24,000 nucleotides of DNA, taken from positions 372,306-396,305 of the forward strand of contig NZ_BAABIE010000001.1 of the NCBI RefSeq assembly GCF_039542465.1, read 5' to 3'. Both the position numbers and the translations under genes were made by a program. Origin of the DNA: Gordonia alkaliphila. Lineage in GTDB: Bacteria; Actinomycetota; Actinomycetes; Mycobacteriales; Mycobacteriaceae. This document shows positions 1 to 24,000 of this stretch, piece by piece. Under the pieces are notes generated by a model. The model made no database searches, was not told the origin of the DNA, and was given only the letters and a program-made list of their open reading frames with translations. Every line of letters begins with the position of its first letter. Positions within the stretch are counted from its first letter, which is position 1.

Positions 1-1234
1 CGGTGAACACCAGCGACGCGTCCACGTCCACCGTCTCGTCGGTGCCGGTGCGGACGAACCGCACACCGGTCGCCCGCTCCGCGCCGCGCACTTCCTGCGG
101 CGTGAGGCCGAAGGCCAGGCGGATGAACGGTGCGGCGGGCTGTGGGCGGGCGGCGAGCTCGCGCAGCAGCGCCACCTTCTCCGCGTCCTCGCGGCTGTCG
201 AGGGCAGCGACGTCGACGTCCGTCAGGTCGGCCGGGTCGACCCACACGCGGGCCGGGCCGTCGGCCAGTCCGATGAGTTCGGGCAGCGTGAACGCACCGT
301 GCTCGGGACCGCGACGCCCCACCACCAGCACTTCGCGCACGGTGGATCCGCGCAGGGCGGCGAGGGCCTCGAGCGCGATGTCGGTGTCCGCCAACCGATT
401 CGGGTCGGCGGTCAGGATCCGAGCCACGTCGAGGGCGACGTTGCCATTGCCGATGACCACGGCACGGTCGCCGGTCAGCGCCGGAGCGGCCTCCCGGAAA
501 TCCGGGTGCCCGTTGTACCAACCCACCACCGAGGTGGCGCTCTGCACGCCCGGCAGATCGACGCCGGGGATCTCCAGGCGGCGGTCGGTCGGGGCGCCAC
601 CGGCCCACAGCACGGCGTCGTAGTCGGCGCGCAACTGCTCCAGTGTGAGGTCGGTGCCGATGTGCGTGTTCAGCAAGATCTGCAGGCGCGGGTGCGCGGC
701 GATCGTGTTGAACAGATCGGCCACACTGCGCGTGGCCTTGTGGTCGGGGGCGACGCCGAAACGGGCCAGACCGAACGGCTCGGACAGGCGCTCGAACATA
801 GTGACCCGGACCTGGGAGTGCTTGAGCAGTTCGTCGGCCGCGTACATGGCCGACGGACCCGAGCCCACGATGGCGATCTCCATCGGATCGGGCAGGCCGT
901 CGAACGCCTTCGGCTTGCCGATCGGCGCCAGCGGCTTGCGCCACAGAGCATCGACCGGGAAACGCGCCACGCTCGGCGGCTGATCGCCGTAATGCTCGGC
1001 GTTCACGGCGGTGAAGCGTTCCTGACCCTCGGGGATCCGATGGATCGGGGCGATCGCGCCCACCGGGCAGGCGGTGACGCAGGCGCCGCAGTCGACGCAG
1101 GTGCCCGGGTCGATGTAGAGCATTTCCGCGGTCGCGAAATCGGGCTCGTCCGGCGTGGGATGGATGCAGTTCACCGGGCAGGCGTAGACGCAGGAGGCGT
1201 CGCCGCAGCACGGCTGCGTGATGACGTGCGGCAT
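1..1234 (-). CDS. fprB: Ferredoxin / FAD-dependent NADPH:ferredoxin (adrenodoxin-type) reductase fusion protein, FprB-like; 3' end runs off the window
   Basis: Manual minus-strand translation from the ATG (complement of 1232-1234) gives MPHVITQPCCGDASCVYACPVNCIHPT...CVDCGACVTACPVGAI, two ferredoxin Cys clusters. These are followed by IAIVGSGPSAMYAADEL (GxGxxA dinucleotide fold) and VVIGNGNVALDVARIL. It is absent from the ORF track because there is no stop in the window. Its ATG lies 1 nt after the stop of the upstream gene, as in the Rv0885-Rv0886 arrangement. Confidence 0.8.
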   Translation of the reverse strand, partial: MPHVITQPCCGDASCVYACPVNCIHPTPDEPDFATAEMLYIDPGTCVDCGACVTACPVGAIAPIHRIPEGQERFTAVNAEHYGDQPPSVARFPVDALWRKPLAPIGKPKAFDGLPDPMEIAIVGSGPSAMYAADELLKHSQVRVTMFERLSEPFGLARFGVAPDHKATRSVADLFNTIAAHPRLQILLNTHIGTDLTLEQLRADYDAVLWAGGAPTDRRLEIPGVDLPGVQSATSVVGWYNGHPDFREAAPALTGDRAVVIGNGNVALDVARILTADPNRLADTDIALEALAALRGSTVREVLVVGRRGPEHGAFTLPELIGLADGPARVWVDPADLTDVDVAALDSREDAEKVALLRELAARPQPAAPFIRLAFGLTPQEVRGAERATGVRFVRTGTDETVDVDASLVFT

Positions 1235-1235
1235 A

Positions 1236-2255
1236 TCAGCGCGCGTTGTACGACGGCTCGCTGCGGTAGCGAGAGGAACGGCCGTCGATGCCCAGCGCCT
1301 TCCAGATGCGGCGCGAGACGGGGTTCATCAGCCCGCACTGCTCGGCCAGCATCCGGACATCGCCGAAGACGTCGCTCAGGAAGTTCCGCGAATCTTCCGA
1401 CTTCCAGAACATCTCCTTGAAGACCTGGTCGGGCACGTCGAACTCGCGACGGAACTGCACCGGCGGGCGGGCGATGGCGCCGCAGAGCACGCGCATCACG
1501 ACGGGCATGGCCATCGACAGCACGAAGCGCGTCGGCGCGCTCCGCGAGGGAATGGTGGTGCGCAGGTGGTGGTGCGCGAACGAGATGTGGCGGGCCTCCT
1601 CGGCCACGTGCAGCTCCATCACGGCGGCCATCACCGGGTGCACGTTGGCGCCGGCGCGCAGGAAGTCCTTCTGCAGGTGATCGATCGGCTCTTCGCCGGC
1701 GAGTACGCCGAAGAAGAAGACCGTCGGCCAGAAGGTGGAGAACAGCGGGATGATCGGGTCGGCGAGGCGCATGCCGCGTGGCATGCCGGGCACGTCCATG
1801 CCCACCCGGTTCACCATCTCCTGGAACATCAGCGTGTGCTGGCACTCTTCCTTAGACTCGTGGGTCACGTAGCGGAAGCGCTTGTCGCCGTTCTTCAGCT
1901 TCGACGCGTACTGCAGCAGACCGCGAATCAGGATCGACTCGAACTGCAGGCCCACCTTGGCGACGTTGGCCTGCCGCCACATGCCGATCTGGATCTGCTT
2001 CTCTTCCGGCAGCGCCTTGTACCAAGGGTGCTTGCCGACCGGATCCACCTCGGGGTCCAGGATCCAGCGCGGATCGTTCGGCACGATGGCCATCTCCGGG
2101 GCGTCCCAGGCGATGTGGATGTACGGGTCGAAGTTCCGATGGACCGAGGCGGCCGAGAGGTCCTCGACGACCTGGTCGTAGTCGATGTCGGTACCGGTCT
2201 TGGCGGCAGGCGGCTCGTAGGCGATCGGCCGCGGCTGTGTGCTGGTCATCGTCAT
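1236..2255 (-). CDS. AurF-like diiron (ferritin-fold) oxygenase, Rv0885-like
   Basis: Track ORF 1236..2336, trimmed to the MTMTSTQ start at 2255, which lies just after AGGAAAGGGA (2249 is an alternative start). Two E-x-x-H diiron motifs are present: HESKEECQH and VAEEARH. GC3-rich codons. Forms an operon with the fprB-like gene. Confidence 0.75.
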   Translation of the reverse strand: MTMTSTQPRPIAYEPPAAKTGTDIDYDQVVEDLSAASVHRNFDPYIHIAWDAPEMAIVPNDPRWILDPEVDPVGKHPWYKALPEEKQIQIGMWRQANVAKVGLQFESILIRGLLQYASKLKNGDKRFRYVTHESKEECQHTLMFQEMVNRVGMDVPGMPRGMRLADPIIPLFSTFWPTVFFFGVLAGEEPIDHLQKDFLRAGANVHPVMAAVMELHVAEEARHISFAHHHLRTTIPSRSAPTRFVLSMAMPVVMRVLCGAIARPPVQFRREFDVPDQVFKEMFWKSEDSRNFLSDVFGDVRMLAEQCGLMNPVSRRIWKALGIDGRSSRYRSEPSYNAR

Positions 2256-2290
2256 TCCCTTTCCTGATCCGCGCAGGGCGCGCGGAATGA

Positions 2291-2340
2291 GAACGTGTTC
2301 ACAGCTAACGTTGACATCGCCCACTGATCTTGTCAACGTT
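2291..2340. promoter_or_regulatory. Candidate operator(s) in the divergent promoter region: perfect 10-bp inverted repeat AACGTTGACA(2307-2316)/TGTCAACGTT(2331-2340) plus GAACgtGTTC (2291-2300)
   Basis: Read directly from the sequence. The arms are exact reverse complements separated by 14 bp, and each arm contains TTGACA (-35-like) in one orientation. The site lies between the diiron oxygenase and antiporter starts. Confidence 0.3.
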
Positions 2341-2413
2341 CAATGTCACGGTAGCGGGCGGTGGCGTGTGTGGCTTCCGGCTGATTGCGACGACAGATGC
2401 GGTGTGCGCCACA

Positions 2414-4117
2414 ATGAGTGCCGTGGATGCCGTCGAGATCGCCGCCGTCGCGGTCCTGTGTGTGCTGGCCATAGCCGCTGCGAATACGCTCGCTCCGCGC
2501 CTGCGAGTCGCAGCGCCGCTGCTGCTGGTCGCCGTCGGCGTCGGGGTCAGCTTCCTGCCCCGGGTGCCGGAGATCCGGGTCGACCCGGAACTGATCCTGG
2601 TGGGGCTGCTGCCGCCGCTGCTCTATGCGGCGGCGCGCGCCATGCCGGTGATGGACTTCAAGCGGGACTTTCCCGCCATCGGCGCGCTGTCGATCGTCCT
2701 GGTGATCGTCTCCGCGTTGCTCCTCGGTCTCTTCTTCGACGCGATCCTGCCCAATGTGGACTACCCGCTCGGTGTGGCGCTCGGCGCCATCCTCAGCCCG
2801 ACGGATGCGGTGGCCACCGGCACGATCAAACGGATGGGCGCGCCCAACCGGATCGTGACGGTGCTGTCCGGGGAGAGCCTGTTCAACGACGCCAGCTCCC
2901 TGGTGGTGCTGCGCGCGGCGATCGCCGCCACCGGCGCGAGCATCTCCTTCGCCGGCGTCGCGGTGAACTTCCTGTGGTCCCTGATCGGCGCGGTCGCGGT
3001 GGGTGCAGCGATGGGTTGGTTGTTCAGCCGACTGCGGGCGCGCATTCCGGTGCCTGCCGTCGCTACCGCGATCTCCTTCACCATCCCGTACGTGGCGTAC
3101 GTGCCCGCCGAACTGATCGGGTCGTCGGGCCTGGTCGCCGCGGTGGCCGCGGGTCTGGTGACCGGCCGGACGGCGGTGCGGCACCTGTCGGCCGCGCACC
3201 GGCAGTCCGATGTGCAGAACTGGCGGATGGTCGAGGTGATCCTGGAGGGCGGCGTCTTCCTCCTGATGGGGCTCGAGCTCAACACCCTGCTGGTGGAGGT
3301 GCGCGAGTCGCACGACACCTGGCTGCATGCGCTCTGGCCCGCGGCGGTGGCGCTGGTGCTGTCCCTGCTGATCCGCTGGGCGTTCGTGGCGCCGCTGGTG
3401 TGGTGGCTCGGCCGTCGAGCCCGACGCGTCATCGCCAGCGAGCCCGCGCTCTCAGCGCTGCGGGAAGAGCTGCCCACCGATCAGATCGACGGCGACGCCG
3501 TGGGGCAGCGGCTGCGCCTGCACCTGGATCGGCGCCTGGCGGACATCGACTACTACCGGGCCGAGGCGATGGGCTCGCGCGAAGGTCTCGTGGTGGTGTG
3601 GGGTGGCCTGCGCGGTGCGGTCACGCTCGCGGCAGCGCAGACCCTGCCGATCGATACGCCGTACCGATCCTTGCTGGTGCTGGTGGCCTTCTTCGTCGCC
3701 GCGCTGTCGCTGACCCTGCAGGGCGGACTGATGGGCCCGGTGCTGAGCATGCTCAAGCTGCCGGACCAGAGCGCCGACATCCGGGCGGAACGCAAGCGGT
3801 TGCGCGGGGAGATGCTCGACGTGGCGCAGCGGACGCTCGCCGATCCGGCGGTGATCGGCACCGACCCGACACTCGCCGAGCAGGCACGAGCGATCCGCGA
3901 ACTGGAGAATCCCGACGTCGACGAGGACGACTCGGAGATCGACGCACTGGATCGGCGCCTGCAGACCTCGCGTGAGCTGCGCCGCGTACGACGGCACGTG
4001 ATCGACGAGCAGCGTCGTATGTTGCTGGCCTTCCGTGACCGTGGCACCTACAGCTCCGGCGCCCTCACCGACGAACTGGCCAAACTCGATGCGCAGGAAC
4101 TGAGCCTGCAGAGCTAA
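2414..4117 (+). CDS. Na+/H+ antiporter, CPA1 (NhaP/YjcE-like) family with a cytoplasmic C-terminal domain
   Basis: Track ORF 2330..4117, trimmed to the ATG at 2414 (MSAVDAVEIAAV...). Multiple TM helices are present, with exchanger motifs such as AILSPTDAVA and SGESLFNDASSLV. Confidence 0.85.
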   Translation: MSAVDAVEIAAVAVLCVLAIAAANTLAPRLRVAAPLLLVAVGVGVSFLPRVPEIRVDPELILVGLLPPLLYAAARAMPVMDFKRDFPAIGALSIVLVIVSALLLGLFFDAILPNVDYPLGVALGAILSPTDAVATGTIKRMGAPNRIVTVLSGESLFNDASSLVVLRAAIAATGASISFAGVAVNFLWSLIGAVAVGAAMGWLFSRLRARIPVPAVATAISFTIPYVAYVPAELIGSSGLVAAVAAGLVTGRTAVRHLSAAHRQSDVQNWRMVEVILEGGVFLLMGLELNTLLVEVRESHDTWLHALWPAAVALVLSLLIRWAFVAPLVWWLGRRARRVIASEPALSALREELPTDQIDGDAVGQRLRLHLDRRLADIDYYRAEAMGSREGLVVVWGGLRGAVTLAAAQTLPIDTPYRSLLVLVAFFVAALSLTLQGGLMGPVLSMLKLPDQSADIRAERKRLRGEMLDVAQRTLADPAVIGTDPTLAEQARAIRELENPDVDEDDSEIDALDRRLQTSRELRRVRRHVIDEQRRMLLAFRDRGTYSSGALTDELAKLDAQELSLQS

Positions 4118-5343
4118 TCGAGCGTCTCGACGGGTACCGCGTCGTCCGGGGCGGTGACGTGCCCGGACGGATTGGTCTCGCGCGCGGGCAGCCACAGCAC
4201 GAAGGCGACGACCACCACGAGGCCGGTGAGCAGGAAGGCCGGGCCGTAGCCGAAAGCGGTGGCGACGGCACCGGCGGCGAGCGGACCGATCACGGCGCCG
4301 AGGTCGGAGGCCATACCGTAGGCGGCCAGCGCCGAGCCGCCGCGTTGCGAGGTGCCGAGGACGTCGCCGAGAGCGGCCTGATGGGTGGGGGCGAACAGAC
4401 CCGAGCCGATGCCGGCGATGGTGGTCAGGGCGACGGCCACCGCGAGGTTGGGGGAGTAGCCGAGCGTGAGGGTCGACGCCGCGGCGATCGCCAATCCGGG
4501 CAGCAGAATCGGGCGACGACCGTAGGTGTCGGAGAGTCGGCCGGCCACCAGGATGGCGATCATGTTGCCGCCGGCGTAGAAGGCCAGGATCACGCCGGCC
4601 CAGGCGTCGGATTCGCCGAGGCCCTGGGTGATGAACAGCGGCACCAGGGCGATGCGGACGCCCATCGACGCCCAGCCCTGCGCGAAGTTGGAGGCGAGGA
4701 CGGCGCGGTAGGCGCTGTCCCGGCAGGCCGTCGCGAAGGTCACCGTCTCGACGGTCTTGGGCGCACCGCCCGCGCCGTCGACCGCGTGGGCGGGGACCGC
4801 GGGCATGAAGAACGCCACCCCGAGCGCCGCGATCACCAGGGCGATCGCGTAGACCACGAAGGGGAGTTTGAGGCCGCCGCCGATCAGTGCGGCACCGATC
4901 AGCGGGCCGGTGAGGTTACCGATCAGGAAGCCGGCGGAGAAGTAGCCGGAGGCGCGGCCGCGGATCTGCGGCGGGGCGAGCCGGATCAACAGGGCCATCG
5001 CCGAGACGGTGAACATCGTGGAACCGATGCCGCCCGCGGCGCGGAAGACCAGAAGTTGCCAGTACGACGCGGCGAACGCGCACGCCAGGGTGCTGGCGGC
5101 GACGATGATCAGGCCGGTCAGATAGATGCGGCGCTCACCGAGCACCGTGACCAGGCGGCCGGTCGCCGGAGCGAAGGCCAAGCGCATCACGGCGAATGCG
5201 GAGATCACCGCCGACACTGCCGTCACCGACACCCCGAAGGTGCTGGCGAAGATCGGCAGTGCCGGCGCGATCAGTCCGTAGCCGAGCGCGATGACGACAT
5301 TGGCCGCCAGAAGAACCCACAGACCGCGGGGGAGATGCTTCAT
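4114..5343 (-). CDS. MFS transporter
   Basis: 409-aa track ORF with about 12 hydrophobic segments. MFS-type loop motif: FAPATGRLVTVLGERR and a later GRLSDTYGRRP. Confidence 0.85.
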   Translation of the reverse strand: MKHLPRGLWVLLAANVVIALGYGLIAPALPIFASTFGVSVTAVSAVISAFAVMRLAFAPATGRLVTVLGERRIYLTGLIIVAASTLACAFAASYWQLLVFRAAGGIGSTMFTVSAMALLIRLAPPQIRGRASGYFSAGFLIGNLTGPLIGAALIGGGLKLPFVVYAIALVIAALGVAFFMPAVPAHAVDGAGGAPKTVETVTFATACRDSAYRAVLASNFAQGWASMGVRIALVPLFITQGLGESDAWAGVILAFYAGGNMIAILVAGRLSDTYGRRPILLPGLAIAAASTLTLGYSPNLAVAVALTTIAGIGSGLFAPTHQAALGDVLGTSQRGGSALAAYGMASDLGAVIGPLAAGAVATAFGYGPAFLLTGLVVVVAFVLWLPARETNPSGHVTAPDDAVPVETLD

Positions 5344-5372
5344 GCCGCGGAATCAGGCCGTACTCGAGCCGA

Positions 5373-6248
5373 TCAGTGCGACTGCGAACGCACGATCATC
5401 ACTGGCACCTTGGCGTGGTGCAGCACCTTCTGGCTGCGCGAGCCGAGGAGCAGGCCGGTGAAGCCGCCGCGGCCGCGGCTGCCCATGACGATCAGCGACG
5501 CGGTGTCGCCCGCGGTCTCCAGGATGGCCTTGCCCGGCTCCTCGGGGATCACCACACGCTTGACCTGTACGTCCGGGTGATCGGTGGAGTAACCGGCCAT
5601 ACGCTCGGCCACCGCGCCGACAGCCTGCTCGCTCATCTGCTCGATCTCGTCGGCGCTCAGACCGAAGCCGTGCAGGGCGTCGGCGTCGAGCGGGGTCCAC
5701 GTGTGGACCGCGATGAGTTCGGCGTTGCGCAGGTCGGCCTGGCGGTAGGCCTCGGCCACGGCCGGGTCGCTGACCTTGGAGTCGTCGACGCCGACCACTA
5801 CGGGGCCGTCGCCGATGATGGCCTCGGGCGGCACGATGACCACCTTGCTCTTGGCGTGGGCGGCGACGCTGGTGCTGACCGAGCCCAGGAACAGGCCCTT
5901 CAGGCCACCGAGGCCGCGGCTGCCCAGGACGACCATCTCGGCGTCCTCGCTGAAGTCGATCATCACGTGCGCGGCGTCGCCCTCGGCGATGGAGCCGTGG
6001 ATGGTGATACCGGGAGCGGCTTCCTCAGCGACCTTGGCCGCGTCCTGCACGTATTTGCTGACCTCGCCGCGGATCGCGTCGATCACGTCCTGCGGGATCA
6101 CCAGGCCGGGCGCGTAATCGCTGGTCGTGGTGGTGTAGGCCGAGACGATTTTGAGGTCGGCGCCTTCGAGCTTCGCTTCTTGCGCCGCCCAGCGCACTGC
6201 GTTGACTGCTTCGGCCGATCCGTCGACACCGACAAGAACCACGCTCAT
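5373..6248 (-). CDS. Universal stress protein with tandem USP domains (Rv2623-like architecture)
   Basis: Track ORF 5373..6311, trimmed to MSVVLVGVDGS at 6248. There are two USP domains, each with the ATP-binding G-x2-G-x9-G(S/T) motif: GSRGLGGLKGLFLGSVS and GSRGRGGFTGLLLGSRS. Confidence 0.85.
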   Translation of the reverse strand: MSVVLVGVDGSAEAVNAVRWAAQEAKLEGADLKIVSAYTTTTSDYAPGLVIPQDVIDAIRGEVSKYVQDAAKVAEEAAPGITIHGSIAEGDAAHVMIDFSEDAEMVVLGSRGLGGLKGLFLGSVSTSVAAHAKSKVVIVPPEAIIGDGPVVVGVDDSKVSDPAVAEAYRQADLRNAELIAVHTWTPLDADALHGFGLSADEIEQMSEQAVGAVAERMAGYSTDHPDVQVKRVVIPEEPGKAILETAGDTASLIVMGSRGRGGFTGLLLGSRSQKVLHHAKVPVMIVRSQSH

Positions 6249-6356
6249 CGTGAAACCCACATCCTCGCTCGCTACGGCCCGGACGCACGGAGTGCGCATC
6301 CGTATTTTCAAGCCTCACCACTATTCTGTCGTACCGCCCACCCGGATGCACGGCGG

Positions 6357-6376
6357 GTGGGGACTTTAGGCCCCGG
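6357..6376. promoter_or_regulatory. DosR/DevR-box-like palindrome gtGGGGACTTTAGGCCCCgg
   Basis: The core at 6359-6374 matches the recalled mycobacterial DosR consensus SGGGACTWWAGTCCCS at 15 of 16 positions. It lies about 110 bp upstream of the USP start (minus strand) and about 55 bp upstream of the divergent small membrane protein gene. Confidence 0.5.
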
Positions 6377-6429
6377 TCTGCTTCGACACACCTCGGCTCG
6401 GCCGAAAAACCGTCGGTATCCTGGTTGTT

Positions 6430-6777
6430 ATGAGCATCGAATCGCAGCATGAGCTGCCGCAGCAGTCACCCGGCGGCGAGCTGGAGCCGGAGATGCCGCG
6501 CGTCGAGCTTCGCCAGGCGATCCTGCACGTGGTGATCACCGTCGGCATCGCCGCATTGTTCGTGGCCGGCTCGGCCGTCACCTCCGGCGCCTGGTTCAAG
6601 GTGCTGATCCTGGGGTCGGCGGCGGTGATCTTCCTCGGTGCCGTCGTGCTCGGGGTGCGCGCCTTCCGTAGCCAGCGCAGCGGTGGTCGCTGGCAGGTCT
6701 ACCAGGGCGGCATGTGGGCCCTGCTCCTCATCTTCCTGCTCTGGGTCTTCGGCGCCATCGGCGCAGCGATGGCCTGA
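6430..6777 (+). CDS. Small integral membrane protein, function unknown
   Basis: 115-aa ORF with strongly G/C-ending codons. Three hydrophobic helices follow a polar N-terminus. No recognisable family and a weak SD. Confidence 0.6.
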   Translation: MSIESQHELPQQSPGGELEPEMPRVELRQAILHVVITVGIAALFVAGSAVTSGAWFKVLILGSAAVIFLGAVVLGVRAFRSQRSGGRWQVYQGGMWALLLIFLLWVFGAIGAAMA

Positions 6778-6780
6778 CCG

Positions 6781-8592
6781 TCAGAACGGCGGTTCGCCGA
6801 TCGCCCGTTTCGCCTCGTAGTCGTCCCAGGCCGCGGCTTCTTCGGCGGCCTGCCGTCGTGCCTGGCCGACGGCGCGTTGTTCGTAGTTGGCCTTCCGCTC
6901 GGCCCGCCGCCGCGCATGCTTGGCCGCCGTGCGCGTCTGCGATCGTTCCGGAGCCTGGTCGACGGTGCTCGCCGCGGATCCCGTCGCGGACTGCTGCGCG
7001 AGCTGGTGACGACACCGCAGATCGGCCAGTTGCGGGAACAGCCACTGGTTGGGCGCAAGCAACTCGACGGTGATGCCGCCCGGCGTCGTCACGCTGGCGT
7101 GGTACCGCCCGTCGTCGTCGATCCAGAGGTCGTCGAGGAAGCCGGTCAGATGGGTTTTCATCAGATGATGGAAGCGACACTTCGGCAATAGATTGCAAAT
7201 GCACGTGGGTCCGCCGTTGCTCGGGCAGATGTTGTCGAACTCGGCGACATGGTCCAGATCGCACGCGAAAGCCGCGCGCTCGCAGCCGGGGATGGAACAG
7301 GTGCCCCAGAGGAAGCGTGCGACGAGGTCGGTGAGCAGGTTCGGCCGGTAGGGGTCGCTCGGCAGCGCGGTTTTCGCGATCAGGAAGCGCGGCGGGGAGA
7401 CGCCGTCGGCCGCTTGGGTGTCGGATCCGGCGTCGGATGCGCTTGCGGCCGCGCCGTTTTCGTCGATTTCCGGGTCGGGGCGTGGGTCATCGGCCCGGCA
7501 CTCGTCCGGGCTGTCGGGGCGGGGTCCTTTTCGGTGGACGGCCGCTTCGTCGAGGTCATTGTCGCTTTGTGCTTCGGGTTCGAGCAGATCGTTCAGGTCG
7601 TGCTGGTGGATCACCGAGTCGTCGCGCTCGGCGATCTGCCGGACGTGGTCGCCGGAGATCGGCCCGTAGCCGTCGAGGTAGCCGCACTGATCGCCACCGT
7701 CGAGGGTGGTGGCGTCGCAGAGGACGTGTACGACGATCCGCGCCGCCCGGGCATCGAGTTCCACGTCAGTGATCTGCGCAGTGCAGCCGTCGCTGTCGCA
7801 CTGACAGGTGAACGGGGTGCGCTGCAGGAGCGCGATGGCCGCGTCGGAGCGTGCCTGCGCCTTGGTCCGTGGATCTTCCGGGCAGAGGCCGGCGATGACG
7901 GCGTCGAGCAGCTGTCGGACCAGGCGCACGTCTTCGGCGGTGGCCGTGATGGAGATCTGCGCCATCCCGCCGTCCAGAGCCTGGAAACCCACGTTGCGCG
8001 ACGCCTTGGCCCGGTCGCGGTCGAGTTTCTCGGCGTCGGGGTCGTACTCGGCGACGAGTCGGCGGGCCATGTGGCCGGTTTTGGTGATGGACATCGACGA
8101 CACTCCGCCGCGCAGGCCCATGATCTGCAGTGCCAGGGTCTGGTCGATGAGGGCCATGGTCTCGTCGTCGCGGACCAGTTGGGTCTCAGCGACGATCCGA
8201 TGGAACCGGGCGCGGTCGATCAGCCCCAGCCGCATGGTGGAGAACACCGCCGGAAGGCGGTCGCGGGCGCACACGGCGTCGTCGAGCAACGAGCGTGCGA
8301 AGTGGTCGGTGCTGTCCAGACTCATCTGCAACTCCAGGGCAGTCTGGGCCTCCAGATCGAGGATCGACCGCTGCGTCACCGCGACGTTCTTACTGACCGC
8401 TTGGGCATGGTCGAACATCGACAGGGCGAACTGGAACAGCCGCCAGTCGAGGTAACAGTGGCCGTTCTTGATCGCGTGGACGGCCTCGGCGAGATCGCCG
8501 GTCGACAGCTCTGCGAGCGAAACACTGGACGAGGGCATGCCGACGGAAGCCAAGTCCGCCTTCGGCCAGGCGGAAGCGGCGAGCTTCGTCAT
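6781..8592 (-). CDS. DUF222 domain / HNH endonuclease protein (REP13E12-type family)
   Basis: 603-aa ORF with GGAGGTGAG just upstream of the ATG. The C-terminal HNH region reads CSIPGCERAAFACDLDHVAEF...LLPKCRFHHLMKTH. The long helical N-terminal domain is typical of mycobacterial 13E12-repeat proteins. An acidic low-complexity linker separates the two domains. Confidence 0.85.
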   Translation of the reverse strand: MTKLAASAWPKADLASVGMPSSSVSLAELSTGDLAEAVHAIKNGHCYLDWRLFQFALSMFDHAQAVSKNVAVTQRSILDLEAQTALELQMSLDSTDHFARSLLDDAVCARDRLPAVFSTMRLGLIDRARFHRIVAETQLVRDDETMALIDQTLALQIMGLRGGVSSMSITKTGHMARRLVAEYDPDAEKLDRDRAKASRNVGFQALDGGMAQISITATAEDVRLVRQLLDAVIAGLCPEDPRTKAQARSDAAIALLQRTPFTCQCDSDGCTAQITDVELDARAARIVVHVLCDATTLDGGDQCGYLDGYGPISGDHVRQIAERDDSVIHQHDLNDLLEPEAQSDNDLDEAAVHRKGPRPDSPDECRADDPRPDPEIDENGAAASASDAGSDTQAADGVSPPRFLIAKTALPSDPYRPNLLTDLVARFLWGTCSIPGCERAAFACDLDHVAEFDNICPSNGGPTCICNLLPKCRFHHLMKTHLTGFLDDLWIDDDGRYHASVTTPGGITVELLAPNQWLFPQLADLRCRHQLAQQSATGSAASTVDQAPERSQTRTAAKHARRRAERKANYEQRAVGQARRQAAEEAAAWDDYEAKRAIGEPPF

Positions 8593-8771
8593 GCCTACTC
8601 ACCTCCCCAAGCGAGTCAGCCACACCGATCGATCTGGTGTGCTAACTCCACGTTACGCTGATCTACCAAATAGAACAAGCATTCGAGGAGATTTATTTCA
8701 AAGAATTTCTGAAGGCAGAAGAAGGCCGCTGACCAGGGCTTTCGTCCGCAAGGGCGCGGTGACGCTGCGGG

Positions 8772-10343
8772 TCAGGTCCAGCTGGGCAGCCAGAGCTGCA
8801 TGTTCCACAGGTCGTTGCTGATCGGCACGCCGGTGAGGATTGGCCAGTGGAAGGCGAAGTTGGTCACCACGAGTCCGACGTAGAGCGCCACCCCGAGGAC
8901 GGCGATCAGCCGCGTCGTCGACAATCGATCTCTTCCCGCACTGGAGAGGACGTCCCCGCAAACCAGCGCCAAGCCCATCACCAGGAACGGCGCCATCGCG
9001 GTGGCGTAGAAGAAGTACATCTGGCGGTCGATCGAGAAGAACCAGGGGAGGATGGCGGCGCCGTAGCCGACGAGGACGGCGGCGTAGCGCCAGTCCCGGC
9101 GGAAGATGGTGCGCCACAGCGCCCACACCAGCATGGGCAGGGCCAGCCACCACAGGGCGGGCGTGCCGATGAGCATCTGGGCGCGAATGCAGTCGCCGCC
9201 GCCGCACTGATCGGGGCCGTAGGAGATCGCGTAGAGCATGGGACGCAGCGCCATCGGCCACGTCCACGGCTTGGACTCCCACGGGTGGTGATTGCCCGCG
9301 GCGTTGGTGAGGCCGGAGTGGAACTCGAGGATCCCGGTCTCGTAATACCAGAACGAACGAATCGCGGCCGGCACCCACGAGAAGGTGCCGTCGACGCCCA
9401 CCTCGGTGCCGACCACGTAGCGGTACACCGAGGTCTCCGCGCGGAACCACACCGCGAAGAAGGCGAGGTACATCGTCACCGGCAGCACCGCCAGCGAGGC
9501 CCCCGACGGAACCAGATCGCGCGCCAGGACGCCCTTGTACGGCTTGCGCACGTGGTAGGCCTTGCGAGCGGCCAGGTCGAACCCGAGGGACATCAGGGTG
9601 AAGAAGACGACGAAGTACATGCCCGACCATTTGGTGCCGCAGGCCAGACCCAACATCACGCCGGCGGTGAAGCGGTACCAGCGGAAGCCCAGCCGGGGTC
9701 CGAGCGGGCTCAGGTGCATGCGGCCCTCGACGTAGGCGCGGTGCATGCGGGCGCGCATCTGGTCGCGGTCGGCGATGAGGGCGGCGAAGGCGAGCACCAC
9801 GAAGAGCGCCTGGAAGATGTCGAGCATGCCCATGCGGGACTGCACGAACAGCACGCCGTCGCAGATGGCGAAGATGCCGGCCAGCGCCCCGATCAACGTG
9901 GACCGCGACATCCGGCGCACGGTCAGATAGATCGCCAGGACGATGATGACGCCGGAGACGGCGGCGGTGAATCGCCAGCCCATCGGCCCGTAGCCGAACA
10001 TCGCCTCGCCGATCGCCAGCATCCATTTGCCGACGGGCGGGTGCACCACCAGGCCGTACGCGGGATTGTCCTCGATCCAGCCGCCGCCGGTCAGCGCCTG
10101 CCAGCCCTGCGGCACGTAATGCTTCTCGTCGAAGACGGGCGTGCCGTCGTCGGTCGGATGGGTGAGGTCCCAGAAGCGCGTCACGATCGCGATCAGGGTC
10201 AGCACGACGCCGACGATGAAGCCGCGTCGACGGTCGGTCGCGCCGAAGATCGGCTCGGGAATCTCCGGGCCGGGAGCGGTGCCGAGGTCCTCGGTGCGCG
10301 CGCGGGGTGCGACGGTGGCGCGATCGAGGACGGCTGGACTCAC
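8772..10343 (-). CDS. pmt: Dolichyl/polyprenyl-phosphate-mannose--protein O-mannosyltransferase (Rv1002c-like)
   Basis: 523-aa polytopic membrane protein with a GTG start. Contains FDEKHYVPQGW and HPPVGKW motifs typical of the GT39/PMT family. It is divergent from rsmI, as in M. tuberculosis. Confidence 0.9.
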   Translation of the reverse strand: MSPAVLDRATVAPRARTEDLGTAPGPEIPEPIFGATDRRRGFIVGVVLTLIAIVTRFWDLTHPTDDGTPVFDEKHYVPQGWQALTGGGWIEDNPAYGLVVHPPVGKWMLAIGEAMFGYGPMGWRFTAAVSGVIIVLAIYLTVRRMSRSTLIGALAGIFAICDGVLFVQSRMGMLDIFQALFVVLAFAALIADRDQMRARMHRAYVEGRMHLSPLGPRLGFRWYRFTAGVMLGLACGTKWSGMYFVVFFTLMSLGFDLAARKAYHVRKPYKGVLARDLVPSGASLAVLPVTMYLAFFAVWFRAETSVYRYVVGTEVGVDGTFSWVPAAIRSFWYYETGILEFHSGLTNAAGNHHPWESKPWTWPMALRPMLYAISYGPDQCGGGDCIRAQMLIGTPALWWLALPMLVWALWRTIFRRDWRYAAVLVGYGAAILPWFFSIDRQMYFFYATAMAPFLVMGLALVCGDVLSSAGRDRLSTTRLIAVLGVALYVGLVVTNFAFHWPILTGVPISNDLWNMQLWLPSWT

Positions 10344-10376
10344 CTGGCCGATGGTAGAGGAAGGTAGGTTGGCCAG

Positions 10377-11225
10377 GTGACTGGAGCACTCGTCTTAGCC
10401 GGTACGCCGATGGGACAGCCCGGCGACGCCTCCCCGCGACTGCGGGAGGCCTTGGCGTCCGCGGACATCGTGGCCGCCGAGGACACGCGGCGGGCCCGCG
10501 GCTTGGCGTCGTCGTTGGACGTGACGATCGGCGGAAAGCTGGTCAGCTACTACGACCACGTCGAAGCCCAGCGCGCGCCGCAATTGGTGGAGGCGATCGC
10601 CGACGGCGCCACCGTTCTGCTGATCACCGATGCGGGCATGCCGTCGGTGAGCGACCCCGGTTATCGACTCGTCGCCGCCTGCGCGGCCGCCGACCTGCGC
10701 GTGACCTGTCTGCCCGGCCCGTCCGCGGTGACCACCGCGCTGGCGCTGTCGGCGCTGCCTTCGGAGCGGTTCTGCTTCGACGGCTTCGCTCCGCGCAAGC
10801 CCGGCGCTCGCCACGACTGGCTGGCGTCGCTGCGCACCGAGCCGCGCACCGTGGTCTTCTTCGAATCACCGCACCGGCTGGCCCAGACCTTGGCCGACGC
10901 CGCGCAGGTGCTGGGCGACGACCGGTCGGCGGCGGTGTGCCGCGAACTGACCAAGACCTACGAAGAGGTCAAGCGCGGCGGTCTCGGCGAGCTGGCTCGG
11001 TGGGCCGCCGACGGCGTCAAGGGCGAGATCACGGTGGTCGTCGCCGGCGCTTCGGCGATCGACGACGAAGCGGACCTCGAGTCGGTGGTGGCCGCGGCCG
11101 AGAGGCTGGCCGACGCTGGCAGTCGTCTCAAGGATGCGTGCGAGCAGGCGGCGGCGGGGACGCCGTTCAGTCGCCGCGAGGTCTACGAAGCGGTACTGGC
11201 CGCCCGCCGCGCGGCCGACAACTGA
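10377..11225 (+). CDS. rsmI: 16S rRNA (cytidine1402-2'-O)-methyltransferase RsmI (Rv1003-like)
   Basis: 282-aa ORF with a GTG start after GAGGAAGG. Tetrapyrrole-methylase-fold motifs are present: LAGTPMGQPGD, AAEDTR, ITDAGMPSVSDPG, FFESPHR. Confidence 0.9.
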   Translation: MTGALVLAGTPMGQPGDASPRLREALASADIVAAEDTRRARGLASSLDVTIGGKLVSYYDHVEAQRAPQLVEAIADGATVLLITDAGMPSVSDPGYRLVAACAAADLRVTCLPGPSAVTTALALSALPSERFCFDGFAPRKPGARHDWLASLRTEPRTVVFFESPHRLAQTLADAAQVLGDDRSAAVCRELTKTYEEVKRGGLGELARWAADGVKGEITVVVAGASAIDDEADLESVVAAAERLADAGSRLKDACEQAAAGTPFSRREVYEAVLAARRAADN

Positions 11226-11271
11226 TCGCGCAGTCGTCGGCTCGACTTCCTCGGAACGGATGAAGCCGCGG

Positions 11272-12640
11272 CTAGCCTGGATCTTTCATCGGTGAATTCG
11301 AATCGCCAGGCCTAAAGCATGAAGAAAGGTGCTCTCACCTGCGATAATCGTTCTTGCGACAGCACGATTACGTCAGAGCGAAGGAGCACCTTTCTGGTGA
11401 ACAACTCTACCGTGTTCTATCCACACATCCACGCCACCGGCGACGGCGAGAACCTCGTGTCCCACGCCGGAACTGTCCTGTTGACCCGGACCGTCGAGGC
11501 CAGCAGCCTGGCAGCCGAGGTATCGACCGCACTGGCGCCGTGGCGCACACCGTTGGCGACGCATGATCCGGGCAAGATCATCGCCGACCTCGCCGTCGCG
11601 TTGGTCGCCGGCGGCGACTGTCTCGCCGACATCGCGACCATCCGCGAACGCCCCGATACCTTCGGCCACGTCGCCTCGGACCCGACGGTGTCCCGCCTGA
11701 TCTCCACCCTGGCCAAGTCGCCGATCCAGGCGCTGTCGGCGATCGCCGCCGCGCGAGCGGCGACCCGGGCACGCGTGTGGTCGCTGGCCGGCACCGCCGC
11801 GCCGAACCATGCCATCTCAGCGAAGAAGCCACTGGTCATCGACCTCGACGCGACCCTGGTCACCGCGCACTCCGACAAGCAATCGGCTGCAGGAAATTAC
11901 AAGGGAGGCTACGGATTCCATCCGATGACCGCGTTCATCGACCACGGGCCCGGCGGCGCCGGGGAAGCCGGAACGATCCTGCTACGGCCAGGCAATGCCC
12001 GTGGTCGTGCGGCGAGAGAAACCGCATCCGGGTGCGCAACTGCGGATCACCGACCGCAACGGGTGGCGGCTGACCGCATTCGCTACGAACACCAAGCTCG
12101 GGCAGCTCGCGGATCTGGAACTGCGGCATCGCCGCCGTGCGCGGTGCGAGGATCGGATCCGGCAGAGCAAGGATTGTGGCCTGCTGAATCTGCCGCTGTT
12201 CTCGTTCGCGCAGAACCAGGTATGGACTGCGATCGTCGCGCTGGCATTCGACCTGAACGCGTGGATGCAGATGCTGGCGTTGACCAGCACGAACGCCCGA
12301 ACCTGGGAGTTGAAGACATTGCGTCTGCGGTTGTTCGCGATCGCGGCCAGGATCGCTCGCCACGCCCGTCAACGACGCCTGCGGTTCGATGCCCACGCCA
12401 AGCACACCAGGCTGCTCATCGCTGGGCTTCATCGGCTCGACGCATTCACCAACACCAGCTGACCACCAGTTCCCGCTGGTATCCGAACGACCTGAAAGAC
12501 ACCCTCCGGGCCCGTGAAACCCGGCCGCGATCCGGCGGCATCCGGCCAGCCTGTCGTACCCGACCTGCATAATCTGCTCCGCCGCAATCAATCCGAACCG
12601 CTCAGGCCGGGAGAAAACCACGACGAAAGATTGAGGCTAG
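11272..12640 (+). mobile_element. IS1380-family insertion sequence, internally deleted
   Basis: Terminal inverted repeats CTAGCCTGGATCTTTCATCG (11272-11291) and the reverse complement of 12621-12640 (CTAGCCTCAATCTTTCGTCG) match at 17 of 20 positions. They enclose the split transposase. The element is about 1.37 kb, shorter than typical IS1380 members. Confidence 0.8.
11397..12462 (+). pseudogene. IS1380-family transposase, broken by an out-of-frame internal deletion near 11997-12003
   Basis: The N-terminal part runs from the GTG at 11397 (after AAGGAG): VNNSTVFYPHIHATGDGENLVSHAG...ILLRPGNA. The C-terminal part is in another frame (track ORF 11995..12462): PVVVRREKPHPGAQLRITD...LELRHRRRARCEDRIRQSKD. 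About 100+ central codons expected between GNA and the RREKPHPGAQL block are missing. Confidence 0.8.
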
Positions 12641-12858
12641 GAGAACGTGTGGCCTGAGAATATGGCGAAACTTCCCCGTCGCATTTGTCGAATCATCTCC
12701 GTGGGTGTCCAATATGCCTCGGGGGAAGAATCCTCCCACTATCGGCAACTCGAAGCCGAGACCACTCCACAGGGAGTATCGGCAGGGTTGGGGGAAGCGT
12801 TACATCGGGGGATTGTGGTCCTTCGGTGTCCGCATGGACTACAAGGGGGCTCGTCTCG

Positions 12859-13539
12859 ATGAGGCGTATCACCAGACTTCTACTGCTCACCGTTCTCGCT
12901 GCGTTCACGTTGGCGGGATCATTGCTCGCCGGACCGGCGGACGCGAAGACCCATCACACGCGTGAAGGCGTCGACATCACGCTGACCGCCTCGAAGCTCA
13001 AGGCGAAGAAGATTCCGGCACTGGACGCCTCGCCGCTGTCGGGCGAAGCGCTGCTGTCCTCGGACGTGCACGCAGCACTCAAGGGCATCGACGGCAAGAC
13101 CGTCCGTGCAACGGTCGAGGTCGGCTACAAGATCGGCTACCCGGTCTCGGTCGCGCCCTCGGGCGTGAATGTCGCCGCACACACGCCCGAGCTGAAGCTG
13201 ACCGGCGGCCTCAACGCCAAGGTCGCACCCGAGGTCACCATCTCCGGCAGCGGCGGCGGCGCCAAGCTCGGCGAGATCGGCGCAGAGCTCGGTGCCGAAG
13301 CGACCGTTATCCCGGCCGCGGACCTCGAGTTCGAGGTCGGCGCGGGCAAGATCACCACCGTCACACTCGCCGACATCGCGCTGACCCAGCCCGTCGCCGA
13401 CATCGTCCTGTCCGGTGTCGAGCTGAACGTGTCCAACGCTCTCGGACCGATCTCGGTGCGACCGTTCGCCAAGATTAGCGTCACGACTGATACCGGTGTG
13501 TACGTGTACTACGACCACGGCCCCAACAGCCGCATCTGA
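12859..13539 (+). CDS. MspA-family mycomembrane porin (copy 1), Sec signal peptide
   Basis: Track ORF 12685..13539, trimmed to the ATG at 12859 after AAGGGGG. Signal peptide MRRITRLLLLTVLAAFTLAGSLLAGPADA|K. Blocks TVEVGYKIGYPVSV, VAPEVTISGSGGG and ISVRPFAKISVTTDTGVYVYY align to M. smegmatis MspA blocks LELGYQIGFPWSL, PGVSISADLGNG and LLRPFARLIASTGDSVTTY. Confidence 0.75.
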   Translation: MRRITRLLLLTVLAAFTLAGSLLAGPADAKTHHTREGVDITLTASKLKAKKIPALDASPLSGEALLSSDVHAALKGIDGKTVRATVEVGYKIGYPVSVAPSGVNVAAHTPELKLTGGLNAKVAPEVTISGSGGGAKLGEIGAELGAEATVIPAADLEFEVGAGKITTVTLADIALTQPVADIVLSGVELNVSNALGPISVRPFAKISVTTDTGVYVYYDHGPNSRI

Positions 13540-13553
13540 GTAGGGGATCCGCG

Positions 13554-14714
13554 ATGTATGTACATTTCGATCGTGCTAGAAGAGAGCACGGACTACTAGT
13601 TGGTGCGCTCGCAGGAATCGCGACGATGACTGTCGCCTTCATACTTGTGCTTACGCTCGCCCCATCGCCGGCGTCGGCTGAAACACCTGCCCAACGTTGC
13701 AAACGGGAGACAGCGGCATATAACGCGGGGTGGGCGGCTATAGGAAGGAAGCCACCTGCTCCGTACAAATGTGGCGGCAGCAATAAACCGCCACCCACCC
13801 TATCTCCAGCCGAACCTGGCGACCATGGCGAAGAAACTGAGGAAAAATCGCCCCCTGAAAAGGGAACGCCAGACGGCGCCGACACCGGTCGTAGTGGAGG
13901 CCCAAGCCTCAAACCGCCCACCGAGCGCAACGACAATGCCAGCGGCGTCGACCCAAATCAGCCGAGCGTAGCACCTTCTCCCGGAATGAACCGGCCCGAA
14001 AGGCGAGAAGTTCAAGCGTGTACTCAATACCGTTTCGACACGGGGCGTTGTCTCCCCTTTAACTCTCCCGCCAAGCATGCTGCCGACCGGGTGATCGCTA
14101 CGATCACGCAAGCGATTCGCCAGGGCTACGAAATCCAGGTTCGGCGTTACATCGATCGTACAAGAGCTGTGTGGCCATCGTCCCGCCTTGCCGAGATTGA
14201 GGCCGCTGTCGTACGGGCAAGGGCCGCGCGTGACCTCGGTGTCACTGGCCAGTATGATGGATCGGTCAAAAGCCGCAATAGGTGGGTCTATGATCAGCTT
14301 CACGATGTTGGCTACTGCAACAACTCGGGGAATTGTAGTCTGGAGTTCAAGCTTCGAGTCAATTACGAAATCTACCTGAATGTTGCTACTAAGAAGCCGG
14401 AGGCGCTACTTCGCGGACAGATATCACGCCCAGACGGGGGACAGTTCCGCATCACGAATCATCAATGCGTGGTAATGAAAGACGACCTATTCGATAACGC
14501 GGTCGGGCGCTATAATGAGTGTGGAATCACGGAATACAAAACTTCTAGCTACCAAATACTCGACGGATCGTCGACCACTATGACGCGGGGGAAGTTTCAC
14601 TACTTCCAGGCGACTGTTTTTATCGCTGCGCCAGAGCAGGCAGTAGGGCCGCAACCGGCACCGCGATCACCTCGATGGTTCACCGCAGACAACGGTGATC
14701 AGTGGTTCTACTAG
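13554..14714 (+). CDS. Secreted polymorphic-toxin-like protein 1: conserved N-terminal module, Pro-rich linker, unique Cys-rich C-terminal domain of unknown fold
   Basis: 386-aa ORF starting 14 nt after the porin stop, with SD AGGGGA. Signal peptide ...LAPSPASA|ETPAQRCKRETAAYN. Residues about 43-135 are shared with the 20364 product (ETPAxRCKRETAAYN, PYxCGG, GPSLxPxTERNxxAxGVD). The C-terminal 250 aa or so are unrelated to the paralog and markedly lower in G+C. Confidence 0.7.
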   Translation: MYVHFDRARREHGLLVGALAGIATMTVAFILVLTLAPSPASAETPAQRCKRETAAYNAGWAAIGRKPPAPYKCGGSNKPPPTLSPAEPGDHGEETEEKSPPEKGTPDGADTGRSGGPSLKPPTERNDNASGVDPNQPSVAPSPGMNRPERREVQACTQYRFDTGRCLPFNSPAKHAADRVIATITQAIRQGYEIQVRRYIDRTRAVWPSSRLAEIEAAVVRARAARDLGVTGQYDGSVKSRNRWVYDQLHDVGYCNNSGNCSLEFKLRVNYEIYLNVATKKPEALLRGQISRPDGGQFRITNHQCVVMKDDLFDNAVGRYNECGITEYKTSSYQILDGSSTTMTRGKFHYFQATVFIAAPEQAVGPQPAPRSPRWFTADNGDQWFY

Positions 14715-14734
14715 ATTAACTAGGAGAGTTAACC

Positions 14735-15016
14735 GTGGGATTAGTGCCTAGCGATGATGAGCTACGGACGCTTGAGCGAAGGGGCCTTCTATCGGCGGTG
14801 CTCTTTTACGCCGAAAACTTCGGGGCGGTTAGCTCTACCGTTCTTGATGCAAGTAGCCGAGTCGAGGCGGTTGAGAAACTGAAGGAAATGTATGGCTTCA
14901 GCGTTGAACAGGCGGATCTAATTCTCGCCACGCAGTTGCAAACGATTCTTCCCGATCGGATCTCGGCAATCAGAGAGGAGCTGGAGTGGATTGATTTAAA
15001 TTTGAATCGACCGTAA
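14735..15016 (+). CDS. Small cytoplasmic protein, candidate cognate immunity/partner of toxin-like protein 1
   Basis: 93-aa ORF with a GTG start 8 nt after AGGAGAG and 20 nt after the upstream stop. It has no signal peptide and low G+C like the upstream C-terminal domain. It contains the helix motif FSVEQADLILATQLQTILPDRISAIREEL. Confidence 0.6.
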   Translation: MGLVPSDDELRTLERRGLLSAVLFYAENFGAVSSTVLDASSRVEAVEKLKEMYGFSVEQADLILATQLQTILPDRISAIREELEWIDLNLNRP

Positions 15017-15039
15017 ATGGAAATTCCACTATGTGTGGA

Positions 15040-15339
15040 TTCCGGCGGTGGGGCGCCAATGGTTGGTGCGGGGACCTCAACGAGCGGGGCATCGTGGTTC
15101 GGTTGCTGACCGAGGGCTGGGCTCGGGCACCTACACCGGACAGATGATGATCGGCATCCTGTTGCTGGTGGCCGAGTGCGAGGTGTCCCTCAAGGCTGAG
15201 CGTGCTGAGGCCAAGCGGGAGTTGATCCGCAAGCGGCGATTCGCCGGGCGCAGGTCAACGGCGAGACGGTGGCGGGGTTGGCCAGGGTCGCGGGGTATCG
15301 CGACCGACGATCTATCGGATGCTGGAGGGTCAGAAATGA
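15040..15339 (+). pseudogene. Serine recombinase (resolvase/invertase) C-terminal remnant with several frameshifts
   Basis: Resolvase-like pieces read across three frames. They are DLNERGIVVRLLTEG (from 15073), TGQMMIGILLLVAECEVSLKAER, PQAAIRRAQVNGETVAGLARVAG and VSRPTIYRMLEGQK* (stop 15337-15339). The N-terminal catalytic Ser region is absent. Confidence 0.6.
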
Positions 15340-15416
15340 ATGCATCGAATGCCCGCGATGGCCGACCAGATGGATGCGGTGGGGGTGAGTGATCCGTCCC
15401 GGTGTTTCCGGAGAGT

Positions 15417-15560
15417 TCACCTTGTGAGTGCCCCCTCCGGATTGGGGGTGGCAATCCGATCGTAGTGGAGTCGCTCGGCGTGGTCGGGGGTGAGGTCGTG
15501 GCAGTAGCTGGTCGTTGCCGGTTGTAGAACACGACCCACTCGGCGGTGGCCAGGGAAAGT
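15417..15560 (-). pseudogene. IS3/rve-type transposase C-terminal remnant, cut by the ISL3 insertion
   Basis: The minus strand reads LATAEWVVFYNRQRP. After a 1-nt frame change it continues SYCHDLTPDHAERLHYDRIATPNPEGALTR* (stop complement 15417-15419). This is typical of the end of an integrase-core transposase (W..YN..RPH..L...TP). It abuts the ISL3 inverted repeat at 15561. Confidence 0.5.
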
Positions 15561-17013
15561 GGCTCTTCGTTTTTCAGAGTGCGTTGACCCTTTCGGCGAG
15601 CTGACCGGAGTGCAGTAGGGACCGCAAGATGTAGTGGTCGAGGTTGCGGAAGCCTTGGGCGATGCCGCGGAGGTGTTCGAGGCGTCCGTTGATGGCTTCG
15701 ACGGGTCCGTTGGAGACGCCGGTGTCGAAGTAGGCCAGGATGTCGGCGCGCCTGTTCCACAGGCTTCGTCCGAGTTGGGCCAGCTCTTGCAGGCCTGTCG
15801 GCAGTCCGGTGCGGATCCGGTGCAGGACCTTGTACATGAGTTTCTTCCCCTCGCGGCGCTGCGGGTGTTCGTAGGCGGCGATCAGCTGCTGGTAGATCTG
15901 GTGGGTGATCTCGACAGCGACATGGTCGTCGTGACTGGTCAGTGACTCGAATAGGCGGATCTTCTGCTTGTCGGTGAGGAGTTCGGTGCGGGTATGCAGG
16001 ATCCGGCGGATCTTGTAGAGCGGGTCGTCTTTGCGCCCCCGGTGCCCGCATACTTGTTGCTGGATCCGTTGCCGGCACTGGTCGAGTTTGCTCGCGGCCA
16101 GGTGTACGACGTGGAACGGGTCCATCACGACCCGGGCGTCGGGGAGTTCTTCGGTGGTGGCGCTCTTGTAGCCGGTGAATCCGTCCATCGCCACGACCTT
16201 GATCCGATCCCGGAACCGTTGGTCTCGGGCGGCCATCCACTGTTTGAGGACGTGTTTGGATCGTCCGCCGATCATGTCGAGCAGGCGTGCGGGGCCGGTC
16301 CCGTCGATGACCGGGGTCAGATCGATCAGGACGGTGACGAAACTCGGGTCTCCTTGTCCGCGAACATGTTTCCATTTGTGTTCGTCCACGCCGAGGCAGC
16401 GGACACCGTCGAGGTGGTCGCCGTTGTAGACCAGGGTGCGAGCGGCCTCTGTGGCGATGGTATTGACCGTTCTCCAGGCGATGCCGAGGTTGGCAGCCAC
16501 GGCGGCCACGCTCATCTTGTCGACCACGATGCGCTGCAGAATCCAGCGCTGCGTCCTGGTCGTGACCACTGCTCGCGCCCTGGCGATGTGGTCGATCCTC
16601 GCGCGGAAGACCGACCTGGAGCAGTCGCTGGTGTGGCACACGTACCGCGGAACCGCCACGTGCAGGAGGACTGGATGGCCGGCGGCAGGAGTGTCGGTCA
16701 GGATCCGTGCGACCCGATCGCGTGGTTGACCTGCAATGTTGCAGTTCGGGCATCGTCGATCGGGGTCGAGGACCTCGCAGAAAAATATGGGTCCGGTCGT
16801 CGGCGCCGACGGCCGCGCCGGTGATCGTGACGCCCAACTCGACGGTTCGGCAGATCGTGTCGGCAACATCGGAAGTAAGCTCAGTCATGGGTCCTGTGGT
16901 GTGCGTCGAGGGTGTGTAGGAACTTCCATGATCACACCCAGGGCCCGCCTACATGTTGTGGTCGCCCACGCTCGTCCCGAACCTCACCTATGCACTCTCA
17001 GATACGAAGAGAT
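15561..17013 (-). mobile_element. ISL3-family insertion sequence, copy 1 (full length)
   Basis: The end at 15561 starts GGCTCTTCGTTTTTCAGAGTGCG. The reverse complement of 16991-17013 reads ATCTCTTCGTATCTGAGAGTGCA, matching 17 of 21 in the core. The right boundary is approximate (17011-17013). No target duplication was seen. Confidence 0.8.
15574..16888 (-). pseudogene. ISL3-family transposase, split by a 1-nt frameshift in an A5/T5 run (16781-16785)
   Basis: The N-terminus MTELTSDVADTICRTVELGVTITGAAVGADDRTHIF (ATG at 16888) continues in another frame as CEVLDPDRRCPNCN...VPRYVCHTSDCSRSVF. The remainder is the 431-aa track ORF 15574..16869 (MDGFTGYKSA..., FDTGVSNGPVEAINGRLEHLRG). Confidence 0.8.
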
Positions 17014-17231
17014 TCCCTAACAGTTGTCAACACCATTGTGAACCGGGACTTGACCTCGCAGCCCTCGGTGCGCCAGTCGACGCCCGAGCCGGCGTGGACC
17101 TGCTCGGCGGTGAGGTCACCCGCGTCGACGGCGTCGACCCAGATACCGACGAGACGGCCGTTCGAGTGACAGGACTCGCAAGATGCCCAGGCCCTGGGGA
17201 CGTTCACGGATGCTGGGTTCGTAGGAGTCAT
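16998..17231 (-). pseudogene. ArdA-like antirestriction protein, N-terminal fragment truncated by ISL3
   Basis: From the Met at 17231: MTPTNPASVNVPRAWASCESCHSNGRLVGIWVDAVDAGDL. This follows the ArdA N-terminal pattern (Tn916 ArdA ..VYIANLGKYNEGELVGAWF..). The last 5 codons or so and the stop come from the ISL3 end. Confidence 0.35.
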
Positions 17232-17398
17232 GGTTGGTCCTGTCTTTCCACCGCAGGGCTGCCGTCTGTCGTTGGGGCCAGGGTTCAGCGACGCAGCGTC
17301 CATCGGTTCTCGCCACGAGCGCTTCGGAGGAGTCTCTGCCGGCGGCGGTGCCGCCGGTGCTCAAAGTGGCGATTGCCCGCTTGCGTAGGGTTCTGGCC

Positions 17399-18127
17399 AT
17401 GGACGAAGGGCTGTGGCGCGAGCACCTGAAGGCGTACCGGAGACGAATGCTGTGGGCCCCTCTGGGCCTGAGCGCGTTGGGCTGTGCCTTCATCGCCGTC
17501 TCGGCCTACGACACCGACTGGGAGTTCAGCTTCCTCGGATTCGCGACCGGCGCGCTCCTCCTGGTAGTCGCGCTCACCCCGGTGACGGTCCGACTGCTCC
17601 CCATCGGCCAGCCAAGGGTCGAGAGGACCGAGACAACGCTGTCGCTCGTAGCCTCTCCACGAGGCCGTGTCGCGATTATCACAATTCCGATCGCGGTGGC
17701 GATGGCCGTCGCCGCCTTCGCGGCACTGACGCTGGACCACTGGCGGAAGCCGTTGATCGGGATCGTCGGGATACCGCTGGCCATCGTTCTGGCACTCGTC
17801 TCATTCGCGGAGTCGCGGTATGAGGTAACCGACAGGTGCTTCGCCCATGTCGTCGACTACGGCGGGCTGGTGTGGGTCCGCGAAGTAGATCGACCAACGA
17901 TTGCCTGGCTCGATTCCCGTTTGATCCTCTACCTGGCAGGCGATGTCACGGTGACCCGCCGCACTCGCGGCAGCAGCACCAGCCGGTCGAAGGAAGGCAG
18001 CGTCCTGTTCAGACTCAGCCCCCTGCCCGATCGGTTGGCCACCGAGTTCGCCGCCGAGGTCGTGCGGCGAACCGGCATCGAGATCAGCTACGGCGTGATG
18101 CCGACCGAGATGTGGGATATGCGATAG
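17399..18127 (+). CDS. Membrane protein of unknown function (about 4 TM helices plus a soluble C-terminal domain)
   Basis: Track ORF 17234..18127, trimmed to MDEGLWREHL at 17399. Coding-like GC3 and hydrophobic segments. No family recognised. Confidence 0.55.
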   Translation: MDEGLWREHLKAYRRRMLWAPLGLSALGCAFIAVSAYDTDWEFSFLGFATGALLLVVALTPVTVRLLPIGQPRVERTETTLSLVASPRGRVAIITIPIAVAMAVAAFAALTLDHWRKPLIGIVGIPLAIVLALVSFAESRYEVTDRCFAHVVDYGGLVWVREVDRPTIAWLDSRLILYLAGDVTVTRRTRGSSTSRSKEGSVLFRLSPLPDRLATEFAAEVVRRTGIEISYGVMPTEMWDMR

Positions 18128-18135
18128 AGCCCAGG

Positions 18136-18270
18136 TTAGACTTCGTCTGAGACGGTGACGCCTACCAGGCGAGCACACCTCGATGGCACCGAACCAGATC
18201 CCGAGGAGACGGCTGTTGCGGGCTGAGGCGCTCGCAGGCTATCGCAAGCGTTCACGGTGATGGTTGTCAT
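18136..18270 (-). pseudogene. Second decayed ArdA-like 5' segment (also readable as a 44-aa ORF)
   Basis: Positions 18179-18218 align with 17124-17163 at 31 of 40 nt by hand alignment. In the alternative frame this segment encodes NSRLLGIWFGAIE, compared with NGRLVGIWVDAVD in the 17231 fragment. An in-frame stop lies upstream in that frame. The 44-aa ORF with ATG at 18270 follows AAAGGA. Confidence 0.3.
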
Positions 18271-18280
18271 GGCGGTCCTT

Positions 18281-18661
18281 TCAGACGGGAAGCAGGTCAG
18301 CGATGCGGTCAATGTCGATGACGCTCTCGGGATCGGGATCGCTGGGCCCCAGGAAGCGCTGCTCGACGTCGAGGCCAAGCAATCCCCGGCCGGCAGCGAA
18401 AGAGACTTCCTGGTCAAGTCCGAGGTTGCGGCCGTAGGCCGGATCGAGGCCGAGAATCGTGTACAAAGCTCGTGCTGCGCCGAAGACGGGATCGGCGCAG
18501 ATGGTGATCTCCGCCCAGCCGGCCCAGCGCTCGAAGCCGTACTTATCGCCGCCGCACGGGCCGGGAACATAGACAACTCGGTCGGCGCCCTCGGCGCGAG
18601 CAGCCTCGGCCGCGTCGATGCGCCAGATGACTGGCCAATGGCGTTGGAATATCTCGGCCAT
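18281..18661 (-). CDS. Hypothetical protein (126 aa)
   Basis: Track ORF 18281..18784, trimmed to MAEIFQRHWPV at 18661. It starts 11 nt after the upstream stop and has GC3-rich codons. No recognisable domain. Confidence 0.5.
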   Translation of the reverse strand: MAEIFQRHWPVIWRIDAAEAARAEGADRVVYVPGPCGGDKYGFERWAGWAEITICADPVFGAARALYTILGLDPAYGRNLGLDQEVSFAAGRGLLGLDVEQRFLGPSDPDPESVIDIDRIADLLPV

Positions 18662-18672
18662 CTCGGTTATTC

Positions 18673-19038
18673 TCACGGCAGCGCCTCCAATAGCGGCTCG
18701 ACGGCGAGAACCTCGCCGGTAGTCAGTCGGTGCTCCTCGATCGCCGCTTCGATCTGGCAAGGATTGGCCAGGTGCGACCAGCACCGCGGACCGGCCACGC
18801 CGTCGGTGAGGACGATGCGGGTTCCGTCGGTCAGGTCGATGCCGACCATCGACAGGGCCGCTCGGGCAGCGTCCTGGGCCATGCCGGGCGAGTACAGATA
18901 ATCCGGGTCAGCCGGGGCCAGGTCGTGGACCCGATTGTACCGGCGGGCGACGTCGGCACGGTCCAGAGTTCTGGCCCGGTCCGGGACGAGGCCGCGGTGG
19001 ACCAGACGTGCGACCCAAGGGTCGGTGATGGCGGTCAT
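18673..19038 (-). CDS. Hypothetical protein (121 aa)
   Basis: Track ORF with ATG preceded by GAGG, 4 nt after the upstream stop. No recognisable domain. Confidence 0.5.
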   Translation of the reverse strand: MTAITDPWVARLVHRGLVPDRARTLDRADVARRYNRVHDLAPADPDYLYSPGMAQDAARAALSMVGIDLTDGTRIVLTDGVAGPRCWSHLANPCQIEAAIEEHRLTTGEVLAVEPLLEALP

Positions 19039-19042
19039 CGCC

Positions 19043-19300
19043 TCAGCCCTCCGCGTTCGCGGTCAGGCCGACGAGGTGCGGGTATTCGGCTGGCGCGGTG
19101 AGGATCTCGACCTCGTAGATTGCATGAACCTCTGCGTACTGCGGGCCCTCGCCGGTTAACGGGATGAGGGCGCCCTGTGCCCAGTCATCGAGGTCGTGAG
19201 TGGGTGGTGGCGACACCTCGACACCGATGGTGTGGGTGAACACAGCGCCGGTGGCGTAGGAGTTCTCGGTGCGGATGGTGAGCGGGATGGTTGCCGGCAA
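19043..19300 (-). CDS. Hypothetical protein (85 aa), first gene of the small operon
   Basis: Track ORF 19043..19420, trimmed to the in-frame TTG at 19300, 6 nt downstream of a strong AAGGAGG. The upstream part of the track ORF is Arg/Pro-rich and non-coding-like. Confidence 0.45.
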   Translation of the reverse strand: MPATIPLTIRTENSYATGAVFTHTIGVEVSPPPTHDLDDWAQGALIPLTGEGPQYAEVHAIYEVEILTAPAEYPHLVGLTANAEG

Positions 19301-19521
19301 TCTGGGCCTCCTTGATCGAGTCGAGGAAGGTTTGGCGGCGGCTATGCCGCCGGTGCTTCTTGTCTGTGTTCGAGGTCGCGCCGACCTACAAACCCAGCCG
19401 CGAACCCGGGCCCCTGGCACCAGAAGGCGGGCCGCGAGCGCAGCACCGAACCCATGTCAGGCAAGCACCTACCGGACCCGCACAGCGAATCCGAGTCTCG
19501 GCATTTCCCAAGGTCACCACT

Positions 19522-19544
19522 CCGGAAAATTCCGGACCGGAATC
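19522..19544. repeat. CCGGAAaaTTCCGG inverted repeat followed by the 13-nt CCGGACCGGAATC, repeated at 22847-22859
   Basis: Read directly from the sequence. The exact 13-mer occurs at 19532-19544 (about 125 bp upstream of porin 2) and at 22847-22859 (37 bp after the lipoprotein stop). Confidence 0.5.
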
Positions 19545-19667
19545 GTATTTCTTGCTTCTACCTGCAAGTTCGCAAATGCTCTCCAGTACTGGCTGGCCAA
19601 CCGGTTTTAGCGTTCTCGCGGGCTCTCAGTCGGGGGCTCACACACGAACACAACGAAACTCGGAGTG

Positions 19668-20348
19668 ATGATGAGACGAGGTTTCACCCTTCTGCTCGCC
19701 CTGTTGGGCGCGCTATCGATGACCACACTGCTGGCCGGCGGTCCCGCGGAGGCCAAGACGTACAAGACCCGCGAAGGGTTAACGATCGCCCTGACCGCGG
19801 CCCAGCAGTCGGCGCGCGCGGTCCCGCCGCTGGACTCCTCGCCGCTGTCGGGGCAAGCGCTGTTGTCCTCAAATGTGCACGCCAGGATCGGGAACATCGA
19901 CAACAAGATCGTGCGCGCCACGCTCGAGGTCGGCTACAAGATCGGCTATGCGGTATCGGTCGCTCCCGACGGAGTGAAGGTCACCGCCCACACCCCCGAG
20001 TTGAAGCTCACCGGCGGGGTCAACGCCAAGGTCGCCCCGGAAGTCACCATCTCCGGTTCAGGAGGCGGCGCGAAGCTCGGCGACCTCGGAGCCCAAGCGG
20101 GCGTGGAAGCGAATGTGATTCCGTCAGCGGACCTGGAGTTCGAGGTCGGGGCCGGCAAGATCACCACCGTCACCCTGGCCGAGATCGCGTTGACCCAGCC
20201 CGTAGCCGACATCGTCCTGTCCGACGTGGAGCTCAATGCTACCAACGCGCTCGGCCCGATCAGCGTGCGTCCATTCGCTAAAATCTCGGTCACCACCGAT
20301 ACCGGCGTGTACGTGTACTACGCCCACGGCCAGACCAGCCGTCTGTAG
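19668..20348 (+). CDS. MspA-family mycomembrane porin (copy 2), Sec signal peptide
   Basis: The track ORF starts at GTG 19665, with ATGs at 19668 and 19671 after GGAG. Signal peptide ...LLAGGPAEA|K. It is colinear and highly similar to the 12859 product, including TLEVGYKIGYAVSV, VAPEVTISGSGGGAKLG and ISVRPFAKISVTTDTGVYVYY. Confidence 0.75.
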   Translation: MMRRGFTLLLALLGALSMTTLLAGGPAEAKTYKTREGLTIALTAAQQSARAVPPLDSSPLSGQALLSSNVHARIGNIDNKIVRATLEVGYKIGYAVSVAPDGVKVTAHTPELKLTGGVNAKVAPEVTISGSGGGAKLGDLGAQAGVEANVIPSADLEFEVGAGKITTVTLAEIALTQPVADIVLSDVELNATNALGPISVRPFAKISVTTDTGVYVYYAHGQTSRL

Positions 20349-20363
20349 GCGGGGGCTTCACGG

Positions 20364-21533
20364 ATGATAGACAGGAAGATCGATAACAACCGACCGGCGC
20401 GGAAGCGGGCATCCAGCGGGATGGGCGCAAGCGTTGCCGCCCTCGCTGTATCCCTCGTGATGGCGTCATCGCTGCTGTCGGCAAATGCGTCGGCCGAAAC
20501 GCCGGCGGAGCGTTGCAAGAGGGAGACTGCCGCGTACAACTCCGCATGGGCGACGTCTTGGGTGAGAGCTCATCCCGGAACGAAACCGGCTGATGCACCG
20601 CCTCCGCCGGTGCCCTACAGGTGCGGCGGGGGCGGCGGGGGCGGCGGCCAGCCTCCCACGTTTAGCCCGGACGAGCCAGCGCCCCCGAGCTCGACGGCAA
20701 CACCGCCCCCTTCTACCTCCGCTGAGCCGGCAGACGGCAGCAGTGGGCCTTCGCTCCACCCGTCGACAGAGCGCAACGAGCCAGCCAACGGTGTCGACCA
20801 GGACCAGAGTCCTGTCGGGGGCGGGGAAAGAGAAGAGTATCCAGATATTCCCGACGACGAACTCCGGAAGCTGATCAACATATCGGTAAGGAACTTCAAT
20901 ACCTCAATCAGGAAGCTACGTAGCGATCTTCAGACGTTCGCCCGCCAGATGTCCCTTCCCTACTCTGAGGTCCTCTCCAGTGCCGAGCGGAATGCTTTTG
21001 ACGCCGTACAGGTAAGTAATCCCAGCGCCGATTCGACGTGTGGGAAACCTGCGAACCAACCAGTCGGTCAAGCTAGAGGAGAAGGTGACTTCTTCTACTC
21101 GGACTCCTGCTTGGGAGGCTACAACCATGGCCACAATGGGATATTCACCTCCCCGTCAGCTACTATGGAAGCGAGCGACGATCAAGGGGTCCACGACGTT
21201 GAAAACGCGGCCGCTTCCATGCGAGTGAATCCGCAAAAGTACTATGTCAAGTCTGAGAACGCGACGAACCACCAGAAGCACCTAGCGGCAGAATACGCTC
21301 TATCTAAAGACGGTAAGGGGTACAATTCGGCGGGCTTCGCGAACAACAGGAAGGGTGGCCCCGATGTGGGGCATTTCAACTGTTCCCAGTTGGTGTGGGC
21401 AGCCTACTATGAGACTTCGAGAATCGACCTCGATAAGGACTCATATGGATCATGGCTCGGCCGGAACGTGTCCCCCAATCCCGGGGTGTATCCGAAGGAC
21501 CTCACCGGGTCTCCGCTAGTTGTGGCGTACTGA
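20364..21533 (+). CDS. Secreted polymorphic-toxin-like protein 2: conserved N-terminal module, Pro/Gly-rich linker, C-terminal YiiX/YaeF (peptidase C92) permuted papain-like amidase domain
   Basis: 389-aa ORF starting 15 nt after the porin stop. Signal peptide ...SANASA|ETPAERCKRETAAYN. C-terminal motifs GDFFYSD, HGHNGIF and GHFNCSQLVWAAYYE compare with E. coli YiiX GDIIF, YSHTGML and QYCSEVVWKVY. His precedes Cys, which is the circularly permuted order. Confidence 0.7.
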   Translation: MIDRKIDNNRPARKRASSGMGASVAALAVSLVMASSLLSANASAETPAERCKRETAAYNSAWATSWVRAHPGTKPADAPPPPVPYRCGGGGGGGGQPPTFSPDEPAPPSSTATPPPSTSAEPADGSSGPSLHPSTERNEPANGVDQDQSPVGGGEREEYPDIPDDELRKLINISVRNFNTSIRKLRSDLQTFARQMSLPYSEVLSSAERNAFDAVQVSNPSADSTCGKPANQPVGQARGEGDFFYSDSCLGGYNHGHNGIFTSPSATMEASDDQGVHDVENAAASMRVNPQKYYVKSENATNHQKHLAAEYALSKDGKGYNSAGFANNRKGGPDVGHFNCSQLVWAAYYETSRIDLDKDSYGSWLGRNVSPNPGVYPKDLTGSPLVVAY

Positions 21534-22810
21534 TGCGTTTTTGCCGAAGGAGGGGGCGGGGGTCGCCCGTCCGTCTGGTTGTCGGTATCGCGGTGTCGCT
21601 TATGGTGGCCGTCACAGTGTCGTGTTCGGACGACGCTCTGCCGGAGACATCAGTTCTGGGGCCCGAAGTCGATCGAATCCCTGAGCGGGCGTACGCCGCA
21701 GTGATGGTTGCGCCACCGATGTTCGAGTTCTCGTATAACACCGTTCAGGACAATTCCTGGGTGGTCTTCGTCGATCGAGATATGACACCCCTGGGGTACA
21801 TGCACCAGAAGGGGATGTTTCGAAGTCAGATCGCACGGTATCGCGACGGAATCGTCTTTGCGGACCACGAGAGATATTTCGTGACCTCCAAAGCCGGTAC
21901 ACGCGTCGAACCCCACGACGCAGGCGGGATGTCACTGCGTGCGTCAACACCGTACGACCTTCAAACGGAAGGCGCTTTCTTATGGCTTGACGACGGTGTA
22001 GTGGACGGCCAGTATCGAACTACCGCGATCTCGGTATCGTCGGCCGGCTCAGTTTCGATCCGCAAGATCGACGGACGGATCGTTTCTTTCGGCAGATGCA
22101 CCGGTATCCCCTATGCCGTTTTCTTCCGCAGTTTCGGGAGCGCCGGGTCGGACAAGGTCCACGAACTAGTTGAGATCGACATGTCCAAGAACCGACCTGA
22201 TATCCCGAAAGCCCGAGGAATCTTCGACTTCAAGGGCTCCGGTGGCGGGATGCCCTATTCGTGCGACAGTTCAGGACGGGTCTCGACGTACATGTCGGAT
22301 GGCTACGGGGTTTCCGAAGGCCGGCCGATCAAGTCCGGGTTCTGGACGGCGAGCGTCGATGATGGCCGCGCCGAGTGGTCCCCCGTCCCGCGCGAACAGG
22401 CCGAGCGTTCTGCGGAACACGGCGGATTACATACTCAATACCAGGCACCCTTCGGGGCGAAGATCTCATGGCCCAGCCATGACGGCATCCGGTACGTCGA
22501 TACCGACGGACAAGTGTCGGAGATCAGGTTCGGTCAGGATTTTGCCAGCTATTTATTCGCCATCGCTCCGGACATTCAGGATCGTAGGGTCCACGCGATA
22601 GCGGTCGGTTCCGGATCGAACAGTATCGCCTATCTGGAGCGCGTCGAATCGGACGGCTTCATCCTCCTGGGTGACGGCGAGTTTGTTTTCACGGACCTCA
22701 ACTCTCGTGAAGAGAACCGCCGAATACCGACCCCAGAGTGGTTAGCGAACCTTGTCGCATCGGACCCCTTCACGGTCAGCGATATCGCGCTACTGGACGA
22801 TCTCATGTAA
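21533..22810 (+). CDS. Putative exported lipoprotein (425 aa), candidate cognate immunity/partner of toxin-like protein 2
   Basis: Track ORF 21452..22810, trimmed to the ATG at 21533, which overlaps the upstream TGA (TGATG, translational coupling). The N-terminus MRFCRRRGRGSPVRLVVGIAVSLMVAVTVSC has a lipobox-like VSC. The rest is beta-rich with no recognised family and has lower G+C than the core genes. Confidence 0.6.
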   Translation: MRFCRRRGRGSPVRLVVGIAVSLMVAVTVSCSDDALPETSVLGPEVDRIPERAYAAVMVAPPMFEFSYNTVQDNSWVVFVDRDMTPLGYMHQKGMFRSQIARYRDGIVFADHERYFVTSKAGTRVEPHDAGGMSLRASTPYDLQTEGAFLWLDDGVVDGQYRTTAISVSSAGSVSIRKIDGRIVSFGRCTGIPYAVFFRSFGSAGSDKVHELVEIDMSKNRPDIPKARGIFDFKGSGGGMPYSCDSSGRVSTYMSDGYGVSEGRPIKSGFWTASVDDGRAEWSPVPREQAERSAEHGGLHTQYQAPFGAKISWPSHDGIRYVDTDGQVSEIRFGQDFASYLFAIAPDIQDRRVHAIAVGSGSNSIAYLERVESDGFILLGDGEFVFTDLNSREENRRIPTPEWLANLVASDPFTVSDIALLDDLM

Positions 22811-22836
22811 GAGGGTTCCTCGCCGTCATGCGGAGA

Positions 22837-22859
22837 GGTATCGATACCGGACCGGAATC
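22837..22859. repeat. Perfect 12-bp palindrome GGTATCGATACC overlapping the second copy of CCGGACCGGAATC
   Basis: Read directly from the sequence. Palindrome at 22837-22848 and 13-mer at 22847-22859, between the lipoprotein stop and the ISL3 end. Confidence 0.5.
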
Positions 22860-22891
22860 TGGCAATCCGAGAATGTATGAACTACATATCC

Positions 22892-23538
22892 GGCTCTTCG
22901 TTTTTCAGAGTGCGTTGACCCTTTCGGCGAGCTGACCGGAGTGGAGTAGGGACCGCAAGATGTAGTGGTCGAGGTTGCGGAAGCCTTGGGCGATTCCGCG
23001 GAGGTGTTCGAGGCGTCCGTTGATGGCTTCGACGGGTCCGTTGGAGACGCCGGTGTCGAAGTAGGCCAGGATGTCGGCGCGCCGGTTCCATAGGCTTCGT
23101 CCGAGTTGGGCCAGCTCGGCCAGTCCGGCGGGTAGTCCGGTGCGGATACGGCGCAGGATCTTGTACATGAGTTTCTTGCCCTCGCGGCGGTGTCGGTGTT
23201 CGTAGGCGGCGATCAGCTGTTGGTAGATCTGGTGGGTGATCTCGACAGCGACATGGTCGTCGTGACTGGTCAGTGACTCGAACAGGCGGATCTTCTGCTT
23301 GTCGGTGAGGAGTTCGGTGCGGGTATGCAGGATCCGGCGGATCTTGTAGAGCGGGTCGTCTTTGCGCCCCCGGTGCCCGCATACCTGCTGCTGGACCCGT
23401 TGCCGGCACTGGTCGAGTTTGCTCGCGGCCAGGTGTACGACGTGGAACGGATCCATCACCACCCGAGCGGCGGGGAGTTCTTCGGTGGTAGCGCTCTTGT
23501 AGCCGGTGAATCCGTCCATCGCCACGACCTTGATCCGA
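22892..23538 (-). mobile_element. ISL3-family insertion sequence, copy 2, truncated by another IS
   Basis: It begins with the same GGCTCTTCGTTTTTCAGAGTGCG end as copy 1 and stays colinear with 15561-16207 of copy 1 with scattered substitutions. Homology stops abruptly after ...CTTGATCCGA (23538). Confidence 0.8.
22905..23538 (-). pseudogene. ISL3 transposase, C-terminal half only
   Basis: Track ORF 22905..23525 (MAMDGFTGYKSATTEEL...LHSGQLAERVNAL) is nearly identical to the C-terminal half of the copy 1 transposase. The N-terminal half is missing. Confidence 0.8.
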
Positions 23539-24000
23539 CCTGAGTTGGACCTCCTGAGCTGATTTTCGGGGGCGGTTCTTGGATCGGTGCAGGCCAGGGC
23601 TGTTCGGGTGGTCAGTTTCGGGCACTAAATGGTCGGGTATGTTCGGTGGGTGCCTCCGTATGTTCGTAAGGTGAAGACGGCTTCGGGGGCGACCGCGGTC
23701 CAGATCGCCCAGACCGTTCACGGTCGCCGCAAGATCCTCGAGCACCTCGGGTCGGCCCATTCCGAGGACGAGTTGGCGGCGCTGATCGCTACCGCGAAAA
23801 CCAAGATCAATTCAGGTCAAGAAGAGATCGGACTGGGTTTCGGGCAGCCAGCGGCCGGTGGCACCGACGCAATTATTGCCGCGCACCGCAGTGAGCTGCT
23901 CTGGAATACGCTCACCGACGCCTATGCGCGCCTGGGCTTCGATCAGGTCGGCGACGACACCTTCCGCACTTTGGTGGCAGCGCGGCTCGTGGAACCGACG
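23539..24000 (+). mobile_element. IS1634-family (IS1549-like) element inserted into ISL3 copy 2; continues beyond the window
   Basis: The ISL3 homology breakpoint is at 23538/23539. About 110 bp of non-coding end sequence follows, then a transposase N-terminus. Confidence 0.6.
23650..24000 (+). CDS. IS1634-family transposase, N-terminal part (partial)
   Basis: Manual translation from GTG 23650 (alternative in-frame ATG at 23629) gives VPPYVRKVKTASGATAVQIAQTVHGRRKILEHLGSAHSEDELAALIA...FRTLVAARLVEPT. This matches the conserved N-terminus of IS1549/IS1634-type transposases. There is no stop before the window end, so it is absent from the ORF track. Confidence 0.75.
   Translation, partial: MPPYVRKVKTASGATAVQIAQTVHGRRKILEHLGSAHSEDELAALIATAKTKINSGQEEIGLGFGQPAAGGTDAIIAAHRSELLWNTLTDAYARLGFDQVGDDTFRTLVAARLVEPT

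What the first reader, a model, noticed from the sequence alone, without database searches (positions are those of the whole stretch)
12859..15016. Cassette 1: MspA-family porin, secreted variable-C-terminus protein and small cytoplasmic protein in cdiB-cdiA-cdiI-like order
Three same-strand genes are separated by 14 and 20 nt, each with its own SD. The first encodes an MspA-like outer (myco)membrane channel with a signal peptide. The second encodes a 386-aa Sec-secreted protein. Its N-terminal module is shared with a paralog 7 kb away, and its 250-aa Cys-rich C-terminal domain is unique and about 49% G+C. The third encodes a 93-aa protein without a signal peptide and with equally low G+C. The order outer-membrane channel, then polymorphic exoprotein, then small cognate protein mirrors two-partner-secretion/CDI loci of Gram-negatives. 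Functionally it also recalls M. tuberculosis CpnT/IFT. I am not aware of an MspA-type porin described as the dedicated partner of a polymorphic toxin. A cytoplasmic partner gene suggests this C-terminal domain would act inside a cell.
Basis: partly seen in the sequence, partly recalled or inferred. Interest (0 to 1): 0.85.

Follow-up and report, generated by a model that had tools for sequence, protein, structure and literature searches.

The report
Porin-linked exoprotein with gyrase-decoy partner
In Gordonia alkaliphila, a porin gene, a secreted protein with a swappable end domain, and a small cytoplasmic protein that copies one piece of DNA gyrase form a conserved toxin–immunity-like cassette of a kind not described before, although no toxicity has been tested.

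Summary
The window is from Gordonia alkaliphila.

- Gene 1 is an MspA-family porin (Pfam 1.7e-28).
- Gene 2 is a Sec-type exoprotein. It has a conserved N-terminal module, a Pro-rich linker and a replaceable C-terminal domain (CT).
- An MspA gene sits directly upstream of such an exoprotein gene in 19 of 20 informative loci from about a dozen Gordonia species. CTs differ, and downstream partner genes change with them.
- The cassette-1 CT is not unique. Distant stand-alone secreted homologues exist, and 8 of 9 have a homologue of the 93-aa gene next to them.
- That small-protein family is a free-standing copy of the GyrA C-gate segment (profile vs GyrA, E=3e-15).
- A second G. alkaliphila genome and six metagenome contigs share one 1781-bp deletion. 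It removes the porin and exoprotein genes but keeps the 93-aa gene.

Best reading (about 0.5): a porin-coupled polymorphic toxin-like cassette whose immunity protein is a gyrase-fragment decoy. Toxicity, binding and porin dependence are untested. The CT model is a β-sandwich with no known toxin fold. The CdiB/CdiA analogy holds for gene order only.

The parts
12859..13539 (+). mspA1: MspA-family porin gene (226 aa). NCBI WP_345312203.1 'MspA family porin [Gordonia alkaliphila]'.
   Evidence: Pfam PF09203 E=1.7e-28. NCBIfam PorinMspAMycb gives only 34.7 bits against a cutoff of 280, so it is a family member and not the mycobacterial equivalog. Exact match in NCBI.
12859..12945 (+). Predicted Sec signal peptide of MspA1 (29 aa, ...GPADA|KTHH).
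   Evidence: Read from the sequence. No signal-peptide predictor was available.
13554..14714 (+). exo1: modular exoprotein gene (386 aa). GAA4739126.1, GCM10023217_03620, annotated hypothetical.
   Evidence: ORF. Exact NCBI match. No Pfam or NCBIfam family.
13554..13679 (+). Signal peptide of exo1 (residues 1-42, ...PSPASA|ETPA).
   Evidence: The A-x-A|ETPAERC junction is invariant in 10 and in 22 aligned relatives. Cleavage is inferred.
13680..13778 (+). Conserved N-terminal 'head' (residues 43-75, ETPAQRCKRETAAYNAGWAAIGRKPPAPYKCGG) with two invariant Cys (C49, C73).
   Evidence: Invariant columns E43 T44 R48 C49 R51 E52 Y56 W60 P67 P70 C73. A disulfide-stapled hairpin is inferred.
13779..13970 (+). 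Pro/Ser/Thr/Glu-rich linker (residues 76-115) and conserved junction motif GPSLKPPTERNDNASGVDPNQPSV (116-139). Similarity between paralogues ends after this motif.
   Evidence: 13 of 64 residues are Pro.
14007..14711 (+). C-terminal domain (residues 152-386): three helices plus a β-sandwich, with six conserved Cys (156, 166, 255, 261, 305, 323).
   Evidence: 9 HMMER hits, best 9.4e-31. Alignment A3. AlphaFold2 model pLDDT 87.1, pTM 0.79. Only weak generic β-sandwich matches, TM about 0.3.
14735..15016 (+). 93-aa cytoplasmic protein (GCM10023217_03630): free-standing homologue of the GyrA C-gate plus the adjoining helix stubs. Candidate immunity/decoy protein.
   Evidence: The family profile hits GyrA at 3.3e-15 and the GyrA14 fragment 1x75_A at 6e-8. 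An HMM built without the window sequence hits it at 1.5e-13. NCBIfam gyrA 0.003 for the window protein alone. 49 of the top 50 Foldseek hits of its model are GyrA/ParC.
12889..14669 (.). 1781-bp segment absent, with an identical junction, from a second G. alkaliphila genome and six metagenome contigs. It removes mspA1 after codon 10 and all but the last 45 nt of exo1. The 93-aa gene is kept.
19665..20348 (+). mspA2: second MspA-family porin gene (cassette 2).
   Evidence: Pfam MspA 6.3e-30. 78% identical to MspA1.
20364..21533 (+). exo2: paralogous exoprotein with the same N-terminal module and a different CT. The order of conserved His (GHNGIF) before Cys (NCSQLVWAA) suggests a permuted papain-like hydrolase.
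   Evidence: Pfam Peptidase_C92 reaches only E=0.018. Full-length homologue in G. effusa, 39% identity.
21533..22810 (+). Cassette-2 partner: 425-aa predicted lipoprotein (lipobox VTVSC). Its start overlaps the exo2 stop codon by 1 nt.
   Evidence: A homologue (27% over 427 aa) follows the G. effusa exo2 homologue.
15574..16869 (-). ISL3-family transposase gene flanking cassette 1 on the 3' side.
   Evidence: Pfam DDE_Tnp_ISL3 5.1e-57.
11319..12572 (+). Degenerate IS1380-type (DDE_Tnp_1_4) transposase remnant flanking cassette 1 on the 5' side.
   Evidence: Pfam 5.7e-36, covering only the first half of the model. Split ORFs.
22905..23525 (-). Truncated ISL3 transposase copy flanking cassette 2 on the 3' side.
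   Evidence: Pfam 1.2e-44, profile positions 59-239.

Best explanation
Cassette 1 is one copy of a Gordonia family of three-gene modules.

Gene 1 encodes an MspA-family mycomembrane porin.

Gene 2 encodes a Sec-exported modular exoprotein. After signal-peptide cleavage, its mature N-terminus is a 33-residue, probably disulfide-stapled head. A 40-60-residue Pro-rich disordered linker and a conserved junction motif follow. The CT beyond that motif is replaced from locus to locus, together with the gene downstream.

In cassette 1 the CT is a six-cysteine helical + β-sandwich domain. With the 93-aa gene it forms an older two-gene module that also exists outside Gordonia, without the porin-linked N-terminal module.

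The 93-aa protein is cytoplasmic and is a free-standing copy of the GyrA C-gate, a natural equivalent of the laboratory GyrA14 fragment that binds CcdB.

Most likely mechanism (inferred, not shown):
1. The CT is an antibacterial protein that binds the C-gate region of GyrA.
2. The 93-aa protein protects the producer and its kin as a decoy that sequesters the CT in the cytoplasm.
3. The head and linker of the exoprotein dock in or thread through the MspA-like channel. This displays or releases the CT at the cell surface, and possibly lets it enter a neighbour through that cell's porin.

Shown: gene structure, the homologies, conserved synteny, co-variation of CT and partner, and the deletion polymorphism.

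Inferred: toxicity, CT-partner binding, gyrase as the target, and any role of the porin.
For: MspA-exoprotein linkage
- MspA identity of gene 1.
- 24 genomic loci carry the N-terminal module, in about a dozen Gordonia species plus one Nocardia.
- MspA homology lies directly upstream in 19 of 20 loci with enough flank, and 15 of those copies are intact. The same holds in metagenome locus L044.
- Up to four loci occur in one genome (Gordonia sp. MP11Mi).

Swappable CTs and matching partners
- C-termini are unrelated between loci.
- exo2 and G. effusa L023: CT 39% identical, partner 27%.
- L003 and L044: exoprotein 42% identical, lipoprotein partner 33%, E=2e-21.
- Most partners are lipoproteins or membrane proteins. 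A minority are cytoplasmic.
- Orphan partner-like genes exist.

Cassette 1 CT and the small protein
- The CT has 9 distant homologues, all stand-alone Sec-type proteins.
- In 8 of 9 contexts a homologue of the 93-aa protein is adjacent.
- The identities of the two proteins co-vary (Mantel r=0.69, p=0.001).

GyrA homology
- Small-protein profile against PDB: GyrA 3.3e-15, ParC 2.6e-10, GyrA14 of the CcdB complex (1x75_A) 6e-8.
- Pfam DNA_topoisoIV matches 4 of 5 members, best 5e-7.
- NCBIfam gyrA: 5e-12 to 2e-7 for relatives, 0.003 for the window protein.
- A leave-one-out HMM hits the window protein at 1.5e-13.
- The window protein's own model hits GyrA/ParC in 49 of the top 50 Foldseek matches.
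- The matched span covers the M. tuberculosis C-gate (residues 401-444) plus parts of the flanking helix bundle, using domain limits from PMC2923608.

Population and precedent
- The 93-aa gene is kept after an identical 1781-bp deletion of porin and exoprotein genes in another strain and six metagenome contigs.
- G+C drops from 65.6% (mspA1) to 59.3, 54.8 and 51.4% across exo1 and the small gene.
- Interbacterial toxins that inactivate type II topoisomerases are known (PMC12136450; bioRxiv 10.64898/2026.05.07.723447).
Against: - No toxin or enzyme fold was found. The confident CT model matches only generic β-sandwiches at TM about 0.3.
- No Pfam, NCBIfam or PADLOC family matches.
- The CT family has almost no invariant polar residues. 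Only the Cys, some Gly and D174 are conserved, so any activity would have to be stoichiometric binding.
- Six conserved cysteines suggest a protein built for the extracellular space, which fits poorly with a cytoplasmic target.
- No membrane-translocation domain is recognisable.
- Small-protein family members are only 17-45% identical to each other. They may therefore track their own CT rather than mimic GyrA.
- None of the other 22 exoprotein CTs matches a known toxin family at E<0.01.
- I did not test whether Gordonia genomes also carry MspA genes without an exoprotein gene. The scan started from the exoprotein.
- In one MAG the adjacent MspA gene is fragmentary or absent while the exoprotein gene looks intact (L008, L018, L020).
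- A co-fold of the CT with the small protein could not be run.
Confidence: 0.5

Rival explanations
1. The exoproteins are not toxins. They are porin-tethered surface proteins for adhesion, or for capturing or degrading substrates next to the channel, in the manner of SusC/SusD pairs. Their variable domains diversify under phage or niche selection. The downstream genes are accessory factors such as chaperones, inhibitors of premature activity or regulators.
For: - The cassette-1 CT is a β-sandwich resembling binding modules (ApaG/DUF525, CBM4, Ig/FN3-like) and not any toxin.
- It has six conserved Cys, typical of stable extracellular proteins.
- Its homologues are ordinary stand-alone secreted proteins.
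- The exo2 CT looks like a hydrolase.
- No known toxin or immunity family was found anywhere in the family.
Against: - Partners that are specific to each CT and change with it are the hallmark of toxin-immunity pairs.
- A cytoplasmic partner for a Sec-exported protein has no obvious accessory role.
- The partner's derivation from GyrA is hard to explain for an adhesin.
- The partner is retained after the exoprotein is lost.
- Orphan partner genes exist.
Confidence: 0.2
2. The CT and small protein are a toxin-immunity (or binder-inhibitor) pair, but the MspA gene is only a neighbour. It is a general porin. Its highly conserved sequence serves as a recombination anchor and promoter for swapping exoprotein cassettes. 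Export needs only Sec and then unspecific release.
For: - MspA copies are 80-90% identical between species, while exoprotein N-modules are about 45-55% identical.
- G+C drops exactly at the start of exo1.
- Stand-alone CT homologues work without any MspA neighbour.
- In one MAG, exoprotein genes look intact next to fragmentary or absent MspA genes.
- MspA's channel constriction is too narrow for a folded domain (from my own knowledge of the M. smegmatis MspA structure).
Against: - The synteny is near-universal, with 4-15 nt gaps.
- A dedicated N-terminal module, conserved in all family members, is found only next to MspA genes.
- Several MspA-exoprotein pairs per genome, rather than one porin gene with many exoprotein genes elsewhere.
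Confidence: 0.2
3. The 93-aa protein acts on the producer's own gyrase, for example by pairing with the GyrA C-gate to modulate or protect the enzyme. It does not bind the CT. Its linkage to the CT gene reflects co-regulation or target protection.
For: It covers the primary dimer interface of GyrA, so heterodimer formation is conceivable. Target-protection proteins for gyrase are known, such as the pentapeptide-repeat proteins (papers listed).
Against: - Family members are very divergent from each other (17-45%).
- They co-vary with the CT, which fits a CT-specific binder better than a protein that recognises a conserved enzyme.
- If the protein protects gyrase from the CT, this reading still implies that the CT attacks gyrase.
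Confidence: 0.08
4. The third ORF, or the cassette as a whole, is a chance ORF or a decaying pseudogene cluster carried between IS elements.
For: IS remnants lie on both sides. The cassette is deleted in other strains. Several related loci are degenerate (L004, L006, L024).
Against: - All three ORFs are intact with SD-like sites.
- The 93-aa protein belongs to a conserved family (1.5e-13).
- It is 98-100% conserved at the DNA level in eight independent sequences.
- The CT gives a confident model.
Confidence: 0.02

Closest known systems
Neisseria MafA-MafB-MafI loci (Sec-dependent polymorphic toxins). Recalled from my own knowledge: Jamet et al. 2015. Not tested here.
   Same: - Gene order: envelope/outer-membrane protein gene, then a Sec-signal-peptide toxin with a conserved N-terminal domain and a variable CT, then an immunity gene.
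- Several loci per genome.
- Orphan modules.
   Different: - The first gene here is an MspA-family channel, not the MafA lipoprotein.
- The N-terminal module is a 33-aa Cys-stapled head plus a Pro-rich linker with no Pfam family, not DUF1020.
- The host has a mycolic-acid outer membrane.
CdiB/CdiA/CdiI contact-dependent inhibition (two-partner secretion)
   Same: - Order: channel gene, polymorphic exoprotein gene, small cognate partner gene.
- The CT and partner are exchanged as a unit behind a conserved junction motif.
   Different: - The channel is not Omp85/TpsB.
- The exoprotein is 386 aa with no TPS domain, FHA repeats or VENN motif.
- This is an analogy of layout only.
M. tuberculosis CpnT-IFT
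   Same: A mycomembrane-associated toxin with a C-terminal toxic domain and a cytoplasmic immunity factor, in a mycolate bacterium.
   Different: - In CpnT the channel-forming part is the N-terminal domain of the same polypeptide, and export depends on ESX systems (PMC12635105 abstract).
- Here the channel protein is a separate MspA-family gene, and the exoprotein has a Sec-type signal peptide.
- No TNT domain is present.
CcdB-GyrA14 / CcdA (F-plasmid gyrase poison)
   Same: - A small protein binder whose target is the GyrA dimerisation region.
- The 93-aa family aligns to that very fragment: 1x75_A 6e-8, corresponding to E. coli GyrA 418-485 within GyrA14 363-494.
   Different: - The CT has no CcdB/MazF fold and is secreted.
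- The neutraliser here resembles the target, not an unfolded antitoxin like CcdA.
- Gyrase binding by the CT is only inferred.
Cpe1 and StbD-CT, interbacterial protease toxins that cleave GyrB/ParE (PMC12136450; bioRxiv 10.64898/2026.05.07.723447)
   Same: Delivered antibacterial toxins aimed at type II topoisomerases and neutralised by a cognate immunity protein.
   Different: - They are cysteine peptidases that act on the B subunits, and they are delivered by T6SS or CDI.
- Their immunity proteins are not described as target fragments ('mimic' occurs 0 times in the StbD paper).
Nuclease colicins threading through OmpF, and barnase-barstar (from my own knowledge)
   Same: - A disordered N-terminal region that passes a porin lumen.
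- A secreted toxin held in check by a tight cytoplasmic inhibitor made from the next gene.
   Different: No evidence here for threading, receptor use or enzymatic activity.

Membership tests
MspA porin family (Pfam PF09203) | Sequence match to the family model above its gathering score | tested here: met
   100.2 bits against a cutoff of 22.9, E=1.7e-28, covering model positions 1-167 of 179.
MspA porin family (Pfam PF09203) | Equivalence to mycobacterial MspA (NCBIfam equivalog NF053716) | tested here: not met
   34.7 bits against a cutoff of 280. It is a family member, not the equivalog.
MspA porin family (Pfam PF09203) | Octameric channel in the mycomembrane | not testable with these tools
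   Needs purification and lipid-bilayer or structural work.
Polymorphic toxin system (general definition) | Conserved N-terminal trafficking region with unrelated, interchangeable C-terminal domains behind a sharp junction | tested here: met
Polymorphic toxin system (general definition) | A cognate partner (immunity) gene immediately downstream that changes with the CT | tested here: met
   - 8 CT/small-protein pairs, Mantel r=0.69, p=0.001.
- exo2/L023.
- L003/L044.
Polymorphic toxin system (general definition) | The CT is a recognisable or demonstrated toxin domain | tested here: not met
   - No Pfam, NCBIfam or PDB sequence match.
- The fold search gives only generic β-sandwiches.
- Toxicity itself is not testable here.
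Polymorphic toxin system (general definition) | Orphan CT or immunity modules | tested here: met
   The 93-aa gene is kept alone in deletion strains. L009 carries an orphan partner-like gene.
CDI / two-partner secretion (CdiB-CdiA-CdiI) | Omp85/TpsB transporter with POTRA domains | tested here: not met
   Gene 1 matches only MspA.
CDI / two-partner secretion (CdiB-CdiA-CdiI) | Exoprotein with a TPS domain, FHA repeats and a pre-toxin (VENN) motif | tested here: not met
   No Pfam family in exo1 or in any of 22 relatives.
CpnT/IFT | An N-terminal channel domain fused to a TNT NAD+ glycohydrolase domain | tested here: not met
   No Pfam match. The N-terminal part is a 33-aa head plus a disordered linker.
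GyrA/ParC (Pfam DNA_topoisoIV, NCBIfam gyrA) | Homology of the 93-aa protein family to the GyrA C-gate segment | tested here: met
   - Profile against GyrA 3.3e-15.
- Leave-one-out HMM 1.5e-13 to the window protein and 2.4e-19 to a S. aureus GyrA segment.
- NCBIfam gyrA 0.003 for the window protein and 5e-12 for a relative.
- Foldseek: 49 of the top 50 hits are GyrA/ParC.
GyrA/ParC (Pfam DNA_topoisoIV, NCBIfam gyrA) | A complete breakage-reunion domain with the catalytic Tyr (a functional topoisomerase subunit) | tested here: not met
   Only about 80 residues match, at model positions ~367-438 of 800. Scores of 14-45 bits compare with cutoffs of 877-902.
CcdB-type gyrase poison | CcdB/MazF fold of the toxin | tested here: not met
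   No such match among the fold-search hits.
CcdB-type gyrase poison | Binding to the GyrA dimerisation domain | not testable with these tools
This needs AlphaFold-Multimer or biochemistry.

The most novel reading that the evidence does not exclude
Gordonia uses MspA-type porins as the outer-membrane partner of a family of Sec-exported polymorphic toxins. One of these toxins is a non-enzymatic protein that poisons DNA gyrase by binding the GyrA C-gate. Its immunity protein evolved from a copied fragment of the target itself (a natural GyrA14) and works as a decoy. That would be the first porin-coupled polymorphic toxin system in mycolate bacteria and the first target-fragment decoy immunity protein.
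Probability: 0.25. Interest if true: 0.92.

Novelty: new variant of a known kind. Interest (0 to 1): 0.8.

Why it matters
How proteins cross the mycolic-acid outer membrane is a long-standing open question. A conserved genetic pairing of an MspA-type channel with a dedicated N-terminal module gives a concrete pair to test. Polymorphic toxins are barely explored in Corynebacteriales outside the ESX/WXG100 systems.

A secreted protein whose conserved partner is a free-standing GyrA C-gate points to a possible new protein inhibitor of a validated drug target, acting at a site (the exit gate) that current drugs do not use. It also points to a new way of making immunity, by copying a fragment of the target.

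The natural deletion strains that keep only the small gene provide ready-made strains for competition experiments.

Tried and rejected
- Pfam, NCBIfam and PADLOC on exo1, on 22 exoprotein relatives, on 8 CT homologues and on 10 partner proteins gave nothing usable. The only matches were Peptidase_C92 at E=0.018 for exo2 and two isolated weak NCBIfam hits.
- PDB sequence searches with the exo1 CT, with an exo2 CT profile and with a profile of Ser/Thr-rich CTs found nothing. I had suspected the Ser/Thr-rich group of being aerolysin/ETX-like. That idea and the 'amidase' label for exo2 remain leads only.
- Fold searches of the CT model against PDB and BFVD returned only generic β-sandwiches.
- The third word-indexed protein search, run with the CT alignment, returned a single protein.
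- Metagenome scan for the CT: no locus.
- Plasmid collection: no match to the N-module or the CT.
- Rfam: no RNA family in the window.
- Promoter and terminator scans were uninformative. One promoter-like site matches the chance expectation, and there is no + strand terminator inside the cassette.
- The first single-sequence hits of the 93-aa protein to designed helical-repeat proteins and to CRASP-2 were dismissed as helical noise once the family profile pointed to GyrA.
- The 54-aa proteins clustered with exo1 in the protein collection are unrelated and reflect a clustering artefact.

Full report
**1.

The three ORFs are at 12859-13539, 13554-14714 and 14735-15016 on the + strand, 14 and 20 nt apart. 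Each is preceded by a purine-rich SD-like stretch.

The window is from Gordonia alkaliphila. The proteins match, residue for residue, WP_345312203.1 ('MspA family porin'), GAA4739126.1 (GCM10023217_03620, hypothetical) and GCM10023217_03630.

Gene 1 matches Pfam MspA at E=1.7e-28. It scores far below the NCBIfam cutoff for the mycobacterial MspA equivalog, 34.7 bits against 280.

A second cassette lies at 19665-22810. Its porin is 78% identical to MspA1. Its exoprotein shares only the first ~140 residues with exo1, at 41% identity.

- The exo1 C-terminal region is 54.8% G+C, not 49%. The small gene is 51.4%, mspA1 65.6% and the window 65.1%.
- The domain is 'unique' only within the window.

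**2. Anatomy of the exoprotein**

Alignment of the two window proteins with eight database relatives, and later with 22 sequences, shows the following parts:
- A hydrophobic leader ending in A-x-A.
- An invariant mature N-terminus, ETPAERCKRETAAYN-AW...PPxPYKCGG, with two invariant cysteines.
- A 40-60-residue Pro/Thr/Ser/Glu-rich stretch.
- A conserved motif, GPS-N-PTER(R/N)...Q(P/A)(S/T)(V/I).

After that motif the sequences become unrelated.

In exo1 these parts are residues 1-42, 43-75, 76-115 and 116-139. The C-terminal domain (CT) spans about 152-386. Neither Pfam nor NCBIfam knows the N-terminal module.

**3. The porin-exoprotein pair is a conserved Gordonia unit**

A scan of one genome per species found 24 loci encoding the N-terminal module. 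They come from about a dozen Gordonia species and one Nocardia, with up to four loci in one complete genome.

| Loci with enough upstream sequence (20) | Count |
|---|---|
| MspA homology directly upstream, same strand | 19 |
| of these, full-length copy (60-91% identical to MspA1 in most) | 15 |
| of these, fragments only | 4 |
| No MspA homology detected | 1 |

A capuchin-associated metagenome contig repeats the trio.

The CTs fall into many unrelated types.

The gene just downstream usually encodes a lipoprotein or a small membrane protein. In a minority of loci (L008, L017/L019, cassette 1) it encodes a cytoplasmic protein.

Where two loci share a CT type, they also share the partner:

| Pair of loci | Exoprotein / CT identity | Partner identity |
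|---|---|---|
| exo2 and G. effusa L023 | 39% (CT) | 27% |
| L003 and L044 | 42% (whole exoprotein) | 33%, E=2e-21 |

L009 also carries, further downstream, a gene related to the partner of L012, with no matching CT next to it.

This is the layout of polymorphic toxin-immunity loci. However, not one CT or partner matches a known toxin or immunity family.

**4. The cassette-1 CT and the 93-aa gene form an older, independent pair**

A full HMMER scan of 1.84 billion representative proteins found nine relatives of the CT, with E-values from 9.4e-31 to 8e-4. Where the N-terminus is complete, they are 264-301-aa proteins with their own signal peptides and the same six cysteines.

With this alignment AlphaFold2 gave a confident model (pLDDT 87.1, pTM 0.79). 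It has three helices followed by a β-sandwich.

Foldseek against the PDB and against viral models found only generic β-sandwiches at TM about 0.3, such as PDIP38/ApaG and Ig/FN3-like domains. No toxin or enzyme appeared.

I then looked at where the relatives are encoded. In eight of nine contexts, an 81-105-aa gene with no signal peptide lies next to the CT homologue. Six are co-directional and two convergent. All are homologous to the window's 93-aa protein. The exception is the most divergent relative, P0015.

Pairwise identities of the CTs and of the small proteins rise and fall together (Mantel r=0.69, p=0.001).

**5. The small protein is a free-standing GyrA C-gate**

Alone, the 93-aa sequence gives only weak ParC hits (E about 0.75). 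The family-level evidence is much stronger:

| Test | Result |
|---|---|
| Profile of five family members vs PDB | GyrA 3.3e-15 over 79 of 92 positions; ParC 2.6e-10; GyrA14 fragment crystallised with CcdB (1x75_A) 6e-8 |
| Pfam DNA_topoisoIV | matches four of five members, best 5e-7 |
| NCBIfam gyrA models | relatives 5e-12 to 2e-7; window protein 0.003; all at model positions ~365-445 of 800 |
| HMM built without the window sequence | window protein 1.5e-13; S. aureus GyrA segment 2.4e-19 |
| Single-sequence model of the 93-aa protein (four helices, pLDDT 73.6) | 49 GyrA/ParC chains in the top 50 PDB matches, TM 0.42-0.59, though with weak E-values |

The domain limits published for M. tuberculosis GyrA are: C-gate 401-444, helix bundle 356-400 and 445-490 (PMC2923608). 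Against these, the matched span is the whole C-gate (the primary dimer interface) plus stubs of the two long helices.

In E. coli numbering, profile positions 29-89 correspond to residues 418-485. These lie inside GyrA14, which spans 363-494.

**6. Natural variation**

A second G. alkaliphila genome and six contigs from different metagenome samples all lack window 12889-14669. All have the same junction, CTACTGCTC|CTCGATGG.

The first ten codons of mspA1 and the last 45 nt of exo1 remain, so this is a deletion of a formerly complete cassette. The 93-aa gene and its SD are kept at 97-100% DNA identity.

**7. Most likely mechanism**

Shown: the homologies, the conserved synteny, the co-variation and the deletion.

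Inferred:
- The CT is exported by Sec. The only place it can meet a cytoplasmic partner is a cytoplasm, either the producer's before export or a recipient's after entry.
- That topology is the one seen with barnase-barstar, nuclease colicins and CdiA-CT/CdiI.
- Because the partner is a copy of one defined surface of GyrA, the simplest reading is that the CT binds that surface and the partner is a decoy.
- The CT family lacks conserved catalytic-type residues. This fits a stoichiometric binder of the CcdB kind rather than an enzyme.
- For the porin, I propose that the Cys-stapled head and the long disordered linker dock in or thread through the MspA-like channel.
- The linker is long enough in principle to span such a channel. 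A folded β-sandwich could not pass the constriction known from M. smegmatis MspA (my own knowledge). Passage would therefore have to precede folding, or the porin would have to assemble around the linker.

I put this combined model at about 0.5, and the specific gyrase-decoy part at about 0.25-0.3.

**8. Rivals**

- The exoproteins are non-toxic porin-tethered surface proteins (0.2).
- The CT/partner pair is real, but the MspA gene is only a conserved recombination anchor and promoter (0.2).
- The small protein acts on the producer's own gyrase (0.08).
- The cassette is decaying junk (0.02).

Main weaknesses of my preferred model:
- No known toxin fold.
- Six cysteines in a protein supposed to act in a cytoplasm.
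- No recognisable translocation domain.
- The small proteins are very divergent from one another.
- The census of MspA genes was one-sided, because the search started from the exoprotein.

**9. Comparison with known systems**

- The layout resembles CdiB-CdiA-CdiI. It resembles Neisseria MafA-MafB-MafI more closely (Sec-dependent; recalled from memory). Membership in CDI fails on every defining feature tested.
- CpnT differs. There the channel and toxin are one polypeptide, and export depends on ESX systems.
- Delivered toxins against type II topoisomerases exist: Cpe1 and StbD-CT cleave GyrB/ParE (PMC12136450). They are proteases, and their immunity proteins are not target fragments.
- My searches found no report of an MspA-linked polymorphic exoprotein or of a GyrA-fragment immunity protein.

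**10. Verdict**

It is a new variant of the polymorphic toxin-immunity theme, with two unprecedented elements: an MspA-type porin as the conserved genetic partner, and a partner protein derived from the GyrA exit gate. Function remains untested.

Noticed in passing
window 19513-24000 vs 6118-17055 (compared with L046): Against a second G. alkaliphila genome, the cassette-2 region is 99.93% identical while the flanking chromosome is only about 95-97% identical. This suggests recent exchange or a sweep of cassette 2 between strains.
   Followed up: partly
window 17056-19512: This 2.46-kb stretch is absent from the second G. alkaliphila genome. It holds a 297-aa multi-pass membrane ORF (17234-18127) and several ORFs with no Pfam or PADLOC match.
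   Followed up: no
window 20364-22810 (cassette 2): - The exo2 CT has a conserved His (GHNGIF) upstream of a conserved Cys (NCSQ[LV]VWAA). That order fits a permuted papain-like hydrolase, but Pfam Peptidase_C92 reaches only E=0.018 and there is no PDB sequence hit.
- The partner is a 425-aa predicted lipoprotein. Its ATG overlaps the exo2 stop codon by one base.
   Followed up: partly
window 11319-12572, 15574-16869, 22905-23525: Both cassettes are bracketed by IS material: a degenerate DDE_Tnp_1_4 (IS1380-type) remnant upstream of cassette 1, a full ISL3 transposase gene after cassette 1, and a truncated ~94-95% identical ISL3 copy after cassette 2.
   Followed up: partly
L032 2-742 and L035 780-1505: Two stand-alone clusters of the CT family share a further homologous ~240-aa secreted protein immediately upstream. 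It has no Pfam family. Those clusters are therefore also three-gene units, with a different first gene.
   Followed up: no
proteins P0021, P0022, P0023 (Gordonia humi): G. humi has another MspA + exoprotein pair. In one assembly the two are annotated as a single 621-aa fusion protein, probably from a frameshift or sequencing error.
   Followed up: no
L009 8233-8724 vs L012 7086-7568: In Gordonia sp. MP11Mi, a gene 30% identical to the partner of one exoprotein lies about 1.3 kb downstream of a different exoprotein. This is an orphan partner-like gene.
   Followed up: no
L008, L018, L020 (one uncultured Gordonia MAG): The exoprotein genes look intact, but the adjacent MspA gene is reduced to fragments or not detected. 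If this is not an assembly artefact, the exoprotein may use an MspA copy encoded elsewhere.
   Followed up: no
window 8772-10343 (-): A protein O-mannosyltransferase (PMT) gene lies 2.5 kb upstream of cassette 1. The exoprotein linkers are Pro/Thr/Ser-rich and could be O-mannosylated. The proximity may simply be conserved rsmI-pmt synteny.
   Followed up: no
window 1236-2336 (-) and 6781-8592 (-): Context genes: an AurF-type N-oxygenase/di-iron family protein (E=2.5e-102) and a DUF222 protein of the kind often carrying an HNH nuclease motif. They appear unrelated to the finding.
   Followed up: no

Follow-up and report, generated by a model that had tools for sequence, protein, structure and literature searches.

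A Probable Sec-Dependent Polymorphic Toxin Family of the Mycobacteriales Genetically Coupled to MspA-Family Pore Genes

Two loci in the window (the whole 24,000 nt stretch of Gordonia alkaliphila DNA that was analyzed) each encode an MspA-family pore protein followed directly by an exported protein, ORF-A or ORF-B, and these two proteins belong to a previously unnamed and undescribed family, very probably of Sec-dependent polymorphic toxins, that is genetically coupled to MspA pores. The joint reading favored here, to which a probability of roughly 0.6 is assigned, is that such loci are three-gene polymorphic toxin units (MspA pore, toxin and immunity) in which the pore is used for crossing of, or display on, the mycomembrane. 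A full-text literature search found no earlier description of an MspA–toxin gene linkage, and Zhang et al. 2012 make no mention of MspA. The features of the two loci, in window positions, are as follows:

11319–12572, + strand: DDE transposase gene directly 5′ of locus A (PF13701, E 5.7e-36)
12859–13539, + strand: MspA-family pore gene A, first gene of locus A (signal peptide and MspA domain; PF09203, E 1.7e-28)
13540–13553, + strand: MspA-A/ORF-A spacer of 14 nt, with a GGGGA ribosome-binding-like site as read from the sequence
13554–14714, + strand: ORF-A, 386 aa
13554–13679, + strand: ORF-A putative signal peptide, residues 1–42, ...PSPASA|ETPA (from sequence features)
13680–13778, + strand: ORF-A head, residues 43–75, ETPAQRCKRETAAYNAGWAAIGRKPPAPYKCGG (short form, Cys49–Cys73 spacing of 24)
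13779–13898, + strand: ORF-A disordered linker, Pro/Glu/Gly-rich, residues 76–115 (AF2 pLDDT <50)
13899–13970, + strand: ORF-A junction motif GPSLKPPTERNDNASGVDPNQPSV, residues 116–139 (end of the family-wide homology)
13971–14714, + strand: ORF-A variable C-terminal domain, residues 140–386, with six Cys (orphan, presumed toxin)
14735–15016, + strand: 93-aa cytoplasmic ORF starting 20 nt past the ORF-A stop (candidate immunity gene for ORF-A)
12889–14670: MspA-A and ORF-A presence/absence segment, missing from four near-identical assemblies
15574–16869, − strand: ISL3-family transposase gene 3′ of locus A (PF01610, E 5.1e-57)
19665–20348, + strand: MspA-family pore gene B, first gene of locus B (PF09203, E 6.3e-30)
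20364–21533, + strand: ORF-B, 389 aa
20364–20495, + strand: ORF-B putative signal peptide, residues 1–44, ...SANASA|ETPA (from sequence features; aligned with ORF-A and homologues)
20496–20630, + strand: ORF-B head, residues 45–89 (long form with a 12-residue insertion, Cys51–Cys87 spacing of 36)
20631–20744, + strand: ORF-B linker, Gly/Pro/Ser/Thr-rich, residues 90–127 (AF2 pLDDT <50)
20745–20816, + strand: ORF-B junction motif GPSLHPSTERNEPANGVDQDQSPV, residues 128–151
20817–21533, + strand: ORF-B variable C-terminal domain, residues 152–389 (probable permuted papain-like amidase)
21533–22810, + strand: 425-aa lipoprotein gene, lipobox-like ...VTVSC (candidate periplasmic immunity gene for ORF-B)
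22892–23538, − strand: partial second ISL3 copy 3′ of locus B, containing a 206-aa ORF (22905–23525)

The window also holds a gene at 8772–10343 (− strand).

The constant module and the family it defines

A sequence-only reading of this DNA had proposed that ORF-A and ORF-B share an N-terminus made up of the same elements in the same order, and that their similarity breaks off at about nt 13952 and 20798, respectively. Both proposals held: BLASTP aligned residues 17–139 of ORF-A with residues 19–151 of ORF-B (41% identity, E 2e-18) and gave no significant alignment past residues ~139/151, all of the motifs listed (ASA|ETPA(Q/E)RCKRETAAYN..W, PY(K/R)CGG, PPT(L/F)SP.EP and GPSL.P.TERN..A.GVD..Q) were found with their order kept, and the last shared patch of DNA lies at 13908–13953 and 20754–20799. 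As read from its sequence, the N-terminus of ORF-A has a basic n-region, a hydrophobic core of ~20 residues and an AxA site (AF2 models a helix over residues 6–35), and the alignment of the family shows the ASA|E-type cleavage site to be conserved, by which features the constant module is predicted to begin with a Sec-type signal peptide. Tat export of the toxins was rejected because the RR pair is inconsistent in the n-regions, and their anchoring as lipoproteins because the cleavage site is ASA|E and lacks a lipobox.

The head that follows contains residues that are invariant or near-invariant in the family (in ORF-A numbering, E43, T44, P45, A46, R48, C49, R51, E52, T53, Y56 and N57, and, in its second half, W60, P67, P70, Y71 and C73), is modeled by AF2 in ORF-A as a helix over residues 45–63 (pLDDT ~90) with PPxPYxC after it, and had no match in Pfam, NCBIfam or the PDB, just as the N-terminal module as a whole had none in the PDB. 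The conservation of two cysteines, anticipated from ORF-A and ORF-B, extends to the family, where the second never varies and the first is kept in at least 90% of the 78 sequences; their spacing takes two discrete forms, of 24 or 35–38 residues, one each being found in the window, and the invariance together with the confidently modeled helix suggests that the pair presumably forms a disulfide. Between the second Cys and the junction, the linker spans 28–45 aa across the family (median 36, interquartile range 32–37; Pro+Thr 45%), its sequence being free while its length is constrained. The junction motif closing the module is ~22 residues long and reads GP...PT.R...G..P[I/V] or GPN.GAHAPTDIP..G.TPI; pairwise alignments within the family end most often exactly at its closing P[I/V], and G116, P117, P122 and T123 are near-invariant in a 34-sequence module alignment, only P117 being so across all 78 proteins.

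An exhaustive profile search of 1.84 billion proteins with the N-terminal module gave a family of 74 representatives, restricted to the Mycobacteriales and mostly from Gordonia, with further members in Nocardia, Rhodococcus and the skin commensal Lawsonella. The module is N-terminal in 74/74 (residues ~25–150) of these proteins, which are 100–815 aa long, and, where names were present among the ten representatives checked, they were mostly “hypothetical protein”, one from Lawsonella being an amidase-domain protein. Multiple copies per genome occur (four in Gordonia sp. MP11Mi, four in G. malaquae and the two in the window). Plasmid and phage collections contained no relatives of ORF-A or ORF-B, hence there is no sign of the family being plasmid- or phage-borne.

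C-terminal domains and candidate immunity genes

Past the junction, the family is highly diverse, with 16 C-terminal clusters among the 26 scorable loci, and the polymorphic-toxin architecture put forward by the sequence-only reading is thus supported by this C-terminal diversity as well as by the MspA linkage described below. A Pfam scan of the 78 family proteins placed 13 different families on them, most of the proteins being without any match, and the tail matches include Ntox21 (an RNase; E 2.3e-22), PT-HINT (HINT-processed toxins; 3.7e-12), PLA2_3 (3.2e-11) and Amidase_6 (3.9e-25), as well as DUF6973, an M10 metallopeptidase, LGFP repeats and an NlpC/P60-like domain; some tails are probably aerolysin-like beta-pore formers, and one appears HNH-like when read by eye, without Pfam support. 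Ntox21 is the CdiA-CT domain of Enterobacter cloacae (PMC3482391). By its sequences, then, the family would have the make-up of polymorphic toxins, namely, a constant trafficking N-terminus carrying unrelated C-termini, among which there are recognized toxin families.

The toxin assignment of both tails in the window is tentative. Residues 137–386 of ORF-A had no homologue among 5.8 billion proteins, the tail had no Pfam match, in the AF2 model made with the module alignment, confidence is limited to the signal helix, the head helix and a helical hairpin (residues 172–227), and a Foldseek search of this model against the PDB returned nothing below E 0.015 and no fold match; we class this tail as an orphan domain, presumably a toxin. 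The tail of ORF-B, in turn, matches PF05708 at E 0.018 (3/4 homologues match it, with a best E of 1.8e-4, and all of these matches are below the gathering score of 27 bits) and has invariant C249, H255, H257 and C340 in the pattern NHGHNG...NCSQ(L/V)VWAA, in which H255/H257 precede C340, so that a permuted papain-like amidase (NlpC/P60 superfamily, Peptidase_C92-like) is probable, the AF2 model built with four sequences having a pLDDT of 37 and the family profile having no match in the PDB. Such a domain would probably be a cell-envelope amidase that is neutralized by the periplasmic lipoprotein encoded downstream.

The ATG of that lipoprotein gene shares 1 nt with the ORF-B stop, and a homologous gene follows the ORF-B-type toxin in 4/4 of the other loci whose sequence continues beyond the toxin gene (62% identity in L029/L030, 30% in L031, and L023) and no other toxin type; the 425-aa product itself had no Pfam match. 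The 93-aa ORF behind ORF-A has a tail-like G+C, matches a hypothetical protein of Gordonia alkaliphila with 100% identity, shows a weak GyrA/ParC-like motif, and would be the only candidate for immunity to ORF-A. More generally, downstream ORFs are common only to loci of one toxin type (26 scorable loci), and the small genes among them overlap the toxin stop and co-vary with the toxin type, a pattern pointing to a type-specific candidate immunity gene downstream of the toxin throughout the family. Locus L011 has a poly-immunity-like array, with homologues of the ORFs found 3′ of the L013 and L019/L020 toxin genes, and the Lawsonella toxin is followed by four small genes.

Linkage to MspA-family genes, recombination and deletion

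MspA-A and MspA-B, which are 78% identical, match PF09203 with 100.1 and 104.8 bits (gathering score, 22.9), whereas with the NCBIfam MspA equivalog NF053716, for which 280 bits are required, they score 34.7 and 28.8; in the alignment of MspA-A to the MspA structure 1UUN (E 1.6e-4), the D90/D91 eyelet gives way to a Gly-rich segment of greater length. By these scores, the pores of the window are members of the MspA family, yet not orthologues of the M. smegmatis MspA.

The expectation that an MspA-like gene is the conserved upstream neighbor of the module was borne out, as ~85–90% of the scorable loci have such a gene directly 5′ of the toxin gene and on the same strand. It is intact in 24 distinct loci (by matches of a family MspA HMM to the upstream ORFs), degraded in three, visible as a cut 3′ end at four contig edges, and absent in four (L022, L025, L028 and L032/33), two of which (L028 and L032/33) are Rhodococcus-type members without a nearby MspA gene. 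Pore and toxin genes are 14–15 nt apart, with a ribosome-binding site and no terminator, and the interval at 13540–13553 is taken as an operon junction because no +-strand terminator-like site lies between MspA-A and ORF-A. The linkage is seen in Gordonia, Nocardia, Lawsonella and a Mycobacteriaceae MAG, where the MspA proteins are down to 26–37% identical, and it is one-directional, given that 2/4 distinct metagenome Gordonia-type MspA loci have no module gene after them. Adjacency to an EccC-like gene and rplM/rpsI at L001, which might have hinted at an ESX-4 linkage, recurs at no other locus and was treated as a coincidence.

The identities of MspA and head co-vary (Mantel r 0.57, a value reached in 19 of 5000 permutations), a correlation that could reflect mere joint inheritance of neighboring genes. 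MspA-A is 94% identical to the MspA proteins linked to short-form heads in other genomes and 78% identical to its own paralogue, and the junction class switches with the MspA class. In two Gordonia lineages, heads of ~60–65% identity accompany linked MspA proteins of 26%, and this better conservation of the head argues that it binds something other than MspA.

The sequence-only reading had also held that G+C falls at the junction, which is true of locus B (module 0.68, GC3 0.74; tail 0.55, GC3 0.64) and not of locus A, where GC3 drops already at the MspA/ORF-A boundary (MspA-A 0.84, module 0.52, tail 0.59). Its likening of the junction to a VENN-type swap point stands in part: the family-wide homology does end at the motif, but the clearest recent tract ends ~40 codons earlier. 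Within single genomes, identity tracts begin ~260 nt 5′ of MspA, cross MspA and reach the head/linker boundary; L011 and L013, from the same genome, for example, have an identity of ~100% as far as about toxin residue 84, beyond which it drops to ~60%. As the within-genome identity profile puts the end of the recent tract at the head/linker boundary, the junction motif was rejected as the recombination point, and the VENN analogy is only approximate.

The partial ISL3 copy 3′ of locus B (22892–23538) shares 94% identity with the 3′ portion of the first copy, at roughly 15561–16210, on the side of that element facing locus A. Four assemblies (L038–L041) join window position 12888 to 14670/14671, with flanks 97–100% identical and the same junction sequence in 4/4; MspA-A and ORF-A have been deleted together while the 93-aa gene is kept intact, and the segment is, therefore, a presence/absence polymorphism. 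Joint decay is seen elsewhere as well, a broken toxin gene being present in two of the three loci with a degraded MspA.

Proposed use of the pore, competing readings and known systems

In the mechanism proposed, the toxin would leave the cytoplasm by Sec, its signal peptide being cut at ASA|E, and the head of ~30–45 residues would fold into an amphipathic helix pinned to the PPxPYxC strand, presumably by a post-export disulfide. The exported toxin would then use the co-encoded MspA-like pore for crossing, or being displayed on, the mycomembrane: the oxidized head might remain periplasmic as a stopper or docking element, the ~36-residue linker might span the ~10-nm MspA channel, and the junction and toxin domain might emerge outside for delivery to competitors, the domain after the junction being a swappable toxin with its matched immunity gene encoded downstream. 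Taking ~0.3 nm per residue, the median linker would measure ~11 nm, and MspA is 9.6 nm long (structure 1UUN), so that the constrained linker length is compatible with threading through or docking in the porin, as had been suggested from the sequence. Threading is topologically awkward, as Sec export runs from N to C and the eyelet is ~1 nm wide, and it would need either an unfolded C-terminal domain entering the eyelet or a pore assembling around the linker. Export through, or tethering in, the MspA pore is what we infer from the whole of these observations; the stricter version, in which MspA-family pores double as dedicated translocons or anchors, with a disulfide-locked head in the periplasm, a Pro/Thr thread in the pore and the toxin outside, is offered tentatively and is rather doubtful. 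To our knowledge, MspA-family pores have so far been known only as solute channels.

A toxin family that is real but tied to MspA by genetics alone is unlikely, albeit well worth weighing: the porin promoter would be shared, the MspA 3′ end, signal peptide and head would serve as an exchange anchor, the head would be a generic anchor or folding element, and the toxin would cross the mycomembrane otherwise or act after lysis. The identity tracts running from ~260 nt 5′ of MspA to the head/linker boundary do resemble a recombination anchor, MspA genes without module genes and module genes without MspA both occur, and the head is more conserved than MspA; yet a linkage kept across four genera at 26–37% MspA identity is hard to explain without selection for co-function, the linker length is constrained, the junction class co-varies with that of MspA, and pore and toxin tend to decay together and are also co-deleted as a unit. 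The covariation of MspA and junction classes and a linker length suiting the MspA channel could be accommodated if the disordered N-terminal region threaded the MspA of the target cell, the linked allele setting which neighbors are susceptible (kin recognition), and the small folded head with its long disordered linker does recall colicin translocation domains. Such colicin-like import, which would be compatible with an additional export role for MspA, is nonetheless improbable, since colicin receptor genes are unlinked to the toxin genes, the toxins of this family carry Sec signal peptides and are not accompanied by a lysis gene, and the cytoplasm-acting types (the Ntox21 and HNH-like tails) would still need an inner-membrane step for which no element is visible.

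That the proteins are not toxins at all, and instead are exported enzymes of envelope remodeling or nutrient scavenging that are tied to porins, the downstream genes being accessory rather than immunity genes, is very improbable, although it would fit the amidase, NlpC/P60-like, LGFP-repeat and metalloprotease tails, which could act on the producer’s own envelope, and the large lipoprotein that is the partner of ORF-B. It is hard to reconcile with Ntox21 and PT-HINT, which are specific to polymorphic toxins (one further tail being HNH-like by eye), with the extreme turnover and low G+C of the C-termini, with small downstream genes that overlap the toxin stop and co-vary with the toxin type, or with loci that are multi-copy, IS-flanked and variably present.

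Under the favored reading of pore-coupled toxin units, the system would be, by analogy, a mycomembrane counterpart of CdiB-CdiA-CdiI in function. It resembles contact-dependent inhibition (CDI) in its gene order (outer-membrane pore, toxin with constant N- and variable C-terminus, immunity), in the short conserved motif closing the constant part, in the multiple loci and orphan-immunity-like arrays, and in at least one member having Ntox21, the toxin domain of the E. cloacae CdiA. It differs in that the pore of this Gordonia-centered family is of the MspA family (PF09203) and not an Omp85/TpsB/CdiB barrel, in that the proteins have 100–815 aa rather than ~3000 aa, in the membrane being a mycomembrane, and in that the clearest recent recombination tract stops short of the linker rather than at the junction motif. 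Neither a TPS domain nor FHA repeats (nor, indeed, any Pfam match) were found in the N-terminal module of the 78 members, VENN (PT-VENN) is absent at the junction, and the 78 proteins had no RHS Pfam match that would indicate Rhs/YD-repeats, the PxxxxDPxGL boundary being absent, too.

The MafA-MafB-MafI system of Neisseria, with its Sec-dependent toxin, upstream lipoprotein adhesin and downstream immunity gene, is alike in the signal peptide, the family-specific N-terminal domain (DUF1020 in MafB), the variable tail, the envelope protein gene immediately upstream, the immunity gene downstream and the several islands per genome. There is, however, no sequence relation (Pfam scans gave no family over the Gordonia-type module), and the gene upstream encodes a pore-forming MspA homologue here, not a lipoprotein adhesin, in another lineage and another envelope. 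Sec-type polymorphic toxins have been cataloged (PMC3482391). CpnT/TNT of Mycobacterium tuberculosis is likewise an outer-membrane toxin with a toxic C-terminal domain and a channel-involving N-terminal part, and is paired with the immunity factor IFT (Tak et al. 2021, cited in PMC10868439), but its channel is its own N-terminal domain, its export is ESX-dependent and it is not cassette-polymorphic, whereas the present family has a Sec signal peptide and its channel is encoded by a separate MspA-family gene. WXG100/LXG toxins of type VII secretion, some of them from M. abscessus prophages, are also Mycobacteriales toxin–immunity cassettes with variable C-termini (PMC8092301), with the difference that they begin with a helical WXG100 domain, are encoded beside ESAT-6-like partners and lack a signal peptide; the present family has neither such a domain (no Pfam match to WXG100/LXG in the 78 proteins) nor such partners, and has a hydrophobic signal with an AxA site instead. 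Nuclease colicins threading OmpF (e.g., colicin E9) share the combination of a disordered N-terminal segment of defined length and a general-diffusion porin, although their porin is that of the target and is unlinked, their release is by lysis proteins and not Sec, and there is no sequence similarity.

Toxin export known so far in mycobacteria (CpnT, WXG100 toxins) uses ESX systems. The compact, repeated three-gene unit described here, in which a pore of known architecture is combined with a substrate having a simple and conserved handle at its N-terminus, makes the crossing of the mycolic-acid outer membrane by Sec-exported proteins testable, and, were MspA to act as a translocon, it would amount to an independently evolved analogue of two-partner secretion for the mycomembrane and to the first genetically defined mycomembrane route for a Sec substrate. 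If the module docks in MspA, it would also be a natural peptide ligand or thread for a nanopore-sequencing pore. The family is, moreover, a new store of unannotated toxin domains and matching immunity genes in Gordonia, Nocardia, Rhodococcus and Lawsonella.

Constant module and variable tails

The window holds two loci, each with an MspA-family pore gene, a putative toxin gene (ORF-A or ORF-B) and a downstream gene, and IS elements flank both.

Features of the two toxin loci (window positions, strand)
11319-12572, +, DDE_Tnp_1_4 transposase, directly before MspA-A
12859-13539, +, MspA-A, MspA-family gene of locus A (PF09203, E 1.7e-28)
13554-14714, +, ORF-A, 386 aa, translated
15574-16869, -, full ISL3 element, after locus A
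19665-20348, +, MspA-family gene of locus B (PF09203, E 6.3e-30)
20364-21533, +, ORF-B, 389 aa, translated
22892-23538, -, partial ISL3 copy after locus B, 94% identical, same orientation to the toxin locus

The two ORFs align by BLASTP over residues 17-139 and 19-151, respectively (41% identity, E 2e-18), with no further alignment beyond, and comparison of the translations recovered, in both and in the same order, every motif that the sequence-only reading had listed. The DNA of the two loci is alike in three patches (12927-13532/19736-20341, 78% identity; 13671-13736/20487-20552; 13908-13953/20754-20799) and nowhere past the end of the third, 13953/20799, so the homology breakpoint lies where that reading had placed it. 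The fall in G+C said to coincide with it is seen in locus B (0.68 to 0.55) but not in locus A, which is already low at the start of ORF-A (GC3 drops from 0.84 in MspA-A to 0.52 in the module, and the tail stands at 0.59).

A word-indexed search returned just eight relatives, whose matches all lay in the first quarter to third of the query (coverage 25-33%), the two named ones being hypothetical proteins from Gordonia; a profile of the module run against 1.84 billion representatives gave 74 matches at E<=1e-3 and 36 at E<=1e-10, in proteins of 100-815 aa that always carry it at residues ~25-150. A genome scan found 24 loci (23 in Gordonia, one in Nocardia; at most four per genome), and the hosts of ten more distant representatives looked up include Rhodococcus qingshengii, Lawsonella clevelandensis and a Mycobacteriaceae MAG, the named members being “hypothetical protein” except for one Lawsonella amidase-domain protein. 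No entry in Pfam, NCBIfam or the PDB covers the module, nor does any Pfam family when the 78 family proteins are scanned.

Near-invariant in the module are E-T-P-A-x-R-C-x-R-E-T-x-x-Y-N-x-x-W and then P-P-x-P-Y-x-C, with the Cys-Cys spacing of the head taking two discrete forms, 24 residues (short form, ORF-A) or 35-38 (long form, ORF-B). Between the second Cys and the junction motif, the sequence is free (45% Pro+Thr) and the length is held to 28-45 residues (interquartile range 32-37). The junction itself falls into two classes, GP..N.PT.R......G..P[I/V], which takes in PTERRELEHP..GQ.PI and the window's TERN..A.GVD..Q.P.V, and GPN.GAHAPTDIP..G.TPI; alignment ends in 1080 pairs of proteins with different tails have their mode exactly at its closing P[I/V]. 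AF2, given a 34-sequence module alignment, predicts for ORF-A a confident helix at 45-63, confidence kept until about residue 75, and a disordered stretch running from about 80 to 160.

The C-terminal diversity expected of a polymorphic toxin was borne out by a Pfam scan of all 78 proteins, the tails including Ntox21 (E 2.3e-22), Pretoxin-HINT (E 3.7e-12), prokaryotic phospholipase A2 (E 3.2e-11), Amidase_6 (E 3.9e-25), DUF6973 (two members), matrixin and other zincins, NlpC/P60, C92 and LGFP, while most tails have no Pfam match. Ntox21 is the toxin domain in Enterobacter cloacae CdiA (PMC3482391). The commonest tail class (P0003, P0004, P0007, P0015, P0048, P0052, P0070 and P0075; alignment A7), which belongs to no Pfam family, carries C.EG.H...CY.DYDY followed by a Ser/Thr-rich amphipathic stretch/hairpin and gives weak, consistent profile matches (E 0.002-0.1) to aerolysin-like beta-pore formers (7y78, 8bad, C. 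perfringens enterotoxin). ORF-B has four full-length relatives, with H255, H257 and C340 invariant in the three aligned with it, and sub-threshold C92 matches occur in three of the four proteins of its type scanned; judged by sequence, its tail is probably a permuted papain-like amidase. For the ORF-A tail there was no homologue among 5.8 billion proteins and no usable fold model (AF2, fold search).

Pore-gene linkage and downstream genes

The two window MspA-family genes (78% identical to each other) score far under the NCBIfam equivalog for true MspA and can be aligned to MspA itself (crystal structure 1UUN, E 1.6e-4), a longer, Gly-rich stretch replacing the Asp eyelet. The gap from pore to toxin gene is 14-15 nt, with a G-rich ribosome-binding site, and a search for terminators between them found none.

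That an MspA gene is the upstream neighbour of the module was upheld when a family MspA HMM (11 upstream MspA-like ORFs) was run on six-frame ORFs of all loci: the gene is intact in 24 distinct loci (~110-220 nt from its end to the AETPA motif), degraded in three (L007, L009, L026; the toxin gene is also broken in two), present as a 3' end at a contig edge in four (L006, L012, L018, L019), and not detected in four (L022, L025, L028, L032/33). The contig-edge loci belong to G. shandongensis and G. malaquae drafts, which break inside the MspA 3' end just ahead of the toxin gene; this suggests that short-read assemblies collapse the MspA-plus-head repeat, so that draft copy numbers are probably too low. 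Linkage is kept in Lawsonella and the Mycobacteriaceae MAG, and also in a second lineage of Gordonia, where MspA shares only 26-37% identity with that of the window. The Lawsonella clevelandensis MspA homologue is longer (297 aa, large insertions), and an extra 83-aa gene separates it from the toxin (L034 4757-5008; L035 1341-1592). One locus (L001 10836-17290) adjoins rplM/rpsI and an EccC-like double FtsK/SpoIIIE ATPase of 1238 aa, an arrangement reminiscent of ESX-4 surroundings in mycobacteria; being seen at no other locus, this is put down to coincidence.

Downstream ORFs sort by toxin type in an all-against-all comparison. A 425-aa lipoprotein gene overlaps the ORF-B stop codon by that codon's final base, and homologous lipoproteins (30-62% identity to it) follow ORF-B-type toxins in 4/4 other loci extending past the toxin gene; immunity in the periplasm would suit an amidase that acts on the envelope. 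L011 carries homologues of ORFs found after two other toxin types, and four small overlapping genes follow the Lawsonella toxin, both of which look like poly-immunity arrays. The sole candidate immunity gene for ORF-A is a 93-aa ORF without signal peptide (14735-15016), whose product matches a G. alkaliphila database protein at 100% identity. Its UniRef name is DNA topoisomerase fragment, and it shows weak GyrA/ParC coiled-coil likeness (NCBIfam E 0.003-0.015); that it might, if an immunity protein, mimic a gyrase target is pure speculation.

Recombination, deletion and surrounding genes

L011 and L013, which lie in one genome (Gordonia sp. MP11Mi), match at 90-100% identity over a stretch that begins ~260 nt before MspA and takes in MspA, signal peptide and head, with identity falling to ~60% near residue 84, the head/linker boundary; loci of G. 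malaquae and G. spumicola show a similar pattern. The junction motif therefore appears to be kept by function, not by recent shared ancestry, and, as far as these sequences tell, is not the sole, nor even the usual, recent crossover point. The proposed VENN-like swap point thus stands as the place where homology ends, but recent tracts end earlier.

Four independent assemblies (L038-L041: two ENA metagenomes, two Logan runs) join 12888 to 14670/14671 at an identical junction (ctactgctc|ctcgatgg), and their sequence in either flank matches the window at 97-100% identity. The absent 1.78-kb segment, 12889-14670, comprises MspA-A from codon 11 on and all of ORF-A except its last 15 codons, and all four retain the 93-aa gene; likewise, a 5.8-billion-protein database lacks ORF-A and contains the 93-aa protein (Gordonia alkaliphila). 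Pore and toxin are thus gained or lost as a single unit, the candidate immunity gene staying behind.

Between the full ISL3 element and locus B (17234-19400) lie ORFs of 297 aa (weak MerC-like match, E 0.0014) and 214 aa, neither with a family, and a strong terminator-like hairpin (19332-19353) precedes locus B. A protein O-mannosyltransferase gene (8772-10343, -; PMT, PMT_2, PMT_4TMC) and a tetrapyrrole-methylase-family gene (10377-11225, +; TP_methylase), 2.5 kb upstream of locus A, form a pair resembling M. tuberculosis Rv1002c-Rv1003 (Pmt/RsmI); the Pro/Thr-rich linkers are plausible Pmt substrates, and the proximity is probably coincidental. Farther upstream are a 603-aa DUF222 protein (6781-8592, -; E 7.6e-27), of the 13E12 repeat family, whose members commonly carry a fused HNH domain, although a domain scan of this one found no HNH, and a tandem-domain universal stress protein (5373-6311, -), whose two Usp domains account for a 77-nt direct repeat (5433-5509/5874-5950, 75% identity).

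The pore as a possible toxin route

The module is constant and of Sec type, the tails are swappable and include known toxin domains, the downstream genes match the toxin type, and the close operon association with an MspA-family pore gene is conserved widely. These features mark a polymorphic toxin system in which both the trafficking module and the kind of pore partner are new. By analogy it would work like CdiB-CdiA-CdiI, and its layout is like that of MafA-MafB-MafI, whereas the TPS domain, Omp85 partner and VENN of CDI-type systems are missing (Pfam, sequences), as are, by Pfam, RHS, WXG, LXG and MafB-type DUF1020 domains. Literature searches turned up no account of a link between MspA and a toxin.

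The MspA-family pore may carry the toxin across the mycomembrane or anchor it there. In that case the Cys-locked head would serve as a stopper or dock on the periplasmic side, and the Pro/Thr linker of ~36 residues, about 11 nm long when extended, would span the 9.6-nm channel; the junction might be a pore-specific or processing element, because its class changes with MspA class. MspA identity correlates with head identity (Mantel r 0.57; 19/5000 permutations reach it), and MspA-A is 94% identical to short-form-linked MspA genes in other genomes versus 78% to its own paralogue. A linkage that is purely genetic nevertheless has a real, if smaller, chance of being the whole explanation: conservation is stronger in the head than in MspA and some members have no linked MspA, both difficulties for the pore route, and the reverse linkage fails, since a module gene follows two of four distinct Gordonia-type MspA loci in metagenomes and is absent in the other two. 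The pore route would also require a C-terminal domain to pass into an eyelet of 1 nm, a further difficulty. Colicin-like import through the target cell's MspA seems improbable, and least probable is that the proteins are exoenzymes, not toxins, given tails such as Ntox21 and Pretoxin-HINT. We put at about one in three the chance that proteins are translocated by MspA pores; if true, this would be a major finding.

Follow-up and report, generated by a model that had tools for sequence, protein, structure and literature searches.

Why should a gene for an MspA-family porin lie immediately upstream of a gene for a secreted protein, with a lipoprotein gene coupled behind it? The accepted role of MspA-family proteins is that of nutrient porins, and an arrangement of this kind is found on the chromosome of Gordonia alkaliphila, within a stretch of 24,000 nucleotides that is referred to here as the window. 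An earlier note on this DNA had read the three genes, here called cassette 2, as a polymorphic toxin-immunity locus. All three were confirmed at the coordinates given below.

Two cassettes in one window

The genes of cassette 2 follow one another on the + strand in the order MspA-family porin, secreted effector, lipoprotein. The porin (19665..20348, + strand, 227 aa, with a start at either GTG 19665 or ATG 19668) carries a typical Sec signal at residues ~1-30, with AEA at its end, and matches the Pfam family PF09203 (MspA) at E 6.3e-30 and 104.8 bits (cut-off 22.9), over positions 2-177 of the 179 in the model. Orthology to MspA was rejected on the NCBIfam equivalog NF053716, against which the protein reaches only 28.8 bits for a cut-off of 280. 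The cassette-2 porin is thus a member of the MspA family and not an orthologue of M. smegmatis MspA.

A sister unit, cassette 1, lies at 12856..15016 on the same strand. It consists of a porin (likely start 12856, end 13539; Pfam PF09203, 99.4 bits), a secreted protein that bears the same conserved N-terminal module but has a C-terminus unrelated to that in cassette 2 (13554-14714, + strand), and a 93-aa partner without a signal peptide (14735-15016, + strand). In both cassettes the porin stop and the effector start are 15 nt apart. The two porins are 73% identical, colinear and gap-free, as expected from the earlier description of highly similar, colinear MspA-family copies. Homology between the two cassettes at the DNA level is limited to the porin (12927-13532 against 19736-20341, 78%, blastn).

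Both cassettes are flanked by IS elements. Directly 3′ of cassette 2 is a truncated ISL3-family transposase copy (22892..23538, - strand; Pfam DDE_Tnp_ISL3), which is 95.5% identical to part (15561-16207) of the ISL3 element 3′ of cassette 1 (blastn). The composition of the effector and partner genes is atypical: their GC3 is 0.65-0.73, while the porin stands at 0.85 and core genes at 0.88-0.93.

The secreted protein, its partner and their relatives

The secreted protein of cassette 2 (20364-21533, + strand, 389 aa) opens with a Sec-type signal peptide, read from the sequence (20364..20495, + strand, residues 1-44), with predicted cleavage after ASA. The conserved N-module (20496..20624, + strand, residues 45-87, ETPAERCKRET-AYN-AW...PPVPYRC) comes next; in the homologues it invariably begins directly after the AxA site, and its pair of cysteines, C51 and C87, is invariant in the module alignment. 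It matched no Pfam or NCBIfam family and was found in 112 clusters (50% identity) of 1.84 billion representatives, always at residues ~15-100, and it appears to be a previously undescribed trafficking module. Behind it runs a disordered, Gly/Pro/Ser/Thr-rich linker (20625..20828, + strand), which ends in the junction motif GPSLHPSTERNEPANGVDQDQSPVGG. Past this motif the likeness to the cassette-1 protein is lost, the BLASTP alignment ending at residue 151. Only residues ~19-151 are shared between the two secreted proteins (43% identity, E 2e-24) and their C-termini are unrelated, which bears out the swapped C-terminus behind a common N-module that had been proposed. A related [AP]PTx[RK] motif is present in 49 of 165 module proteins.

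The C-terminal tip (20829..21530, + strand, residues 156-389) yielded an AlphaFold2 model with a pLDDT of 93.3, in which a three-helix bundle is joined to a YiiX/YycO-type permuted NlpC/P60 domain. Its top Foldseek matches are both chains of E. coli YiiX 2if6 (E 1.9e-4, probability 1.00, TM-score 0.41-0.56), followed by permuted HRASLS2/3 and then by canonical MepS. Many proteins annotated with PF05708 are recovered by a profile search with the tip (E 1e-26 to 1e-42). The effector itself scores 15.5-17.1 bits against PF05708, under the Pfam cut-off of 27; eight of nine close homologues match the family at E <=1 (best 7e-8). The model and these matches indicate that the tip is a candidate cysteine hydrolase with a permuted NlpC/P60 fold of the YiiX/YycO type (PF05708, MEROPS C92), in agreement with the permuted papain-like fold of the earlier note. 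Each of His257, Glu269, Tyr320 and Cys340 is either invariant or conserved to at least 90% across 95 sequences, so that the choice of Cys340 and His257 as key residues was a sound one, whereas the domain limits of 238-389 need correction, since the folded tip extends over ~156-389 and includes the three-helix bundle as well as the catalytic domain. The order His-polar-Tyr-Cys parallels His49, Glu64, Tyr127 and Cys154 of BcPPNE, and the roles of the candidate catalytic residues were assigned after the same study (PMC3142127).

Permuted NlpC/P60 enzymes possess an acyl pocket that is hydrophobic, and those that have been characterised are phospholipases or acyltransferases (PMC3142127, PMC12994826). 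Because enzymes of this kind use lipid or acyl substrates, the analogy first drawn with the peptidoglycan amidases of Tae/Tai pairs is weak and probably wrong; by analogy, an acyl or lipid target is more likely than peptidoglycan. A toxin with a permuted NlpC/P60 core whose immunity protein is membrane-associated provides a precedent (PMC3142127, PMC12994826).

Across relatives, the N-module is all that 50 homologues have in common, and their C-termini fall into at least 23 unrelated clusters, some of them calpain-like, metallopeptidase-like or DUF6973. Partner genes start between -59 and +25 nt from the effector stop, varying with the C-terminal type; many of their products have either a lipobox or a membrane helix at the N-terminus, and two or three match the SUKH/SMI1_KNR4 immunity family. 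Multiple diverged copies of the cassette occur within single genomes. Membership of the polymorphic toxin-immunity class was judged by our own working criteria, under which we found one N-module with many C-termini and a downstream gene that tracks the C-terminus. The reading of cassette 2 as a polymorphic effector and its partner is therefore well supported at the level of sequence, and the signature recognised in the earlier note stands, with toxicity itself being what we infer from it. Some partners, namely the SUKH proteins and the 93-aa protein of cassette 1, look cytoplasmic; this does not separate the models discussed below, because any toxin system that delivers to the cytoplasm predicts such partners.

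The partner in cassette 2 is a lipoprotein of the type we call lipo2 (21533..22810, + strand, 425 aa). Its ATG at 21533 overlaps the effector TGA at 21531-21533 by 1 nt (TGATG), and its N-terminus has a basic n-region, a hydrophobic core and a lipobox cysteine, Cys31, that is kept in all homologues. The exported, lipobox-bearing and translationally coupled partner that had been predicted is therefore upheld. Comparison of the lipo2 family with the partners of YycO-like genes in Rothia, Glutamicibacter and Rhodococcus by hhalign gave a probability of 95.3% (E 2.1e-8, 339 columns), and PF27482 (Beta-prop_YycP) is annotated on the Rothia and Glutamicibacter partner proteins. The lipoprotein is accordingly a remote homologue of YycP-type beta-propeller lipoproteins. 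Its own AlphaFold2 model, built from five sequences, has a pLDDT of 37 and a pTM of 0.32, with secondary structure that is almost all beta.

A lipo2-type lipoprotein and a C92 tip occur together in G. effusa, Gordonia sp. HNM0687, another Gordonia assembly and Tsukamurella spumae. Across the C92-tip loci, identities are 27-62% for the lipoprotein and, where measured, 39-66% for the whole effector. Every recovered C92-tip locus with an upstream MspA gene has a lipo2-type partner, and none of the genome-scan loci has a lipo2-like partner with any other C-terminal family. This distribution suggests that the lipoprotein is the cognate partner of the C92 tip.

The succession of a YycO-like gene and a YycP-like lipoprotein gene, with neither porin nor N-module, is widespread among actinobacteria. 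A YycO-type version fused to an N-terminal LGFP part, which binds the cell wall, is also followed by a lipoprotein gene, beside neighbours that look like housekeeping genes (pheA-type PDT, LytR_cpsA_psr, GT87). Our search of the literature yielded no established function for such pairs when they stand alone, and YycO of B. subtilis is listed merely as a putative wall hydrolase, its activity not determined (PMC10653849). Such standalone pairs are compatible with a housekeeping enzyme and its regulator, and they lend some weight to a reading of cassette 2 in which the N-module is a wall or mycomembrane targeting or anchoring tag on varied envelope-remodelling enzymes, YycP regulates or assists YycO, and the porin is co-expressed for envelope maintenance. 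We consider this unlikely. At least 23 unrelated tips on one module, tip-specific partners with SUKH among them, atypical composition, flanking IS elements and several diverged copies per genome are typical of conflict systems, not of housekeeping genes, as is the position of the Glutamicibacter YycO/YycP pair between a serine recombinase and ArdA. Since the YycO/YycP pair also exists without porin or N-module, the lipoprotein of cassette 2 is put forward only as a putative immunity protein.

Linkage to the porin and a proposed mechanism

An MspA-family ORF lies immediately upstream of the effector on the same strand in 44 of the 45 genome loci, which come from Gordonia, Nocardia and Rhodococcus; one module locus, L013, is without an upstream porin. 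Ten divergent upstream porins were verified by Pfam (E 1e-36 to 1e-41). The porin also precedes the effector on plasmids pUSK13_1 and pGKT3, where RefSeq labels it 'MspA family porin', and an MspA gene is likewise upstream in Tsukamurella. The earlier note counted absence of the porin-toxin-partner linkage from other genomes among the outcomes that would refute its reading; the linkage is present in them. Because the arrangement is repeated in dozens of independent loci, it is not due to chance. Our literature search found no publication on linkage between MspA porins and polymorphic effectors.

The linked porins form three deeply diverged clades (22-26% identity) in four genera and on two plasmids, and N-module subtypes co-vary with the porin clades, even inside G. 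effusa. Adjacency and co-variation could reflect mere co-inheritance: porin and N-module might serve as a conserved flank, providing a promoter and recombination homology for swaps of tip and partner, with the pore playing no part in effector function. Linkage alone predicts the co-variation, and the restriction of DNA homology to the porin in the window cassettes is consistent with such a flank. So is the status of the porin as a multi-copy repeat, evident because draft assemblies break inside its 3′ end. However, a non-functional association would be expected to erode over three porin clades, four genera and two plasmids, and the conserved N-region of the effector could alone supply recombination homology without a porin, so that we regard this explanation as quite improbable.

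Porins of the cassette clade also occur without a downstream effector (loci L056 and L058), and more canonical MspA-like genes stand alone too (R. jostii pRHL1), so the pore is not exclusively dedicated to effectors. Effector-free porins of the same clade would suit a colicin-like or display function, in which the effector leaves the cell by another route and the N-module binds MspA-type pores, either as a tether on the producer or as a receptor and import channel on the target cell, the pore being co-encoded so that module and receptor stay matched. Across species, cassette porins are 84-91% identical to porin 1, as a shared receptor predicts, and the co-variation of module subtype with porin clade fits as well. 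Yet bacteriocin loci normally lack a gene for the receptor of the target, and the near-obligate adjacency on one strand with 15-nt spacing argues for co-production in one cell; this possibility, too, is in our judgement a decidedly unlikely one.

The reading that we prefer, and to which we give about an even chance of being right, is that cassette 2 belongs to a polymorphic effector system of mycolic-acid actinobacteria, its effector being displayed on or passed through a pore, with a tip that attacks lipid or acyl groups and a lipoprotein that confers immunity. The effector would be exported by Sec, after which the N-module would dock onto the mycomembrane pore of MspA type that is encoded with it, and the pore would pass the linker and tip or display both at the cell surface. 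The tip may then attack an acyl or lipid linkage in the envelope of a competitor (phospholipid, lipoprotein or mycolate-type lipid, with peptidoglycan less likely). The YycP-type lipoprotein, tethered on the outside of the plasma membrane of the producer, would bind and block the tip. Further points count against this reading: 425 aa is unusually large for an immunity protein, and the constriction of MspA would force the tip to cross unfolded. That the pore is a dedicated export route is only what we infer.

A bolder and more doubtful proposal, which we advance tentatively, is that each of the three clades of MspA-family pores is a dedicated translocon of the mycomembrane, or a docking site there, for polymorphic effectors exported by Sec, with the two-Cys N-module as recognition tag. 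If true, mycolic-acid bacteria would have a two-partner secretion system whose parts are unrelated to those of type V, and proteins would have a first defined Sec-coupled route across the mycomembrane. The near-obligate coupling of an MspA pore to a polymorphic effector makes pore-assisted export or display a testable hypothesis for the way in which Sec-exported proteins get through the mycolic-acid outer membrane or onto its surface, and its occurrence in related genera suggests an undescribed delivery of competition proteins by waxy-walled bacteria and, in the Mycobacteriales, a candidate for a competition system distinct from ESX/type VII. Three small genes, found in hosts that are not pathogens and with natural variants in four genera, offer a tractable model, which adds an undescribed trafficking module and many uncharacterised C-terminal domains and partner families. 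The widespread YycO/YycP pair may itself be a secreted acyl/lipid hydrolase with a lipoprotein inhibitor.

Comparison with known systems

In Tae/Tai pairs, a papain-like cysteine enzyme is delivered to the competitor envelope and an exported immunity protein neutralises it; in those Tae enzymes that belong to the NlpC/P60 type, Cys comes before His, as is canonical, and the substrate cleaved is peptidoglycan. Assignment of the tip to this type was rejected, as His257 precedes Cys340 and permuted YiiX is the best structural match; its nearest structures, moreover, have a hydrophobic acyl pocket (PMC3142127). A permuted NlpC/P60 core is present in the T6SS effectors Tox-Act1 and TseH (PMC12994826). 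They have in common with cassette 2 the conserved His and Cys of that core, action in the envelope (presumed for the tip), a membrane-associated partner and a place in polymorphic conflict loci. They differ in that the cassette tip groups with YiiX/YycO (PF05708), in a Sec and porin context instead of a T6SS, and has a beta-rich lipoprotein of ~400 aa as partner. In the YycO/YycP pair of Gram-positive bacteria, both proteins are profile-level homologues of the tip and lipoprotein, and gene order and tight spacing are alike. The window enzyme, however, is fused behind an N-module and linker with a porin upstream, its identity to the standalone enzymes is low at ~30%, and the kinship of the lipoproteins is seen only by profile comparison.

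CpnT-IFT of M. tuberculosis, from the same bacterial order as the cassette host, combines a mycomembrane channel with a C-terminal TNT toxin, followed by a downstream immunity factor. Channel and toxin form one polypeptide in CpnT, and its export depends on ESX systems. The cassette, by contrast, encodes its pore and its effector in two genes, provides the effector with a classical Sec signal and has a pore of the MspA family.

The layout of the cassette resembles CdiB-CdiA-CdiI (type Vb): an outer-membrane pore, an exoprotein and a partner are encoded in that order, the exoprotein begins with a Sec signal and a conserved N-region and carries an exchangeable C-terminal tip past a junction motif, the downstream gene is tip-specific and genomes hold multiple diverged copies. 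On the other hand, the cassette pore is of the MspA family, where type Vb has an Omp85/TpsB barrel with POTRA domains, the effectors, at 100-950 aa, are short and have neither a TPS domain nor filamentous haemagglutinin repeats, and the host has a mycolic-acid outer membrane, across which passage would be by way of the pore. Membership of type Vb two-partner secretion was rejected, given that the pore matches MspA only and that searches of Pfam and NCBIfam with the effector N-terminus gave no family. The resemblance to type Vb is one of organisation only.

Organisation and setting of cassette 2

All of the cassette 2 features described in the earlier note were located. The porin (19665-20348, plus strand) matches Pfam MspA with an E-value of 6.3e-30 over nearly the whole model and, as the note had claimed, is similar and colinear to the cassette 1 copy, with 73% identity and no gaps between the two. 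Its score is well short of the NCBIfam MspA equivalog threshold, and it is therefore best classed, judged by sequence, as a member of the MspA family rather than an orthologue. The longest open reading frame of the cassette 1 porin carries a 57-codon 5′ extension (12685-12855) that lacks a counterpart in the second porin or in homologues, and translation probably begins at the Met codon at 12856.

The secreted effector (20364-21533) does begin 15 nt past the porin stop and is 100% identical to Gordonia alkaliphila MUG78_09780 (389 aa). The ATG of the third gene (21533-22810) shares one base with the TGA before it, and the predicted 425-aa product has a basic n-region, a hydrophobic core and a Cys (Cys31) that is aligned in all homologues, in agreement with the translationally coupled, exported and lipobox-bearing partner proposed earlier. 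RefSeq starts this lipoprotein at an internal Met (402 aa), and the omitted stretch (21533-21601) encodes the basic n-region and the greater part of the signal peptide's hydrophobic core. The longer N-terminus is conserved among homologues, which favours the 425-aa start.

A map drawn from codon-position GC and Pfam showed core genes (AurF, Na/H exchanger, MFS, Usp, DUF222, PMT) up to rsmI (10377-11225), and the adjoining 11.3-24 kb looks like an IS-rich island. Here a DDE_Tnp_1_4 transposase (11319-12572) precedes cassette 1 (12856-15016), which is directly followed by an ISL3 transposase on the minus strand (15574-16869), while cassette 2 (19665-22810) is directly followed by a truncated ISL3 copy, likewise on the minus strand (22892-23538). 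The ISL3 sequences at 15561-16207 and 22892-23538 share 95.5% identity across 647 nt. Two plus-strand ORFs between the cassettes (17234-18127, 297 aa, and 18257-18901, 214 aa) have coding-like GC3 and no Pfam family above threshold; the 297-aa product has several apparent hydrophobic stretches. GC3 is about 0.9 in the core genes, 0.85 in the porin and 0.65-0.73 in the effector and partner, and this reduction, together with the flanking IS copies, is consistent with horizontally exchanged modules. A scan of 19000-23100 gave no promoter-like sites and terminator-like sites not convincingly above background, and a tblastn search with every effector and partner collected detected no orphan tips or partners in the window beyond the two cassettes.

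Modular effectors and the permuted papain-like tip

The two cassette effectors were thought to have a common N-terminal module and different C-terminal domains, and similarity between them is indeed confined to residues 19-151. A search with the whole effector retrieved 50 proteins, almost exclusively from Gordonia, and the majority align with only its N-terminal quarter to third. The N-module begins exactly behind the AxA signal-peptidase site (ETPAERC[KA]RET-AYN-AW ... PPVPY-C), contains two invariant Cys and about 15 further invariant positions, and is separated by a Pro/Ser/Thr-rich linker from C-terminal regions that fall into at least 23 clusters without detectable mutual similarity. Its profile found 112 clusters among 1.84 billion representatives (E up to 1e-3), always at approximately residues 15-100 of proteins of 103-947 aa, and no model for it exists in Pfam or NCBIfam. 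Few of the C-terminal tips are recognised by Pfam (DUF6973, calpain-like, metallopeptidase-like and a weak PLA2). The module might also be a targeting tag carried by housekeeping envelope enzymes, which, set beside the mutually dissimilar C-terminal regions, we consider unlikely.

Against PF05708 (Peptidase_C92), the window protein alone gave only a weak match below threshold (E 0.006-0.018). A tip profile built from nine close homologues retrieved 185 proteins with E-values down to 1e-42, most of them secreted actinobacterial proteins of ~250 aa annotated as PF05708, 'YiiX/YebB-like NlpC/P60 cysteine hydrolase' or 'YycO', and including LGFP-fused versions in Corynebacterium and Rhodococcus. 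The profile matched no PDB sequence even at E up to 10, so that a fold comparison was needed. AlphaFold2 modelling of residues 156-389 from a 95-sequence alignment (pLDDT 93.3) predicts a three-helix bundle followed by an alpha/beta domain. Foldseek ranked Escherichia coli YiiX (2if6) top among solved structures (probability 1.0), then the permuted HRASLS2/3 phospholipase-acyltransferases and then canonical NlpC/P60 peptidases. The candidate catalytic residues His257, Glu269, Tyr320 and Cys340 show complete or near-complete conservation, and their order is the permuted order of the family (PMC3142127).

The earlier note had read the tip as a permuted papain-like amidase acting in the cell envelope, by analogy with T6SS Tae effectors and their Tai immunity proteins. 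The fold assignment holds, and the analogy with Tae/Tai peptidoglycan amidases is probably wrong. YiiX has a hydrophobic S1 pocket with a bound fatty acid, and it was proposed that fatty-acyl amide bonds are cleaved, rather than peptidoglycan (PMC3142127); Tox-Act1, a permuted T6SS effector, is a periplasm-acting phospholipase whose immunity protein is membrane-associated (2026 study, PMC12994826). The reading as a Tae-like peptidoglycan amidase was dropped on account of the permuted core and its grouping with enzymes that bind lipids or acyl groups.

Partner genes and YycO/YycP-type pairs

Across related loci, the ORF 3′ of the effector starts between -59 and +25 nt from the effector stop and varies from locus to locus. 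Many of these partners carry a lipobox or an N-terminal membrane helix and others seem cytoplasmic. Two to three of them are SMI1_KNR4/SUKH proteins, a common immunity family in polymorphic toxin systems. The 93-aa partner of cassette 1 (14735-15016) has a weak, far sub-threshold similarity to a segment of DNA gyrase A/ParC (GyrA ~367-438) in four related NCBIfam models (E 0.003-0.16). If real, this similarity might point to a decoy-type immunity protein, with a cassette 1 tip directed at a topoisomerase.

Pairing of tip and partner is specific: every C92-tip effector in the loci inspected is directly followed by a homologue of the cassette 2 lipoprotein (lipo2 family), for which a word-based search returned just five close relatives. 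Identity to the window protein is 27% in G. effusa and in Gordonia sp. HNM0687, 28% in T. spumae and 62% in another Gordonia assembly. The partner has diverged more than the whole effector (27-62% versus 39-66% identity) at the three loci with measurements for both. Standalone YycO-like genes of Rothia and Glutamicibacter are likewise followed by 386-408-aa lipoproteins with Pfam PF27482 (Beta-prop_YycP), which the lipo2 family matches in profile-profile comparison (probability 95.3%, E 2e-8, 339 columns). An AlphaFold2 model of the lipoprotein from five sequences had too low a pLDDT (37) to be usable, and by homology a beta-propeller fold is predicted. The tip and its partner are a pre-existing YycO/YycP-type two-gene module captured by the polymorphic system.

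A standalone pair of this type in Glutamicibacter halophytocola (locus L060, 935-6750) is flanked by a serine recombinase and an ArdA anti-restriction gene, a setting suggestive of a mobile element. Elsewhere, an LGFP-repeat protein with a C92 tip (locus L050, 4001-7024) sits among apparent housekeeping genes (PDT, LytR_cpsA_psr, GT87); in hhalign, the 382-aa lipoprotein after it matched the lipo2 family with a probability of 5%, and no homology between them was detectable.

Linkage to porins, possible mechanism and known systems

The linkage of porin, effector and partner extends beyond this genome. With one genome scanned per species, 45 N-module loci were found (Gordonia 35, Nocardia 9, Rhodococcus 1), and BLAST and a porin HMM placed a same-strand MspA-family ORF directly upstream in 44 of them, L013 being the sole locus without one. 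A separate Pfam check on ten of the most divergent upstream ORFs gave an MspA match for each (E 1e-36 to 1e-41). In four of the 44 (L003, L004, L008 and L034) the contig starts within the last 31-33 codons of the porin (first ~100 nt of each locus), which shows that the porin 3′ end and effector 5′ end form a repeat present in several copies, at which assemblies break; draft genomes therefore understate copy numbers.

Plasmids pUSK13_1 and pGKT3 have an identical gene order, and RefSeq itself annotates the pore gene there as 'MspA family porin'. With three N-module matches and one porin match in the plasmid collection, the system is mainly chromosomal. On pGKT3 of Gordonia sp. KTR9 (locus L054, 1428-2446), two MspA-family genes are separated by 1.1 kb: the first is followed by a 65-aa ORF only, possibly a decayed cassette, and the second precedes a module-bearing ORF whose module part RefSeq leaves unannotated. 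Tsukamurella spumae has an MspA gene, a divergent module (DPAADCQRAW...PVPPVPAGWC), a C92 tip and a lipo2-type lipoprotein in that order, so that a strict motif under-counts the family. The annotated 184-aa protein there (locus L062, 2470-3555) is a truncated call, the full ORF comprising signal peptide, two-Cys module, linker and C92 tip.

Cassette porins form three deeply diverged clades (22-26% identity) that co-vary with N-module subtypes, also inside the G. effusa genome, and porin and module identities correlate over 40 loci (Spearman 0.44). In G. effusa, a clade-A porin accompanies a CKRET...YKCG module (L007) and clade-B porins accompany CARET...YTCHDP (L009-L012). Purely genetic hitch-hiking of the porin, which would equally leave it next to the effector and could yield the same co-variation, appears improbable. 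The reverse linkage, from porin to effector, is not obligate: R. jostii pRHL1 carries a standalone, more canonical MspA-like gene, and a metagenome scan with the clade-A porin gave four loci, two of them with no downstream effector. With so few loci, the fraction of effector-bearing porins is poorly sampled.

We infer that the effector would be exported by Sec and that its N-module, which a disulfide linking the two conserved Cys may hold together, would dock onto the co-encoded pore, which would then pass or display the linker and tip. The tip may attack an acyl or lipid linkage in the competitor envelope, and the membrane-tethered YycP-type lipoprotein would block it in the producer. A colicin-like role of the pore, as receptor or tether, is an alternative to which we give little credence next to passage or display.

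No paper linking MspA-family genes to polymorphic toxins or immunity proteins was found in full-text searches of the open-access literature, and searches for mycomembrane and polymorphic toxin likewise returned nothing on porin-effector linkage. In a recent paper, the MspA family, with >3000 homologues, is treated purely as channels (PMC10868439). The gene organisation of the MspA-effector-partner cassettes mirrors that of cdiBAI two-partner systems, although the defining Omp85 transporter and TPS domain are absent. CpnT links a mycomembrane channel to a toxin, and the cassettes too tie such a channel to a putative toxin; unlike CpnT, they encode pore and effector separately and provide the effector with a Sec signal. 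As far as the open-access literature extends, the cassettes belong to a known kind of system, in a delivery variant not described before.
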